Shown here: positions 1 through 64,000 of the stretch, one piece after another | How positions within the stretch are numbered: the stretch's first letter is position 1 | Layout: every line of letters begins with the position of its first letter | Source of the DNA: Candidatus Bathyarchaeota archaeon | Lineage (GTDB): Archaea; Thermoproteota; Bathyarchaeia; Bathyarchaeales; Bathycorpusculaceae | Reading direction: 5' to 3' | Length of the DNA stretch: 64,000 nucleotides | Assembly (NCBI GenBank): GCA_963806535.1 | Contig: CAWDYC010000008.1 | Span: 32,001 to 96,000, forward strand | The notes under the pieces: generated by a model | What the model was told of the DNA's origin: nothing | Database searches by the model: none | Seen by the model: only the letters and a program-made list of their open reading frames with translations | Made by a program: the position numbers and the translations under genes

Positions 1-16
1 AGAAAAACACAGGATA

Positions 17-217
17 ATGAAAAAATCTTTTGATACAAAAATGCTTGTGGATGGAAAAGAGTTGCCTTTGAACAATTTTGTTCAAGAAACAATTGGCAAT
101 ATTATGGCTGGGTTTTCCAAATCGCTCAAAGGAATCGATGCTGAATCTGAATTGATTGAAGTAAAAATTACGCGGTTACATAAACCGATGGATGTTGACG
201 CGCATCTTTACCCTTAA
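17..217 (+). CDS. small hypothetical protein (resembles the C-terminal domain of MobB)
   Basis: 66-aa ORF with VDGKELPLNNFVQ..I..I..GF..SLKG pattern. Confidence 0.55.
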   Translation: MKKSFDTKMLVDGKELPLNNFVQETIGNIMAGFSKSLKGIDAESELIEVKITRLHKPMDVDAHLYP

Positions 218-1002
218 CTTACTACTTTTCTAAATTGATATAATGTTGCACTCATTGTTATTACGGCAACTAGCCCGATGACTCCCCATGCAGGCAGTAT
301 TGTTCCCCATTGATAACCGTTGACGATCAATGCTCGGGTGGCGTCAACGCAGTAGCTTACAGGGTTAAACATTGAAACAGTTTTTACCCACGAGGGCAGG
401 AAATTAAGCGGTAACAGCGCTGTACTTAGGAACAACAATGGGAAAGTGATTACTCCGCCAATCGCGAAAACCGTCTCAGAACTTCTGGTTTTCATGCCTA
501 ACGCTAAAGAGATTCCTGACCACGCAAGGCCAAAGAATGCAAGTGTGAAGAAAATAAGCAGAATTCCGACAACCCCCGTGGTTACACTAAATGGAGTGTT
601 TTCTCCTGCGCCTAAGACGTATGCTAACCCAAGAATTAGAGCTGTTTGGATAACCACTCTAAAGGCATCGCTGCTTAATCTGCCAAGCAGAATCGCAGGG
701 CGACTCAATGGTGTCACGAGCATTTTCTGCAAAAACCCCGAGTCAATGTCGGCCACTATCGAGTTTCCCGACTGCAGTGCGCTTCCGAACGCGTTTTGCA
801 TTACAATTCCAGCAGATGCAAACTCTAGATAACTTACTCCGTGTGGCAATATGCCCAAACCAGAAAGCCCCGAAAAAATCTGCGTGAACAGTACGAGGAA
901 TAGAATGGGTTGGAAGAGGGAAAAGAAGAGCAATATAGGGGTTCGAACGAGTTTTGTCATGTACCTTATGAATATGTAACGGGTATCAGAGAGCAAAGTC
1001 AT
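214..1002 (-). CDS. ABC-2 type exporter permease
   Basis: 262 aa, about 6 hydrophobic segments, GFLQKMLVTPLSR and NPVSY motifs; directly downstream of an ABC ATPase. Confidence 0.9.
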   Translation of the reverse strand: MTLLSDTRYIFIRYMTKLVRTPILLFFSLFQPILFLVLFTQIFSGLSGLGILPHGVSYLEFASAGIVMQNAFGSALQSGNSIVADIDSGFLQKMLVTPLSRPAILLGRLSSDAFRVVIQTALILGLAYVLGAGENTPFSVTTGVVGILLIFFTLAFFGLAWSGISLALGMKTRSSETVFAIGGVITFPLLFLSTALLPLNFLPSWVKTVSMFNPVSYCVDATRALIVNGYQWGTILPAWGVIGLVAVITMSATLYQFRKVVS

Positions 1003-1005
1003 TTT

Positions 1006-2014
1006 TTACCGCCTCCCTCCAAACATTCTACCAGGAGCCTTGACGAGTTCTTCAGCTCGAATTCTTTTGCCAGTGTGCTTCAAAAAGACATCATCAAGCG
1101 AAGGCGAAGAAAACGTTACTGACGTAAGCCGAATGTCGCTGCTGTCTAGCGCGCGTACTATATCAGCAATTAGCAGACCTGCGTTTTTGGCGAAAACAGT
1201 AAGGCATTCTTCAGAATCCACAATTTCACTGACACCAGTCATTGATTTGATGATTTCTTTTGCTTTAGCGCTGTCTTCTTTGCAGTTTTCAAGAACAACT
1301 CTGATGGAGTCTGCGCCAATTTCACGTTTTAGCTCGAGTGGTGAGCCGCTTGAAACTATTTTTCCTACATCAATAATTGAAAGTCTTTTACATAGCTTAT
1401 CGGCTTCTTCTAGGTACTGCGTAGTTAGAAAAATTGTTATTCCTTCTTCTTTGTTTAATTTTTCCAAATAACTCCAGATGGCTGAACGGGATTGCGGGTC
1501 CAAACCAGTAGTAGGCTCATCTAAGAAATAGGAGTTTGGGCTTGTGAACCAAAGCAGTGGCTAGGTCCAGACGTTTTTTCATGCCGCCAGAGTAGTTTCT
1601 AGCGCGTTTTTCGGCGGCTTCTTCGAGACCTACGAGAACCAAAAGTTCGTTAACTCTTTTTTTGATTTCATCTCCATTCATCTGGTGGAAATGACCTTGA
1701 AGCGTGATATTCTCTCTTCCAGTAAGGTCACCGTCCACGGTTGTTTCTTGGCTTTGAACCCCAATGATCTTACGGATAGTGGCCGATTGTTTATCAACAT
1801 CATATCCAGCTATCGAAACAGTGCCAGATGTTTTCCTTAGAAGTGTGGTTAGAATCTTGATCGTGGTGCTTTTTCCTGCTCCGTTAGGTCCAAGAAAACC
1901 AAAGAATTCTCCTTCAGCCACCCTAAAAGAGATGTCATCAACCGCTTTGGTACCGTCAGAATAAACTTCAACCAGATTCTTTACGGTAATAATGTCGTCC
2001 ATAAACCTAACCAC
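1006..2014 (-). CDS. ABC transporter ATP-binding protein (DrrA-like), split by a frameshift near 1510
   Basis: Walker A GPNGAGKST, signature YSGGMKKRL; LLFL(DEPTTGL)DP spans the two ORF halves. Confidence 0.9.
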
Positions 2015-2121
2015 AACTAGTTTTGCAATTGATAAAATAACTATATGTGATTGCTAGCTAGCTACAACAGCGAGAAAGCGTAAGAGCAAAATAGAATTTC
2101 ATGGAGACGTTTTAATTCTAT

Positions 2122-2391
2122 TTATTTAATAATTAGATTACCTGAATGCTTTGATTTAGGCTTGTAGATAATGATTTGAATTTCCTCTTCTATTACCGCC
2201 AAATCATGTTTTCTAGTAATTTCTTTAATTTGTTGCCTACATTCATTATTCAAAACCGTTTTTATTCTAACTTTGTATCCAGTTGAAATAGTATCTTTAA
2301 GATTTGGCTCAACCAAAATAAATGAATTTGAATCCATTTTACATCTTGCGAGTAGTTCCTTCAGGAAAGAACTTGCTTCTTGCTTGTTCAT
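2122..2391 (-). CDS. small hypothetical protein, paralog of 3141-3359
   Basis: 89 aa; M..EA...LKEL start and DLAV.E.....I(Y/F)KP end shared with 3141-3359. Confidence 0.7.
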   Translation of the reverse strand: MNKQEASSFLKELLARCKMDSNSFILVEPNLKDTISTGYKVRIKTVLNNECRQQIKEITRKHDLAVIEEEIQIIIYKPKSKHSGNLIIK

Positions 2392-2529
2392 TTTAGGGCT
2401 CTCTAATCATTAAAGACGCTGTTTATTTTTAAGATTTTGGATTTTCTTCTTATTATTTGTAAATATCCGATCAAAACTACATTTAGAAAAATCAAAAAGG
2501 TTAGAAGATTCTGGTAAATTGCTATTGAG

Positions 2530-2733
2530 CTATTTTTCGCTTCTGCACTTCTTTTCTTCGTTCATCAGTTCAGCCAAAGTGGAGGTAACGTAGGCTGAGA
2601 AGCTGTGAATGCCTTTTTTTATTGCATATTCTTCTTTGACTTTGAGCCATTCCTTGAAGAAGTAATCGTAAACTTCAGCTTTTACAGTTATACTTTTGTA
2701 GCCTTTCTTAGGCGTTTTTTGTTTCCCTCTCAA
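2530..2733 (-). CDS. ribbon-helix-helix/CopG-like DNA-binding protein
   Basis: 67 aa; KGYKSITV strand followed by two predicted helices. Confidence 0.6.
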   Translation of the reverse strand: MRGKQKTPKKGYKSITVKAEVYDYFFKEWLKVKEEYAIKKGIHSFSAYVTSTLAELMNEEKKCRSEK

Positions 2734-2852
2734 GTTAGTTAGCGTACGTATGTTTATTTAAAGTTTCATGATAAACCAGTTTTTCTTCGTCATGCTTCAC
2801 CGTTAATTATATATTTAATTGTACGGTAAAGTACTTGGGAGATTGGTAATTT

Positions 2853-2999
2853 TTGCCACGTAAAGGATACAAATGCATAACAGTAACAGACAAAGTTCAT
2901 GAAGACATCAAGAAAAGAGCCAACGAAACCAACCGCAACATAAGAGAATACGTAGAATACCTACTTACCAACGATAAGGTTGCCAAGAAAAGAGCCTAA
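2853..2999 (+). CDS. 48-aa RHH/CopG-like protein (below the ORF-track cutoff), paralog of 2530-2733
   Basis: Manual translation MPRKGYKCITVTDKVHEDIKKRANETNRNIREYVEYLLTNDKVAKKRA*; TTG start. Confidence 0.65.
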   Translation: MPRKGYKCITVTDKVHEDIKKRANETNRNIREYVEYLLTNDKVAKKRA

Positions 3000-3140
3000 G
3001 CATAGATCACATCTAACCATATTTGTTCATCGAGTTTTTGATTTGGGCTAAGTCTGCTAGCTTAATCCGCCGTTATGTCTTCGGGTTCAAATTGGAAAAA
3101 TCTTATAAGTCTTGTACGTTCATAAGCAATCGGTTGGCTC

Positions 3141-3359
3141 ATGCAAAGATACGAAGCAATTTCTCTACTAAAAGAATTAGACGCCGAACATTTAATTCAC
3201 CCATCGATGGTGCTCATTGAACAGAGAAAACCCGACAGATACGAACTCCAAATAAAAGGTTTTTATGATTTGGAATTAATCAAGGGATTTGCTAACCAAT
3301 ATGATTTAGCGGTTAAAGAAGATACAACAAAGGGATATTTGGTAGTTTTTAAACCTTAA
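3141..3359 (+). CDS. small hypothetical protein, paralog of 2122-2391
   Basis: 72 aa; similarity to 2122-2391. Confidence 0.7.
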   Translation: MQRYEAISLLKELDAEHLIHPSMVLIEQRKPDRYELQIKGFYDLELIKGFANQYDLAVKEDTTKGYLVVFKP

Positions 3360-3450
3360 AAGTCAAGAATCGGTTTTATGTAACCTGAAACTTGAAAAGT
3401 TACTAAGTAATTTCAAAAACCCGAATTATGCCTCATTTCATTTCTTTTGT

Positions 3451-3816
3451 TTAATTTTTTCCTTTTGCAGATCCATTTCCTTTAGCCATACAATCCATTA
3501 TTTGCGAGCATAACATACACTCTTCAGGCATTTGCTGTTTGTGTTCCTTTTCACTCATGAATCCAAAATAATGTTTGCAGTCGGGTATTGTCTCTTGGTT
3601 TTTGTTGGGTTTTTCTTCGTTGATATCAGTTTCGGTACTCGTTTCTTCTGGCACATTGCCGCTTTCGATTTCAGGGAGGGTTATTTCTGTTAAGCAATAT
3701 GGGCATGCGTAATAGGGTTCTTTTGAGCTCTGTTGACGGTTTAGTGTTTTTAGTGGATTAGTAATAACTCTCTTGCATGCGTTATTGGGGCAGGTTAGCG
3801 TTACATTGTTTCTCGT
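3451..3816 (-). CDS. Cys-rich Zn-binding protein (CPxxxC...CPYC...CxH...CxxCxxxxxC)
   Basis: Frame stays open upstream of the called GTG (3654) to an ACG at 3816 just after a GGTGA RBS. Confidence 0.65.
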   Translation of the reverse strand, partial: TRNNVTLTCPNNACKRVITNPLKTLNRQQSSKEPYYACPYCLTEITLPEIESGNVPEETSTETDINEEKPNKNQETIPDCKHYFGFMSEKEHKQQMPEECMLCSQIMDCMAKGNGSAKGKN

Positions 3817-4230
3817 TTTGGATCACCTTGCATAACTCTGCAATTATAAACTAAGAGTTAGCCTGCATTCAATATATTACGTCTTACTATATAATATTTG
3901 CGATGGGGGAACATAAAAAAAATCGAGACAGATATTTAGCCGTAGATTTGTACTTCAATAGACTTCGCCGAATTATAGAAGACCATTTATATACATATTT
4001 AGTATTCCGATTTAATATATTAAGACAAATTACTCAAGGAATTCAAAAATGCCGACACTTAAAAGCGATAACTTTGAATCGCAACAAGAAAAGGTGTCAA
4101 AATTGGACCATAAAATAGCCTGCCTAACTGAAGAAGTACAACTCATTGAAATGACACTCGATCTACTAAACTTAAAAAAACCACCTGATTAAGGGAAAAC
4201 CATAATGCCCCAATAAGAAGACTGTGTTGT

Positions 4231-4664
4231 TTGCTGCTCAGTCTATGCGTGATTATTGGTCCACTTGGAATTGTGCATGCAACAACGGAAAGCCTCAACG
4301 TTGAAGCGAGCAAAGAACTTGTTTGCAAAATAGATGTCTGGTCCCAAGATAAAGTTCATCTAGCATTTGTAACCACGGGTCAATCATCTAGCAACTTAAG
4401 TTTTTCAATGAAGCATCCAAACTCTACGGTCACTAATCTTGGTGAGCTAGACCAATACTCTACCAGATTTACATCTGACGTCCAGGGAATATGCGAGTTG
4501 CATTTTGACAACGCTAATTCTTCTGAAAGCTCATTCGTAGCCCTCACTACAATGTCGAACACTACTTTTTCGGAATGCCCGAAATGATAGTTGTTTTAAT
4601 GGCAATAGTAGTTCTATTGATGGTCTTGTGTCAGGTTACATCATAATGGGTAAGTACACTAATT
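4231..4664 (+). CDS. secreted/membrane-anchored beta-sandwich protein (GOLD/emp24-like), frameshifted near the C-terminus
   Basis: Signal peptide, F.SDVQG.CELHFDN motif, hydrophobic C-terminal tail in a shifted frame. Confidence 0.5.
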
Positions 4665-4886
4665 GAAGAAACGCCCTCAAATACGTGCCTGGTTTCTTGG
4701 TCGATCTACTGATGGAAACTTAAAAGCTTAGCAATTTTGCCAATGCGAAATAAATAAAAAGATCAGTATTCTGATAATCATCATATTTACAGATTCACAA
4801 TAGGCGTTAATATAGTCATTTGAGTGGTTACTTTGTTTTAAAGGCTACATAATTCGCCTCAAAAAAATGATCCTCAGTAAAGTTAT

Positions 4887-5243
4887 ATGAAAATGAATAC
4901 GGGACAACAAAAGTTTGACCAGTTATTTCTTGAAGCTATCGACGAAGTGTTATCCTCTTTAGGCGAACCGGTAAAGAATCACTTGTATACCCATTCGAAA
5001 AACGATTTTTTAATTTCAAAGGATGAACTCCCACAAAAAATAGAAGAATTTTCCAATTTTCTATTCAGAATTTTTGGCTCAGGCGCCCACCATCTTGAAA
5101 TAAAATTCATGCAAACGCTATATGCAAAGATTAGAGCTGACCAAAATGTTAAACATAAGCCAATTGTTTTCAAAGAAATTGACCTGACCTTCTTAAATTA
5201 TGTAAATAAAATGCGAGAGAGCTTTGAGATTTCAAGGCACTAA
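4887..5243 (+). CDS. small helical protein (DUF3227/NitrOD5-like), paralog of 9834-10430
   Basis: EAIDEVLSSLGEPVKN..Y....IEEFS..L.RIFGSGA..LEI. Confidence 0.65.
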   Translation: MKMNTGQQKFDQLFLEAIDEVLSSLGEPVKNHLYTHSKNDFLISKDELPQKIEEFSNFLFRIFGSGAHHLEIKFMQTLYAKIRADQNVKHKPIVFKEIDLTFLNYVNKMRESFEISRH

Positions 5244-5308
5244 AGAGCGCCAAACCTAAATTAGCTTAAAGTTACCAAGTTTGCATTTTTTTCGCATTTT
5301 TAGTTGAA

Positions 5309-7609
5309 TCAGAAATGGTAAAATTCCTTGAGTGTTCTTTGGCTTTGTTCTCTTATCGCATCATAAATTGAATTAGTTGTGTAACCTTCGAAGCTAAGCA
5401 GGTTTGCAGCTGACGAGTAAAGAAGCATAAGATATTTTGCTGTATCTGGCTCCACACCTTTCTCGATTAGTTGAGCTGCTTTAACTCTGCGTTCATGCCG
5501 CTTATCTTTGGAATGAGTAAAAAGGAACTGTACACTATTTCCTGCATGAACTTCTGTGCCTTCTTTGATTAGGTGCTCAGCGGCGATGACTTGGCTAACG
5601 TGTTGGCGGTATCGTTCTGGTTTTCTTGACATACGTTTGGCTATTATCAAGTCCTCAACCGGCACTTCACCATCTATGAGTTTTTGCCGATATCTTCGCA
5701 CCACATTCAAAGCCAAAGGAATTTGTTTGCGTAATTCAGCTGTGTTATTAGCCGTTGCCATCGTGTCAATCATTTCTGTCTGTGCTTCAAACACAAAGCG
5801 CGGCGTGTCTCTTCTGCGGATTTCTAAGCCTCTTATTTTGATTTTGCCATCTTCCATTACCCCATAGTAACGGTTTAGCACACCTACCCTTGAGTGCATT
5901 CTGGAGGGCAAGAAAACGATCCATTTGTAGCGACCCCCAAAGCTAATGGGTATGTCTGTTTGCTTAGTTATTGTTTTGCAGAGGTTTTCGTAGTCGTCTA
6001 AGCTAGCGTCTGGTTTTTTGAGCCAAAGTGAATCCACAATGCCATGAATTACTTCAAATCCCTGCTCTTCTGCGGTATGTGACGCATTTAGTAGTGCTTC
6101 TCTGCCAAAAGCACAAACTCCAATGTGGCCATCTACTGTGCCGAATTTGGCGTTTTTGTAGCCAAGGTAGCCAAAACAGGTAACTAAGATCCATTTAAGG
6201 GCAATCTGCCGATTATCGTAGACTTCTCTTAGGTGCGGGTCGGAGGCTCCTTTTTTCATTTTCTTGTAGTAAATACGTTTGTCTACTACGAATCTTAGAG
6301 TTTTAGGGACAATACCAGTGCGTTTGTTGCATATGTGATAGTTTAGTTCTGGAATGCGTATGTGCGAGTCTTGGCAACATTTGCAAAGAACCGTTTCGGC
6401 GGAGATGTTTTTGTCTGCCATTATGCTGGGGTACATGCTACTGAAGTCCACTTCGCCGACAAAATCGTGGGCACCTACTTTGGGTTCATATACCATTCCT
6501 CCGCGGTCGCCAACGAGGAGATTAAAGGCGGATTTGAAGGCTTCAGGGATGCTTTTGTTTCTTGGAATAAGTACATCGTCTTTTATGGCTTGGTAGAATT
6601 GGAGCGAGGACATACTTGAGCCTATAGAATTGCGTGCGGCAGTATGCAGAGGCACACGACAAATTCTGGCAATCTCTATCAACCCGTCGAGTCCTGCCTC
6701 AGATAAAATGAATGTGTTGCTTTGGTCGATGTGGATTCTTCCATAAAGACGGATGGGGTCAGCTCTGTAAAAGGTGCGTCCATATGAGAAGAATGTTTTA
6801 CCAGAAGGCGTTTTCGAGGAAAAAGGTGTATCATCTCTGCTTAAAGTAAACTTGTCAATAACATTGTTTATAGTTGCTCGCTCTGTTAGGTAGGGAAAAA
6901 GGTGTGAATCGCCGCCAGAAGTCACCAATATGTCTGGGTCAAGTTCTTTGACTACTTTCACTAGCTGAAGAAGTTTTTCCGCTTCATCATCCGAGTCAAT
7001 TTCTATTTCTTGCCGCTCTTGGCAAACCTGAATTATACCGATTGAGTCTTTAAAGTCAGCGATTCTTTTCTTTTTGGCAATCTCTACCTCTAATTTCAAA
7101 ACTCTCAATGGCGGAACAGTATAATCAGTGCTGACTACAGAATCAAGTAGTGTGTATTGGAGGCTTGGTTTTTCCACTTTGACTTCTACAAATGCAAGAG
7201 GAAAAATGTCGTGGCTAAAAAAGTAGGCTCGGTCGCCTTTCAAGTCGCAGTTAGAAACCTGATAACGCAAAAAATCGCCAAGTCTAAGAATATTATTCGT
7301 CAGAGCCATCGTTCTTCTGCAGTCTCTAAGCTCAAGCTCCAGCACTTTGCTTTTCTCAGAATCTGTAGGCTGAGCATACTTGTAGGTAAAACACCATTTT
7401 AGCACGTCTGGGTTGTTATAGAGTTTGCCAATTAAGGGATCAATGCATTCTTGCTTTGATGAAACGTAAATCTTAGGATGAAACCTGTCGGTAAAGCGGA
7501 TTCTTTGACCAGTCTCGCTAATAATCCAGACTGAGATCTCACCTTCGCTAGAAGGGTAGGCATCAAGTACCCAGCCTCTAATTTTGCAAGAACTACTAAT
7601 TGACAGCAC
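5309..7609 (-). CDS. polB2: family B DNA polymerase, archaeal PolB2 (Dpo2) group
   Basis: 766 aa; motif A DFSSMYPS, motif B KWILVTCFGY, variant motif C HGIVDS, degenerate exonuclease motifs, C-terminal PIP-like QRTLKEFY. Confidence 0.88.
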   Translation of the reverse strand: MLSISSSCKIRGWVLDAYPSSEGEISVWIISETGQRIRFTDRFHPKIYVSSKQECIDPLIGKLYNNPDVLKWCFTYKYAQPTDSEKSKVLELELRDCRRTMALTNNILRLGDFLRYQVSNCDLKGDRAYFFSHDIFPLAFVEVKVEKPSLQYTLLDSVVSTDYTVPPLRVLKLEVEIAKKKRIADFKDSIGIIQVCQERQEIEIDSDDEAEKLLQLVKVVKELDPDILVTSGGDSHLFPYLTERATINNVIDKFTLSRDDTPFSSKTPSGKTFFSYGRTFYRADPIRLYGRIHIDQSNTFILSEAGLDGLIEIARICRVPLHTAARNSIGSSMSSLQFYQAIKDDVLIPRNKSIPEAFKSAFNLLVGDRGGMVYEPKVGAHDFVGEVDFSSMYPSIMADKNISAETVLCKCCQDSHIRIPELNYHICNKRTGIVPKTLRFVVDKRIYYKKMKKGASDPHLREVYDNRQIALKWILVTCFGYLGYKNAKFGTVDGHIGVCAFGREALLNASHTAEEQGFEVIHGIVDSLWLKKPDASLDDYENLCKTITKQTDIPISFGGRYKWIVFLPSRMHSRVGVLNRYYGVMEDGKIKIRGLEIRRRDTPRFVFEAQTEMIDTMATANNTAELRKQIPLALNVVRRYRQKLIDGEVPVEDLIIAKRMSRKPERYRQHVSQVIAAEHLIKEGTEVHAGNSVQFLFTHSKDKRHERRVKAAQLIEKGVEPDTAKYLMLLYSSAANLLSFEGYTTNSIYDAIREQSQRTLKEFYHF

Positions 7610-7778
7610 TCAAATTCTCCCCAAAGCATTAACAATTAAACCCTGGCTTTCTCCTTGGTCGTTTGGTCGTAAACCAAAGGACTTGCGCTTATTCTCAAAA
7701 TTCTTTAAAAAAGAATCGCCCAAACGACTTAAGCGATAAGTGGAGAGGTCTGTGAAAATGAATGAACCTCGCCAAACT

Positions 7779-7803
7779 GGACACGTTTCTAAGAAATGTG
7801 TCC
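7779..7803. promoter_or_regulatory. 25-bp near-perfect palindrome upstream of polB2
   Basis: GGACACGTTTCT-A-AGAAATGTGTCC, 12-bp arms with 1 mismatch. Confidence 0.45.
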
Positions 7804-8190
7804 GTGCACCCCAATACCCAAATGTTTCATCTAACGGCTAAATAAACGTCGAAATCAGAACCAGAAATATGTCCTTTCAGTGCTTCCGAGGTCTTGGATT
7901 GATGTCATGAAAAAACTCAGAACAGCTGTGCCGGCAAAGAGCAAGTCATTAAGCTTTATCTTGACTTTTGTCTTTCTACTCTTTCAAGTTTTTTCTTCTT
8001 GCGGGCATCTTCCCGCTCTTTCTTTTTTCGAGGCTGAGGTTTTCCCCGATCTTGTTCTCCTGTTTCTCCTCTTTTACTCATCGCAAAGCCTGCCTTCAGA
8101 TAAAATGAACTACTCATTCTCCTTTGTAAATCTGTTCCTTGTCTTCTACAAACAATTCAATAGAGTTTTAGAGAAAGAAAACAAAGAAGA

Positions 8191-9166
8191 CTAAAAACAC
8201 TCTTTTTGATTGGGTGTTTCAATCTTCAGCTGCTTCTTTAGCGCCTTGTATCTGTTTCTAACTGTAACTTCTGTGACTCCAGCTGCTTCCGCGATGTCTT
8301 TTTGCGTTATCTTTTCGTTATTCTGAAGACAAGCTATGTATAGTGCAGCTGCAGCCATGCCCATCGGATCTTTTCCTGCTGAAAATCGTTTTAGTCTAGC
8401 CTCTCTTAGTATTGCTATGGCAGTGCCTTGTGTTTTGCCTGACACTCCGTTCTTTTCCGCAATTTTTGAAACGTAAGTTAACGGGTCAGAAATTGGCATG
8501 TGAAAATCGAGTTCTTGAAGCAGCAGTCGATAGCATCGGGCAACATCTTTCTTATCTACAAGACTAGCTTCAGAGATTTCGCGAAGGGTTCTGGGTGATC
8601 CGCTTTTGCGGCAAGAAGCATAAATTGCGGCTGCTGCGACTGAGTTAATTGATCTTCCCCGGACTAAGCTTTGTCTAATGCCCTGCGATAAATTACTGCG
8701 GCTTTTTCTTTTATGGGTGGTGAGATAGAGACTTTGCTTGATAAACGTTCAAGTTCAGCCATTGCTTGGGCAAGGTTTCGATCGATGGATGAATGCACTC
8801 GACTGCGTATTTGCCATTTTCTAAGACGCCACATCTGCAACCTAGTGGAAATGGGCAGTTTTCTTCCAAATGCGTCTCTGTCAACTTGGCTAATGGTTGT
8901 GGATAATCCTTTATCATGAATTGAATATGATGTAGGCATACCAACGCGGCTTCTTGAGGTTTTCTCTTCCTGGGTAAAAGCACGCCATTCAGGCCCTTTA
9001 TCTAACATCTGCTCATACAAAACAAGACCACAGTCACCACATATGGTTTCACCTGAGTCATAATCGTGAACGAGATTTTTGCTTTAGCATTCTGGGCAAT
9101 TATCAGTTAAATGTATGAAGCTTCTTTGGGGCTTCTTTGGTTATACTTACTTGGTGTTATACTCAT
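8191..9166 (-). pseudogene. tfb: transcription initiation factor IIB (TFB), interrupted by an in-frame TAA and a 1-bp deletion
   Basis: Zn ribbon CPEC*...CGDCGLV, GPEWRAF, SRVGMP, GKDPMGMAAAALY, VTEVTVRNRYK. Confidence 0.85.
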
Positions 9167-9352
9167 TTTTCCAACTCAATTTACTTGCCCAGAATCGTCA
9201 CTAAATCATAAAATCCCCACGTTCGGCACTTAGAAAAGTGATAATGCGATCTGCGCATACTAAATATGTGAAGGTGTACCTATTATACATGACTTGCATT
9301 TTAAACAATTATGATGGGCGACATTGCTTGCTTCCATCTCAAGTTTTGATAT

Positions 9353-9832
9353 TTACCTATCAGCGTACATTTTTTGCCGCGCTGGACTTTGCATGTTTGG
9401 GTGCATGGCTCTTGTTTCAATGAACTCAGCTACCTTTTGTTCGCAGAAATTCTTTTCTTCTTTCTGTAATCTCAACTGCTCTTTCACCAAGTTGAGTAAT
9501 TTCTCAACGTCAACAGGCTTAATCAAATACGCGTCGGCTTTCTTGTTTAATGATGATATTGCATTCTGCATTGACGGGTAACCTGTAATCATTATTTTTC
9601 TCGTCTTAGGCACATTGCTTTTCATCAGTTTCAATAAGTCTACACCTTCCATGTCAGGTAATCGAATATCCAAAAACGCAACGTTGTAAGACGTTTTTTG
9701 AGTCATTTCGATGGCTTCATTACCGGTCGTTGCCAAATCAACAATGTACCCTTCATTTTCAAGAATGAATTGCATAGTTCTCCTAATCGGCTCGTCATCA
9801 TCAACGACTAAGACTCTAACATACTTGTCCAA
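9353..9832 (-). CDS. response regulator receiver-domain protein
   Basis: LVVDDD, LDIRLPDMEG, ITGY, YLIKP. Confidence 0.9.
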   Translation of the reverse strand: MDKYVRVLVVDDDEPIRRTMQFILENEGYIVDLATTGNEAIEMTQKTSYNVAFLDIRLPDMEGVDLLKLMKSNVPKTRKIMITGYPSMQNAISSLNKKADAYLIKPVDVEKLLNLVKEQLRLQKEEKNFCEQKVAEFIETRAMHPNMQSPARQKMYADR

Positions 9833-9833
9833 T

Positions 9834-10430
9834 TTATTCGCCTCTATTTCTTTCTACGCTACAATAATTTTTACGTGCGCTGTAGACATATTCAGTAAAA
9901 GATATGTCATTTATTATCCATTTAGATAAAGGCCATCTGTACTCGGTAAATTCAACATTGACTTTTATTTTCGAGCAAAGATTTTGAATAAACATGATCT
10001 CGAGACGGCTAGCTCCAAAACCAAAAATTTTGTGCACAATATCGCTAAATTTGTCGATTTGCTGAGGAATTTCATTTTTGGGAATGTTAAAGTTATTTTC
10101 TAACTGAAAGTACACCGTGTTTTTGACTGGTGCACCTAACGTTGTTAATGCTTCATCAATTGCTTCGATTAGGCATTTATCAAATTTTCCTTGCGCTAAA
10201 ATTTCGCTCGGTAATGATTCATTTTTGCTGCCAACCTTTGTTTCTTCTGTTTTCTCTGATTCAAAAACATCTGTTCCAATAATGATGCGTTTGCTATATG
10301 AGGTTGAAGTTATTTTTAATGAATCTTTGATATTCTTTTTGTTCAGAAACTTTTCCTCCTGAATTCTTTTTTCTCTATTTGTCTTTTTGTTGAACAGTTT
10401 TGCTGTTCTGCTTGTATACAATATGTCCAC
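9834..10430 (-). CDS. DUF3227/NitrOD5-like protein, paralog of 4887-5243
   Basis: EAIDEALTTLGAPVKNTVYFQLE...KIFGFGASRLEI; adjacent to the receiver gene. Confidence 0.65.
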   Translation of the reverse strand: MDILYTSRTAKLFNKKTNREKRIQEEKFLNKKNIKDSLKITSTSYSKRIIIGTDVFESEKTEETKVGSKNESLPSEILAQGKFDKCLIEAIDEALTTLGAPVKNTVYFQLENNFNIPKNEIPQQIDKFSDIVHKIFGFGASRLEIMFIQNLCSKIKVNVEFTEYRWPLSKWIINDISFTEYVYSARKNYCSVERNRGE

Positions 10431-10777
10431 TTTCGGACATATTATTGTATATTATGTATTGATAATCAATAATCATTAATATAAATCTTCCTAAGTGAGT
10501 AATTAAGCTACTCAAACCCGCGATGCCTGAGAACTTTCCTTTTTGAGGTGAGTCTTATTTTGGAACATATCGTCGTTTTGTGACTCATGTTTGAAACAAC
10601 ATTTGTTTATTTACAAAATGAATATTTTCTTATTAAAGAAAGGGACGGCTTTGAAGAAGGACAGCCAAGTTACCATCAGAATAAAAGATATGAATGATTG
10701 TGTAGAATCTGACATAATGACAGTTTAGACCATCTCTGAAAACTTTAAGAAAGTAAATTTGAAACCATCCCTAAAAT

Positions 10778-11488
10778 TTGGTTGATCGTGAAAAAATGTT
10801 TCGTCAAAAATTTGAACCATTAACTGAGGCATTTATTGCGGCACTTAACGAAGAAGAAGGCGTTGGGGCAACCATATCTGAGTTGTCAGAAAATGTAAAT
10901 TTGCATCGTATTCTGGTAATTGATGGTCACAGTGTTGATCGGACAGTTGAAGTCGCTAAAGATCATGGCGCAGAAATCGTTTTTCAAGATAGAAAAGGCA
11001 AGGGCGATGCATTAGCTAAAGCCGTTGAAAATATGGGCGAAAACGTAGAGTACGTTGTTATCACTGATGCCGACTTTACATATCCAGCATTCTATGTTCC
11101 AGAAATGATTGAAATACTGAAAGATTTACCAGAAGTAGGCATGGTTTGCGGAAACAGATTTAGCAAAGAGACTGAAGGAAAAGCTTTTCAGGGCAGGTTT
11201 TTGTTTGGAAACAAAATGCTGGCGTTTGCTCACAATCTTCTTAATGGCGTAGATTTACAAGATCCATTGACAGGGTTAAGGGTTATACGTGCGGATATAT
11301 TGAGAAAGTGGATAATTAAATCCAAAGGTTTTGACATAGAAGTAGAGTTAAATCATCAAGTATACAAACAAGGATTCAAAACACTCGAAGTACCGATAGA
11401 GTATCGCGAACGATTAGGCGAAAAGAAACTCAAAATGAAACATGGCGTAACGATCTTGAAAAGAATTATTTACGAAAGTTTCTATTAG
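10778..11488 (+). CDS. GT2 glycosyltransferase (DPM1-like)
   Basis: ALNEE, DGHSVDRT, GKGDA, DADFTY, FDIEVEL, RLGEKKL. Confidence 0.9.
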   Translation: MVDREKMFRQKFEPLTEAFIAALNEEEGVGATISELSENVNLHRILVIDGHSVDRTVEVAKDHGAEIVFQDRKGKGDALAKAVENMGENVEYVVITDADFTYPAFYVPEMIEILKDLPEVGMVCGNRFSKETEGKAFQGRFLFGNKMLAFAHNLLNGVDLQDPLTGLRVIRADILRKWIIKSKGFDIEVELNHQVYKQGFKTLEVPIEYRERLGEKKLKMKHGVTILKRIIYESFY

Positions 11489-11855
11489 TTATTTTTCCAA
11501 GAGACTTTGAAAGTTTTCATTTGAACTGGATTTTCTGGACAAGTTTTTAAGAAATACTCTAATAATAAGAAAAATTGAACATTAATGCCTTTCGTAAATT
11601 AGATTTGGCGCAGGTTTGGCCTGGAAGATCAAGAAGCAGAGTTTTTTTGACATCAGTGGTGCGTTGTTCATAATTAGTTGATGTGTTAGTTTTCAACATT
11701 ATGCCTTCATAGGACAGGCAACGCCGGAACAAATAATTAATTTCGCGGAAGCCTTAGCAGAAAGCGAATAAAGATATTACGGTTTTGGAAATATTACGTG
11801 TAACAGAATACGGCTATTATATATTAATACTTAATATGAAATCAAGGCGAATTGA

Positions 11856-12248
11856 ATGTTCAACACATACGAAAAAGATCTTGACTTAGATTCAGATAAA
11901 ATAGCCTCAAAGGCAAAAACGGTCCCCCAAAAACTCGAAACACCACAAACAACCGACCGATCGAAACAAAAAGATTATCCACAATTCCAGGACTCATCAA
12001 GTTCAATTAATGATTTAGACCTTTTGGCCGCTCTACAAAAAATGAAAGCAGAAGAACAAGAGCTTCTAGAACAAAAACAACGCCTACTAGCAACAGAACA
12101 AAACCTTCACAGCAAACTCATCAAAGAAATGGATAAAAAGAAAACAGCCATCAACAACCTAAAAACCGAAATTCCAGACATCATAAACAGATGCAATGAC
12201 CTATCACAAGCTCTTGGAGCGCTAGCATCTGAAACTAGCCCTACGTAG
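11856..12248 (+). CDS. coiled-coil protein, tandem paralog 1
   Basis: C-terminal ~75 aa nearly identical to the next ORF. Confidence 0.7.
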   Translation: MFNTYEKDLDLDSDKIASKAKTVPQKLETPQTTDRSKQKDYPQFQDSSSSINDLDLLAALQKMKAEEQELLEQKQRLLATEQNLHSKLIKEMDKKKTAINNLKTEIPDIINRCNDLSQALGALASETSPT

Positions 12249-12312
12249 TCAGATTTTTTGCATTTCCGGATGTCGAACTATGATGTATTAACGGACCGGA
12301 TAATTTGAGTGG

Positions 12313-12798
12313 ATGATAATGGGCAAAGAAAACGAAAATATCAACATATTCATAATAGAAGATGATTACCGAAGAAGCAAAGCAAAACAAAATGCTCACG
12401 ACGATTTATCAAGAAAACCGGAGCCAATAATACTAAATAAACAAAACCATGAATCCGTAATTCAAGAATTAGAAAAAATGCATTCAAACTTCGAAGCGGG
12501 TCAAGAGCCTGAATCGCTTCAAGAAACTGAAGTAACCAAACAAATAAACCCTTCCCAAATTGCTGATTCACCAAGTTCAATAAACGATTTAGAACTGTTG
12601 GCGTCTTTGCAGGAAATGAAAACAGAAGAACAAGAGCTTCTGAAACAAAAACAACGCTTACTATCAAGAGAGCAAGACCTTCGCAACAGACTCGTTAAAG
12701 AGTTAGACAGAAAGAAGACGACCATTAATAATCTAAAAACCGAAATTCCAGCCATCACAAACAGATGCAAAGGGCTCTCACAAGTACTCGGAGAATGA
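12313..12798 (+). CDS. coiled-coil protein, tandem paralog 2
   Basis: SSINDLELLASLQEMK..EEQELL..KQRLL...NNLKTEIP....RC..LSQ.LG. Confidence 0.7.
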   Translation: MIMGKENENINIFIIEDDYRRSKAKQNAHDDLSRKPEPIILNKQNHESVIQELEKMHSNFEAGQEPESLQETEVTKQINPSQIADSPSSINDLELLASLQEMKTEEQELLKQKQRLLSREQDLRNRLVKELDRKKTTINNLKTEIPAITNRCKGLSQVLGE

Positions 12799-13306
12799 GC
12801 AGGTAAAAGCTCAGCGCGACTAATGTTTTGATCTTCAAAAAATAATGTCTAATGGAAACAACGCCCTTACCATCCATCTTAATTTTGATATGCACAAATC
12901 ACTGGATGGCGATAAATACGAAAAGCGTTAGAAAAATCTTACGGAACAGCTGTTCCAATACCAAAATGCCTCATTAAAAAGCAAGTACAAAAAAAGAAAA
13001 TTACCTTCTAATTGCATTTTTACATAGAAAAAATTGAGGACCTTGAGTTTCGTCTAAACTGCTATTCTACTTGCCGAAACCATATACTGTGTAGGTTTTC
13101 ATATTAATTTCCCATTATTTTGTTAGGGACTGATTAAGTCTTCTAGCGCCTAAAAGCTATAAAATTTGTCATAAAAAAATTGCTTTTTGTAAATCTGGGT
13201 ACTCCTCTTTTTTTCCAAAGCTAACTCAAATTCAACTATTCAAGGATCAATTTTTTTTGTGATTTTTCTAAGTAATTTCATGAACCTTGTCTATTTTGTC
13301 TTTAAT

Positions 13307-13447
13307 TCAATCCGTTGAACGATATTTTCCGCAATACCGATAAGGACCATAAATGCAGGTTTTGCTTTCAGCCTGATAAAGACTACAAACCTTGCGGTTT
13401 GGGCAAGCGCCAAGAACATGGTTTAACATTTGCTGGGCTGATTTCAA
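13307..13447 (-). CDS. 46-aa four-Cys microprotein (below the ORF-track cutoff)
   Basis: Manual translation MKSAQQMLNHVLGACPNRKVCSLYQAESKTCIYGPYRYCGKYRSTD*; GAGG upstream of a TTG start. Confidence 0.5.
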   Translation of the reverse strand: MKSAQQMLNHVLGACPNRKVCSLYQAESKTCIYGPYRYCGKYRSTD

Positions 13448-14049
13448 AATCGCGCCTCTTAAGTCGTCCTCACTTGCATTAAACTTCGTTTGTGTTTTTA
13501 AGGCGTATTTCGATTACTGAAATATGTCAATGCCTAAACTAGAAAAAGTGCTGCTCCAAATTTCTTACCTCAACGTTTCAGGCTATTGAGAAAATATATA
13601 CAATTGTAGGCGAGACCTCTTGATTCACTAAAGCTTAAATTTGTTTTTTCCTGAAATACATTACTTAGGCAATTTAACTATGAAGACAGTGGATATCGTT
13701 GGTATTGCGGGATATTGCATAGCCATAGTTGTTTTCTTTTGCCCGAAGTCTCTTCCTTCATAAATATTCTGAACTTTGTTTTTAGAGTTCCAATCATTTT
13801 GGCTTTTATAGTCACACCTCTTAGTCCATCAATATATTCACGTTATCTTAGGCCGAAAGAAATTTCAGATAATTACCCCTTCGACCCCTTCACCTACTAT
13901 CCAAGTCAGTGTGAATAGACTTGTAAATGGAGATGTTCCTTGCATTCAAGAGTTTTTTCCGCATCTTCTTTGCCACTACAGAAACGCTAAATAAAGACAT
14001 GAACATGAACTATCAAGACGGTCGCTGAACCAGAAAAATCCATGTATTT

Positions 14050-14086
14050 GCGGTTGTAGTCTAGTTTGGTTTAGCACTTCTCTGCC
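14050..14086 (+). pseudogene. 5'-half fragment of tRNA-Gly(GCC)
   Basis: 14037-14070 matches 16090-16123 at 33/34; decays to CTGCC; no T-arm or 3' acceptor strand. Confidence 0.6.
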
Positions 14087-14227
14087 GATATTGACATTAA
14101 CTTTTTCGTGTTTTTGCCTCTCTTTTTTTTCTATTTAGGATCAGAACTAGAAAAGATGAAGTCAAGTTTCAAAATTGGGGAAACAAATCCGCAAATGTAT
14201 ACAAAGCAAATCTTAATAACAAGAAGC

Positions 14228-14249
14228 AAAACCAAAAAGCACATAAATA
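14228..14249 (+). promoter_or_regulatory. BRE/TATA-like promoter of tRNA-Gly copy 1
   Basis: AAAACCAAAAAGCACATAAATA, identical to 15997-16018. Confidence 0.6.
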
Positions 14250-14354
14250 GCTCCCGAGTCTGAAACAGCGGCGACACGACACCAGCGATTGAATAACGCC
14301 AAGACGAGAACCATAGTTTATTAAGAAGAATTTAGATTGTTGCGTTAAGCCACT

Positions 14355-14431
14355 GCGGTAATAGTACAGCTTGGTTAGTACATAGGCTTGCCAAGTCTAG
14401 GACCCGGGTTCAAATCCCGGTTACCGCACCA
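14355..14431 (+). tRNA. tRNA-Gly (GCC), copy 1, CCA encoded
   Basis: GCGGTAA/TTACCGC acceptor, TAGGC-TTGCCAA-GTCTA anticodon arm, CCGGG-TTCAAAT-CCCGG T-arm. Confidence 0.95.
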
Positions 14432-14450
14432 AACTTCCAGTTGAGTTCCT

Positions 14451-14846
14451 TTATTTCTTGTCGGCGTGGCGTCTCAAGATTTCCAAATCGCTTTTTTTAG
14501 GTTTTTTAGTGTGTTCCAAGTTTTCCAAGTCAAATTTGTCGGTGACGTCTTTGAATCTGTGACCGCATTTGATACAGTCGAATATTTTGATGGTGACGAA
14601 TCCAGCGTAGCCGTCGTGCTTCCAGTCACGATTTACGCATCCAGCGTATCCGACAAGCTGCCAACTGGGGGGTTGAATTGTGTCACAGTGGGGACATTTG
14701 ACTTCAAGGGCTTCAACGTACCGACTATATTTCTTCCGTAGATATTGTCGGTTCGTAGCTTGGTCGTTCAGGTTTTCTATCAGTTGATTACGTTTCATTG
14801 TGTCTGGTTCCTTTTTCCGCACGGCTCTGATAACTGTCCGTTTCAT
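14451..14846 (-). CDS. Zn-ribbon protein (CPHC...CIKC), basic
   Basis: 131 aa, two CxxC pairs. Confidence 0.6.
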   Translation of the reverse strand: MKRTVIRAVRKKEPDTMKRNQLIENLNDQATNRQYLRKKYSRYVEALEVKCPHCDTIQPPSWQLVGYAGCVNRDWKHDGYAGFVTIKIFDCIKCGHRFKDVTDKFDLENLEHTKKPKKSDLEILRRHADKK

Positions 14847-14913
14847 TTCGGGTGCTTAACAGCTTCGGCTTCTTTTGGTACATCTTCGCCCTCAAAGGAA
14901 AAATGACTAGTGT

Positions 14914-15099
14914 GAAGCTGTGGTTTCGCCTTTGCGTTCTGAAACAGTTTTCTTGATGTTCAAACGACTTTGAAAGTATATTGCGAAACGGCGGTATCGC
15001 TATTTTTCTAAATGACGCAACTGTGGCTTCGCAATAGACGCCTTTTTGTCGTTGCTGACATTACGAAGTAATATTCTGATAAGGAGAAACGGTGGTTTC
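14914..15099. repeat. four 14-bp imperfect palindromes, consensus GAAAC(T/G)G(T/C)GGTTTC
   Basis: Copies at 14914, 14985, 15017 and 15086 in the divergent intergenic region. Confidence 0.65.
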
Positions 15100-15170
15100 G
15101 TGATACAGTTACGGAATCCGCAACAAACCTTTTAAACCGAAATTGACTGAAATGAATCTGCGATGCAAAA

Positions 15171-15737
15171 ATGGGTGCTGATTCTGGTTCGGGAAAGGGA
15201 AAAACAGGTGAAAGCCCAAAAGCTGACGACGGAAAAATGAAATGTCTGCTTGACGGGCGAAGAAACTGTATAGTTTTCTTTAAGAAACCCGATTGGGTGG
15301 GTGCTAACTGGTTATGTATTTGTAGGAACTGTCCTAAGAAAGGCTATTCTTTGGATGCTGCAAAACAATTAGAGTGCCGTCAGCAATACGAAGAACACAA
15401 GAACCTGTATCCCTTCGATTATATGCGACCTGACATTTCTGTTGAGGATCACGTAAGAGGCTTAGGGTTTGAACCAGACTTGATTCCAGATTTAGTTCGA
15501 GAAGAAGAGGCGATTGCAACACTCGTCAAGAACCTTCATGCAATAATCGGAAGCAAATTGGGAAAAATCGACAACAAGCTTCTATTCTTCATCATCGAAC
15601 TAACCGATTTAATGGTTCGAATGCAGAAAAACGGATGTAAATTACCCGAAAACGTCATCGACTATTTGCTAAAAATGCCTGAATTTCTGTCAGAACTAGA
15701 AAAGTGTAAGAAAGATGGAACTAGACTGCAGGGCTAG
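15171..15737 (+). CDS. hypothetical protein with Cys-rich N-terminal domain
   Basis: 188 aa; C..C...CICRNCP; ends 5 bp before the att-like repeat. Confidence 0.6.
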   Translation: MGADSGSGKGKTGESPKADDGKMKCLLDGRRNCIVFFKKPDWVGANWLCICRNCPKKGYSLDAAKQLECRQQYEEHKNLYPFDYMRPDISVEDHVRGLGFEPDLIPDLVREEEAIATLVKNLHAIIGSKLGKIDNKLLFFIIELTDLMVRMQKNGCKLPENVIDYLLKMPEFLSELEKCKKDGTRLQG

Positions 15738-15996
15738 GTCTCGGTTACCGCACTTTCCTCATTTCAGATTATTCCAATTCAAACCTTTCTCAAGCACTAT
15801 AAGTCCTCTGGAAATATGTTCAGCTCTTTAAGATCTACTTTGGCAGTTCACCGAAATTCATTAACAAATGGCTTTAGGCTGACGAAAAGGAACTCAAGCA
15901 GTAAACGATGGTTAGCAACTGGCAAGAGAAGAGAAAATCACCTATACCTCTACAAGAAATAAGTCAGGTCAGCGGCAACAATAGACCCCGATTAGG

Positions 15997-16018
15997 AAAA
16001 CCAAAAAGCACATAAATA
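15997..16018 (+). promoter_or_regulatory. BRE/TATA-like promoter of tRNA-Gly copy 2
   Basis: 22-bp identity with 14228-14249. Confidence 0.6.
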
Positions 16019-16102
16019 ACAGCACAATCCATCACATCAGCGACTCGACGTCAAGGTGTGTATAACGCCAGAGGTTGTAGTTCAATAAGAATCCATGTAT
16101 GT

Positions 16103-16180
16103 GCGGTTGTAGTCTAGTTTGGTCTAGGACATCAGCCTGCCACGCTGACGACCCGGGTTCAAATCTCGGCAACCGCACCA
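16103..16180 (+). tRNA. tRNA-Gly (GCC), copy 2, CCA encoded
   Basis: GCGGTTG/CAACCGC acceptor, TCAGC-CTGCCAC-GCTGA anticodon arm, CCGGG-TTCAAAT-CTCGG T-arm. Confidence 0.95.
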
Positions 16181-16257
16181 AAAACTTCTCCAAAACTGCG
16201 TAATCTTAACTTTTGAGCATAAAACAATCAAAATTAATCAAGCACTTCAATTCAAAA

Positions 16258-17208
16258 TTACTTCATTAAGAGCTCTTTGCCTTTTTCAAAAACATACGCG
16301 AATTCAGCATAAATTCTGAGGTAATAAGCCCAATATCCTTTCCACTTTCCGTATTTCTCTGCAATCTCACATACCTCGTCATTTGTAGCTTGTTCATCTT
16401 TTCCGCCATAAATTCGGCCGACATCTAAAGCAAGCTGTGGATCCACGTTTGACAGCTCCTCCATTCGTCCCAGACCCCGTATCATTATAAAGTTGGCTGA
16501 CCAATCGCCAATACCTTTGATATCCGTTAACCAGTCATGTACCTCATCATAAGGCCCTGATCTAAGCCATTTCTCATCAACCTTAGAGAATGCTTCAGTA
16601 ACGGCTGATAGGTACTCTGCTTTTCTCTTATTTGCCACCAACACGGGCTGTTCGGCCAATGCGGCCGCCAGGTTAGACGACTCAGGAAAAGAATGATATT
16701 CAACGCCTTTGACGTCAATTTGACCGCCCACTCTATTGACAATGTTTTCTTTCATTTTATGAGCTACAGCCATAGGTATCCGTTGAGCTAGAATTGCCCA
16801 ACATGCAATTTCAAAAGGAGTCAAGAACTTTACTTGTTTATGGCCATAAAATTTTTTGACTGCGGGTTGTATGTAATGGTCTTTTTGGGCTACTGCGTAA
16901 AACTTTTTCAAGTTGTCTTGAAGGCTTAGAAAGAAACTTATCCTATCGGCAATCGACTCCTCAACTTCATCTGTAAACTTTGCTTCAGAGTAAGCCGTGA
17001 ATGCTAACTCTGGTTTTTCAATAGTTCCCTTGCCCGATACCTCAAATGCGATGGTTCTTCCATTTGCTTGTATGGCTTTTGTGAAAGTAGCGCTTTTTAC
17101 GTCTTGTTCATTTTTCATTGGACTAAAATCAGAGAGAAACTCTAATGATTTTGAGAAATCAAAGGGGGCAACAGGATTTAAGATACTCTCAAAAGAATAA
17201 AGATTCAA
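16258..17208 (-). CDS. alkA: DNA-3-methyladenine glycosylase II (AlkA family)
   Basis: FEIACWAILAQ, HhH IKGIGDWSA, W.GYWAYYL. Confidence 0.85.
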   Translation of the reverse strand: MNLYSFESILNPVAPFDFSKSLEFLSDFSPMKNEQDVKSATFTKAIQANGRTIAFEVSGKGTIEKPELAFTAYSEAKFTDEVEESIADRISFFLSLQDNLKKFYAVAQKDHYIQPAVKKFYGHKQVKFLTPFEIACWAILAQRIPMAVAHKMKENIVNRVGGQIDVKGVEYHSFPESSNLAAALAEQPVLVANKRKAEYLSAVTEAFSKVDEKWLRSGPYDEVHDWLTDIKGIGDWSANFIMIRGLGRMEELSNVDPQLALDVGRIYGGKDEQATNDEVCEIAEKYGKWKGYWAYYLRIYAEFAYVFEKGKELLMK

Positions 17209-17758
17209 GAAAAAACACCTAATTTAGTGTTATTAAAACCGATATTTTAAAGAATCGCATGATAGACGCAAAGCTGTTCAGGTTTGCAACTCGGCAGCCG
17301 CATCAAAATCCTTTTTCAACCTTCATTTATTTAAGCCGTATAAGGATTGAATCTAATCATAAAGTCTGATTTATGAAGGATATTAAGTCAAAACCGCAAA
17401 AACTCCGCTAAAACTAAACTTGACAAACTTTGTTAAGTTGGTTTGGAAAATTCTTTCCAAAGTTGACAATTAACGTTAATGAGTATTTCAAAAAGCTATA
17501 AAACAGATTAAGTGACCTATGCAAATTATGAAATTGCACGCGAAAATAGAAAGAGTGAAAATATACAACTTGGCGAAAAAACATTTGGTAGCTATTCATA
17601 GAAATTCAAAAAACCACTACGCTATGCCTTATTGTCACCTTCATATACATTTTTTAAAATTTGTTCTCCATACAATTTTCTCATAAGGTGAAGAGAAAAT
17701 TTTCCATGAAGCTATTACGAAAGGACGTTTTGTAGGACGTTCGATTCTATTTCAAGAA

Positions 17759-18460
17759 ATGAAAAATAACTACTCAGCGCAGCTAATAATTGCGGCGTTA
17801 AATGAAGCACCCGGAATAGGTCTCACAATAACAGAGATGAAAACCATTCTCGATGACATACCAGTTTTGGTAGTTGATGGCAAAAGCAGTGATCGCACAG
17901 TCGAGATAGCTAAAAGTTTAGGCGCAAACGTTGTTTGCCAAGATGGTTTTGGCAAAGGAGACGCCCTATCTAAGGCTCTTGAATATTTGGATCTGAATTT
18001 AGATTATATCATTCTAACTGACGCAGACTATACTTATCCTGCCGAACACGTTCCAGCTATGATAAGTTTACTTGAAGAAAACCCGCTTGTAGGTATGGTT
18101 TGCGGAAACAGGCTCGGCGGCATTATTGACAAAGAAGCTTTGCACACCATTTTTCACACTGGCAACAAGCTGCTTGCTTTTGTATATAACATGTTGAGTG
18201 GATCGTCGCTTCAAGATCCTTTGACTGGATTGCGAGTGATACGCGCCGAAATCTTGAGAGATTGGATTCCAAGATCAAAAGGCTTTGATATTGAAGTCGA
18301 ACTAAATCATTTAGTAGAGAAGCGTGGATTCGAAATTCGAGAAATACCAATTTACTATAGAACAAGGTTGGGCGAGAAGAAACTAAAAATTAGTCATGGA
18401 ACTAGTATATTGAAAAGGATATTGTTAGAAACCGCTCTAATCAAAAGTATTGAAAGGTAA
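17759..18460 (+). CDS. GT2 glycosyltransferase, paralog of 10778-11488
   Basis: DADYTYP, GMVCGNR, LQDPLTGLRVIRA shared with 10778-11488. Confidence 0.9.
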   Translation: MKNNYSAQLIIAALNEAPGIGLTITEMKTILDDIPVLVVDGKSSDRTVEIAKSLGANVVCQDGFGKGDALSKALEYLDLNLDYIILTDADYTYPAEHVPAMISLLEENPLVGMVCGNRLGGIIDKEALHTIFHTGNKLLAFVYNMLSGSSLQDPLTGLRVIRAEILRDWIPRSKGFDIEVELNHLVEKRGFEIREIPIYYRTRLGEKKLKISHGTSILKRILLETALIKSIER

Positions 18461-18519
18461 CATAATTCTATTTGCAGCCATGGTCTCAATAAACTCTGTT
18501 TTGAAAACTATCAAACGTA

Positions 18520-18813
18520 TCAAAATTTCTTCATCTTAAGACTTGTCAGGTAATAAATCCTGCACAATTTCCTCATTACCCACCCAACTTGCACCACAAT
18601 TAGGACACTTGTCAAGTTTTTCATTGTAAACTGTTCCGCAGTACGAACAACGAATTTTCGGGCTCCTCCCTCAATCTTCATTTCCACTGAACCGTCTTTT
18701 AGCATCAAATCAATGTTTTCAGCGTTTGCCCACTCTTTGAGTGCCACAGTTGCTTTCCATCGCGTATTGCCGTTTTCATCTGTATACTGAGTGAAACCTC
18801 TTTCTTCCAGCAT
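18520..18813 (-). CDS. hypothetical protein; Zn-ribbon C-terminus (CPNCG) in a shifted frame
   Basis: 97-aa ORF, probable frameshift. Confidence 0.45.
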   Translation of the reverse strand: MLEERGFTQYTDENGNTRWKATVALKEWANAENIDLMLKDGSVEMKIEGGARKFVVRTAEQFTMKNLTSVLIVVQVGWVMRKLCRIYYLTSLKMKKF

Positions 18814-18822
18814 TTTTTGGCG

Positions 18823-19068
18823 TTAAATGGAAGTTGCATTTTGAAAAGCATTCAGAATTGCTGGTTGATTGGTTGTTGGCGGTTTAGGATGCTTCTTTGT
18901 TTGGTGAGAGCTGTAAATTGTCCACGCTGCAAATACGGCTACAAAGAAGCCTCCAATCACGAAGGGCCAAAGATCATAATAAGAATATACAACGGACAAT
19001 CGGATGGCAAGAATTAGCAATAGAACGCCGACATAAGTGTAAATCTCGTTTTTGATTTTTGAACTCAT
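18823..19068 (-). CDS. small two-TM membrane protein
   Basis: 81 aa, two hydrophobic helices. Confidence 0.55.
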   Translation of the reverse strand: MSSKIKNEIYTYVGVLLLILAIRLSVVYSYYDLWPFVIGGFFVAVFAAWTIYSSHQTKKHPKPPTTNQPAILNAFQNATSI

Positions 19069-19456
19069 TATTTCACCAGTAAAGACATGAAAGCAAATGT
19101 AAACATGAATTCTGTTAAGAATCTCAGAACGTTGTTGCTCTCTCGAAAACCAGCAAGTTGAGATATCCCATCAACACCATCGGAACCATCAGCAATACGA
19201 CAGCATTCGCTGGAATGTGTACTTGAAAAAGAGCCATCCAAATAAGCCCAAAAAAACCCATTAATAATCTTGTACATCTGGAACACAAAGGACTTCTGTA
19301 CCCAAAGAAAGTGAAGCTTCTTTCTGGTCTTCTATGACAGAATGCTAAGCCAAGCTTTGTTTCTCTAACGTTGATGAACATAATAGGACCAGCATTTGCA
19401 TCCCATTTGAATTCAAAAAACTTTTTCCTGACTGAGGACGACCGAACCCCAATCAA
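19068..19456 (-). CDS. DUF2085-like Zn-binding membrane protein, frameshifted
   Basis: CHRRPERSF...PLCSRCT; DG.SQL.G.RESNN.LRFLT in a second frame. Confidence 0.75.
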
Positions 19457-19583
19457 AACGAAGTCATCTTCAGTATGAGCAATAAACTTCTAAATCTTAA
19501 CTCTATCGGGATCAAGAATTTGGAGCACTCTTGGAGGGAAGACAAAAATTTAGATTGATTTGATGCGAAGAAATTGTCTTGGC

Positions 19584-19853
19584 TTATTGTTTTGCCCCAT
19601 CGCCTATACGAATAGCTTTTTGTTTTAAATCATCTGTTGCGTAGAGTTCAATTTTACCGCAATTTGGACAAACAAAAACATACATGGGAACCATTGTTTC
19701 GCCAACTTCCGCCCATTCTCCGAAAAGCAGCTTCATTCCGCCGCTCGTTCCACCAACTCTGAAATTTGCCGTATAAACATATTGAGCATTTTGCCCACAG
19801 AAAGTGCATTTTCTAATGTTTGCGCTCATTTGGTTCGCCTGTATTAATATCAT
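19584..19853 (-). CDS. small Zn-ribbon protein
   Basis: CTFCG...CPNCGKIELY. Confidence 0.7.
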   Translation of the reverse strand: MILIQANQMSANIRKCTFCGQNAQYVYTANFRVGGTSGGMKLLFGEWAEVGETMVPMYVFVCPNCGKIELYATDDLKQKAIRIGDGAKQ

Positions 19854-19955
19854 CTTTTTCTCGTAAATAAGTACAATTGTTTCTGTGTTGGTTCAAAATA
19901 ATGTTACCTTTTTTAGAGACGGCTGCCGATTAACCGTTTAAGGGGACAAAATATT

Positions 19956-20207
19956 ATGACTGAAGGAAAAATTGAGCAATTAATTAAGCAAAAAAGGGCT
20001 TTTTTGAAGTCATCAGTAAAGGATTATTCTGCAGGCGGTAATGACATGCTTGATGATGTTGGAGCACTGATTGAAGAGGCAAAAGCAGAAATTACCAATC
20101 GACTGGACCTTGCAAGCTGTTTAAAGGAAGAGTCAGAAGTGGCTTGGCGCAAAGAATGCATTTCAGTATTCGAAGATTGGCTTGAAAAGTGGTTCGGTAA
20201 ACCCTAA
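19956..20207 (+). CDS. hypothetical protein
   Basis: 83-aa ORF with RBS; ends W.EKWFG. Confidence 0.6.
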   Translation: MTEGKIEQLIKQKRAFLKSSVKDYSAGGNDMLDDVGALIEEAKAEITNRLDLASCLKEESEVAWRKECISVFEDWLEKWFGKP

Positions 20208-20261
20208 TTTTTCAAAAATCATCTTAGTCAACCAGTAAGGTTTTTCAGCGCGAGGCTAAAT

Positions 20262-21267
20262 ATGGAAAAAGAAAAGCCCAATAAAGCACTCAGCAAAATC
20301 AAAGTTATTCCTTTGGCAGCCGAAAGCTTCGGTGTCCGATCCATGTGCACAATGGTAGAAACCCCAGACGTTACCTTGCTTTTGGATGCTGGAATATCAC
20401 TTTGCCCCTACCGATTTGGCTTGCCGCCTCATCCAATCGAGTTTCAGACAATAATTAGATTGCGCAAAAAAATAGCTGAAGCCGCAAACAAAGCAGAGGT
20501 TGTAACAATCAGTCATTATCACTTTGACCATCATACGCCATCATTCGAGGATTGGGTTGTAAACTGGACAGAAGCAAATGAAACCGCACAGCAAATTTAT
20601 GAGGGAAAAAAGGTGCTTATGAAAAATCCCCGGGACAAAATAAATGCTAGCCAAAGGGAAAGGGCGTGGGTTTTCCAAAAGACAGGAGGCAAATATGCTA
20701 AGAAGTTGGAATCGGCGGATGGAAAAGCATTTGCTTTCGGCAGTACACTTGGTGCGATTTTCTGAATCTGTGGTTCACGGCTCTGACGATGCGATGCTCG
20801 GTTGGGTGATAATGGCGATAATTGAGCATGAGGGTGAACGGTTCATGTTTGCACCTGACATTCAAGGACCAATGTCAAAGCATACGTTTGAGTTGATTTT
20901 GGAGGCGAAGTCAGACCTTATTATGCTTGGTGGACCGCCTCTTTATCTTGCAGGTTCAAGAGTTGACATGAATCGGATTAATGAAGGCTTAAGCAATTTA
21001 GAAGGCATTGTGGAAGCGGTGCCAACAGTTATTGTTGAGCATCATGCGTTACGAGACGAGGCTTGGAAGCAAAAAGCAATGTCTATTTATCTGAAAGCTC
21101 AGGCCACGGATCATAGAGTTATGACTGCAGCAGAGTACATAGGTAACGAAAACTTCTTCTTGGAATCCAAGCGTAAGCAACTCTATCTTGATTTTCCACC
21201 TTCAGATGAGTTTAAGCAGTGGATGAAGACATTAAATAATGAAAAAATCGCGAAACCGCCAATTTAA
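20262..21267 (+). CDS. metallo-beta-lactamase-fold hydrolase (UPF0282-like), frameshifted
   Basis: AAESFGVRSM, ISHYHFDHH, PDIQGP, EHHALRD. Confidence 0.85.
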
Positions 21268-21279
21268 GGATGAAAAGCT

Positions 21280-21961
21280 TTGTTTGAATTGAGTTTAGCC
21301 GCTTTTATTGCTTCATTTGTATTGGTTGTTTTGGCGGAGATGGGGGATAAAACCCAATTTTTAGCTATGTCTTTCGCCACTCGACACAACGTCTACAAAG
21401 TAATTCTCGGAATCTTCTATAGCCATTGTCGCCTGTTTTGCAATAACTGTAGCCGTAGGTCAATTCTTAACAACAATCATACCCATCGACATAATATCGT
21501 TAGCTGCTTCACTTTCATTCATCGGTTTCGGCTTATGGACCATTAGAGGAGACAAACAAAAAGTTGAGAATAAAAAACCTTCTCGATTTGGAGTTACTCG
21601 CAACCGTAGCCATAGCATTTTTCATTGCGGAGTTCGGCGACAAAACCCAACTTGCAACCATCAGTTTAGTTGCACAATACCAGAACGCAATAAGCGTTTT
21701 TGTTGGAGCGTCCATTGCAATGTTGGTTGCTGATGGCTTGGGAATAATTGTCGGAGTAGTTTTTTGTAAGCGAATTCCAGAGCGGACTTTCAAGTGGCTT
21801 TCAGCAGTCAATATTTGTGATATTCGGGTTAATTGGTTTATATGAAGTTCTGCCTGCCAAAATTGGATTAGACTACACGGCAATAACTCTTGTTGTACTG
21901 ATTGTTTTTTCAGTCTCTGCAATGTTGATTCTGGCAAGAAAACAAAGAATAACAAATAATT
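21280..21961 (+). CDS. TMEM165/GDT1 (UPF0016) cation transporter, several frameshifts
   Basis: Two E(M/F)GDKTQ motifs. Confidence 0.85.
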
Positions 21962-22209
21962 CGCAGAAAGCATAACCTTGCAAGGATCCAAACACCAATA
22001 ATAAAAGCCAAATCTAAAAAAAATTCGATAGAACAAAATGGTCAGCCTTTTATAGAATTTTAAAAATTAAATTTGGCAAATGCAGACTTAACCTAACGCA
22101 AACTAAAATTTTCGGAAGAGAGAGGGGGAACATGGCGCTTGCGTTTCAGTTAACCGTTGATTTGCCAAAACGCTTCAGATTTTTTTAGAATCCTATGCGT
22201 TTTCTACAC

Positions 22210-22975
22210 TTAATAGTGTGGCTTTGCAATAAAAATTGATGTGACTGTACTAGCACTACAACAAGTTACAACGTGTTTTTTAGGTCTTCGAATGGGCATA
22301 AGGGCAGCTTTCGCAGCACCTTTTTTTGATGTTGATGTTCTAGGCTTTAACATGACAACGGCTTTCTTCAGATCCAAAGGAGTAATTATCCTAAAGAACG
22401 TTTTGAAATCTGGATCCAACTGCTCAATCACCATCGTTGACATGTAGCGAACCCCATGCAATCTATCAACTATAGCTTCTACATCACGCTCACCGTTTGC
22501 CAACGCTTCTTTAGCAGCCTCCAAAGCCAACTTTAGTATTATAAACGGCATGCAAAGCTTCAACCTCACAATCAGGCGATCTTGCAATATCCGCTGATTT
22601 GCCCACGCCACAATCAAAAAGCAAAGTCACCACATCTTGGGAAACAAATGGGGAATCAAACGGCAAAAGCAATGAGTATTTTCCCTCAGCCGCTTCAAAA
22701 CCTGCCAAAGCAGCACCTAAAAGCCCCATTGATTCATCAGCATCACAAACAAATCTAACCTTAGGCGAAACAATTTTAGCGTACGAATCTGCGCGTTCTT
22801 TCGAGGTGGTGACAATAATTATTTCTTCAGCAATGCCTTTCACAGCATCAACAACATATTTCAACAAGGGCTTATTATCCAGAATCAATAACCCTTTGTC
22901 TTCCCCGAATTTGCTCGAGGAATCAACTGCTAAAATGATTACTGATTTATCCAAACAGCAAACGTCTCCAACCAT
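22210..22975 (-). CDS. mobA: molybdenum cofactor guanylyltransferase MobA-like, frameshifted
   Basis: IILA..SSKFGEDKGL, LPFDSPF, EALHAVY. Confidence 0.7.
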
Positions 22976-23036
22976 AAATTACAAAACAAGTTAAAAAACA
23001 TACGGAGAAGAAAAAAGAAAAAGAAAATGCTTTTTA

Positions 23037-23820
23037 CTAGTTTACTTCGTTGTCTTCTATTTTTCTTGCCATTTCAGCCAATATCTTCGTGAATGGGTGG
23101 TCTGGTTTGTCTTGAACGAAAATCAGGTTTCCTTCAGCTCGTAGTATCTCACAGAAGCAGGGTAAAATGCCGAGCATAGGGACTTGGTATATCTGTTTTT
23201 ATTTTGGCAGCCATTTCAGCTTTCTTAGATGTTGCTGAGGGATCAAGTACCTTGTTCATGACTAAGCCTGTTTTCTTCTCAAACAGATTGTATAGTTCTT
23301 TTAGCATGCGTTTTGTTCCGTCTACGTCAGAGCGGTCGCCAGTGGTTGCTACAACTACGAAGTCAGCTGCGACAATAGCGTTTATTGAGGAATATTGTAA
23401 GCCTGGGCTTGTATCAAAGAACAAGTAATCGAACCCTTGTTCTCCAATCAATGATTCTCTGAGGGCAAGGAGTCTGCCTAAGGCCCGCATTTCCCATTTG
23501 CGATCTTTTGAGGACATGTCACGAATTGCTTCAGTTGCGGGATTTGCTAAACCAGCATAGAACTTTCCGTTGCCAGATATTTTGCTACTTAAGATCTAAT
23601 AAGTACATTGTCAACATCGGCAGTTGCTGTTCAAATAATCGTTAAACCAAACTTCAGAGTTTTCAGCTTTTAATATGGCAAATAAGCTTGGTGCTCTAAA
23701 GTCTAAATCGAAAATAGCAACTTTTTTGCCATCTTTAGCAAAGGTTGCGGCTAAATTGACTGATAGAAGTGTTTTTCCTGTTCCGCCTTTATATGAGTGT
23801 ACTGCGATTATTTTTCCCAT
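23037..23820 (-). CDS. MinD/ParA-family ATPase, frameshifted
   Basis: KGGTGKT, DLD, DTSPG. Confidence 0.85.
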
Positions 23821-23826
23821 AATATC

Positions 23827-24210
23827 TCAACCTTGTGTTTCCCTATCAATGAAAAAATACGCTTTTCTTCCCTTGCGCTCTTTTTTAAGGTAACCCATGA
23901 TTACGAGCTGATTAAGATACGCGCTTTCTACTGCTCTTGCTCGACTTGTTTGCCCAGCGATTTCTTCAGCCGTTGCTCTTGCGCATCTGCAAATTGCCAT
24001 GGCTGTTTTTCGCAGGTGATCAGGCATCGAGAGAAGTGTCATAACATCAAGAGATGCATCAGGCAGACCAGGCGCAGACTTTTGATTGTCACTGCCAGTT
24101 TTCTGAATTTCAATAATAACTTCCATCTTATCATTTAACCGCTCAAGACTTTCTTCAATCTTTTCAAGAATATTCAAAGGTCTTTTGGTTATTGCTTGAT
24201 CTTTAATCAT
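23827..24210 (-). CDS. HTH transcriptional regulator
   Basis: ATAEEIA...RARAVESAYLNQL..MGYL.K.RKGRK. Confidence 0.75.
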   Translation of the reverse strand: MIKDQAITKRPLNILEKIEESLERLNDKMEVIIEIQKTGSDNQKSAPGLPDASLDVMTLLSMPDHLRKTAMAICRCARATAEEIAGQTSRARAVESAYLNQLVIMGYLKKERKGRKAYFFIDRETQG

Positions 24211-24374
24211 TAATTACCCTCGAAGTGTTTTGCAGGTATACAGATAGTGACTGAAAACTGTTTATTAAGTATTACGATACAGTAATACTGATTTCAAAAC
24301 AAGAAAAAAATCTATTCATCAATTTTGCAAGCTAATAAATTAATTAAATTAGAAAACAAAACAAGAAAAAGTGT

Positions 24375-24719
24375 TTAGTAGGGAATCATTACTTGACTTC
24401 TTGCTTCCTCTACTATGGGTAAGACTTGTTTTAGCTCTTTGAAGTATTTCAGAACAGTTATTCCTCGTTGTGAAACGGCGTAAACAACCCGTCGTTTTCC
24501 AACGGTACGTTCTTCAACCAAGCCTTGCTTTATGAGAAAATCAAGATATTCCTTGAGGACACTGCAGTTAACGTTAGCTTTGTACATTACATGTGTTAGC
24601 TTTAGCGGTCCTCTTTGTGCCAGAACTGAAAGAATATCGACATACATTTCTAGTTTTGAACGACGCACTTCTTTATTCCTCTTGTTTTCTCCACTATTCA
24701 TGTTTTTAATATAAATCAT
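24375..24719 (-). CDS. winged-helix transcription factor (RRS..E..DIL family)
   Basis: RRSKLEMYVDIL, THVMYKANVN, YL..L...GL. Confidence 0.8.
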   Translation of the reverse strand: MIYIKNMNSGENKRNKEVRRSKLEMYVDILSVLAQRGPLKLTHVMYKANVNCSVLKEYLDFLIKQGLVEERTVGKRRVVYAVSQRGITVLKYFKELKQVLPIVEEARSQVMIPY

Positions 24720-24759
24720 TTATGTATTACTAATCTGCATATAATCCATATGCACACTG

Positions 24760-24939
24760 CTAATTATCGGCTTTTCTGCTTGCTTGGTTTAACACATTTA
24801 ATCTATTTTCGAATGCAGTAACCATGTCATCTAGCAATATTTCACGCAATTCTGTCGTCAATCCGTTGATTTCCGAATGAAAAACATCAGCTAATTTAGA
24901 TTCTATTTGTTTCCGATCTTTACTTGGAATTTGTTTCAT
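24760..24939 (-). CDS. 59-aa helical protein (below the ORF-track cutoff)
   Basis: GGAGG RBS; MKQIPSKDRKQIESKLADVF...ILLDDMVTAFENRL. Confidence 0.6.
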   Translation of the reverse strand: MKQIPSKDRKQIESKLADVFHSEINGLTTELREILLDDMVTAFENRLNVLNQASRKADN

Positions 24940-25391
24940 TTACTTTCCTCCAAATTATCCTTAGCACCCAATTAGTCGAACGGTATTTAACTAACTTATG
25001 AAGCCAATCTATGAATCTAAAATTAATACTAAAAATAAGAAACGTGAAAGTTAACGGCAAGCATTTTCGACGGTTCTTATCTCAGACCATACATCATGTG
25101 AAGCAGTGTAGTTGTCTGAATTTTATTTTAAGTGCGAATTTCAGCACCATAAATTTATTGCAAAATGCACCAATTAAGCGTAAAACAGATTGTTATACAT
25201 ACAATTCGTCGATTGCAGATATCATTTTAAAAGAAGTTGTTGTCGTTCAGCAATCACATATTAATTTAAATGTGCTTGAGTATCATACTGCAGCGAAGGC
25301 GCAGATTTACATGCCACCATAACGTAGTTTTAGGAAGTTGGTTTTTATATGTTAATTTCTAACTAAGGAGAAATCTTGGAAAGTCCTGCTT

Positions 25392-25586
25392 ATGAAAGGA
25401 TACGTTCTAAATGATCAAGTAAGAGCTGAACAATGTGAAAACTGCAAATCAAAAAGTCAGGTATTAACAACTAACTTTAGCAATCCTAACTTGTTTTTGT
25501 ACGGATGCAAAGACAGCAAATGCAGGCATAGACTTTTGCGGCTAGATTTTGATTTAGAAGAAATTCCTCAAATTGCGAACAGCTAA
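25392..25586 (+). CDS. small Cys-containing protein
   Basis: 64 aa; CENC and C....C. Confidence 0.45.
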   Translation: MKGYVLNDQVRAEQCENCKSKSQVLTTNFSNPNLFLYGCKDSKCRHRLLRLDFDLEEIPQIANS

Positions 25587-26005
25587 ATTTTTAGCAAGAA
25601 AGCGCCTGCATTTTCGTCGTGATTATTTCGAACAAAACTCTATTTAATTCTCTAGTTGTTTCATCATCCAACAACATCATAAAAATAGTCTTTCCCCTCT
25701 AATTTCAACGTTGGTTCAAGTTGGGACAGTACAGAATTCTAGCTTAGCTTTTTCAGGAATAGTCTGAATCACTTTGGCATCAGGAATGTTAAATAATCCT
25801 TTCATGGCGCCTGTCCAATCTGCAATCAACAAGTACTATTACCTTGACCAAAAAGGTTTTGCAGGCATTATTAACCAAGTGGATATATTTTGTTTCGAGG
25901 AAGTCTAAAATTGAAAATTCAAATCGTTTGATAAGTAATCGTTAAGTAAGAGTTTAATGTTGAAATGCACCCAACAGGCGACGTTTCTTTAAATGAATTA
26001 GCCTT

Positions 26006-26623
26006 ATGGCACTTTTAATTGGAGCAGCACTCGTGGGGGGACTGCATATGTCGGCTCCTGACCATTGGGTTACTCTTTGCCTTTTAGGGCAATCATCAAA
26101 ATGGAGCCGAAGAAAACTCTTTAACATTTCTCTTATCACTGCAGTGGGTTCTGCATTATTTTCGGCTGGGCTAGGATTAGCTATTGTTGCGTTAGGAGTT
26201 GTTTTTTCGAGTTTAGTTACATTTTATCTATTTTTTCCATAGGTTAATAATGCTTGCAGTGGGTTGCTAATTGGAATCAGATCATTATTTGAAAAAGAAA
26301 CACGGGAAGTCATTCCTGAACAGAAATTATCAGTCCGACAGAGAAACAATAGTACAACAAAGCTCAGTGGAATCATCTATTTTGCTGTCCTTGGAGCAGC
26401 GCTGTGGCTTGACATTAGCATTACACCTGTCTTTCTAGCGGCAATTCCTGCTGGCTTAATTTTTGGACTTTACCTCGTCTTAGTATTTGTGGTAACTTCA
26501 ATTCTTTTTCAGTTGATCCTGTTTCAAGTTGGAATAAGAGGATTCACCAACACATTTGAACATATCCAAGAAAAATAGAATGATGAAATCATGGGCTTCG
26601 TTATTGCGGCAATAGGAAGCTAA
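26006..26623 (+). CDS. NiCoT/UreH-like metal transporter, interrupted
   Basis: GLHMSAPDHW motif, multiple TM helices. Confidence 0.6.
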
Positions 26624-26788
26624 ATCATATTTACTGCACAAGCTCTGGTAATTTAGAGGCTTCTTGATTCTCTAAATTTGATTTCCAAAACTTCATTTGC
26701 CTTAGGCGACTGGAAACAGAGCTTTTCAAAGAAATGCTTTACCACCACATTTTAATATCTTAGATGGCTCAATTTTTTAGGTGAAAAA

Positions 26789-27234
26789 ATGGAAAGCATA
26801 ACACCTTTTATGATACCTGAAAACGATGCAAATAAAACCCGTAAAAAAATAGCAGTTGAATTTCTCAGTTTAGTTGGTTCAGGAAGACCAAAGGATGGAC
26901 TACATTTTTTTGCCTCTGACTGTAAAACTCACAACCCATATGTCGTGGGCGGGATGAAGGAATTAATCGATGCAATGATTGCAGTTCAAAAACAAGGCTG
27001 CTGAAGGAATTATAAAAGGGTCAAAAGCAGATTTTAAATTAGGCATAAAGCAGGTTCTTGCTGATGGTGACCTAGTTGCGGTGCATACAATAATTTCAAG
27101 TTCCAAACCAAGTGAAGGAGGATTAAGGCAAGTTCATCTTTTCCGTTTTAGCGGAGATAAAATTGTCGAGTACTGGGACATAACCCAAGACAGTTCATGA
27201 AAACATGCCTAACGCAGTCGAAGCATTCTCCTAA
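26789..27234 (+). CDS. SnoaL/NTF2-like protein, frameshifted
   Basis: THNPY, DGDLVAVH, FRF...KIVEYWD. Confidence 0.8.
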
Positions 27235-27369
27235 TAGATAATAAGGCAAGCAACAAAACGTTTCCCAGAGATAAAAAAATTAGTTATTGTGTAGTTACAG
27301 CCACAAACCGTTAAGTTCAAAGCTTTCAAGCATTATATAAGCATAAACAAGTTCTTGGAAAGATGAAAA

Positions 27370-27937
27370 ATGAGTCAACAACCCACCGAAGAAAAAAATT
27401 TGGAAGTTGCAACCCTTGCCGCCGGCTGCTTCTGGTGCACAGAAGCCGCTTTCCAGATTATAAAGGGAGTTGAGAGGATTGAGCCTGGATACACAGGCGG
27501 AAATGTGATCAATCCGTCTTATGAGCAGGTTTCAACTGGCACGACCGGTCATGCTGAGGCAGCGCAGATATATTTTGACCCTAAAGTAATCAGTTACAAA
27601 GAAATTTTGGAGATTTACTTTGCAATGCATGATCCCACTTCAATAAATCGCCAAGGCGCAGACGTTGGAACACAATATAGATCAGCAATTTTCTACCATA
27701 ACCAAGAGCAGAAAGCAACAGCTGAAGCATTAATTGCAGAATTAAGCAAGGAAGGCATTTGGAACAAACCCATAGTTACCAGCGTTGAGCCGCTTGAAAG
27801 TGTTTTACAAAGCTGAAACCTACCACAAGGATTACTACAAAAAACACCCAAAAGAGCCATACTGCCAAGTTGTAATTGCCCCAAAAATCGCCAAACTACA
27901 ACAACGGTTCTTTGATAAAATCAAGGTGCCATTGTGA
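27370..27937 (+). CDS. msrA: peptide-methionine (S)-S-oxide reductase, frameshifted
   Basis: GCFWC, GHAE, RQGADVGTQYRS, AE.YH..YY in a second frame. Confidence 0.93.
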
Positions 27938-28510
27938 TAACAGAAAACAACTCTCAACCAGCGCAGACGAAGTCTTAAGACAAATTGAAGCGGCATCAGA
28001 AAAGCGAGTTTCTGCCAATTATAGGATCCATAAATGGCAAGATCTTGGCTCAAGAAATACGGAAAGCTAAACCCCAACATGTTTTGGAAGTCGGCACTTT
28101 GATCGGTTACTCAGCGATTCTCATGGGAAAAGAATTAGATAAAAACTCGGAGATAGTGACGATTGAGATTCATCGCGATGAGGCAGAGATGGCTGGAGAA
28201 AATATTGTTAAGGCAAACATACCAGCTGAAAGTTAAGATTATCACGGGTGACGCCTTAAAAGTGATTCCAACTTTAAAGGGCATTTTTGATTTTGCCTTT
28301 ATTGATGCCGAAAAAAGTGAGTATTTCCAGTACCTTAAGTCAGCAGAGGATAAACTTTGTAAAGGGGCGGTTGTTTTTGCTGATAATGCTGGAATCTTCT
28401 CTGACCAAATGTATGATTATTTGGATTATGTCAGGAATTCGGGCAATTACAAGAGCAGGTATGTGCAAGTAGGCAACGATGGCGTAGAAATTAGTGTGAA
28501 GCAAAGTTAG
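27934..28510 (+). CDS. O-methyltransferase (YrrM-like), frameshifted
   Basis: VLEVGTLIGYS, FIDAEK, DN. Confidence 0.85.
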
Positions 28511-29391
28511 CGGGTAACATTAAACAATTTTACCTGAATGTTTTAATGATTGCGACGGTTTTTTGTGTTTGGGTGGGCGATGACGACTCTGGCCCCGAAG
28601 ACTATACTGGATGATGAGGATCTTGAGTGCGGAAAGGTAAAAATAATAACCTAAAAGTTAGCAGTTTTGCCTTCAAGAGCCTACCTATTTTTGTAGACGG
28701 ACGTGACCTTCTTTTACTTTTTGTCTTTTGACTGTTGGATTGGTAGGTTAAAATGTTGTAGTAAAATAGCGTCTCAAGTGTCTAGTATGCAACTGAAAAC
28801 TGACTTTTACAGAAAAAAAACAAAGCAATTCATGTTTTGGGATGCCAATTAAATTATCCTTGAACCGATTTGCGCGGTGAATCTGTTAATCTGATTTGAC
28901 ACTCATAACAAAAAGCTTCCTCTACAACCCATTCAACTATATCATTTTCGGATGTCGGTTTTTTCTTCATTCTGTATCAAATATACTAATTTAGTTAGCA
29001 ACTTAAGGACTGTGAACCTCTAATTAGTATTTGAAATTCCATTTTTGGAAGTTGACAATCGCTACGTAAATAGCACTAATTGCCGTTTAACGTCATAACA
29101 AAACTAATCAACAAGCCCTTTTTCTCGTTTATTTTTGATTCACGAAAAGAAATATCAATAGGCATACTCAAATAATCATGTTACAATAGTAAACAAAAGG
29201 TTGAGAATATCTTGAGAAACAAAGGAAACAAGTACTATCAAAACACTCATGGAAACGTTTTCAAAAGGAAAACAAACGATAAAAACCGAAAGAAAAAAAT
29301 ATTAATGAAGAAAAATTCGAAAGTTATTAGAGCTCCAGTGGCTACTACTGACCCTGTTTAAAATGAATTGAGTTCAGGGTCATACAATAAA

Positions 29392-29784
29392 TTATTTAGA
29401 TGCGGATTCTGCAATTTCCACAATACCCGCGATGTTTTTAAGTAGCTCGTCCGGAATATTGTGGCGTTCTTTTAGATAATGCGGAGTGTTATAAGTTACC
29501 CATACTTTTCCTTGTGCATCTTCAGAAACCATAATTTTCAGCGGGAAATCTAGAGCAAGAGTAGGTGCGGCAATCATCAAGGGGGTACCTGCTTTTGGGT
29601 TACCAAAGATGAGCAATTGGGTCGGGTTCATTTTTAAGCCAGCATTCTGGGCATCTGCGCTAAAATTTATGGTCGCGAAAAGGGTAAGTCCTCGGGACAT
29701 GACAGTGGATTTTAGCCGTTCAAATGTGTCTCCGAAAGAATGTTCACTTTGCACCTGCACGATTCCTTTTTTAAAAGTTGACAA
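29392..29784 (-). CDS. DUF302 domain protein
   Basis: FGNPKAGTPLM, ALDFPLK. Confidence 0.85.
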   Translation of the reverse strand: MSTFKKGIVQVQSEHSFGDTFERLKSTVMSRGLTLFATINFSADAQNAGLKMNPTQLLIFGNPKAGTPLMIAAPTLALDFPLKIMVSEDAQGKVWVTYNTPHYLKERHNIPDELLKNIAGIVEIAESASK

Positions 29785-29817
29785 TCGTGAATCACTATAA
29801 ATGATTTACTCTCGCAG

Positions 29818-30708
29818 CTAATTATTGCTTTTGCGATGAGATTTTAGCGCTTCAATCATTTGCCTGCTATTCACTAAAATCAGCGAAACCAACATTACCA
29901 GCGGTATCCAAGCGGGTGTATAAATAGGCGTTGAGCCACCCGAACCAAAAACCATATCCACAAAACCCTGTGAAGTACCTGGATAAAAAACCATAAAATT
30001 AGTCCCTATTAACGCTATGATCATAGGAATGAAAGAAGCTTTCAACTTGCCTTTATTATAGAAAAGAAACAGAGGCAACGCCAAAAGAGCAAATCGCGGA
30101 TCAAACGCTCCCAATGCAAAAGCGACCCCTGAAAGAACAGGTCGACCTTTATAGCCAAAATAAAATGAAACAAGCAAAAGAAAAGAAAGAAAAATTTTAG
30201 CTTGACCTTCTGCCCAACTCATAAAATAACTCACAGATAACCCTCTACCCGGCATCGGGTAAGGCAACAGCAGAACAAGAACTAAAATCAAGAAGGCAAT
30301 AGCCGGATTTTTCTTTTCGAGCAGCGTATAAAGCAGAAATGCCATCAATGGGAGAAGGGCAAACTGGAACGCATCAAAAAACCAGAATGCTGGATAATAG
30401 CTAAGGTTGATGAGTGGAGAAATCAGAACGAGGAAAGAGGGCAGGTACTTGTAAGGTGTTAAGGAAGGGTATATGGTTGGTTCGCCGTCAGCTAGGTGGC
30501 CAGTGGTGAATATTTGGGATGGATTGTGAAACATTCGCCAAGTTGCTATGTAGTAGACGGAGAAATCCCGTGGCAGGTCTGCTCCGCCTATGTTGAGCGG
30601 ATGATTCATTGTTGGGTAAGCTACGGAAAGTGTGTAGAAATTTAAGCCTATTATGATAATAATTGCTAAAGCAAAAAGAAGTTTTTTCGACTTAAGACAG
30701 TGAAACAT
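29818..30708 (-). CDS. polytopic GT-C/GT87-like membrane glycosyltransferase
   Basis: DFSVYY, YKYLP, GQ motifs, many TM helices. Confidence 0.6.
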   Translation of the reverse strand: MFHCLKSKKLLFALAIIIIIGLNFYTLSVAYPTMNHPLNIGGADLPRDFSVYYIATWRMFHNPSQIFTTGHLADGEPTIYPSLTPYKYLPSFLVLISPLINLSYYPAFWFFDAFQFALLPLMAFLLYTLLEKKNPAIAFLILVLVLLLPYPMPGRGLSVSYFMSWAEGQAKIFLSFLLLVSFYFGYKGRPVLSGVAFALGAFDPRFALLALPLFLFYNKGKLKASFIPMIIALIGTNFMVFYPGTSQGFVDMVFGSGGSTPIYTPAWIPLVMLVSLILVNSRQMIEALKSHRKSNN

Positions 30709-30863
30709 GCAAAGCTACAGTAGCGGTTCTCGTTCTTTGCTTATTAGCATTTACCCTTCGTTATAATTTTAGCTAAAATGTCTGGTTCTCTTACCTACTA
30801 GTACATTCGCTTACAAATACTGTTAAAAACTGGGCAAAACAATAACTTGAGTGGGGTGAAACA

Positions 30864-31511
30864 GTGACCTTGCAAAAGTCTTCGCTTGCGTTGCTTCTAT
30901 CGTTTGTTATTATTTTCTCTTTTGTAGCCGCTATTCAGATGGAGAAAAATAATGTATTAGTGAACAATGCAATCAGTCGTTTAACAGCATTCTCGGAAAA
31001 TCAAATAGCTTACCAAGACGTTGCCAAAGAATCGCCTGTTTCAATAATTAATAGTTCATCAACCCGACTAGCTGTCTACGATTTTATCTCTGCTAATCCA
31101 GGAGTTCAATTCAGAGGTATCTGCGCCGGATTAAGCATTGCTATTGGAACGGCAGAATTCCATTTAGGCGTGCTCAAAAAAGCTGGATTAATTTCATTTG
31201 TTCGGGATGGTAAATATAAGCGATTTTTCGTTTCGAAAAAATTTTCGTTGAAGGAAATGAAGCTAATTTCGCTTTTGCGCCATGACACGATAAGAAACAT
31301 TATCAAGAAAATAGGCACCGAGAAAGCAGTTCCTCACAGCAAATTAGCGTCTCATCTCTGCATAACTTCTCAAGGCTTAACTTGGCAAATTAACCGACTT
31401 AGAGAAGAAGGTATTATTAATGAAACCAGTAATGGAATAAGAATTACTTATTCCTTAAACGAAACGTACGTTCAGGTGGTGCCTGAACTCCTTTGCATAA
31501 TAGAGCAATGA
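30864..31511 (+). CDS. double winged-helix regulator with an N-terminal hydrophobic anchor
   Basis: R..VYDFI..NPG..FR...FHL..L...G; second wHTH LTWQINRL.EEG. Confidence 0.75.
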   Translation: MTLQKSSLALLLSFVIIFSFVAAIQMEKNNVLVNNAISRLTAFSENQIAYQDVAKESPVSIINSSSTRLAVYDFISANPGVQFRGICAGLSIAIGTAEFHLGVLKKAGLISFVRDGKYKRFFVSKKFSLKEMKLISLLRHDTIRNIIKKIGTEKAVPHSKLASHLCITSQGLTWQINRLREEGIINETSNGIRITYSLNETYVQVVPELLCIIEQ

Positions 31512-31656
31512 TGCAGAGTCTTTTCCGCCACTATTAATAAAAATATTTCAGATACCTCAACTTAAGAGATTAAAGGATCAACCATGTAAGCAAATGTACC
31601 TCAACTATATTATCAATTACAATTAACGTCTTTCTGAGTGAAAGAGGAAGTCGAAA

Positions 31657-32350
31657 TGCTCAGCAGACGAAGATAGCATGGTTTATACGGAAGCTTTGGA
31701 AAAAATCTACCAAATAGGCTCCGAAAAAATTGATAGTTCTAAAAGACATAACCTTGTCAATACCCAAAGCAAAATTTATCGCTCTCTGTGGACCATCAGG
31801 TTCAGGCAAAACTACTTTACTAAACATCATTGGCGGAATTGATAAGCCAACAAGCGGCAAAATTGTTGTGGCAGGTCAAGATTTAACTGTTAAAGATGAA
31901 GATTTTCTGTCAGAATTTCGATGCAACAATGTTGGTTTTGTTTTCCAAGCCTATAATCTTGTTTCAACTTTAACGATGGCTGAAAATGTTGCTTTTCCAA
32001 TGGAGTGGACTCGAAAGCCTGAGGCGGAAATTGAAAAACGCGTATCTGAATTGCTAGAAACGGTTGGTTTGCAGCATCGAGCAAATCATTTTCCTTCGCA
32101 ACTTAGCGGAGGAGAACAACAAAGAGTAGCTTTCGCTAGGGCGTTAGCCAATGACCCGCAGCTGATTCTCGCAGATGAGCCTACAGGCAATTTAGACACA
32201 AAAAACGCTCAAAAAATAATTCAGGTTCTCCAAATATTGAAGGCACAGGGAAAAACAATTATTGTTTCTACCCATGACATGCAAATAACACAGTTGGCTG
32301 ACCAAGTTTTGTGCCTCAAAGAAGGCAGATTGGCGAGCGAAAATGAGTAG
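31657..32350 (+). CDS. ABC ATP-binding protein (LolD/MacB-like)
   Basis: [26 protein letters not shown]. Confidence 0.92.
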
Positions 32351-34224
32351 CGCTGGTTTTCCAATCAACGATTTACTTCGAAGGAAACTTCAGACAAGCC
32401 TCACAATCGCAACTTTAACGTTGAGTGTTGCTTCTACATTGTTTCTTTTGCTTTTTAGCAGCCGTTTAGGATATAATGTAGCCTCAGCTACTGGGGTATT
32501 TAACTCAAGGCTTAGACGCTATTCTTTCTCAATTCATGCTTTTCATTGGCATATTGATTTTTGCAGTTGGCGCAGTTTTAACAGCATTTATTGCTTTTTT
32601 GATGATGGCTCAAAGAACCCGCGATTTCGGCTTAATGAAGGCCGCAGGATGCCCAAATAGTCTCGTTGGAGGCTATTTCATGACTGAACTTCTTGACAAC
32701 AGCGTTTGCAGGATGCATATTGGGCATAGCTCTTGGTTTTTTAATGGATTATATTGCTGCTAATCTTGTTTTTTCTTCATATCTAGATGCCTAATTTCTG
32801 GTTTGCACCACTGATTTTTATTGTTTTTTTGGTTCTTGCAGTCATTGTTGGTCTTCAGCCAATCCTTAAAGCTGCCAAGATGTCTCCTGTAGATGCGCTT
32901 TCACCCGTGCAGTATTACGGTTTAATCACGACAAACAAACATAAGGCAGTATCAAATTCAGCGTTAACATGGAGAATTGCGTCAAGAAGCTCTATTTCGT
33001 CGGCAATCTGCAACTATTCGAATCGTTGTTTTGCTTTCAATAGTCTTTATTTTGCTTACAGTTTCGGTTGCAGGAGGAATCATTGCTAACGGCACCACTA
33101 CATCGTGGGTTCAAAACACTGTTGATAAAAACACAATCGCAATAGCCGATAACAACATGGGAAATCAGTACAAACTACTCTTATCAAAGTTTTCAGGAGC
33201 CACAGAAACAGGTGAATTTAACTATTCAGACCCAAACTTAGCCATTCCACAGACTGTTATCGAACAGTTAAGCAGCTCTTCCAAGTGTTAGTTTAGTTGA
33301 TTCACGCTTGATTTTGAAAGAACACGTTCAAGAAATCTCCAATTTCACTAGTTGACTATGAAACTCAGACAACATATTCTGTGGGTGATAGTAGACAAGG
33401 TGACTTCGCTGGTTATCGGCGTTAACCCGGAAAAACTTGCAGGCACATGGTTCACGCAAGGACGGTTTTTAGCTCAAAACGATGGTTTAAAAGCAGTTGT
33501 TGGCGACACGGTAGCCAACACAATGTATTCAGTCGACCGCAGCAAAGGCATAACAGATATCCAATGCCTTAGATGAAAGCATAGAGTTTCAAAACAACAC
33601 TTTTAACATCGTTGGCATCTGCACCGATCCAACAAATAATGGTTTAGTCGTCTACGTTCCAATTCAAACATTAATGAATATCACAGGTTGCAGCCCAAAT
33701 TTGCTGCTGGTAACGCTGAACAATTCAACTGACCACTCAACCACTATTACACAAATTAAAACATTAATTCAATCGAGCAGATCCCAACTTGAATGTTTTT
33801 CCACTTGACAGTATTATTCAAAAGAACACTAATTTTTTAGCTTCAACTTGGCAAACTATAATGCTTCTGCCACTTTTCACGTTGGTTTCGGCCGCGCTTT
33901 GCTTAGTGGGTTACATGATGCTTGCGGTAGATGAGCAACATCAAGAATTCGCTGTTTTACGGGCTGTTGGAGCTAAACCAAAAATAGTTGTTGTTCATTT
34001 TAGCAATTCAAAGCGTGATTGTCCTGCTTTCAAGCTTCGGGGTTGGAGTATCACTCGGCACCATCATAACTTTGATTATTTTAATCCAGCAACCACTAGT
34101 TACAAGCGTCACTATCCTAGAGATAACCGGTTGGTTTCTTGCAGCTTTAGCTGGAATGTTCATTTTTAGCCTTTATCCAGCTTTCAGGCTTGCGAAAGCT
34201 TCAATCTTAAAAATTATGACTTAA
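32343..34224 (+). CDS. FtsX/MacB-like permease, several frameshifts
   Basis: QRTRDFGLMKAAG and EFAVLRAVGA repeats; LYPA..A end. Confidence 0.8.
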
Positions 34225-34296
34225 ACTCTGAAAGGCCTCAGCAGTTGCATTAGAAAGCATTTATGAAAGTTAAGTGTTAAAAATACTGAGGAAACT

Positions 34297-34924
34297 GTGA
34301 TGTCTGAACAAATAAGAAGCTTCATAGCGTTTGACTTGGAAAATGAGCAAGTGCTAAACAGGCTCACGCAAGCGCAGAAACTTGTTCTTGAAACAGGCGC
34401 CGACCTAAGACCTGTGGCGCCACAGAACATTCATGTAACTATTCGTTTTCTCGGCGACATAAGCCCAGGCATGGTAGAGAAAGTTTACGAAGCCATGAAA
34501 AAAGTCGAGTTCAAACCTTTCACCATTCAAATTCGGGGTTTAGGCGTTTTTCCGAGCCTAAATTATCCCCAGAGTTGTTTGGGCAGGAATGACAGATGGC
34601 GTAGAACAACTCAGAAACATCTTTACCCAGCTTGAACCCCAAATACGTGCATTAGGATTTCAGGCGGATGCTTACGGTTTTAGCCCACACTTAACTATTG
34701 CACGGGTAAGAACAGGCGCAAACAAACAGCATCTAGCTGAATTTGTAACAAAAAAAGGTGATTTCGAATTTGGCACAATACAAGCCAACTGCCTGCGGCT
34801 TAAAAGAAGCCAGCTTTCGCCGAAAGGTCCAACTTACTCAACAATTAAAGAATATTGCCCAGAATACAGAAACAAAATGATAGCCATGCAAGAAATCCAA
34901 GCAGCTAACCAAGCAAGTGCTTGA
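34297..34924 (+). CDS. thpR: RNA 2',3'-cyclic phosphodiesterase (2H family), frameshifted
   Basis: R.FIA, HVTIRFLG, PHLTIAR. Confidence 0.9.
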
Positions 34925-36313
34925 GAAAATTACTCCAGCAAAAGAGGATCGCGCAAAAGTTGAAGCAATAACCCGCGAATTAGAGCTTAAAGTCACCTTA
35001 GCTTGTAAACAAGAAGGCATTCCAGGCAATTGTACGGGTAGAAGGCTCGGTTGCCAAAGACACATGGCTAAAGGAAAATCCTGATATTGACATTTTTATG
35101 CGGTTGCCAACTTCAATTCCAAGAAAAAACCTTGGCGATGTCGCATTAAGAATTGCTAAAAACGCGGCTGGTTCTTATAAGCAAATTGAACGTTTCGCTG
35201 AGCATCCGTATCTTCAATTAATCGTTGAAGATTACCGCGTTGACATTGTTCCATGTTACGATGCTAAGCCAGGCGAATGGCAAAGCGCCACTGACCGAAC
35301 ACCTTACCATACAGATTACATCAAAAAACATTTGGACAAGGACCTGCGCGGAGAAGTTCGGCTTTTAAAAAAATTCATGCAGAGCATAGGTGTTTATGGA
35401 GCAGAAATTAAAGTCGGCGGCTTCAGCGGCTACCTCTGCGAATTATTAATAATGAAGTATCGCTCGTTCACCCAAACAATCGAAGCCTTCGCACGCTACA
35501 ATAAACGCGTCATAGTTGACATCGAAAACTTTTATGCAAATAGGGAAAATGATCTGTCACTGCTTTTTCCTGAGCCCTTAGTGATTGTTGACCCAGTTGA
35601 CAAAGGAAGAAACGTGGCTTCAGCCGTGCAACCAAACAAACTATACGATTTTATTGGTGCAGCCAGAGCATTCCTAAAAAAACCTGACCAAGCCTTCTTT
35701 TATCCACCAAAAACAAAAGCATTATCGATTGCAAAGATTGAGAAGTCATCTTGAAAACCGCGGTTCATCAACTATTTTTTTAGTTATCGAACCAAATCAA
35801 TGCTGTTCCAGACGTTTTATGGGGGCAACTCTACAAAACAAAACGTTCCCTGCACAAACTAATCGAGCTCAGTGATTACAAAATCCTAAAAGATACAGTT
35901 TGGAGCAATGAAACAACAGTCAGCATCTTCATTTTTGAGCTTGACCAGCAAGTTTTGCCAAACATAAAAAAACATCTTGGACCACCACTTGAACGAGAAA
36001 TTGAAGGAGAAAATTTCTTAGCAAAATACACTGACAACAAAACGGTGATTTCTGGACCCTACATTGAGGATGGACGCTGGATGGTTATGGTGCCACGGAA
36101 AACAATTGATGTGAGTTGGCCTTTTGAAAGATAAGACTTGCCGATGGAGGCAAAAACGCTGGGGTCGCTGAACTAATTGCCAAATCAATCCAGAAAAATC
36201 TCAGGGTTCTAGTTAATGCAGAAATACGTTCAGTGTATTAGGAAAATGCTGATTTTGCAGAATTCTTGACTGATTTTCTCTTGGGAAAACCATTTTGGCT
36301 AAAAGTCCAGTAA
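34886..36313 (+). CDS. cca: archaeal CCA-adding enzyme, several frameshifts
   Basis: GS.AK.TWL...DIDIF, AEHPY, DIVPCY, SATDRTPYH, GFSGYLCE, DPVD..RNVA. Confidence 0.92.
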
Positions 36314-36323
36314 GTGCATTGGT

Positions 36324-36917
36324 ATGTCAGATAATTATTGGGAAACCGCTTATGAAACCGGTGAATACAAGCACTGGGAGTTTAATTATCCTTCACCCGA
36401 GCTGATTGCCCTTTCAGCTGCTAACATTCCCCGGAGAAACGCGAAGGTTCTTGATGTTGGATCAGGAGGAGGTACCGACGCAATCTTCATGGCTCAACGT
36501 GGATTCAACGTCACAGGGATCGATATCAGCGCAGCAGCTCTTAAAATTGCAGAAAAAAGAGCGAAAAAAGCCCAAGTCGAAGTCAATTGGCTCCGAGGGA
36601 ACGTTCTTGACTTACCCATATACAACGGGACTATTGATTTTATCACCGACCGAGGATTATTCCATCACATCGATGATCATAACCGCGCCAAATATGCTTC
36701 AGAATTTTTTCGAATATTAAGAAACGGAGGACATGCAATCATAAGAGGAAAGAGTAAAGAAACAGCTCATAACCAATTCAACCCCGTAACTGAAGAATCG
36801 ATAGACAAATATTTTTCTAAAGCCAAATTTAGCAGAGGCCCAGTTTTAGCAATTCCACTCTTTTCCGTTGAGGGTTCGATGGATGCAAGAATCGTAATGC
36901 TCCAGAAAAAGAAATAA
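36324..36917 (+). CDS. class I SAM-dependent methyltransferase
   Basis: VLDVGSGGG, GIDIS, DRGLFHH. Confidence 0.88.
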   Translation: MSDNYWETAYETGEYKHWEFNYPSPELIALSAANIPRRNAKVLDVGSGGGTDAIFMAQRGFNVTGIDISAAALKIAEKRAKKAQVEVNWLRGNVLDLPIYNGTIDFITDRGLFHHIDDHNRAKYASEFFRILRNGGHAIIRGKSKETAHNQFNPVTEESIDKYFSKAKFSRGPVLAIPLFSVEGSMDARIVMLQKKK

Positions 36918-36930
36918 GAATGACTCAAAT

Positions 36931-38095
36931 TTACTGCGTCACGGAGTGGTACCAGCTGATTATGTATTCGGGAAGATTTAAGTCCTCTTTGTCCAAGACG
37001 TTCAGCCAGTTTAACTGGCACTGGACTCAACACGTAGGCTGCTCTTGTGTAGAAGCGTCTTGGAGTAAGCGGTTTTGCTTCTTCTGGCAAAATGATTTTG
37101 AGGTCAGCTTTTTTGGCAAGTGTTGATTCTGCCGAGTTTGTTATTGCGAAATACGGTTCCAGCGAATTTTTTGATTACATCTGCCCAGATGATTACGGGT
37201 CTTGTTTCGCCTGAATATGACAGGAGAATTTCAAGGTCGCCTGCTCTTGGATGCGGAGTGTTAACGCCTCTTGTTATGTACACGTTGTCACCTAGGAAAC
37301 TTTTAATGTGGAAAAGTCTTACGCCTGTCATTTTGGCGATTTCGTTAGCCGTGCCTTTTCCGCCTAGAAACACGTTTGTTCGTTTTTCAAGGATATCAAC
37401 AAGCGTTGTGTACGTTTCAGAATTAACGTTTGAATCTATCATTTCACCGATTTTCTCGAATTCTTCAACACAAAGCCGAAAAACATCGTCAACTTCAAGA
37501 TTTCGGAAAATGGCTTCAATCATACTATTCAAAAGTTCAAGTGTACCTAACTCGAAGATGTCGCCCATCATACCTGTTTCGCTGTATTCAGTGCCGGGTT
37601 TTGATTTGCCACGTCCCTTAAGCTCAACCACGTTGCCATATTTGCTGCATATTTCTCCTAAAGGCGACGATAAAGCAGATGTGAAAAGACCCATGGAAAA
37701 CTTGTTTGATTTCTTTTCCTCAATGTACTTAGCTAAATCTTGAGCCATAACTAAGGGGTCATCCGAATATCCGCTTCCAGAATTTATCAAAAGTAAAGTC
37801 TTCTTGTAACGCCTGCCCAAATCAGCGGCTGCATCATACATGCTTTTTCCTGGAAAACCTGGATCGTCAGGAGTTAAAACCACTTTATTTCGCCAACCAA
37901 CTTGGCTCAAAGCAATTTGACTTAAAGCAGCGTTTAAGGAGTAGAGTGATCTGCCTGATCCTCCGCAGATTACACAGTCAGCTGCTTTTAGATCCTCATA
38001 TAAGGGTGAGAGTTCTCTTTCTTTTAATACTCAAAATGTTTTCTTGGATTTTGTTGACGTATCCGATGCTGCTGATTTTGCTTTTGATTACAACC
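36931..38095 (-). CDS. tandem SIS-domain protein (6-phospho-3-hexuloisomerase-like), frameshifted
   Basis: CGGSGRS, INSGSG, MGDIFE, LSYSGET. Confidence 0.7.
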
Positions 38096-38280
38096 GCACC
38101 TTCAGTTCAAACATGATTTACCGATTCTCTATATTATCCTTGTGCTTGCTAGAATGCAAAAATATCAAGTATCCATTAATCGCTTACTTGCCAGCACGCA
38201 GTTAACGAAGAATTTATCTAAAAATTCTCTAAAAGTTTATATCAAAAGAAAACGCTCACGCAAGAGATAAGTGAAAATCA

Positions 38281-38918
38281 ATGTCAACTCAAACAGGCAC
38301 AGAAAAATTTCAGTTTCTAACCAAACTTAGCTTTAGAGAAAGGGGCTGCAGACGCAAAAATCATTCCAACAAGCAAAGTAGTTGTTGAAGACCGTGTGGT
38401 TCTCAAATGCAAAGTCGGCTGCAATCATTACGGAAAAACATTAGCTTGCCCACCTTACACACCATCAGCGGAAGAATTTAGAAAAATCAGTTAGCGAATA
38501 CAGCTATGCCATGTTCATGAAGTTCAAATCAACTGCGGAAGCCGAACCTGAAGTACTCAAAAAACTTATGGTGGCTGAAACCGATCCCACAGTTCCGAAA
38601 GAAATCAAGGAGAAAGCAGCAAAGTTTTGGGCAGACTGGAAAGATGACAAACGCAAAATGCTGCAATCAGTAGTTGATTTGGAGAAGGCAGCGATGAACA
38701 AAGGCTACAGCTTAGCCATATCTTTTGTTTCAGGTCACTGTCAACTCTGCGAAAAATGCAATACAGAAACAAAGATTTGTGCTCATCCTAATTTGGCTCG
38801 TTGGTCTGAGGATGCGGTCGGAGTGAACGTGAAAAAAACTGCAGCTAACGCTGGGATCGAAGTTACTTTTCCATTTGCGAAGACTCCTGAGTCATTCGCG
38901 CTGCTTCTTATAGATTAG
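38281..38918 (+). CDS. DUF2284-like metal-binding protein, frameshifted
   Basis: KC..GC..YG....CPP; GHCQLCEKC...C..P...R.S..A.G. Confidence 0.8.
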
Positions 38919-38945
38919 AATGATTCTTTGTTATTGTTTGCTTTT

Positions 38946-39342
38946 TTAATTAGGTGGCTTTGCTCGCTGAATTAAGTCATAAAGATTGCCGTAGAGGTCT
39001 TCAAAAACCACTTCTATGCCCCACATTTGCTTCGTTGGTTCTCCATAGAATTTGACGCCTTTCGCTTTCATGGCTTCGTAATCTCGTTTGCAATCATCGG
39101 TCTGCAAAGTCATGAAAACGTGGTCCCCCGCCTGTTTTCCCAACGCTTTTAGCTTCTCTTCCGTATTGGCCAAAACAAAAGTTAATTCCAAATCTGGCTG
39201 GTCTTTTGGCGAAACAGTAACCCAACGCATGTCTTCTCCAAACTTGGTCATCTCGGCATTTTTGGAAACCCAATTTTTCAACGTAAAAACTTAGTGCTTC
39301 ATCAAAATCCTTGACAAGAAGTGTTATGTGACCTATCTTCAT
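38946..39342 (-). CDS. VOC/glyoxalase family protein, frameshifted
   Basis: HITLLV.D.DEAL.FY..KLGF; FEDLYGN. Confidence 0.88.
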
Positions 39343-39408
39343 CTGATTTTACCCTCAAATTAGTTGAATTGAAAAATTGAAAGAAAAATGTTTGCCTAAG
39401 CTAAGAAC

Positions 39409-40161
39409 TTAGGAAGTGTCAAAGGGAGATTTTAAGGCAGTTACAACTTCAACTGGTGAGTCTTCGCCTGATTTTAGCCGTTTCTTCCATTCTTCTCCTA
39501 CAGCGATTAGTGAGAAGATGCCTGAAACTTCAGCCTTCGACTTCTTTACGAGAGTTACGAGTGCTTCTTGTGTTTCGCCGCTTTTAATCATGTCATCTAC
39601 GATTAGGACGCTGTCGCGTTTTTTGATGGCTTCTTTGGGAATGTAGAGTGTTACGGTTACGCCTGAATCTCTTCCTAAAACAAATGTCTCATCGAGGAAG
39701 GCTTTGACGCCGACTTCTTTGTTGCGTTTTGCCACAATAAGGTTAACTCCCAAAGCGTTGGCGACCATGGTGGCTAATGGAATTCCATCAACTGCTGCAG
39801 TTAAAACTTTGGTAACTCTTTTGCCTGCAAAATTTGCTAGTGCATGGTTTGCTGCTTGCTGTAAAATGTTGTAGTCACCGACGATTTCCGTGTTGTCGAA
39901 GTAGCCGATGTCGTCAAATTTTATTCGGCTCCGCAGTTCTGCTTCTAAGCCGACCATTTTGGTGAGGACTCGCCAGAGTTGTTTGGCTCTTGTCGTGTTT
40001 GGTAACACGTGGCCTTTTGCGTATCGGCTAAGTACAGTGACTGGTAATCCTGTTTTTGATGCTAATTCTCGATAAGTAATATTTCGTTTATATTTTGCTG
40101 TTCTTAGCAGTTCGATTGTCATTAAACGAAGTTTCAAATCTTCTGCGTGAGTGCTCATCAA
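39409..40161 (-). CDS. HTH + phosphoribosyltransferase (PurR/APRT-like) protein
   Basis: TYRELA..TGLP.TVLSRY; PRPP motif VLIVDDMIKSGET. Confidence 0.85.
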   Translation of the reverse strand: MMSTHAEDLKLRLMTIELLRTAKYKRNITYRELASKTGLPVTVLSRYAKGHVLPNTTRAKQLWRVLTKMVGLEAELRSRIKFDDIGYFDNTEIVGDYNILQQAANHALANFAGKRVTKVLTAAVDGIPLATMVANALGVNLIVAKRNKEVGVKAFLDETFVLGRDSGVTVTLYIPKEAIKKRDSVLIVDDMIKSGETQEALVTLVKKSKAEVSGIFSLIAVGEEWKKRLKSGEDSPVEVVTALKSPFDTS

Positions 40162-40341
40162 TTAACCCTCAATTCACACTTATGTATATTTACTTGTTAT
40201 TGTAGCTTGCCAATTTATAGCTTTCTGATTAAAACAAACAAGGAATAATTGTTGGTCAGAAAGCCTGATTTAGCAACTTTTTCTATTTGTGCATTAAACT
40301 TTTTAGATAGTAAGTGAAGTCCTATATCAAAAGGGGGACTA

Positions 40342-40887
40342 TTGATGCAGAAGCTCAGCCAATTATTCATGACCGCGCTCTTCGGCTCAATCATTTTCGT
40401 AGTCAACGTTTTTCTGCCTCCCCCATTGAACTATGTTTTAATCGTAGTTGAAGCAGTTCTTCTCGCATTAAGCGGATTATTTATCAGTAAATTAGGCGCT
40501 ACCTATGTGGGAGCAGTTGGAGGTCTCTTAACAGCTCTGGGAAATCCAGCTTTGGGCCCTTTCACCTTTTTCTTTACCCTCTTGTTTGGAGTTTTTGTCG
40601 ATGTATTCTTGTTCGTTTTCAAAATCAACGCTTCCCGCGAAGGCGTAAACCGCAACAGACTGATGGCTGCTATGGCTGTGAGCACCATGTTAATTGGGGT
40701 TTTAAGTTACTCGGCTTTTGCGATGTTTCCACAGTTCATTCCTTTTGCGAAGGGCGCAGGCTTATTTATTCAAAGAAGCACGATGCTTGATGCCTTGGTT
40801 TTGTTTATGGGTCCAGCTACTGGCAGTGTAGCAGGCTACGCTGCTTCCTACCTGTGGAACAAATATCTCCGCCATGTACTCATTTAA
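40342..40887 (+). CDS. membrane protein (ECF S-component-like)
   Basis: 181 aa, 5-6 TM helices, GATYVG..GGLL. Confidence 0.6.
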   Translation: MMQKLSQLFMTALFGSIIFVVNVFLPPPLNYVLIVVEAVLLALSGLFISKLGATYVGAVGGLLTALGNPALGPFTFFFTLLFGVFVDVFLFVFKINASREGVNRNRLMAAMAVSTMLIGVLSYSAFAMFPQFIPFAKGAGLFIQRSTMLDALVLFMGPATGSVAGYAASYLWNKYLRHVLI

Positions 40888-41150
40888 AGAGCTGCTTAAT
40901 TTTCTCGTCAACCAATTTGGCAATCATCAAATTAGAAATAAAAACACACTTAACACCCAAGCAGCTCAGCCAACTCTGCGGGTTTTTGGTCCTGAGTAAC
41001 AAGAATCAAATTGTTTTTTCCAGCGTATTCCACTATATCTCGATCTTTTGCACTTTTCAAACCTGATTCCTGAGCAGTCAGCACTTCGTAGCCTAAGGTT
41101 TCAAAATATTCTTTCAAGCCGGCGTACATTTCGTCAAGTAAAATCTTCAT
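40884..41150 (-). CDS. PIN-like protein (DUF5615/Mut7-C N-terminal), frameshifted
   Basis: MKILLDEM...GY.V...D..I...A......LVTQD. Confidence 0.75.
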
Positions 41151-41320
41151 ATCGCTTCGCTACTCATCTTATCTGATTAGAATACTTAGGTTTAACTTAT
41201 GTATAATTGCCAATGGGTCTTTAATTCATAAATCAAAAACAAACCAGAACACAAACAACAAAAATAATGAGAAAAGTGTTAGGTTGGTCAGGCTCTCAAC
41301 GATTTTTACGATTCAAGTTG

Positions 41321-41462
41321 GTAGCGCCTAGACCTTATTGGACCTTTCCAGACCTTTTTAGACCTTGCCGAACCTTTTAAAACCGCAACCTGCAAAAGAT
41401 TTAAGTTTTATTTCAAAAAAACAGCTCAAAACACAAAAAAAAATTGCACAAAATACCGTCAA
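41321..41462 (-). repeat. solo copy of the core + 10-bp-periodic-tract repeat
   Basis: GACCTT at 41331, 41341, 41351, 41361 and AACCTT at 41371; 41388-41433 is the reverse complement of 49662-49707 at 43/46. Confidence 0.85.
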
Positions 41463-41603
41463 TAACTGACTTCACAACTCAGCCTAACTTTATGAAGATT
41501 GTATTGAACCACCTGATCCCTAATAGATCTGATTCAGTTTAATTCAATGTTAATTACACAAAAAATTTTAAAAAGCAACCCGATATACTGTGACCTGAAA
41601 CTA

Positions 41604-43239
41604 ATGATAAACTCTCCAGTTAAACGGTTCATTTTGCCCTTTTCCCCGGAGAAAAGCAATGAACCAATCGCCTCAGAAGTCGAAGCAGCAGCGGTTTACT
41701 GCGCTTGCAGAGTTTGAAAGAAACAAAGGCGGAGGCTTAATCTTAAAACAGCCAGAAGAAAAACTCCATTTTATTGCGGAAATGGGTTATCCACTGTGGC
41801 TTTTTCCAAATAATCTGATTACCTACATTTTTGACGGCTTAAACAATTTCATCTATTCTATTCCTTATGTTGAATTGCCTACTGCAAAAGTTTTCATGGA
41901 GAACCTTGAGGTAAATTCTAAGACGCGGGAAGATTACATGGCTTTCCTCTCAGACAATAATAGTTATTTTCTGCAACCAATAAAAGAGAAAGAGTTCTCT
42001 CTGAGAAGTTTAATTGTTGATTCAGATTTTAAAAAAGAGTTTGATGTCTACCGTAAAGAAGCCAACAGAAGTTATAGGTCAATTTACAAAGATAGCTTTG
42101 CTGCCTCCGTCTCTTCAAGATGCAACAATTTCTTCAATGATATCTGAAATGAACAGTTTACAATCTTCACTTAAAGAAGATGCTGACAGGTTTCCTGAAT
42201 GCCTAAGACGCGTAAACAAAATAACTAGCCAATACATAACCGAGCTGGATTATGCAGCGGAAGCAGTAAAAGATGAAGCCGCAGCTAAAATCAAAGCTCA
42301 AGAAGAAATCATAAATCCACAAATCTTCAAGCTAAACAGCGAATGCAAACGTCAAATAGCAAAGATAACTGCTGACTTTGATGATGAAATAGATAAACTT
42401 GAAAAACTCAAAGCAAAAACATCAAAAATCGTAGACTTTGAAGAAAAAAAGCTCAAACAGTACGAACATAGCAGCAAAAGAACAAGCCGAACAGAACCAT
42501 TCAATTTATGAAAAAAGATGGAAATCAAAAAGTCGCGAAACCAAGAAAGAAATCAATGGACTTAAGAAAAGAGCTAAAGCAAATAGAAAACAACATTAAA
42601 CATTTAATCAAACAGAAAAATGAGAAAATCTCTGCCCTACGGTTTGAACTTGAAACTAATGTAAAGTTGGCTCGCCAACCATTGCTTGATCTTGAAACTG
42701 TATGTGACGCTAAAATGTTGATTTTTAAGCGAGAAACTGAAAAGTTGCTTAGCCGAGAAAAACCAATAGTTGAAGGGTTGAATCGTGCAATTAAATTGGC
42801 TGAAGGAGTCGTCGATGGTTTCCAAATGTTAGGTATTAGAAACCTACAATTGAATGGTCCAACTCTGTTTTATATCCCATTCTATGTTGCTTGTTATCAA
42901 ACCGGATCAGCAAATCGTTATCTTTTTCTGGCACCATCAATGACAAGTTCTGTTGGTTTTGCTGCGAAACTGAAGGGTGTAATGGGTATTTCGAAAATTA
43001 AAGAGATGTTTAATCCACGGTTCAAGGCTATTGCGACTTTTATTAACAAAGTTCAGGTGATAACTAATCAGAATAGTTTGATGGATCAACAAATTGTTGA
43101 TTTGGGTGAAAGAAATAATCTTTTGAAAAATGAGTTGATTCGCGTTAACATAGAAAAGGGATTAGTTTATTTGAAAGATGCAGGATGGCTTTCGGATCGT
43201 GAATATCAATCGTTAACAAATAGGTTAAATCAATATTAA
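41604..43239 (+). CDS. large coiled-coil protein, several frameshifts
   Basis: Contiguous overlapping ORFs at 41659, 42014 and 42508; GYPLWL N-terminal and YIPFYV C-terminal motifs flank a heptad-rich centre. Confidence 0.7.
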
Positions 43240-43310
43240 CCGATTTCGTCTTCTAAAAAGCCTTATTGCATCGACACTGTTTATCGTTTACAGAAAATGA
43301 ATTGAGATAA

Positions 43311-43730
43311 GTGATCAAAATGAAGAGATACACTGGCAAAACCGCAACGGCGATAATTCCATTTCCAAAGGACAAAATTGTGCTAATTAAACGAAATACT
43401 GTTCCCTTCAAGGGTTACTGGGGGTTGCCAGGCGGCAGAATGGATCCAGGCGAAACCATTGAGCAAACCGTTGTTCGAGAGGTAAAAGAGGAAACAGGAT
43501 TGGATGTTGAAATTGTCCGAAAAATAGGCGAATACATCGAGAAAGGAATCATGGATGATGTGGACTACGAGTACTACCCGACATGTTTTCTTGTTAAAGT
43601 GGTTGGGGGAGAAATGAAGCGGCAAGAAAGCGAAATCCAAGATATCCAGCTATTCAGCCTGCAGGAACTGCCTAAGCCATTGGGGTTCGAACATGATAAA
43701 ATGATTAATGATTACTTACTCGTAAAATAA
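43311..43730 (+). CDS. NUDIX hydrolase
   Basis: Nudix box GGRMDPGETIEQTVVREVKEETG. Confidence 0.93.
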   Translation: MIKMKRYTGKTATAIIPFPKDKIVLIKRNTVPFKGYWGLPGGRMDPGETIEQTVVREVKEETGLDVEIVRKIGEYIEKGIMDDVDYEYYPTCFLVKVVGGEMKRQESEIQDIQLFSLQELPKPLGFEHDKMINDYLLVK

Positions 43731-43762
43731 CGCCGTAGATTTCAGGTTTGCCTTACTTAGTT

Positions 43763-44182
43763 TTATTTTTGCAATTGTTTTTCTAAAGCTTTTCGTACTT
43801 CGGCAACGACCTCTGAGAAGTCTGCTTCTTTTTCAGGCTTCATGCCTTTCTTAGAAACTCTTGCTACGATTTGATAGCCTTTACCTGCTAACCTTTTTTC
43901 CATATTCTTCATGGTTCGCTCATTTCCAAATGCGCGGTAAGTGCAAAATAGAATAACTTTTTTGTCTTGGACCTGGGGCATGTTCTCGATGAAGGTTACT
44001 GTCTCTTTTGCTGGGCTGGCACCTTCAACAGGGGTGCCTAAGATTAGAAGGTCACAGTTTTCGATGGCTGACGGCTGTGCTGAGGCTAAATCGTAGATGG
44101 GTGCTTTTGTTGCGTCAGCTATTGCCTGGGCTAAGCGTTTGGTGTTTCCTGTTCTTGAAAAATAAACTACACAAACGTTCAT
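43763..44182 (-). CDS. flavodoxin-like protein
   Basis: YFSRTGNTK, LGTP. Confidence 0.88.
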   Translation of the reverse strand: MNVCVVYFSRTGNTKRLAQAIADATKAPIYDLASAQPSAIENCDLLILGTPVEGASPAKETVTFIENMPQVQDKKVILFCTYRAFGNERTMKNMEKRLAGKGYQIVARVSKKGMKPEKEADFSEVVAEVRKALEKQLQK

Positions 44183-44382
44183 GGTTTAGAGTGCGCGTAC
44201 TTGGTTTAAATAACCTTCTATATAGAGCCGATGACGACATTCCTTACTGTATAATATTTGCGTTGAAAGAAGAAGCTCGGGGGAAGCACGCATCTTCTTC
44301 AAAACATTCTAAACAATACTTGAGTACATTTAAAAATCTCTTTTTCGTCAGAAAACTTGAAAACAAGAAGCATTGTTGTTAA

Positions 44383-44994
44383 TTGTTGATCCTCACAATG
44401 ATTAACACATTTTATTTGCATTTGGAATTCACAAACAAAAACGGCGATTGGTCCGTTAATTTGCCTTTTTTGTGCACAAAATGTGGCGCATGTTGCTTGC
44501 TAGAGGATTTCTTGTGTGCTGGAGAAATAAACTCCAAACCTGAAGAGCACCTTGAAGTTCATGCCAAAGTAAAAACGCTATTTGAAGAGCTAGGCAAAAT
44601 GTGGGAAGCAGATCATTCAAAATACGACGACTACATCGCGCATACCCTATGTCCATTCCTAGATAACCATGCATGCTCCATCTACAAAATCAGACCTGAC
44701 GGCTGCCGACTTTTCCCAAAAACCGCATTTGGCATGGAAACTCAAGACTGTCCGTCTCTTACCCAATTCAGAAAACAACGTGCAGCGCTGATAAAGAGGA
44801 AAGCTCATAAAGAAACCTACTATTTCATTGGCTCAAACAAAAGTGATGACTCTATAAAGACTACAAAGTTCACTGAAAAGCAATACCGCACTTGCATTGT
44901 CAAAGTACGCCAAGCTGGAATAACAATTGATGAGCAATCTCTGTTTGAATATTTCAATGGAAAAAAGGCAGTTCTTAAAATTTTGAAGAAATAG
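44383..44994 (+). CDS. YkgJ/CxxCxxCC Cys-cluster protein
   Basis: CTKCGACC, CPFL...CSIY..RP..CRLFP; true start probably near 44449. Confidence 0.82.
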   Translation: MLILTMINTFYLHLEFTNKNGDWSVNLPFLCTKCGACCLLEDFLCAGEINSKPEEHLEVHAKVKTLFEELGKMWEADHSKYDDYIAHTLCPFLDNHACSIYKIRPDGCRLFPKTAFGMETQDCPSLTQFRKQRAALIKRKAHKETYYFIGSNKSDDSIKTTKFTEKQYRTCIVKVRQAGITIDEQSLFEYFNGKKAVLKILKK

Positions 44995-45170
44995 ATTTCA
45001 AACCCTAAAAAGAAATTAATTAGTATGCATTATTGCGAAATATCTTAAAAAATATTGAGTGCTGAGTGTGGGTAGCTGCCTCACATGCGTTTGATCCTTC
45101 GCATTCTGGCGGCATCACTTAACACTTTTCCTTTTGATAGCTATCAGTTATTAGATTCACCAAAAGCCAT

Positions 45171-45857
45171 ATGTGTGTTTTGTGTGCAATATTATTGCAG
45201 TGTGTTGCATATATGTCAATAGATTTGAGGTTTTGGGACATAGTAGAGTTTAAACCAAATAAAAGTGAAACCATTGTTCTAGACACGCTAGGAAAAATAA
45301 AATATGGCAATGCATATCAGATTTGGAAAAGTTCAGGCTTAAAATATTATCCCACCGTTTTACGCACTATTAAGAAACTGCAGAAAAGAAAACTTGTAGG
45401 CACGATTGAGAAAAGAAGCGGATTGCATGGGGAGACTTTATTTTCTTCCACAATTCAAGGAATTTTAGTTTATTACGTATTTAATAACAAAGATGAATCG
45501 ATATTTCAACTAATGAAAGAAGAGTCGGGGTTATTTAATCAATTAAGTAAATTACCAATTGCCAAAGAAATTGCTCTTGATGCTGCGAAAGATATTATTC
45601 TAAATTCCAAGAAAAATTCTGAAGTTTACATTGATGACGCCATTAAGTCAGTAAGCAATGATTTAATTCATAATGATGTTTTTGAATATATTTTTAATAG
45701 CAATAAGGATTCACTGTCAAAAATTCTGGAGCTTTCAAAAATTGAAGGGCTGAAACCAATTGTATTGAAAAACATAGAAGATGAAAAAAACGGAATTGCT
45801 ATAGCTCTTAAGAACCTCAATGAATTAAAAACTTTATTGAATTTGACTGGATATTAA
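45171..45857 (+). CDS. hypothetical protein with N-terminal wHTH, AT-rich
   Basis: YQIWK...YPTVLRTIKKL..RKLV. Confidence 0.6.
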   Translation: MCVLCAILLQCVAYMSIDLRFWDIVEFKPNKSETIVLDTLGKIKYGNAYQIWKSSGLKYYPTVLRTIKKLQKRKLVGTIEKRSGLHGETLFSSTIQGILVYYVFNNKDESIFQLMKEESGLFNQLSKLPIAKEIALDAAKDIILNSKKNSEVYIDDAIKSVSNDLIHNDVFEYIFNSNKDSLSKILELSKIEGLKPIVLKNIEDEKNGIAIALKNLNELKTLLNLTGY

Positions 45858-45864
45858 TCAATGA

Positions 45865-46671
45865 TTATACATTGGGTTTGTGTGCTTCTACTTCTATGCG
45901 CATCATTCCAACATGAACAACGCCTTCATTGTCCGAAGGATGTCGTTCAATGTAGCAGTTAACGATTAATTCGACGAATTTTGGTCTAAGCTCTATCGGT
46001 ATCCTGTCAGTGAACGGTAGCCAAGTAGTCCTTACCCATCCAGCTAAGCCTTCTGCACCGTTAAACTTCATATCTTTAGGAAACAACTCAATCCGTTCAG
46101 CCAACAGACCCGCCTGCTGCATAAACGTTGTATATTCTTCGGCATCGTAGAAGCCATAGGGAAAAGCCATATTGCCAAAAAAGCTTTTCCAAGGCTCAAC
46201 AGCCAATAGTTCGTTTATGAGGCTAAGTATGTCTTTGGCGTTGCCTTTGCCAGCCATTTGAAAAAGCATTCTTCCGCCCGGCTTTAAGCTTCTTTGTACG
46301 CCTGTAAGAACTGCATTTTGGTCAACAATCCAGTGTAGCGCAGCATTAGAAAAAACAATATCGAATTCCGATTTGAAAGTTAATTTTCGGGCGTCCATAA
46401 CTTGGAAACAAAGGTTTGGGTAGTCTTTTTGTGGGAACGCTTTTTTTGCTAAATCTATCATTTTTTCTGAGCTGTCGATGCCGACTGCCCTGCCTTTGGG
46501 TAGACATCTTGCAAGTTCTGCCGTGATTTTGCCGTTGCCGCAGCCAATATCCAGCAGGGCTTCGTTTCCTTGGAGATTTAGTTTTGGAATTAATTCTTGG
46601 GCCCATTGGAACTGGTTTTGGCTATTTTTAGCGTAATCTTGAGCGTTCCAGTTATAACCGATATGCGCCAT
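45865..46671 (-). CDS. SAM methyltransferase (Tam-like)
   Basis: LLDIGCGNG, FSNAALHW, LKPGG. Confidence 0.88.
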   Translation of the reverse strand: MAHIGYNWNAQDYAKNSQNQFQWAQELIPKLNLQGNEALLDIGCGNGKITAELARCLPKGRAVGIDSSEKMIDLAKKAFPQKDYPNLCFQVMDARKLTFKSEFDIVFSNAALHWIVDQNAVLTGVQRSLKPGGRMLFQMAGKGNAKDILSLINELLAVEPWKSFFGNMAFPYGFYDAEEYTTFMQQAGLLAERIELFPKDMKFNGAEGLAGWVRTTWLPFTDRIPIELRPKFVELIVNCYIERHPSDNEGVVHVGMMRIEVEAHKPNV

Positions 46672-46681
46672 TCTTTAGCAC

Positions 46682-47233
46682 TTACTTGAAAGTTAACTGG
46701 GAAACCGAGTAGTAAACGATTTCGCCTCTGCGGTTCATGACGGCTAAGGTTAGCTCTTTCTTTTGGTTTTGACTCTGTTGCACTGCTCCAGCTAACTCGT
46801 CTATACCGAGAGGTTTGCCTTCTTGCATACTTAAAACCAAGTAAGGTGCTGTATCTTTGCCGTAGGCTCCTCGCTCGTACATTCGAAAATCAATTCCCGC
46901 CCCGAAACCTTCCCTCGCAACGTATCCGCGGCTTCTGAGGTCACGGTAAACCATGTAGCTAACCCATGCATTATCATTTTGTGCTTCGTAGCAGTGAAGT
47001 AAGGTTTGGAAATCAGCGACTTTGCAATTTTCATCTTTGACTTCAAGCATGCCTTTATCCATAAGGTACAGAGATTCAAAAAAGGTAAGAGTGAAAACTT
47101 TGTCTTCTAAAGTGCCATATCCACGTGTGATAAGTGCATCAATGCTGCTCTGCTCAACCACGATAACCCCTTTTTTTGCTAAGGTGCCGCTGGTTCTGAA
47201 TTCTGGAGGCTGGTTCTTTTTGTTTTCGCTCAT
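46682..47233 (-). CDS. endA: tRNA splicing endonuclease subunit, probably non-catalytic/structural
   Basis: L...ESLYL, VYRDLRSRGY, G.DFR.Y, GEIVYY; catalytic Tyr and His not evident. Confidence 0.8.
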   Translation of the reverse strand: MSENKKNQPPEFRTSGTLAKKGVIVVEQSSIDALITRGYGTLEDKVFTLTFFESLYLMDKGMLEVKDENCKVADFQTLLHCYEAQNDNAWVSYMVYRDLRSRGYVAREGFGAGIDFRMYERGAYGKDTAPYLVLSMQEGKPLGIDELAGAVQQSQNQKKELTLAVMNRRGEIVYYSVSQLTFK

Positions 47234-47390
47234 CAGTTAAATCAACCGTAATACGTCCATTTTGGGTTTGTTAACTCTTTAACGTTTCCCAGCCGAATTT
47301 TCATTTTTTATCATTTATTGAAAATAAGAGACATGATAGTTTGCTCTAATTTGATGGGAATTTTTGTGTAATTAGGTAACAACTTATCGC

Positions 47391-47873
47391 TTATACTGAT
47401 TCGGAGACTTCTTTAGCCCATTTCCTTGCAGCGCTTAGTTCTTCGGTATTTGGGTGGCCATTCGCATTATGCCCTATGAGACGGGAAATGCCGCGAGTCA
47501 TGAATGTATGTCCTTCACCTTGGCATTCATAGCAGCTTTCAAGTGTTCTTTGACCTTTCGCTTCAATTGCCGTTTTTATTTTGTCAAAGGCAGGTTTATC
47601 GCTTGTTCCACGACCAAACCAAGTCATAAAAACCGCAAATTGCCTGCTGTTAGTTAGATTTATTTCATTAAGGTAGTTAAGCATATCAGCATTCGGCTTA
47701 GCTGCATAAACACCAGTTCCAACAAAAACCAACTCAAAATCGTTCAAGTCCAAGATCGATGAATCAAAATCCTTGTTTATCTTTACACATTGGCAGTTTA
47801 GCTCAGAAGAAATTTCTTTAGCAATTTTCTCAGTGTTGCCTCCTTTAGAAGAAAAAAGAACAATTGTTTTCAC
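47391..47873 (-). CDS. flavodoxin-like protein
   Basis: SSKGGNTEKIA, GTGVY, GHP...L..A..WA. Confidence 0.85.
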   Translation of the reverse strand: MKTIVLFSSKGGNTEKIAKEISSELNCQCVKINKDFDSSILDLNDFELVFVGTGVYAAKPNADMLNYLNEINLTNSRQFAVFMTWFGRGTSDKPAFDKIKTAIEAKGQRTLESCYECQGEGHTFMTRGISRLIGHNANGHPNTEELSAARKWAKEVSESV

Positions 47874-48053
47874 AACTCTAACCTCATCGTCTGTTTGTAT
47901 TTATTTGCTAAAAAGCCTTTGCATCAGATAAGAATTGCATAAAGAAACTTATTACTCAAACGGAAAAAAATTCATCTTCTTAAGGTATGAAAACAGGTCT
48001 CTAAACATTGTTTGCGATTTCTACAAAAGAATAGGAAAGGAAGGCTTAAACTA

Positions 48054-49082
48054 CTATTTTTTGAATGATTCGAAGTCTTTGCTGTAGTAAACGTGGGTTT
48101 CGCAGATTATGGCTGACACGTATTTTAACGGTGTTATGTCGAAGGCGGGGTTCATAACGTTGACTCCGTCTGGAGCAATCTGCACTGAGCCGATGTGTGT
48201 GACTTCTTCCGGTTTGCGCTCTTCAATAATTACGTCTGCGGCTTTGTGTGCGAGGTCGAAGGTGGATTTTGGTGCTGCAACATAGAACGGTATGCCATGT
48301 TCATGCGCAAGGACTGCCACTGAGTAAGTGCCGATCTTGTTAACCACCCCATCTTGAACTATGCGGTCAGAGCCAACAATAACTTTGTCAACAAGCCCTT
48401 TGCTCATAACGTAGCCCGCCATATTGTCCGTAATAAGCGTAACAGGAATGCCATCGCGTTTAAGCTCGTAAGTCGTAAGCCTAGCACCCTGCAAAAGCGG
48501 ACGGGTTTCGTCAGCGATAACTTTAATTTTTTTGCCTTGCTCGCAAGCCGCTCGAACCACACCCAATGCTGTGCCGTATTCCACAGTCGCAAGTTCGCCT
48601 GCGTTACAGTGAGTCAAAATTGTATCGCCGTCATCTATGAGAACTGAACCGTTTTTGCCGATTGCCCGGTTCTGAGCTGCATCTTCATCGGCTATCTTCT
48701 GAGCTTCCTCAACGATGGCTGTTTTAAGCCCTTCCATATTTCCTGAGTAGGCTTGGGCTTTGTTTAGGACTCGGTCTACTCCCCAAAACAGGTTCACAGC
48801 TGTGGGTCGTTGACGTTTGATAATTGAGCCGGCAGCTTCCAATTCTGATAGCAGTTTCTTTTTGGTTTTTGCTTTTGAATGGTAAGCTGCTAATGCAACG
48901 CCAAAGCCAGCAGCTGCACCCAGCAGAGGAGCACCCCTGACGCGGAGGGTTTTAATGGCTTCAGCCATCTGCTTAACCGTTTTAATTTCCAAAGTCACTT
49001 CTTGGAGAGGAAGTTTGGTTTGATCCGGTGTTATTACTGTGCCGTTTTGCCACTTAATCATCCGCATTTTGATGTTCCCCAA
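48054..49082 (-). CDS. mtnA: S-methyl-5-thioribose-1-phosphate isomerase
   Basis: VRGAP, RPTAVNL, THCNAG.LAT..YGTA, ETRPLLQGARLT, NKIGT. Confidence 0.92.
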   Translation of the reverse strand: MGNIKMRMIKWQNGTVITPDQTKLPLQEVTLEIKTVKQMAEAIKTLRVRGAPLLGAAAGFGVALAAYHSKAKTKKKLLSELEAAGSIIKRQRPTAVNLFWGVDRVLNKAQAYSGNMEGLKTAIVEEAQKIADEDAAQNRAIGKNGSVLIDDGDTILTHCNAGELATVEYGTALGVVRAACEQGKKIKVIADETRPLLQGARLTTYELKRDGIPVTLITDNMAGYVMSKGLVDKVIVGSDRIVQDGVVNKIGTYSVAVLAHEHGIPFYVAAPKSTFDLAHKAADVIIEERKPEEVTHIGSVQIAPDGVNVMNPAFDITPLKYVSAIICETHVYYSKDFESFKK

Positions 49083-49185
49083 CGTTGTTATTATGCTTAG
49101 TCAATTATGGTTCTGTTTAATATTTCGGCAGTTTTAAGAAAAAACTTCATGTTCGACATAATCATGTTTTTCTTCATTTTTGTAA

Positions 49186-49750
49186 TTTGTGTTTTGGATT
49201 GCTTTTTTGCTTTGGGTATTGATTCGTTTGCAGGTTGCGTCTTTAAATGTGAGAAAATGTGAGGATCTGTAAAAATCTGTAAAAAAATGTGAGAAAAAGG
49301 AAGAAAAAGGAAGAGATAGGCCGGTCTATTGCTTCCTGGAAGTTGTGACGGTTTTTTGGCAGTGTTTTTTCTTTGTGTTTTGAGCTTCTTTTTTGTTTCA
49401 AAGCTTGATTTCTCTGCAGGCTGCGTCTTTATCCCTCTCTACCCGCCTCCCTCCGTCTGTGTCCGTCTCCTTGTGTCCCAAAGGGCTATTGACAGATTTT
49501 TTGGCAGGGATTTTTCTTTGCGTTTTAGATTGCTTTTTTGTTTTGGGGCTTAGTTTGGTTGCAGGTTGATACATTTTTTGACAATATTTGACATTTAGAA
49601 GTTTAGGTCTAGCTAGAAAGAGAAGTTTTAGAAAATGTTTTCAACGTAAAAAACATCAGTTTGTTTTGAGTTGTTTTTTTGAAATAAAACTTAAATCTTC
49701 TACAGGTCGTGTCTAGATTCGTCCCAAAAAGTCCCAAAATGCTTAGAATT
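49186..49750 (+). repeat. tandem array of 4 units, each a conserved T-rich core ending CAGG(T/C) plus a variable 10-bp-periodic tract
   Basis: CAGG anchors at 49231, 49417, 49562 and 49703; tracts read in 10-bp register. Confidence 0.85.
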
Positions 49751-49781
49751 AAAGATAAAAATGTCAATCAAAATTTTGGTG

Positions 49782-51118
49782 TCAATTACCTCTGAAAAAA
49801 TCTGTGATTTTCTTTTGGAAAAGAGCTTTCTTCAACAATTCACTCTGCCTTATCCACCGGTGAATTGGAATCTCAAACCTGCCAGCAATGAACTGCAAAG
49901 ATTCAGCCAAGCTTTTGAAAAGATAAGGTTTTTGACGCATAGCATTCCTAACATTTTCACGTACCTGCCAAACGCCAATTGGCATGATGTAACCGGGTCT
50001 TGCCTCCCTTAGCACAATAACAGTGGCTTGGCGCCGTTCCCGAACCAATTGTTCGCAAGTAGCCAACCGCGCCGAATAGTAGCAGCCGCCAATCAGAGCA
50101 TATGTAGTTCGTCCACTGTTACCTTCCCAATCAGAAAAGATTGCGATGTTTTTTCCAGTCGGATTCCAAGTTGTGCCTGGAAACCAGGCTTCCATAGATT
50201 CGTAACTCCATTGCTGCGGAATCATTAAAATCTCAAAAACATTATCCATATAGACGGATTCGTAAACCCTGAATTCGTTGATTTCAGGAAAAGTCTTCAC
50301 TTGTTCTCTTAGGTTTTTGGATATGATGTCATCAACAGCAGTAATGCTCCAGCGAGTAGGAACAAGCTTCCTGTTTTTTTCAATACCAAAAGCGCCAACG
50401 CTGAAGGCTTTCTGAATTTTTGAAACCACAACGCCTCGATTAAAAAGTTCCAAAACTGCCTGCGTCGCCTTCAAATCAGTATCGTAATATGCTTTCTCAA
50501 TTTTATCATCGTACCTTGAATTGCCGACATGCAAGTCTCGAATTGGCGCTGAAGGACCAAATGGTTGAATATCATCGTCAAGAAAAATTGAGCCTCTTGG
50601 TTTTTTGGTGAGGTTCAATTCAATGTCTACACTGCTGTCGGCGAGGGCTAATTCACGTGTTTGATCTAAGATTTTGCCGCATCCGTGAATTTTTGCACGT
50701 TAACTCTATGTTTGCCACGTACAAGCAAACTACGGAAACCTACAATTTCATCCATGGATTTTCCAAACCAATGCTCGGGTAAATCGTAAATGCTTGTATC
50801 CTCATGAACCGGGGGCACGAGTGGTCCAGCGTAAACATTTGGGTATCCGATTCTTCCGATAAAAACGCTTGGCGGAGACATACCAGCAATATCCTCACCC
50901 ATTAATGGCACGCTTTTGAGGAAATAGTTGACTTTTAGCATTATTGAACAACGAGTTTTTCCGCAGAGAAAACGTGCACCTTTACATAAGACACATAAGC
51001 TGTCTTGTCGGCTTCGAGTAACAATTTGGTTTTCGTCAAAGCCGCTGTGACTTTTTAAGATGTCTTTTAACCAATTGTCTGAGCCGCGAATGTTTGAAAG
51101 TGAAGTTGTGGAAGTCAT
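49782..51118 (-). CDS. nre: Nre family DNA repair protein, frameshifted
   Basis: C..CKG...LCG...C, SPPSVFIGR.GYP, LVPTRWSITAVD, GGCYY, GVWQVRE, C-terminal PIP box QKKITDFF. Confidence 0.9.
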
Positions 51119-51201
51119 GTTACACTTTCATGATGATTATGACGGCTTGATATGTTTTTCCACCAAGTTTAACGCAATAAACCAGACATTTTGCCTTTAA
51201 A

Positions 51202-51786
51202 TTATCGTCCTTTGCCAGTGGTTAGCATCCGTGACTTCCTAATTGCTTTTCTAACTGGCGGTGGCAACATCGTTTTAACAACATCGGCTGTCTTCCAAAG
51301 TCTAAAAAGCCCTGGAGGCGCTAGGCTTGCATCTACGATTTTTAGGTTCCCATTTACGTTTCGAATATTGTCGCACGTTATGTCCAACAGACCATATTTA
51401 TTGGCAATAGCTTTAAGCTGGACTAAACCTTCAGCCGAAGCCTCTGCTTCGACACCGTATTCTTGCAAGAGACAATACTTAGTGTGCCAAAAGACCCTGG
51501 CGAAATAAATTTGCCTTAAGTTTGCTGGAAGTTGCTTGTACGCTTTATGATCCAATTCTATGGCTTGGGCTTTTCCAGTCTTTAATGCTAACTCGTGACT
51601 TTTATGCTGGATGTGAAAAACAAGTTTATGTAAACCAAAGTTTACCAAAACAGCGTCGGGAAAAGCTGTCGTAATAATCTTTTCCAAGTTGTTCATTGGA
51701 ACAAAACTGGTTCTTTTTGCCTCTATGTAAGCATCTATTAAATTGTCTACAAGCCTTGCTTTTTCATGCAAGGATTTGAATTTCAC
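51202..51786 (-). CDS. minimal protein-kinase-like fold protein
   Basis: G..K.VF...LALK, LLQEY, DITCDNI, KIVD. Confidence 0.5.
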   Translation of the reverse strand: MKFKSLHEKARLVDNLIDAYIEAKRTSFVPMNNLEKIITTAFPDAVLVNFGLHKLVFHIQHKSHELALKTGKAQAIELDHKAYKQLPANLRQIYFARVFWHTKYCLLQEYGVEAEASAEGLVQLKAIANKYGLLDITCDNIRNVNGNLKIVDASLAPPGLFRLWKTADVVKTMLPPPVRKAIRKSRMLTTGKGR

Positions 51787-51829
51787 ATTCTATAGAGAGC
51801 GGTTTCTGGTTGAATTAGCTTTGTGACTG

Positions 51830-52459
51830 TTAAAACACAACAACAGTAGATAAGGAAATCAAAAAAATGAAGAAATATTCTGAGAGCGAAATCAACCTTT
51901 TTTGGTAAACAATAAAATGCCATAGTTCTTGTAAGGCAATAAGCTTTTCAAGTTTAAAATTTACGGCTTCAATTTCAGCCTTCAATTTGTCTGGATTTTG
52001 AACTGGCGCCCCAGGAAAGATACCCTTCTTTATAATTTCTACAATTACCAACTTTCCCTCTTGCTTCAAGACTCTGCCAAACTCTTTCAAAACAACTTCG
52101 TTATCACCGACCTCATGATAAACCGTGACAAGAAGAATCATGTCAACAAGCCCTCTTTCAAGCTGAAGACTTTTTCCGTCGCTTTGCAAAAACTCAATAT
52201 TTTTCACTCCTGCTTTCTCGGCTTTTCTTTGGGCTTTTTTAAGCATCTCAGGCGAAAGATCAACTGCCACAACCTTTTTTGCTTTTTTTGCAAGCTCTAT
52301 CGTATAGTAGCCTGGTCCGCATCCAAAATCCACAACTACATCGGTTGGGTTTATGGCAAGTTTTTCTACAAGTTCAGTGGGCGGTTGAATTAACCGTCTT
52401 ATCGGATTATCCAAAAAGATGGCGCCCGACGCTGAATAGGCTTCTCCTTTATGTGACAT
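51830..52459 (-). CDS. class I SAM methyltransferase, C-terminal frameshift
   Basis: VDFGCGPG, AVDLS, YHE, RVLK..G. Confidence 0.88.
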   Translation of the reverse strand: MSHKGEAYSASGAIFLDNPIRRLIQPPTELVEKLAINPTDVVVDFGCGPGYYTIELAKKAKKVVAVDLSPEMLKKAQRKAEKAGVKNIEFLQSDGKSLQLERGLVDMILLVTVYHEVGDNEVVLKEFGRVLKQEGKLVIVEIIKKGIFPGAPVQNPDKLKAEIEAVNFKLEKLIALQELWHFIVYQKRLISLSEYFFIFLISLSTVVVF

Positions 52460-52598
52460 TTTTTTGATTCTCCATTAAACTGAAGTTATATTCAATAGCC
52501 GCTATTTCTTAAAGAATATGCTTAGTTTGAAGTTCCAGCAATTTGTCCAAGCGCTTAATGTTTAATAGTTGCTCGGTAAACTATCTTTTTGACAACTC

Positions 52599-55236
52599 GT
52601 GTTGTTGATTTTATGGCGGAAAACCAAGAAGTTCTTATCTAAACCTGCTGATGAAGTTTTAGCACAACTCAAAACATCCCAGTCAGGTTTATCTGCTCAA
52701 GAAGTTCAGCGCCGCCTTGCAACGTACGGACCCAACGAGTTAGCTGAAAAACAAAAACGAACTGGATTTGTTGAAATTCTTTATCACTTGAGAAATCCGC
52801 TTGTTCTTATCCTTTTGATTGCGGGCTTAGTCTCAGGGTTTGTTGGGGACACAACAGACGCAGTTATTATTTTCTTCATAGTTCTTCTGAGCATCATACT
52901 TGACGTTTATCAAGAATCAAAAGCCCAGAACGCTGCTGAAGCACTTAAAGAAAGAGTAACCACAAAGGCAACAGTTCTTAGAGACGGCGTTAAACAAGAT
53001 GTGAAACTTTCCGAAGTTGTCCCAGGTGACATCGTGTATCTTATCGCAGGAGATCTTGTTCCAGCCGATGCCCGATTAATCAGCGCGAAAGATTTGAACC
53101 TTAATCAGTCAGCGTTAACGGGCGAAGCGTTTCCAGTTGAAAAGAACGCAAATCCATTGTCAACTGTAACATCTGAGATGACAGGGTGGAATAACTATGT
53201 TTTCTTGGGAACCTCAGTAGTCAGTGGAACAGGAACAGCAGTTGTCGTCAAGACGGGAAAATTAACAGAATACGGAAAAATCGCAAAAGCACTCACATCG
53301 AAGGCACCTGAAACCGAGTTTGAAAAAGGGCTACGCCGCTTCGGAGCTTTAATGACTGAAGTAACGCTTTTCCTTGTCGTTTTCGTGTTTTTTGTAAACG
53401 CATTTTTCTATTCAGGCAGCCGAACAATTCTGGAATCGCTGCTTTTTGCAGTAGCTCTTGCGGTTGGCTTAACACCTGAGCTTCTGCCAATGATAATGTC
53501 CATCAACCTATCCAGAGGAGCCGTCGCAATGTCCAAAAAAGGTGTTATCGTAAAACGCTTGGCATCCATCCAAAACTTTGGCAACATGGACGTTTTATGC
53601 ACTGATAAAACAGGAACTCTCACGGAGAATAAACTTACTCTAAATGATGCCGAGGATTTAGAGGGAAAAGAAGCACAGAAAGTATTGATGTATGGCTACT
53701 TTAACTGTGTTTTTGAAACAGGATTGAAAAGTCCTCTCGACGATGCCGTGCTTCAGTACAAGCAGTTTGATGTTACTGGAATCAACAAAATTGATGAGAT
53801 CCCCTTTGATTTTATCCGTCGGCGCGTTTCGGTTGTGGTTGAATATGAAGGGCAGAGGCTAATTATTTCCAAAGGTGCAGCAGAAGAAATCCTAAAAATC
53901 TGTACCTTCTGCGAAACAGACGAAAAGTTAACTGATTTTACAAATGTTTGCCAAGGCCAGTATGAGCAACAATACAATGATCTCAGCGCTAAGGGATACA
54001 GAGTTTTAGCGGTCGCGTACAAGAAAGTCACAGATGATAAAACACATTACTCAATTGGCGACGAAACACGACATGGTTTTTCTTGGGTTTCTATCTTTTT
54101 CTGACCCGCCTAAAGAAAGCGCAAAGGAAGCTATCAGTTTGCTCGCCCGAGATGGCGTGGAACTCAAAATAGTTACCGGGGACAACGAGCTAGTTACAAA
54201 AACTGTTTGCGAGCAACTTGGCTTTGCTATAAAAGGAGTTGTTACAGGAAACCAAATCGCTCTGCTCCAAGACGATGCTCTGTCGCGAGTTGTTGAGGAG
54301 AACAACATTTTTGCCCGTGTAAACCCCGCTCAAAAAGATAGAGTGATTAGCGCCCTTAGGGCTAACGGTCATGTAGTAGGGTACATGGGTGACGGAATCA
54401 ACGATGCACCCTCTTTGAAAACTGCCGACGTAGGCATATCAGTTGAAAACGCAGTTGATGTTGCGAAAGAATCTGCCGACCTCATCCTGTTGAAACCTGA
54501 CTTAAACGTGCTTGACCAAGGCGTTTTGGAAGGCCGAAAAACCTTCGGCAACACAATGAAATACATTATGATGGGTGTCAGCTCAAACTTTGGCACAATG
54601 TTTAGTGTTGCTGGAGCATCCCTGTTTTTGAGTTTTCTGCCTATGACAGCGATTCAGATTCTCCTAAACAACCTTTTGTACGATCTTTCTGAAGCAACTA
54701 TACCAACCGACAACGTTGACGATGAGTATATTCAGAAACCGAAAAAACTGGACATCTCATACATAAGAAGGTTCATGGTTGTTATGGGACCAGTAAGTTC
54801 GATTTTTGATTATTTGACATTTTTCTTGTTACTGTTCGTCTTTATGCCTATGTTGCCAGATGTTGTTCCTGAACTTCAAAGACAAAGCATTTTTCAAACT
54901 GCATGGTTCATGGAGTCACTTATAACGCAAACACTGGTAGTTTTCGTGTTAAGAACAAGAAAAACGCCGTTTTGGAAAAGCAAACCAGGCAAATATTTGG
55001 TGATTAGCAGCTTAGCCGTTGTCGCAGTTGCTTTCGCCTTGCCTTACACGCCACTTGGCGCCATATTTGGGTTTACTCCTCCGCCTGCAACATTCTACCT
55101 GGCTTTGGTGGGGATAATAGCGGGCTATTTGTTCTTAGTTGAGGTTGTTAAGAAATGGTTCCTGAAACGATACTCTTACCGCTTAGAACAAATTTATGCG
55201 CCGAAAAAACGAAACGGAAGCGCGAAAACACCTTAA
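52599..55236 (+). CDS. mgtA: Mg2+-translocating P-type ATPase, frameshift near 54070
   Basis: LTGE, AVGLTPELLP, DKTGTLT, KGA.EE, TGDN, GDGINDAP, QILLNNLLYD. Confidence 0.93.
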
Positions 55237-55344
55237 ACCGAGTTTATCCATTTTTTACGAGAATGACTTAGTTGCTCGTTGAAAAAATGAATTTTGGCAA
55301 GAACCTTCTGCCTTTTTTCTCTATTTTAAAAAGCCCAAAAAAAA

Positions 55345-56340
55345 CTAATTCGTTTTCTGGTATTTCCTTAGTGTTTGGATGGCTTTTTGTGCCCATTCAT
55401 TATCTCTCCAAAAAGCTCGACCTACCGCCACCAAATCCACTTTGCCCTCACTTACCAATTTATCTGCAAAAATAGCGTCGGTAATTCCGCCCACTCCAAT
55501 GATGGGAACGCTAACTGCCTTCTTGATTTCACTTGCCTGAGGAACAAAATAGCCCTTTACATGCTTTAACTGCTTTGGTTCGCTTCCACACATCCCGCCA
55601 GACACATCTATGATATCAACACCTGACGTCTCAAGCTTCTTGGCAAACACAACAGAATCCTCGATACGCGTTCCGCCTGGAGCTAAATCATCTGAACCTA
55701 ACCTGTAGAGCAAAAGCTTGCCATTGAGTTTCTTAAGTACTTTTTCAACAACCAACAGGGGAAATTTCATTCGCTTCTCCAGAGAGCCACCGTACTCATC
55801 ATCACGCTTGTTTAGCAATGGCGAAAAGAACTGATTAAGCAGGTATCCGTGTGCTCCATGAAGCTCAACCCCGTCCAAACCAGCCTTAACCGCGCGTTCA
55901 GCAGCCAAAGCGAAATCCTCGGCAATCGATTCGATCTCGCTAACTTCCAGCATCCGTGTTTTTGGTCTTGCCGAGGGTCCTGCTGGTTCGGTGCCGATGA
56001 CTTTTTTGTTTGTAACTCCGCCGGCATGCGATATTTGAACAACTGCAGGAACGCCAACCTCATGCAAACCCTTCGCAAGCTTCTCAAAACCGCCAATTAG
56101 CGAGTCAGCATAAATTCCTAGTTGTTTTGGCCCTATTTTTCCAGTCGGTGAAACGTACGCGTGCTCAACAATAGGCAAACCCAACGCTGAGGAACGGCGC
56201 ACATAAAAATTAATGAGTCTGTTGGTTACGACGCCTTCAAAACTAGCTCTTCCCGATTGCATCGGCGGCATAACAATTCGATTTCTAAGAGTATAACCCT
56301 TCACCTTCAAAGGCTCAATTAATCTAGGCAAACACGACAC
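55345..56340 (-). CDS. NADH:flavin oxidoreductase (Old Yellow Enzyme family)
   Basis: NRIVMPPM, ELHGAHGYLL.QF.SP..NKR.DEYGG. Confidence 0.92.
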   Translation of the reverse strand: MSCLPRLIEPLKVKGYTLRNRIVMPPMQSGRASFEGVVTNRLINFYVRRSSALGLPIVEHAYVSPTGKIGPKQLGIYADSLIGGFEKLAKGLHEVGVPAVVQISHAGGVTNKKVIGTEPAGPSARPKTRMLEVSEIESIAEDFALAAERAVKAGLDGVELHGAHGYLLNQFFSPLLNKRDDEYGGSLEKRMKFPLLVVEKVLKKLNGKLLLYRLGSDDLAPGGTRIEDSVVFAKKLETSGVDIIDVSGGMCGSEPKQLKHVKGYFVPQASEIKKAVSVPIIGVGGITDAIFADKLVSEGKVDLVAVGRAFWRDNEWAQKAIQTLRKYQKTN

Positions 56341-56455
56341 CGTTTCTATGAATGGAAACCAAAGCGCTATAATAACATATCAAAATTGAGGGTTGAAATC
56401 GAGGTTGTGTGAGAGTATTTTTAAAGTTGGATGATGAATTAAGGAAGACCAAATT

Positions 56456-57145
56456 ATGGATAAACCTGTTAGCAACATAAGAATTCAAGCACTTGTTGGA
56501 TTAGCAGCTCTTGCTGTTGTCCTGTGGCTTGCGCTTTTTTTGCCAGCTGGTTCATTGAATTATTGGCAGGGATGGGCCTACTGGTTTGTCTTTGTAATAT
56601 GTGTGTCATCAATCAGCATTTACTTTCTGAAAAAAGATCTCAATCTTATAGCAAGTAGGCTGAAAACTGGTCCTTCCGCAGAAAAAGAGAATAGCCAAAA
56701 ACTCGCAAATTCGCTCATAACTATTTTTTTCATTTTGTTAATTCTCATTCCGCCATTTGATCATCGCTACCAATTATCCAATGTTCCAGCGTATGTTGCT
56801 TTGGCATCGTATGTTTTTGTTGCAATTGGACTTTTTATAATTTTTCTAGTCTTTAAAGAAAATAGTTTTACATCTGCAGTCATTGAAGTTAACCAAGGGC
56901 AAAAAGTAATATCGACAGGACCATATGGCGTAGTTCGCCACCCTATGTACGCAGGAGCATTGCTCATGTTGCTATTCACTCCCCTTGCACTGGGATCATT
57001 TTGGGGACTGCTTGCCTTTATTCCCATGTTTTTGGTGATTGCTTTGAGAATTGTTGAAGAGGAAAAGTTCTTGGCGAAAAATTTGTCTGGGTACGCTGAA
57101 TATTGCAAGGAAGTTCGTTGCCGTTTAATTCCCTTTGTCTGGTGA
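56456..57145 (+). CDS. isoprenylcysteine carboxyl methyltransferase/PEMT family membrane protein
   Basis: VISTGPY..VRHPMY, EEK.L....Y..Y...V..RLIP. Confidence 0.88.
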   Translation: MDKPVSNIRIQALVGLAALAVVLWLALFLPAGSLNYWQGWAYWFVFVICVSSISIYFLKKDLNLIASRLKTGPSAEKENSQKLANSLITIFFILLILIPPFDHRYQLSNVPAYVALASYVFVAIGLFIIFLVFKENSFTSAVIEVNQGQKVISTGPYGVVRHPMYAGALLMLLFTPLALGSFWGLLAFIPMFLVIALRIVEEEKFLAKNLSGYAEYCKEVRCRLIPFVW

Positions 57146-57203
57146 ATATTATTTAGACTACAACAATTCACGTGAAGCTCCTAAACTTCTAGCATTGATA
57201 TGT

Positions 57204-58330
57204 TCACAAGACGTTTTTCAATAATGGTATTCTGCGGAAAACGAAGTATGGAACGCAAATCACGCAGAGGAGCAACCATTTTGCAATGGGGTACAATGCA
57301 ACCGGACTAAGCAACAGAGTGACTGGGATGATGATCATGGGATGAAACATATAGACGGCAAACGAGTTATCTGCCAGCGTTTTTACCAACTTGCTTTGGT
57401 GGTTAAACTTTTCCTTGAAGAAAGCGATCAGCCCGATGCCCATGGCAACCGCTATAAAGGATTCCCATAGCGAAAATGCCGCGCTTTGCCAAGTTAGGCC
57501 GCCCTCAAGGGCAACCGTTGTTCCGTTTGCAGTAGCAACTGCCACCAGCAAAAACCAAGCGAGGAAGCCCAAGACAACAGCTGTAATTAGCCATCTTTTT
57601 CCGGTTCGATAGGTAATTCTGGCAAACAGGTTGTTTCGATAAGCTATAATGCCCAGGATGAAAAGGACAACGTATGAAGCGAAATAGCAGAGCTGGAAGT
57701 TCAGGATGTCAGTCCCAATCGGTTGAACGATTCTGATCAAGAAGGCAAAGATGGAAATAATCAGTATAAGTCCGACTATCACGCCTATCGTTGGATTTAG
57801 CTGTTTCCTGTCAGAGTCAGGTGCGGACCTGCGAGATGAAAGACGCATCAACCCGTAGATAAGGGAAAAAGCCAAAAAGCGCCGCTGCAAACCACATCGG
57901 TCCAGTACCTGAAAGAAAGCCGATTAGGTTAAAGCCGGTTGATTTGTTGCCGAGTTCGACGATTTCGATGAATGGGGTTATTGCTATCATAAAGATCAAA
58001 GTGGGGATGACTAGGCGTTTGAATCTGTCTCCGACAAACCTGCCAAAACCTTTTCGATCATAGCTTCCTGCAACAAAATATCCGGAGATCAAAAAGAGGA
58101 GCCCTAAGAAATATCCTTGTGTAAAAGATTGGTAAAATGCGAACACAACGGTGGATAAAGTATCGAGATGCGTGCCTTCAATGTAAGTACCAGCTTCCAA
58201 AGCCGCTGTACGTTACAGCCAGATGAATCGTGATAACAAGTATGATTACCAGCAGTCGAAGATTATCGATGTAAAGCAGCCTTTCCTTAACATTCCCAGG
58301 TTCATTTTCGACTAAGTTGGCTGCCAAGTT
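57204..58330 (-). CDS. acyltransferase-3 family membrane protein, frameshifted
   Basis: RL.YIDNLR...H, LFLISGYF, RFKRL.IP, WF, SFAVYMFH. Confidence 0.82.
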
Positions 58331-58337
58331 ACGACCT

Positions 58338-59069
58338 TCATTTCCACTTCGTCAATATCTCTTCTCTTCTGAAAGTGGCTCTACTTAAGAAATTTAGAGC
58401 TATGTCCACGATTACTAAAATGCCAGCAAAAATCAGAAGATTATTAATACTGAACGAAAAAAGCCCTTCCGCGCCTGCAAAGAAGACTGCAACAAACGGG
58501 ATAAACATGAGACCAGCAATCTGGTTTGCACCTCGAACGTCGCTTACCCTGGAAGATGCAATAACTGCTACTTCAATACTAAGAATTCCTGCGAGAGGAG
58601 CGAGGAGTAACAGCATAACTCCGGCGTTCCAGTTGGGAAAATAATAGTAGCCTAATCCACCTTTGTAGAGTATGTAGTCCGATGCTGCCATGAAGACCGA
58701 TGCTCCTGTCCACGCAGATATGATAGGCGGTATGAATGCTGCAATACTTTTCCCGAGTAGAATCTCTCCATCAGTTGTTGGCGTCGCCAGCAAAGGTTCT
58801 AACGTATTCTCAACTTTTTCACCCACAATACTGTAGGCAGCAATCGTGCTGGGAAGAACAGTTGCTAAAACAACGAAAATGTAAATAATTGATTCAGCAC
58901 CAAGAGATATCGTCGTTGGGATTCCGTTCGCTATTTGATTCTTGACAACGAATGAGAAAACCACTGCAATGAGAAGGGGAAGGCCAACAGTATAGAATAT
59001 GATACTTCTTTTTCTGCTGATTACCTTCAACTCTTTGCGTGCTATCTTCCACGGTATCCAGGTTGTCAT
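58338..59069 (-). CDS. ABC-2 type permease
   Basis: SIVGEK...TLEPLLATP....ILLGK; F.REEILTKWK. Confidence 0.88.
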   Translation of the reverse strand: MTTWIPWKIARKELKVISRKRSIIFYTVGLPLLIAVVFSFVVKNQIANGIPTTISLGAESIIYIFVVLATVLPSTIAAYSIVGEKVENTLEPLLATPTTDGEILLGKSIAAFIPPIISAWTGASVFMAASDYILYKGGLGYYYFPNWNAGVMLLLLAPLAGILSIEVAVIASSRVSDVRGANQIAGLMFIPFVAVFFAGAEGLFSFSINNLLIFAGILVIVDIALNFLSRATFRREEILTKWK

Positions 59070-59989
59070 TGTATGTTCTCCTTCACGAGTTTCAGGTAAG
59101 CGTCTTCTAGCGAGCTGCTAGTAACCGTAACTGTTTCAATGCGTGCTCCCGCTGCAACGATTGCGTTTATCATGTCAGGATTCTCCTCCTCCGGATTCAC
59201 TACGTCGACTGTAAGTTTGTTACCTTCCTTGACCAAGTTTTTGACCTGCAATCTTTTTAGCGAATCCAAGATTGCTTCGTTCACCTGTCTCAGTTGGATC
59301 GCGGTCTTCCTTCCATGAATCGACCTTTCAAGTTCCTCAGGGGTACCTACCGCCATCAACCTGGTATTCAATATGCCAATTCTATCGCAGATCCTCTGCG
59401 CCTCATCTAGGTTGTGCGTATTGATAAAAATGGTCTTTTTCTCCTTCTTCAAATCGAGGATGAATTCCCTCACTGCTTTTGCAGCCTCAGGATCCAGGTT
59501 CGCAGTCGGCTCATCCATAAAAAGTATCTCCGGGTCGTGTACGAGAGCTCGTGCTATGGCAAGCTTCTGCTTCATTCCCTTCGAGAACGTCCCTGCCAAA
59601 GCATTTCTCTTCTCCCAGAGTCCGAGTAACTTGAGGAAGTACTGGTTGCTCTCTTTCCGCTGGGAGTCAGTGCGCCTATACAGCGTCCCATAGTAGTCCA
59701 GATTTTCATATGCTGTGAGAGACTCGTAGAGACCTACGTTGTCGGGTACGAGCCCGATGATCTTCCTGATCTTAAGAGCATCTTCTTGATTGCCAAGTTC
59801 ATAAGTTCCAATCTTAGCTTTGCCGCTTGTCTTGGATATCAAGCAACAGAGCATCCTAACTGTAGTGGTTTTTCCTGCCCCGTTAGGACCTAGAAATCCG
59901 AAGACTTCGCCCTTATCTACGCGAAGGGTTAGGTTGTCGACCGCGGTGAAGTCACCGAATTTTCTTGTTAAGTTTTCAATTTCAATCAA
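59066..59989 (-). CDS. ABC transporter ATP-binding protein
   Basis: GPNGAGKTT, FSKGMKQK, DEPTANLD. Confidence 0.93.
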   Translation of the reverse strand: MIEIENLTRKFGDFTAVDNLTLRVDKGEVFGFLGPNGAGKTTTVRMLCCLISKTSGKAKIGTYELGNQEDALKIRKIIGLVPDNVGLYESLTAYENLDYYGTLYRRTDSQRKESNQYFLKLLGLWEKRNALAGTFSKGMKQKLAIARALVHDPEILFMDEPTANLDPEAAKAVREFILDLKKEKKTIFINTHNLDEAQRICDRIGILNTRLMAVGTPEELERSIHGRKTAIQLRQVNEAILDSLKRLQVKNLVKEGNKLTVDVVNPEEENPDMINAIVAAGARIETVTVTSSSLEDAYLKLVKENIQ

Positions 59990-60107
59990 TTTGACATCAT
60001 TATCACAGGTTGCTTCTTGAAGATCTGATTACATCTGAGAATAGGTTTGATATTTAAGCCTTGATTCGAAAAGAATTTTGGGCTTAAAGAGATAAGAATA
60101 ATAGGAA

Positions 60108-60185
60108 TGGCGCCCAGGCCGGGATTTGGACCCGGGTCCTTCGGGCGACAGCCGAATATACTGGACCGAACTATACTACCTGGGC
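60108..60185 (-). tRNA. tRNA-Asp (GTC), CCA encoded
   Basis: GCCCAGG/CCTGGGC acceptor, TTCGG-CTGTCGC-CCGAA anticodon arm, discriminator G; T-loop reads TCCAAAT. Confidence 0.92.
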
Positions 60186-60260
60186 ATAAGCGCCGCAACA
60201 ATACACGATAATTCAACTAATTAATGTTTCTCGGAAAAACTGTTTGCATCAAACCTAATG

Positions 60261-61247
60261 CTACTTCATTTTGGGTTTAGTTGGTTTCTTTGTTTTGCGT
60301 GAATAAAGAGTTTCATTCATCCACTTTACTTGATTTTCACTTAGTTGGGCTCCCCAAGTTTTAGGTCCAATAGTTGCGTTTACCAACATTTCGTAGAATC
60401 TTTTTCTTTCCAGCAAATAGGTTTTCTCTATTCTGTATGCAAAGTGATGATCTCCTTCATCTGTTTCCACGATACCTTTGTCAAATATTCGAACTAAATC
60501 AACCTCCACTTTACCCCGTTTCTTCTTTAGGTTAGCAAGAAACGCCAAATCCCCGAGTTTAATATTTTTAAAACAAGTGGGACCAATATCTGCAACAACC
60601 GACAAATCGCTTGCCCAGTTTGCTTCTTTCTTAATCTTGCGCTCAACATTTTTTGACAATACATCGGGAATAGTAAAGTACCATCGACTAACATAATCGT
60701 CTGTCCAATTCTTGATCTGAGTATGCGGCTTAGTTTTCTTTGAATCACCGATGTTTCCGTTCTTTTCCATGTTCCACATTTTCTTGAGTTTTTGAAGCTC
60801 TCTTACTGTTTTTGCATTTTCCCATAAACTGCTGAAGAAACTCTTGACTTCACCAACTTCTGAGCCATCAAGGAGCACTCCTGTTTCGACAGAGCTTTCA
60901 AAGGCAGGTTTTGTCAGATTTGCCGATGTAATCAACGCTGAGTTGTCAAAAATGTAAATGTTAGAATTAAAATTGTCATGAGACTTTACGTTATCACCAT
61001 TAAAATGCTCCATGAAATACTGAATTTCATAGGGATTAACGTCACCGCTTTTGATAGCAAAGTCAGTGACTTTAAAAACAAAACGGATGTCCGCAGGTGG
61101 ATTCTTCAATATCTCTTGAGAAAAGACTTCATGTGCATCCGACTCCCAGATTTGGTGAGCATACCCACAAAATGTCTTTTGTTTCTAAAGATTTTTGCTG
61201 AATCGTTTCGTAAAGTTCGTTGCAGGAGAGAAATTTGACCATAGCAT
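60261..61247 (-). CDS. PLD-nuclease-fold protein with degenerate HxK motif and a C-terminal accessory domain; N-terminal frameshift
   Basis: WVCSP, F(NSN)IYIFD..ALITSANLT..AF...VETG, F..LW. Confidence 0.7.
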
Positions 61248-61334
61248 AAAGTATGTTTGTTTATATAAAACATTTTTCTTGCAGAATTTCACCGTGGCAA
61301 GTTTTAAATATAAAAGCAAACGGAAATAGAAGCC

Positions 61335-61758
61335 ATGACAACTAAATCAGCCAGTTTGGGGATTAATTCATAAAATCCTTATGATTCTTCGTATTCATAA
61401 ATATCATCGGCGATGTAGCCAATGTTGTCACATAGTGGACAGTTCCTTCCAAACCTGGCTTATCATTGATATAACAGCTATATCGGAAACGCCATAGGCA
61501 ACAATTCCATAACTCTTATCGTCGGCAGCATTATTCTGTTAGCTGTTGCAGCAGTCTATGTTGTTTCGCTGTTTGGATTATTTAGAAAACAGTTGTGGGC
61601 GCCACTTCTAGTTGTCGCTATCTCAATTGTCAACCGAGCAATTCACAGTACCGCTATACATGATAAATGCAGCATTAGGATTCTTCAGCGTTTGGACAGT
61701 AATTCTTGTAATAACCGCTTATCTTGATTCGCGCAAAATCAAAAAACAGCAGTCTAAC
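61335..61758 (+). CDS. membrane protein, frameshifted
   Basis: Several hydrophobic segments across shifted frames. Confidence 0.45.
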
Positions 61759-62256
61759 TCAGTTCTTATGCTTGACTTTTTGGGCTCTGATGCTTTTTCC
61801 CTGACATGTAGTCGATATCGATTCTGCCCATCGTTGTGCTTCTCAAGTTTCTCAGGCTTAATCTTCGCGAGTTTGGCTTCAGGGTTAAGGGAAACCTGCC
61901 GCACCAGAACCTCCATCGCATGCTGCTTCTCAACTTAAATCTTCAATTAACGACATTTTGCCGCTGAAATGAACTGAAGTGTAAGCATAATCGCATTCCT
62001 CAGTAACGCCAAAATCCAGCAGCGCCTGCCCCCACACCCTGCTGTTAGCTTTTAAGAACTCCAGTTTCTTGCCTTCAGGTGCACAATGAAAGTACAAGCA
62101 GTTTTTGTCTTCGTCATAGCCATGGCTTAAGGAGACAAGATATGGTTCATTCTCCATGCAGAGAGCAACAGTAACATACTTGGTACTTTTTAGAACTTGC
62201 CTCAACTCTTCGCAGTCAGTTATTTCTCGGTCTTTGCGTCTAACATGAAAAGACAT
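61719..62256 (-). CDS. pyridoxamine 5'-phosphate oxidase-like/NimA family protein, frameshifted
   Basis: RRKDREI, PYLV.L..GY, LYFHCA.EG.K, Y.SV. Confidence 0.85.
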
Positions 62257-62433
62257 ACTTCACCGTAAAGTAGAAATGCAATATTAACTTTTAGAGCTGA
62301 AAAATAGAGCGACAAAACAAACTGAAAACAAAAGTAAGCACTCGCATTTACAGAAGAATTAATAAGTCTTACATCTACACAGTTAAAAAAATGCTAATGA
62401 AATAGATTAATTATATCTCAAGAGGAAAAGGAT

Positions 62434-63084
62434 TTGAAAAACTACTTCAAAATAGCCATTAAATGGCTTTTCTTTATTCCGGAATGGCTCGATTATAAGG
62501 AAGCAATTAAAAAACGTAGTTTCCTACTCACTGAAAATCCAAAATATCGTAATTATTCAATTGGCAGATACTCCTATTGTTGGGGAAAATTAACATTGCA
62601 TAAATCGACAGATATGGCAACTTTAAGAATTGGTAGTTTTTGTTCAATAGCAATGAACGTTACCATTTTTCTTGACAGCAGACATCGAGTTGATTGGGTA
62701 ACTACTTATCCTTTCAGTGATCATTTCACCGAATTTAAGAATTTCACAGGAAATCTAAACTCAAAAGGCGATGTTGTCATAGGTAATGACGTTTGGATTG
62801 GTTGGGGAGTAACTATTATGTCGGGAGTTAGAATCGGTGATGGAGCGATTATCGGTGCTTCCAGTGTTGTCACCAAAGATGTAGAACCCTATGCGATAGT
62901 TGCTGGTAATCCAGCCCAATTAATTAGAAAGAGATTTGACCAAGAAACAATTGACCGTTTGCTTAAAATCAAGTGGTGGGATTGGAAAACAACACGCATC
63001 AGAGAAAATATGCCTCTACTTTTATCAGGCAATGTTAAAGAATTTGTTGACAAAAACTTCAATGAGAAAATGCAAGAACACTAA
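62434..63084 (+). CDS. CatB/Vat-like hexapeptide-repeat acetyltransferase
   Basis: IGSFCSIA, TTYPF, IGNDVWIG, GNPA..IRKRF, KWWDW. Confidence 0.88.
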   Translation: MKNYFKIAIKWLFFIPEWLDYKEAIKKRSFLLTENPKYRNYSIGRYSYCWGKLTLHKSTDMATLRIGSFCSIAMNVTIFLDSRHRVDWVTTYPFSDHFTEFKNFTGNLNSKGDVVIGNDVWIGWGVTIMSGVRIGDGAIIGASSVVTKDVEPYAIVAGNPAQLIRKRFDQETIDRLLKIKWWDWKTTRIRENMPLLLSGNVKEFVDKNFNEKMQEH

Positions 63085-63328
63085 GAAGCTGTTACGCAAA
63101 GCCAACACCGTAAACTTAATACTTGTATCACTTTCTGTTCTTGCGACTTTTCAAGGGAAAATGCCTCCTTGATAGCAACTTTTTTATTTGTGTCTCCCAA
63201 CGACATGGTAACTTAAGAGACCACTGAGGACTTCACAGTTTTTTACCTATAATAAAAAAAAGTGGAAAGTGCCTATCTGAAACACTAAGATCAGTAACAA
63301 TGATTAGTCCCAATAGAAAAAGTGATCG

Positions 63329-64000
63329 ATGTTGGAAAAGCCACAACCATTCAAGAAATGGGTATCAATAGTAGCAGTAATTGGATTTGTTGTTTTCTTA
63401 GTCTATCTTTTCTTCTTCACTGACTTTACAGAAGTGGAATTGGTAATTGGCGGAGCCAGCATCCCCATTTATGCTTTAGCTTTTCTTGCAGTGATAGGCA
63501 GCGTAGTCTTTGATGCTCTGTCTTGGAGAGCTATTCTGGGGTCTTTGGGAGAAAGATTAGGTTTCTGGAGAATGTTTGAACTTACATGGATCGGTCAGTT
63601 TGTAGACACTCTTGTTCCTGGTGGATGGGTCGGAGATTTATTCAAGACTTATCTCCTATACAAGGAAGATGGAGTCCATGGAGCCAAAGCAACTGCGGCA
63701 ATCGTAATAAAAGATGTATTGGAGTTATTCTTCAGTTTGGGGTCTGTCATAATTGGATTAGTTCTTTTGCTGTCCTTCTACTCCATTAGTGGAGTATTAA
63801 TGACAGCTATAACAATAACTTTTCTTTTCCTGTCCTTGCCTCTTATCTTGGTCATTTATTTAGCCATGAATATGAAAGCCACAACGAAACTGATGAATGG
63901 AGTCTATAAGATAGTCTGCAAGATAAAAGGAGAACAAACTGGAAAGTCTCTACAAGAGAAGCTAAAAGGACAGATACAAGAGTTTCACGATGGCATTGTC
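63329..64000 (+). CDS. UPF0104/LPG-synthase-like flippase membrane protein, truncated by the window edge
   Basis: Manual reading MLEKPQPFKKWVSIVAVIGF...W.GQFVD.LVP.G..GD..K.YLL; open to the end of the window. Confidence 0.75.
   Translation, partial: MLEKPQPFKKWVSIVAVIGFVVFLVYLFFFTDFTEVELVIGGASIPIYALAFLAVIGSVVFDALSWRAILGSLGERLGFWRMFELTWIGQFVDTLVPGGWVGDLFKTYLLYKEDGVHGAKATAAIVIKDVLELFFSLGSVIIGLVLLLSFYSISGVLMTAITITFLFLSLPLILVIYLAMNMKATTKLMNGVYKIVCKIKGEQTGKSLQEKLKGQIQEFHDGIV

Follow-up and report, generated by a model that had tools for sequence, protein, structure and literature searches.

The regulator MraZ represses itself at GTG(G/T)-N6 boxes. Control of its own expression is also described in PMC8475190, according to which MraZ acts in Mollicutes at several successive direct repeats within the promoter region of mraZ, and the transcription start has been placed inside the first box (PMC12957436; PMC8475190). 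Self-regulation via repeats near the promoter is likewise described as a habit of the AbrB-like family (PMC4333400). The same source treats PhS018 as an archaeal protein which is uncharacterised, related to AbrB-like domains and predicted to recognise DNA, and a further one describes it as a RIFT-barrel protein (PMC11258233). A literature search yielded neither a paper giving PhS018 a tested function nor a paper tying Bathyarchaeia to intergenic tandem repeats.

The element analysed here is a solo copy at 41.4 kb of the window, by which the whole stretch of 64,000 nt under analysis is meant. A first-pass annotation had described it as a solo copy of a dispersed family. The element is not a free-standing repeat, as the linkage between gene and cassette marks it as the control region that lies upstream of the genes of a small family. 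In our estimate the probability is roughly 60% that it is a promoter-operator cassette, in which a T-rich core would be the promoter and a row of 10-bp repeats the operator array. This assignment of tract and core follows from a layout which mirrors that of MraZ and its 10-bp-spaced boxes. The solo copy is accordingly regarded as an orphan cassette of a lineage-expanded, PhS018-like and probably DNA-binding protein family, which is MraZ-like while standing outside the MraZ family.

The solo element and the array at 49 kb

On the minus strand the solo element consists of a conserved core followed by six units in a 10-nt register, just as the first-pass annotation had described it (Table 1). The minus-strand reading opens with TTGACGG... 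at 41462. The motif TTATTGACGG-T-run-GTGCA, which is found ahead of the core, precedes it also in many other first-of-array or solo copies, and its T-run could terminate incoming transcription. Over the 70 nt behind the solo core the lag-10 match amounts to 0.52, compared with 0.308 +/- 0.067 in shuffles (z = 3.1). That the six units are operator boxes is proposed by analogy with the gene-bearing copies and with the MraZ boxes. The first T5 run behind the tract lies ~110 nt from the predicted start.

A repeat search recovered the inverted pair 41388-41433 versus 49662-49707 (46 nt, 93% complementary) and thereby reproduced the reported identity of 43/46 between the solo core and the core of unit 4 of the array at 49 kb. 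Weaker inverted matches of the solo copy were obtained with array unit 2 (66 nt, 76%) and unit 1 (29 nt, 83%). The copies at 41.4 and 49.2-49.7 kb indeed face outward. The earlier description of the solo tract as a fifth distinct one holds insofar as its GGTC-type sequence is unlike any of the four array tracts, but the tract is not unique, as crude clustering groups it with four other copies and related tracts could be aligned with it.

Table 1. Positions of the solo element, the related array and the inverted segment within the window.
Feature	Position	Strand	Basis or remark
Solo element (core and six-unit tract)	41325-41465	minus	sequence read directly
Upstream motif TTATTGACGG-T-run-GTGCA	41442..41465	minus	also in the G013 orthologue
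T-rich conserved core, 63 model positions	41384..41446	minus	nhmmer C8:73446-73384, 45.3 bits
Core end GCAGGTTGCG	41393-41384	minus	read from sequence
Tract of six 10-nt units GTTTTAAAAG GTTCGGCAAG GTCTAAAAAG GTCTGGAAAG GTCCAATAAG GTCTAGGCG; proposed operator boxes	41325..41383	minus	
BRE/TATA-like box AAATAAAACTTAAAT	41399..41413	minus	CTTAAAT, perfect, at 41405-41399
Predicted transcription start	41374..41377	minus	22-25 nt past the TATA-like box
First T5 run after the tract, possible archaeal terminator	41260..41264	minus	suggested by reading
Four-unit array, same cassette with four different tracts	49166..49750	plus	core ends 49239, 49425, 49570, 49711
Inverted segment	41415..49245	undefined	BLAST of the relatives' stretches against the window; relative to G013

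A dispersed, strand-asymmetric and periodic family

The genome holding the window (G000; 2.95 Mb, 12 contigs, about 40% G+C, 92%-complete) was searched by iterated nhmmer, by which the number of copies rose from 8 to 58 and finally to 110 (E <= 0.01). These copies are found on all 12 contigs at a density of about 1 per 27 kb; BLAST of the core against the same genome yielded 47 matches. The 110 copies make up 79 loci, namely 56 solo copies, 16 doublets, six triplets and one quadruplet, the latter being the window's array, with a spacing of 106-247 nt inside arrays. The census therefore bears out the claim that the family is dispersed. Most copies (100/110) lie outside ORFs of >= 90 aa, genes having been called crudely as the longest ORFs above this length.

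Anchored on its end, the core has the consensus TTTgTTcTTTgTGTTTt.ggTTGcTTTTTTG.TTtaggg.TTgatTtgTTTGCAGGtTGcG, and behind it the consensus reads Tc...A.a.Gt....aaa.Gt..., i.e., a G(T) recurs each 10 nt. The mean lag-10 match over all 110 copies is 0.555, with all other lags from 3 to 19 being at or below 0.32, and the lag-10 match reaches z > 2 in 88 of the 110 copies. The family is also markedly strand-asymmetric: the sense strand contains 51.5% T in the 110 cores and 41% A in the tracts, and within the first 60 nt of the tract a T5+ run occurs in 21/110 copies and an A5+ run in 73/110. Crude clustering of the tracts gave 15 clusters of at least two members and 27 singletons, numbers which are of descriptive use only, as the clustering lumps related box types.

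Such a strict period could serve the shape of the DNA. Phased A-tracts/G/C pentamers would then curve the DNA or position archaeal histones beside a T-rich, histone-excluding core, and the link to a protein described below would be incidental. The build of the tracts, in which a G/C-containing box of ~5 bp alternates with an A-rich spacer of ~5 bp over 40-90 bp and with a period of exactly 10 bp, fits this idea, as do the two histone-fold proteins encoded in G000 and the preference of archaeal histones for alternating A/T and G/C motifs that is described in PMC10151503. Yet, tract types without A-tracts exist (array unit 2 with CCCTCTCTACCCGCCTCC..., as well as the CGTTG and TGTGTG types), and both the strand asymmetry and the occurrence of sequence-specific box types which follow protein subfamilies are left unexplained. 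A role in DNA shape appears to be the least probable of all readings considered here.

The cassettes are oriented randomly with respect to their neighbours. Among 78 scored loci the flanking genes were opp/opp in 29 cases, same/same in 22, opp/same in 14 and same/opp in 13, and these classes mirror the intergenic types found genome-wide. As the orientation classes match the intergenic mix of the genome, the cassettes are not promoters of their neighbours, and this candidate function was ruled out.

Beyond G000, at least 106 stretches were picked up when 185,579 species genomes were scanned with a pattern. Of the first 80 stretches listed, 74 bear the title Candidatus Bathyarchaeota or Bathyarchaeia and stem from bog, peat and soil MAGs. 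The core was confirmed by nhmmer in 98 of the 106 stretches listed; the eight without a core include records of Sodalis, Sphingomonas, Chitinophaga and Planctomycetota. BLAST with a query of 91 nt gave matches in 14/24 genomes of the same genus and in 1/16 genomes from other families of the order, with 7-28 matches in several genomes. The genes neighbouring the element in the window are archaeal (tRNA-intron endonuclease, Nre and an IF-2B-family protein).

A promoter-like box at a fixed distance from the tract

The earlier claim of a BRE/TATA-like box ahead of the tract found support, as the box resembles tRNA promoters and recurs at the same offset in the core (CTTAAAT at -22). The AAATAAAACTTAAAT box of the solo copy matches the promoter box ahead of the tRNA genes of G000: by eye, many of these 39 genes were seen to have a box of the AAAGCTTAAAT(A) type at a distance of ~25-35 nt from the mature 5′ end. 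TAAATA (103 vs 29) and TTAAAT (109 vs 42) are, moreover, among the most enriched hexamers in the region -60..-20 of 1535 long ORFs. In the 110 cores, CTTAAAT is perfect in 11, matched at >= 6/7 positions in 31 and at >= 5/7 positions in 54; 41 of these 54 carry the box exactly at -22 from the tract. The remaining 56/110 copies match at most 4/7 positions.

In archaea, a TATA-type box usually lies about 22-27 nt upstream of the start. Given this spacing and a box at -22, transcription is predicted to start about 8-11 nt into the tract, i.e., at tract position 8-11. At least 80% of the copies share a G at tract position 10. For the solo copy the predicted start falls at 41374-41377, in agreement with the first-pass annotation.

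Linkage to a family of 92-residue proteins

In related genomes, ATGCCGTTAAC... (which reads MPLT...) follows many of the tracts. A start of the ATGCCGTTAAC type opens an ORF of ~92 aa at four places in G000, and frameshifted or decayed versions were found elsewhere. A tblastn search with the four products identified nine loci in G000, each of which has a cassette in the same orientation. The match to the gene begins 72-112 nt past the end of the core in eight of these loci and 264 nt past it at the ninth, a 3′ fragment. With a profile of 33 homologues, a gene or pseudogene was detected in forward frames behind 10 of the 110 cassettes, covering the nine tblastn loci, while the reverse-strand control of the same profile gave 0/110. 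This means that every gene has a cassette, whereas no gene could be detected behind about nine in ten cassettes. The 100 cassettes without a gene detectable by the profile in forward frames include the solo copy and the four array units. Some orphans keep traces of the first codons or a decayed ORF; behind the solo copy of the window, no remnant of the gene was recognisable.

The same arrangement is found across the genus. The protein profile detected the family in 36 of 60 further genomes from the genus; as a rule a genome holds several copies, and pseudogenes are numerous. Among 29 stretches upstream of the gene (other genomes of the genus plus G000), 24 contain the core in the orientation of the gene and with its end 48-163 nt ahead of the start codon, and the distance from tract to start codon is about 10-40 nt. 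The best lag among 6-15 was 10 in 25/29 of these stretches and significant against shuffles (p <= 0.05) in 23/29; depending on the measure, 4-6 of the 29 showed no significant 10-nt periodicity. Class-wide, the gene was found in 22 of 301 genomes (a count which includes G000), members of other families among them. For 16 stretches of this wider set, mostly from other genera or families, the best lag was 10 in 10/16 and p <= 0.05 was likewise reached in 10/16, the other six lacking a significant 10-nt periodicity. By eye, the stretches of the wider set exhibit a TATA-type box and then three to six direct repeats spaced by 10 bp; the box sequences are quite different, and the extended T-rich core is not evident by eye. 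The repeats in this wider set indicate that the gene is accompanied by periodic boxes in different lineages, although the boxes themselves differ in sequence.

The tract type matches the protein subfamily, be it inside one species or from one species to another: GTCAA boxes go with ...FKRPLEGCNKVQVPK, GTAC with ...QKQNRLQVPKLVRWKYKVE and CGTTG with MPLTEKVTFT. Examples of paralogues in G000 are C11:63733-64005 with boxes of the GTCAA type, C6:39788-40063 with the GTAC type and C4:368188-368466 with the TGTGTG type. At the level of sequence, this association fits a co-evolution of box and protein. However, as tract type and subfamily are co-inherited as a linked module, the association is no proof of recognition.

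Gene-bearing cassettes are on average better preserved than the others. Their TATA-like boxes match at a mean of 5.78/7 positions compared with 4.47/7 in the others, a difference for which the Mann-Whitney p of 0.005 is overstated because the copies are related to one another. The core score is 46 bits in gene-bearing copies versus 36 bits in 101 others, and the periodicity 0.66 versus 0.55 in 101 others. The better TATA box, core score and periodicity of the gene-bearing copies fit with many orphans being relics.

The cassettes, with the orphans among them, might alternatively be stand-alone small-RNA genes, with a short (~60-130 nt), A-rich and unstructured repeat RNA as their product, acting for instance as a sponge for an RNA-binding protein or as antisense to convergent neighbours. 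A promoter-like box at a fixed offset and the pronounced strand asymmetry of the family, with its A-rich sense strand and with A5+ runs far outnumbering T5+ runs, agree with this idea; the random orientation relative to neighbours fits autonomous units, and orphan cores are conserved between species, as detailed below. Nevertheless, a search of the 64-kb window with Rfam 15 at gathering score gave only three tRNAs, and the fold z-scores of the solo copy against shuffles (+0.43 and +1.42) indicate no structure. A strict 10-nt period fits the helical repeat of DNA and has no obvious rationale in RNA, and the poorer average TATA boxes and weaker periodicity of the orphans likewise speak against genes in their own right. 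Small-RNA genes are in our view clearly unlikely. A stem between the core and the 3′ region was also considered and rejected, as the pairing of the mid-core with the downstream 110 nt scored 6.6, compared with 6.0 in shuffles.

The predicted fold of the 92-residue protein resembles PhS018

None of the curated Pfam or NCBIfam cut-offs was reached by the 92-aa protein. The AbrB looped-hinge-helix model of NCBIfam (TIGR01439) matched 15 of 33 members below threshold (best E 0.0032, ~15 bits compared with a cut-off of 28.3), and the SpoVT-AbrB model of Pfam gave no match at E <= 1. Below their cut-offs, the MraZ models matched two (Pfam PF02381, best E 0.0037) and one (TIGR00242, E 0.012) of the 33 members; for the G000 member no match with the MraZ models was obtained. 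Among 67 homologues, JGI names include AbrB-type regulator/antitoxin nine times and MraZ once. In the alignment two similar halves can be seen, with QVPKLVRWQFKLEP and GRITIPK motifs, and the invariant residues R26, W27, K30, G61 and R62 sit in the QVPKLVRW and GRITIP motifs.

The AlphaFold2 model of the protein (pLDDT 91, pTM 0.83) superposes on the PhS018-like RIFT barrel of 2GLW. PhS018 was the best structural match by Foldseek (E 7.6e-4, TM 0.70, prob 1.00), and VIA-align placed 84 of 92 residues on 2GLW with Z 11.3 and an rmsd of 2.3 Å; the runner-up was 2D9R (Z 9.0), and all remaining structures had Z <= 6.8. A comparison of the profile with PDB sequences also returned 2GLW, at E 0.051. 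The MraZ-DNA complex 9sz7_K was a weak structural match at rank 34 (TMq 0.44). The 92-aa protein is probably DNA-binding.

PhS018 of Pyrococcus horikoshii, the prototype of the RIFT barrel, shares with the family a length of 92 aa and an internal two-fold symmetry in addition to being its best structural match, whereas the sequence identity is only 17-18%. The likeness to the swapped-hairpin proteins AbrB, SpoVT, MazE and VapB, regulators or antitoxins which act on their own promoters as repressors, lies in the GRITIP- and QVPK..R-type motifs and in the sub-threshold model matches mentioned above. These proteins form homodimers, unlike the 92-aa protein, which combines two halves in a single chain. 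A homodimer prediction for the 92-aa protein scored 0.00 against a mark of 0.42, a value which speaks neither for nor against a dimer. Unlike in toxin-antitoxin systems, no partner gene, be it for a toxin or otherwise, is conserved downstream at the six G000 loci inspected.

The closest functional parallel is provided by MraZ. In both cases a small, two-halved protein with AbrB-like motifs is encoded directly behind its own promoter, direct repeats of 10-bp period (a short conserved box plus spacer) stand between promoter and gene, and the start falls at the first box, which has been shown for MraZ and is predicted for the cassette. This MraZ-like box layout is found at all nine G000 loci and denotes a functional resemblance, not membership. 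The 92-aa family stays below the MraZ cut-offs, and its fold is far closer to PhS018. Further differences are the archaeal host, the absence of a dcw or rsmH context at the six G000 loci inspected, the number of boxes (3-4 for MraZ compared with 3-9 in the cassette) and the existence of many paralogues with different boxes and of ~100 gene-less cassettes per genome.

As a start at about +10 leaves most boxes transcribed as well, they may also have a role at the RNA level. In the extreme case, the 92-aa protein would bind the repeats in the 5′ UTR of its own mRNA and control translation or stability. As the start is predicted near tract position 10, all units from the second onwards would belong to the 5′ leader, and the tract ends 10-40 nt ahead of the start codon; the RIFT fold is also described from ribosomal proteins (PMC11258233). 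However, a period of 10 bp corresponds to a single turn of the DNA duplex, MraZ binds duplex DNA from the same layout although its start lies in box 1, and AbrB-like motifs bind DNA in the characterised relatives covered by PMC4333400. Autoregulation at the level of RNA is for us a markedly improbable reading, and binding of the protein to DNA boxes is preferred.

Turnover of cassettes and an inversion between two cores

The cassettes were compared with those of other genomes, the nearest sampled relative of G000 being G013. In two orthologous orphans the cores of G000 and G013 are 86-89% identical and the tracts 62-69%, with gains and losses of whole units. The flanks of these copies are at the noise level (45-60%), and the surrounding coding DNA is 84-89% identical. 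Orphan cores are hence conserved like coding DNA, which simple decay does not predict; they may have remained in use, or exchange among the copies may keep them homogeneous. The first-pass annotation had suggested that tracts change faster than cores or are made independently. The former is supported by these two orthologous copies, but an independent origin does not agree with tract types that follow protein subfamilies and recur across species.

Two C7 loci are filled with a cassette in both G000 and G013. At the first of them, G016 and G019 have <= 17 nt between the genes and G003 contains unrelated DNA; at the second, no cassette could be seen by eye in G003, G016 and G019. The presence and absence of cassettes in relatives, which had been put forward as a check, is thus real: the cassette comes and goes at orthologous C7 sites. 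Target-site duplications were, by contrast, absent from the two loci at which filled and empty sites were compared, and neither terminal inverted repeats nor defined ends were seen there. The filled C7 site contains about 445 extra nt and no discrete 150-nt unit.

Synteny comparison with three relatives also showed the suspected inversion of the 41.5-49.1 kb segment. The order in G013 is reverse(49777-61279), 41415-49245 forward and reverse(37149-41198), with the joints falling inside cassette cores, and the junction between 49.8 kb and 41.5 kb is common to G013, G023 and G003. One break point is marked by the solo copy, whose upstream half has its orthologue in a G013 cassette which points at the Nre gene, and the CCCAAAA-type tract beside Nre is kept in both G000 and G013. 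Most simply, ~7.8 kb would have been flipped in the line to G000 by recombination between two similar cores in inverted orientation, an event of which the 43/46 identity between the solo and unit 4 cores would be the trace. An assembly error could in principle also account for the inverted order. No recombinase gene was found by Pfam inside the inverted segment. Compared with the cassette of G013 at the same intergenic site, G023 has a different one in opposite orientation, and G003 has none. The core of unit 1 in the window's array has an orthologue in G013 behind which another type of tract stands, and such a switch of tract behind a core is the outcome expected from recombination within the shared core.

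Bacterial REP/BIME elements and MITEs are dispersed intergenic repeats which drive rearrangements. The cassettes are similarly short, high-copy, intergenic, sometimes tandem and a substrate of homologous recombination. In contrast to these elements, they are directional and without palindromes or terminal inverted repeats, and they have a promoter-like box, a variable periodic tract and an origin as the control region of a gene family. It has nevertheless to be considered whether they are selfish, non-autonomous elements of the MITE kind which carry a promoter incidentally and have no host function. The 110 intergenic copies in random orientation, the filled and empty states of orthologous C7 sites and the different, opposite-facing cassettes of G013 and G023 at the same intergenic site would all be expected of such elements. 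However, the termini and duplications typical of them are missing from the two loci compared, hairpins and internal complementarity are lacking as well, and the decayed gene remnants in several copies point to duplication of a module followed by its decay. A selfish element is therefore a very improbable explanation.

Proposed mechanism

The mechanism that we infer, including the binding of the protein to the boxes, the position of the start and the role of the orphans, would work as follows. The core would end in an archaeal promoter of the BRE/TATA type, and the tract would offer direct repeats that lie one helical turn of DNA (10 bp) apart. In the complete form, the tract would be followed by the 92-aa gene, whose product has the predicted PhS018-like (RIFT barrel) fold. 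This protein would bind the boxes of its own cassette, with one molecule on each box, across the start and immediately behind it. The outcome would be repression of its own promoter, comparable to that exerted by MraZ at GTG(G/T)-N6 boxes. The divergence of paralogues would have gone along with that of their box sequences, giving rise to the different tract types, which would represent diverged operator specificities. In the genus, the cassette appears to have multiplied far beyond the gene, the orphans being either relics or stand-alone regulated promoters, and the conserved cores would provide dispersed homology for recombination.

Several tract types lack an intact cognate gene in the 92%-complete G000, so that autoregulation cannot explain most copies. 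A bolder extension would treat the ~100 orphans as the regulon of fast-diversifying PhS018-like repressors, with each paralogue reading its own box type and controlling dozens of stand-alone promoters in trans, which would produce short repeat RNAs or antisense transcripts. The whole would amount to a natural library of orthogonal repressors and operators, in which the cassette spreads and tracts are swapped through recombination in the shared core. We hold this extension to be unlikely, though not far-fetched.

Implications for Bathyarchaeia and the PhS018-like family

The PhS018-like family is treated in the papers cited above as a model for early protein-fold evolution. By analogy with MraZ, it would now gain a concrete proposed function, its members being self-regulating binders of boxes spaced by 10 bp. 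A promoter/box/gene layout like that of MraZ would be present in uncultured archaea, where numerous paralogues carry versions of it that differ in their boxes, and these paralogous cassettes would be natural material for studies on the joint change of repressor and operator specificity. The reading would also explain a very abundant repeat family of soil and peat Bathyarchaeia, one which reshapes gene order, as the 7.8-kb inversion suggests, and breaks short-read assemblies.

Duplications and Cassette Density in the Genome

In the window's own genome (G000), contig C10 (133 kb) holds 22 of the 110 cassettes found by the nhmmer census, each consisting of a T-rich core with a promoter-like box and a tract of 10-nt units. 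This corresponds to about one per 6 kb compared to one per 27 kb across the genome. Outside the window, a composite of about 1 kb, consisting of two or three cassettes and a small convergent zinc-ribbon ORF, occurs in four places (see table). The zinc-ribbon ORF presumably resembles the LysW carrier protein. These four composites are segmental duplications in which the cassettes were carried along. Within the window, the flanks of both tRNA-Gly(GCC) genes are duplicated, forming the direct repeats D3-D5.

Features discussed in this part
Feature	Location	Strand	Basis
Two tRNA-Gly(GCC) genes, ~1.75 kb between them	14034-16182
66-aa ORF behind the solo cassette (~170 nt downstream)	40950-41150	minus	Pfam
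Three overlapping ORFs (162, 165 and 243 aa)	41659-43239	plus	Pfam (no match)
Archaeal Nre gene in two ORFs	49782-50618 and 50666-51118	minus	Pfam
~1-kb composite, four places outside the window	G000 C4:413250-414300, C5:365090-366250, C11:6300-7350, C6:104900-106720
Contigs C16, C43, C46, C53 and C54 of G013	matches start at ~position 160-180

Interrupted Genes Near the Cassettes

Downstream of the solo cassette, the 66-aa ORF matches DUF5615, Mut7-C and PIN-like domains in their first half only (profile positions 1-56 of 110) and looks truncated. The three overlapping ORFs, none of which had a match in a Pfam search, may be a single gene broken by frameshifts; a BLAST comparison found their region to be conserved among relatives. 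Next to the 49-kb array, one ORF of the split Nre gene covers positions 1-96 of Nre_N and the other Nre_N 119-270 together with Nre_C. The gene is either frameshifted or a pseudogene here, or the assembly is wrong.

Cassettes in Other Assemblies and Relatives

In the nearest sampled relative (G013), several short-read contigs have a cassette some 170 nt away from their start or end, and the cassette family seems to break assemblies. A full cassette with the 92-aa gene, which encodes a small, probably DNA-binding PhS018-like protein, was also found on a contig (L047) whose record is titled Candidatus Acidoferrum sp.; it probably stems from a member of the Bathyarchaeia and ended up in a bacterial MAG during binning.

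While the tract units in G000 are diverged, some tracts of relatives (L060, L067, L076, L107, L123 and L141, among the matches listed) consist of a single 10-mer repeated without change 5 to 9 or more times, or of 20-mers repeated in the same perfect way. These arrays point to a recent expansion by slippage in the relatives.

Follow-up and report, generated by a model that had tools for sequence, protein, structure and literature searches.

A T-rich core followed by a ten-base-pair-periodic tract as a probable promoter–operator module of Bathyarchaeia genes for small AbrB-like proteins

Repeat units that consist of a conserved T-rich core and a variable tract with a 10-bp period are probably copies of the 5′ control region that precedes a family of Bathyarchaeia genes for AbrB-like proteins of ~92 amino acids. 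Our best reading, which we hold with about the same confidence, is that each unit joins a promoter to a helically phased direct-repeat operator, by which the gene would regulate itself much as MraZ does. This reading builds on what was observed directly: the repeat family, its periodicity, its linkage to one gene family, the predicted fold of the encoded protein, and the match between tract words and protein clades. No description of such a core–tract system was found in the literature searched.

Results

The array between mtnA and nre

The window (the whole stretch of 64,000 nt that was analyzed) holds four units in the intergenic region at 49083–49781, between an IF-2B/MtnA-type gene and nre (Table 1). 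The initial annotation had placed CAGG anchors at 49231, 49417, 49562, and 49703; these coordinates are exact, and the decamers that it read after each core are right in both sequence and period. Each core ends in an anchor, which is TGCAGGTT or a near variant. A repeat search of the array returned identities of 65–90% over 20–72 nt, including a 72-nt repeat in three copies (65–75% identity), the 20-nt center of which occurs in four copies spaced by 186, 145, and 141. Units 3 and 4, with three clear decamers each, are weak if taken alone, and the core of unit 4 is the most diverged of the four. The ordered decamer series of the unit 1 tract was found again at more than eight other loci.

The array marks a rearrangement point or synteny breakpoint, because mtnA and nre are non-adjacent in relatives. 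In the closest relative, a single unit occupies the corresponding place upstream of mtnA, but its tract is of the CGTCAC class rather than the unit 1 type; the mtnA loci of 11 other relatives were without a core (0/11). The nre gene is present as two ORFs, and its split (49782–51118, minus strand) may reflect a frameshift, a pseudogene, or a misassembly.

Table 1. Coordinates of the units, flanking genes, and related features. Positions are those of the window unless a contig of the source genome is named.
Feature	Location	Strand	Remarks
Fifth unit in the window, tract	41327–41386	−	6 decamers, word GGTC(C/T)
Fifth core in the window, single unit	41384–41442	−	nhmmer E = 3e-09
IF-2B/MtnA-type gene	48054–49082	−	One flank of the array
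Unit 1 core	49176–49243	+	T-rich, ends TGCAGGTT at 49229–49236; nhmmer E = 4.9e-11
Unit 1 tract	49237–49316	+	8 decamers, G(T/G)(A/G)AG-type words
Upstream motif before core 2	49343–49358	+	TTGTGACGG and T run; optional
Unit 2 core	49359–49429	+	Anchor TGCAGGCT at 49415–49422; nhmmer E = 9.5e-13
Unit 2 tract	49423–49482	+	6 pyrimidine-rich decamers, CGTCT/CCCTC type
Upstream motif before core 3	49487–49502	+	TATTGACAG and T run
Unit 3 core	49504–49573	+	Anchor TGCAGGTT at 49560–49567; nhmmer E = 7.5e-10
Unit 3 tract	49568–49597	+	3 decamers, word TTGACA
Unit 4 core	49657–49716	+	Anchor TACAGGTC at 49701–49708; nhmmer E = 8.8e-07
Unit 4 tract	49709–49738	+	3 decamers, word GTCCC
nre	49782–50618	−	Other flank of the array; ORF with Nre_N positions 119–270 and Nre_C
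nre, further ORF	50666–51118	−	Nre_N positions 1–96
Broken PhS018-like gene copy	contig 4: 419739–420002		
Broken PhS018-like gene copy	contig 4: 297071–297359		
Broken PhS018-like gene copy	contig 10: 75913–76181		
Three-unit composite copy	contig 4: 413324–414080		
Three-unit composite copy	contig 5: 365172–365935		
Three-unit composite copy	contig 11: 6381–7099		

The core family in the source genome

The source genome (2.95 Mb in 12 contigs, G+C ~0.40, 91.75% complete) was searched with an nhmmer profile, as the initial annotation had suggested. Seeded with the four units of the window, the profile converged over three rounds (106, 111, and 112 matches) on a family of 112 copies. The core is ~75 nt long and T-rich, and 72 of the 112 copies have a run of at least five T in positions 21–45 of the model. 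The units form 79 arrays of one to four units, namely 57 singles, 12 pairs, 9 triplets, and a sole quadruplet, which is the array in the window. Many copies have a TATA-like box, AAAGCTTAAAT, ~12 nt before the tract; its conservation is the lowest within the core in this genome (digits 4–7 of 9), and it is missing from many of the units that lack a gene (orphans). RNAalifold gave an open chain on both strands for 102 cores, with no consensus RNA fold, so a structured-RNA reading was dropped; this fits an element that acts at the DNA level. No family of Rfam 15 came near its threshold (three matches of 13–19 bits against gathering scores of 41–48). An assembly artefact is an unlikely source of the repeats, since the same architecture recurs at more than 100 loci here and in many independent assemblies.

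Several further features of the family were noted. At 33 of the 112 cores, a TTATTGACGG-type motif with a subsequent T run lies 13–21 nt upstream, where 0.02 per window would be expected, and it could be a terminator or an additional binding site. The first 76 kb of contig 10 form a hot spot: 23 of the 112 units lie there, those up to 45.8 kb exclusively on the minus strand and those from 50.9 kb onward exclusively on the plus strand. Its genes are mixed (XPB-type and DEAD helicases, PIN, ClpB, glycosyltransferases, sugar enzymes, and arginine biosynthesis). A mobile-gene island was considered for this region and rejected, because a Pfam scan of 57 of the 84 ORFs called there found no integrase or transposase. 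A composite of three units, spaced by ~190 and then 501 nt, recurs three times in the genome. The contig 4 copy, the only one inspected, has, between its second and third units, a 63-aa zinc-ribbon ORF on the opposite strand. Linkage of the composite to tRNA genes was rejected, as ARAGORN found no tRNA in the two loci tested.

Periodicity and words of the tracts

In the 60 nt after the core, mean self-identity peaked at lags 10, 20, and 30 (0.578, 0.536, and 0.522, respectively) and stayed at 0.26–0.36 for other lags; the lag-10 peak anticipated in the initial annotation is thus present across the family. Relative to 5000 random genome windows, 96 of the 112 tracts were at or above the 99th percentile and 81 at or above the 99.9th, and 90 scored above every one of the 200 shuffles of their own sequence. 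The best lag was 10, 20, or 30 in 97 tracts. In the control, the 60 nt upstream of the cores, 10 of 112 segments reached the 99th percentile. The register of the tract is fixed relative to the core end, as had been claimed for the four units, and starts from the TGCAGGTT junction. The first decamer is embedded in the end of the core, and the word of the class is already present there. At least three decamers beyond the first were counted in 75 of 111 units (one unit at a contig end was left out), compared with 51 of 20,000 random windows.

The decamers share an anchoring base. Of 426 decamers, 95% have G at position 3, followed by a word of 4–5 nt that is specific to the class of copy. Within tracts, the majority fraction was 0.97, 0.86, 0.91, and 0.80 at positions 3–6, respectively, versus 0.69–0.79 elsewhere. 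The recurring word classes are GTCAC, GTCAA, G(T/G)(A/G)AG, GCAAG, GACA, GTCCC, and GGTC, along with GACT, GTGTG, GTA(T/C), GCA(A/C)A, CGTTG, and GTGAA. Runs of at least five T occur inside some tracts. The tracts differ from a normal VNTR, as the initial annotation had stated: variation is concentrated outside positions 3–6, and TRF alone scored only pieces of two of the four tracts in the window (those of units 1 and 4). The impression that neighboring decamers resemble each other was also borne out, although the effect is slight, with identity declining from 0.667 at distance 1 to 0.59 at distance 5–6. Near-identical tracts differ in length by 10-bp steps. These two observations fit growth and shrinkage of the tracts by slippage.

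The linked gene family and its predicted fold

Nine arrays in this genome are followed, 60–110 nt after the core, by an ORF of ~92 aa that belongs to one family. Of the nine ORFs, six are intact, and stops or frameshifts disrupt the other three (Table 1); each broken copy still lies behind an intact core and tract. The initial annotation had advised looking for a co-occurring protein family, and this family, with its predicted DNA-binding fold, is the only real one downstream of the units. A second gene family behind the orphans was rejected, as the other ORF clusters were translations of the next core or segmental duplicates.

A large protein collection contained 67 relatives, a few of which carry automatic names such as PrlF-type antitoxin or MraZ. 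The family reaches no curated cut-off of Pfam or NCBIfam. The AbrB domain model TIGR01439 gave sub-threshold matches in 17 of 34 members (best E = 0.0047), and the first member scored 15.1 bits, below the cut-off of 28.3 bits. An AlphaFold model built from a 34-row alignment (pLDDT 90.6, pTM 0.81) has the swapped-hairpin β-barrel fold, with looped-hinge helices, of the AbrB/SpoVT superfamily. Its best and only strong match in the PDB by Foldseek was PhS018 (PDB ID: 2GLW; TM 0.71, probability 1.00, and E = 2.8e-4 over 93 columns, spanning the full length). A profile search of PDB sequences also ranked 2GLW first (E = 0.09), and the aligned identity to PhS018 is 18%. The duplicated strand–strand–helix–strand pattern of the model indicates two AbrB-like halves in one chain, and the alignment contains two half motifs like G-R-I-x-I-P-K. 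A two-copy complex prediction scored 0.00, which counts neither way. The family is thus predicted to consist of single-chain AbrB-like (PhS018-like) swapped-hairpin proteins, and the modeled fold suggests that they bind DNA.

Linkage across genomes

A scan of species-representative genomes found 68 loci encoding the family, in some cases several per genome, and nearly all of them are in Bathyarchaeia/Bathyarchaeota assemblies. A core match ends at most 260 nt upstream of the start codon in 56 of the 68 loci. Lag-10 identity of at least 0.6 in a 50-nt window of the upstream 150 nt was found in 46 of 66 loci and in none of 125 control segments drawn from the same loci. In the loci that gave no core match by nhmmer, a short periodic tract is still present, preceded at ~12 nt by a box resembling AAAG(C)TTAAAT. 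The complete order is core, tract, a short stretch with a GGAGG/GGTG-like element, and gene.

No conserved partner gene was found among the 68 loci, where the largest cluster of downstream ORFs had four members. In 35 loci the next ORF lies on the opposite strand, in 15 it is on the same strand within 400 nt, and in 18 there is none. A toxin–antitoxin reading was rejected, because a same-strand ORF within 400 nt occurs in only 15 of 68 loci and these ORFs form no common family.

Among 301 genomes drawn from the phylum, seven have the gene, including the source genome, and all seven belong to its order. Among 60 genomes of the genus, the gene was found in 36 and the core in 22 by blastn. The gene is present in 21 of the 22 genomes with the core and in 15 of the 38 without it (Fisher p = 2e-5, calculated on related and hence non-independent genomes and with blastn missing diverged cores). 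The number of core copies varies widely between species of the genus. A viral contig collection yielded only two loci. Four family loci lie on contigs binned as Chloroflexia, Acidoferrum, or Cytophagales; they are likely mis-binned archaeal contigs, since the core and tract are present there too.

Agreement between words and protein clades

Free calling of the periodic consensus upstream of 60 genes showed that each protein subfamily has its own word. After 14 rows with a periodicity score below 15 were dropped, a quick tree of the remaining 46 proteins placed GTCAA in 12 of 13 members of one clade. Three further clades have GGTTA (5/5), GTCTA (2/2), and the GTAT/GAAC type (6/6). The tree needs 18 label changes for 14 words, compared with 29 on average, and never fewer than 24, in 200 shuffles. 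Residues 10–20 of the protein are clade-specific. The match is what recognition of the word by the protein would predict; it is not proof of recognition, because the gene and its upstream region are inherited together.

Discussion

Proposed function of the module

Here, we propose a function for the module based on the repeat family, the linked genes, and the predicted fold. The core would be a common promoter region with a TATA-like box and the invariant TGCAGGTT junction, and its T runs may halt incoming transcription and shield the unit from upstream. A promoter in the core is plausible, because the core lies where the promoter of the downstream gene must be. The tract would be an operator of 3–10 direct repeats, one per helical turn, each composed of the anchoring G and a 4–5-nt word specific to the protein subfamily. 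Molecules of the encoded protein may bind cooperatively, side by side on one face of the DNA, and would then sit over or just downstream of the transcription start. We infer that in this way the protein represses or tunes its own promoter and the gene is regulated by its own product, as in MraZ. Slippage would change the length of the tract in 10-bp steps, and the module would have multiplied to 112 copies in 79 arrays in this genome, of which ~102 copies lost the gene or never had one.

Several findings speak against the proposal. The TATA-like box is the most weakly conserved portion of the core and is missing from many orphans, and the orientation of orphans is random relative to their neighbors. 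T runs of at least five within some tracts would stop archaeal transcription inside the tract. In addition, several orphan word classes (GTCAC with 11 units, GCAAG with 6, and GACAA with 4, as well as GACT and GCA(A/C)A) have no intact partner gene here, as judged in a 92%-complete genome.

Of the interpretations offered in the initial annotation, that of helically phased protein-binding sites is retained in the form of operators of the gene family's own promoter. The centromere- or origin-like part of that suggestion is given up in view of the 79 arrays per genome and the absence of any partition or replication-initiator family from the 57 hot-spot ORFs scanned with Pfam. Promotion from the core, which had been linked to small RNAs, remains plausible from its position before the gene, whereas a small-RNA role of the tract is left as a minority rival.

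Fate of the units without a gene

No linked gene was detected at E < 0.01 for ~102 of the 112 units, including all four of the array in the window. With only gene-less copies in the window, the link to a protein-coding family could not have been read from it. Short decayed 5′ ends of the gene follow many of these tracts. The orientation of orphans relative to their neighbors is random (27 opposite/opposite, 21 same/same, and 15 for each of the other two combinations), and a role as promoters of the flanking genes was rejected on this ground. The word structure is similar in the two groups: G is found at position 3 with a frequency of 0.95 in orphans versus 0.92 in gene-linked units, and word/spacer conservation is 0.89/0.74 versus 0.86/0.75.

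It is quite possible, at somewhat short of an even chance, that the four units of the window and most other orphans are non-functional relics, that is, cassettes that were duplicated, lost their genes, and are now drifting. The decayed gene ends and the three gene copies with stops or frameshifts argue for it, as do the many word classes that lack an intact partner gene and the random orientation. The patchy presence between species, with no core at the mtnA loci of the 11 other relatives, points the same way, and so do the shortness of units 3 and 4 and the divergence of the unit 4 core. On the other hand, the word structure is as well kept in orphans as in gene-linked units, and the core and tract are still recognizable in ~102 units whose coding part is gone, unlike what unbiased decay would leave. 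A young age of the copies could explain both of these points.

Alternatively, the orphans may be functional, with each PhS018-like paralog recognizing every array that carries its word, which we consider unlikely. The code would be a simple one, consisting of the anchoring G and about four bases read once per helical turn. The ~100 gene-less units would then be addressable landing pads or decoys that titrate the regulators, fire short transcripts, or insulate neighboring genes, and recombination between the common cores may shuffle tracts among loci. Such a system would amount to a natural library of at least 15 orthogonal repressor–operator pairs on one scaffold.

Other explanations of the repeats

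An action at the RNA level is quite unlikely. The core would drive short transcripts or 5′ leaders in which the words are bound by protein or pair with targets, and the orphans would be small-RNA genes. The location of the tract between the likely promoter and the start codon, where it is probably transcribed as a leader in gene-linked units, is compatible with this, as are the Shine–Dalgarno-like GGAGG/GGTG element after it and the T runs before the next core, which could end the transcripts. However, a 10-nt period is the helical repeat of DNA, and T runs of at least five in some tracts would end transcription early. Neither a conserved RNA structure nor an Rfam match was found, and the AbrB-like fold is known as a binder of double-stranded DNA.

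It is very unlikely that the core and tract are a mobile or recombination element of the non-autonomous kind, spreading on its own and taking the gene along in some cases. This would account for the strongly variable copy number among species of one genus, the 23 copies in 76 kb of one contig, and the position of the window array at a synteny breakpoint. The different tract class behind the mtnA core of the closest relative also suggests exchange between copies. However, the copies inspected had no terminal inverted repeats or target-site duplications, and the repeat search found only weak inverted pairs in the window array. The 57 hot-spot ORFs scanned with Pfam included no transposase or integrase, just two loci came from the viral contig collection, and the arrays are explained by duplication, both tandem and segmental.

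Centromere-, origin-, or chromatin-phasing sites unrelated to gene control are highly improbable. Plasmid partition sites use phased short repeats bound by small proteins (ParR/parC), which provides a precedent, and the orientation of the units on contig 10 switches strand near 48 kb. Against this, there are 79 arrays per genome, no partition ATPase or Orc1/Cdc6 was detected in the 57 ORFs scanned with Pfam in the densest region, and in 56 of 68 loci the module immediately precedes the start codon of a single gene family. A ruler-like mechanism of the kind that the initial annotation suggested, with an enzyme appending 10-nt units beside the core, would suit the strict period, the register fixed to the core end, and the slightly greater likeness of neighbors, but it is scarcely credible. 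One and the same succession of dissimilar decamers is found in paralogous tracts, and conservation is concentrated in the word positions rather than the spacers. There is no co-occurring polymerase or reverse transcriptase, the one linked gene being that of the small 92-aa barrel protein with its predicted DNA-binding fold, and ordinary slippage suffices for changes in the number of 10-bp units.

Implications

The promoter–operator reading offers a candidate DNA target and role for the fold of PhS018, which is still termed a putative uncharacterized protein in PMC4333400. It also suggests that archaea may use, on a smaller protein, the one-box-per-helical-turn logic of MraZ, and that this logic has diversified there: the words differ between subfamilies, and the scaffold, spacing, and promoter core are constant. 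If the proteins do bind their words, the protein–word pairs would allow the recognition code of AbrB-like barrels to be read and would supply orthogonal repressor–operator parts. A large part of the intergenic repeats that had been unexplained in these uncultured archaea is accounted for by the module, which also flags copies located at rearrangement points.

Comparison with known systems

CRISPR arrays resemble the units in that conserved repeats alternate with variable segments. The initial annotation had set the array apart from CRISPR, and the repeats and spacers agree with this: the core–tract repeats are 75 nt long, 65–90% alike, and arranged in only 1–4 units per array, and each "spacer" has a 10-bp period of its own and belongs to one of several recurring classes.

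The operators of ribbon–helix–helix proteins (omega heptads, MetJ boxes, and ParR/parC) are short head-to-tail words that small proteins bind cooperatively. Their periods are 7, 8, or 10–11 bp, and some of them serve plasmid partition rather than self-regulation. Both the protein fold and the periods differ from those of the present family.

Regulators of the AbrB/MazE/SpoVT type belong to the same fold superfamily. They are half-barrel homodimers and are mostly encoded in two-gene toxin–antitoxin operons, whereas the predicted protein here is a single-chain barrel with no conserved partner gene downstream. PhS018 of Pyrococcus horikoshii, the structure of which was reportedly solved in 2006, is also a protein of 92 aa with a single-chain barrel of the swapped-hairpin type. 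Its relationship to the family is distant, with just 18% identity and a profile E of 0.09. In the available text of PMC4333400, a paper on MazE, proteins of the AbrB/MazE/SpoVT type are said to repress their own promoters. The same text groups PhS018 with the AbrB-like DNA binders, predicts that it recognizes DNA like AbrB-type proteins, terms it a putative uncharacterized protein, and names no DNA target for it (PMC4333400).

The closest parallel in design appears to be MraZ, from which the family is also set apart in several respects. MraZ has ~150 aa, compared with ~92 aa here. By sequence, the family has no membership in MraZ: among matches listed up to E = 1, Pfam MraZ (PF02381) matched 3 of 34 members (best E = 0.0037) and NCBIfam MraZ (TIGR00242) matched 2 of 34 (best E = 0.012), so that the E-values are marginal. 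[quoted passage not shown] The hosts are archaea with many paralogs per genome, each with its own word, and the units have up to 10 boxes, a conserved 75-nt core, and ~100 gene-less copies. [quoted passage not shown] Set against that description, the present module appears alike in its G-first direct-repeat boxes, their 10-bp spacing, their position at a likely start site, and the gene downstream that would be their own. The single-chain pair of AbrB-like halves is likewise shared, here on the basis of the predicted model. Self-regulation of the MraZ kind is proposed on the strength of this combination, in which a G-anchored word with a 10-bp period at a likely start site precedes its own gene and the encoded protein matches a single-chain barrel.
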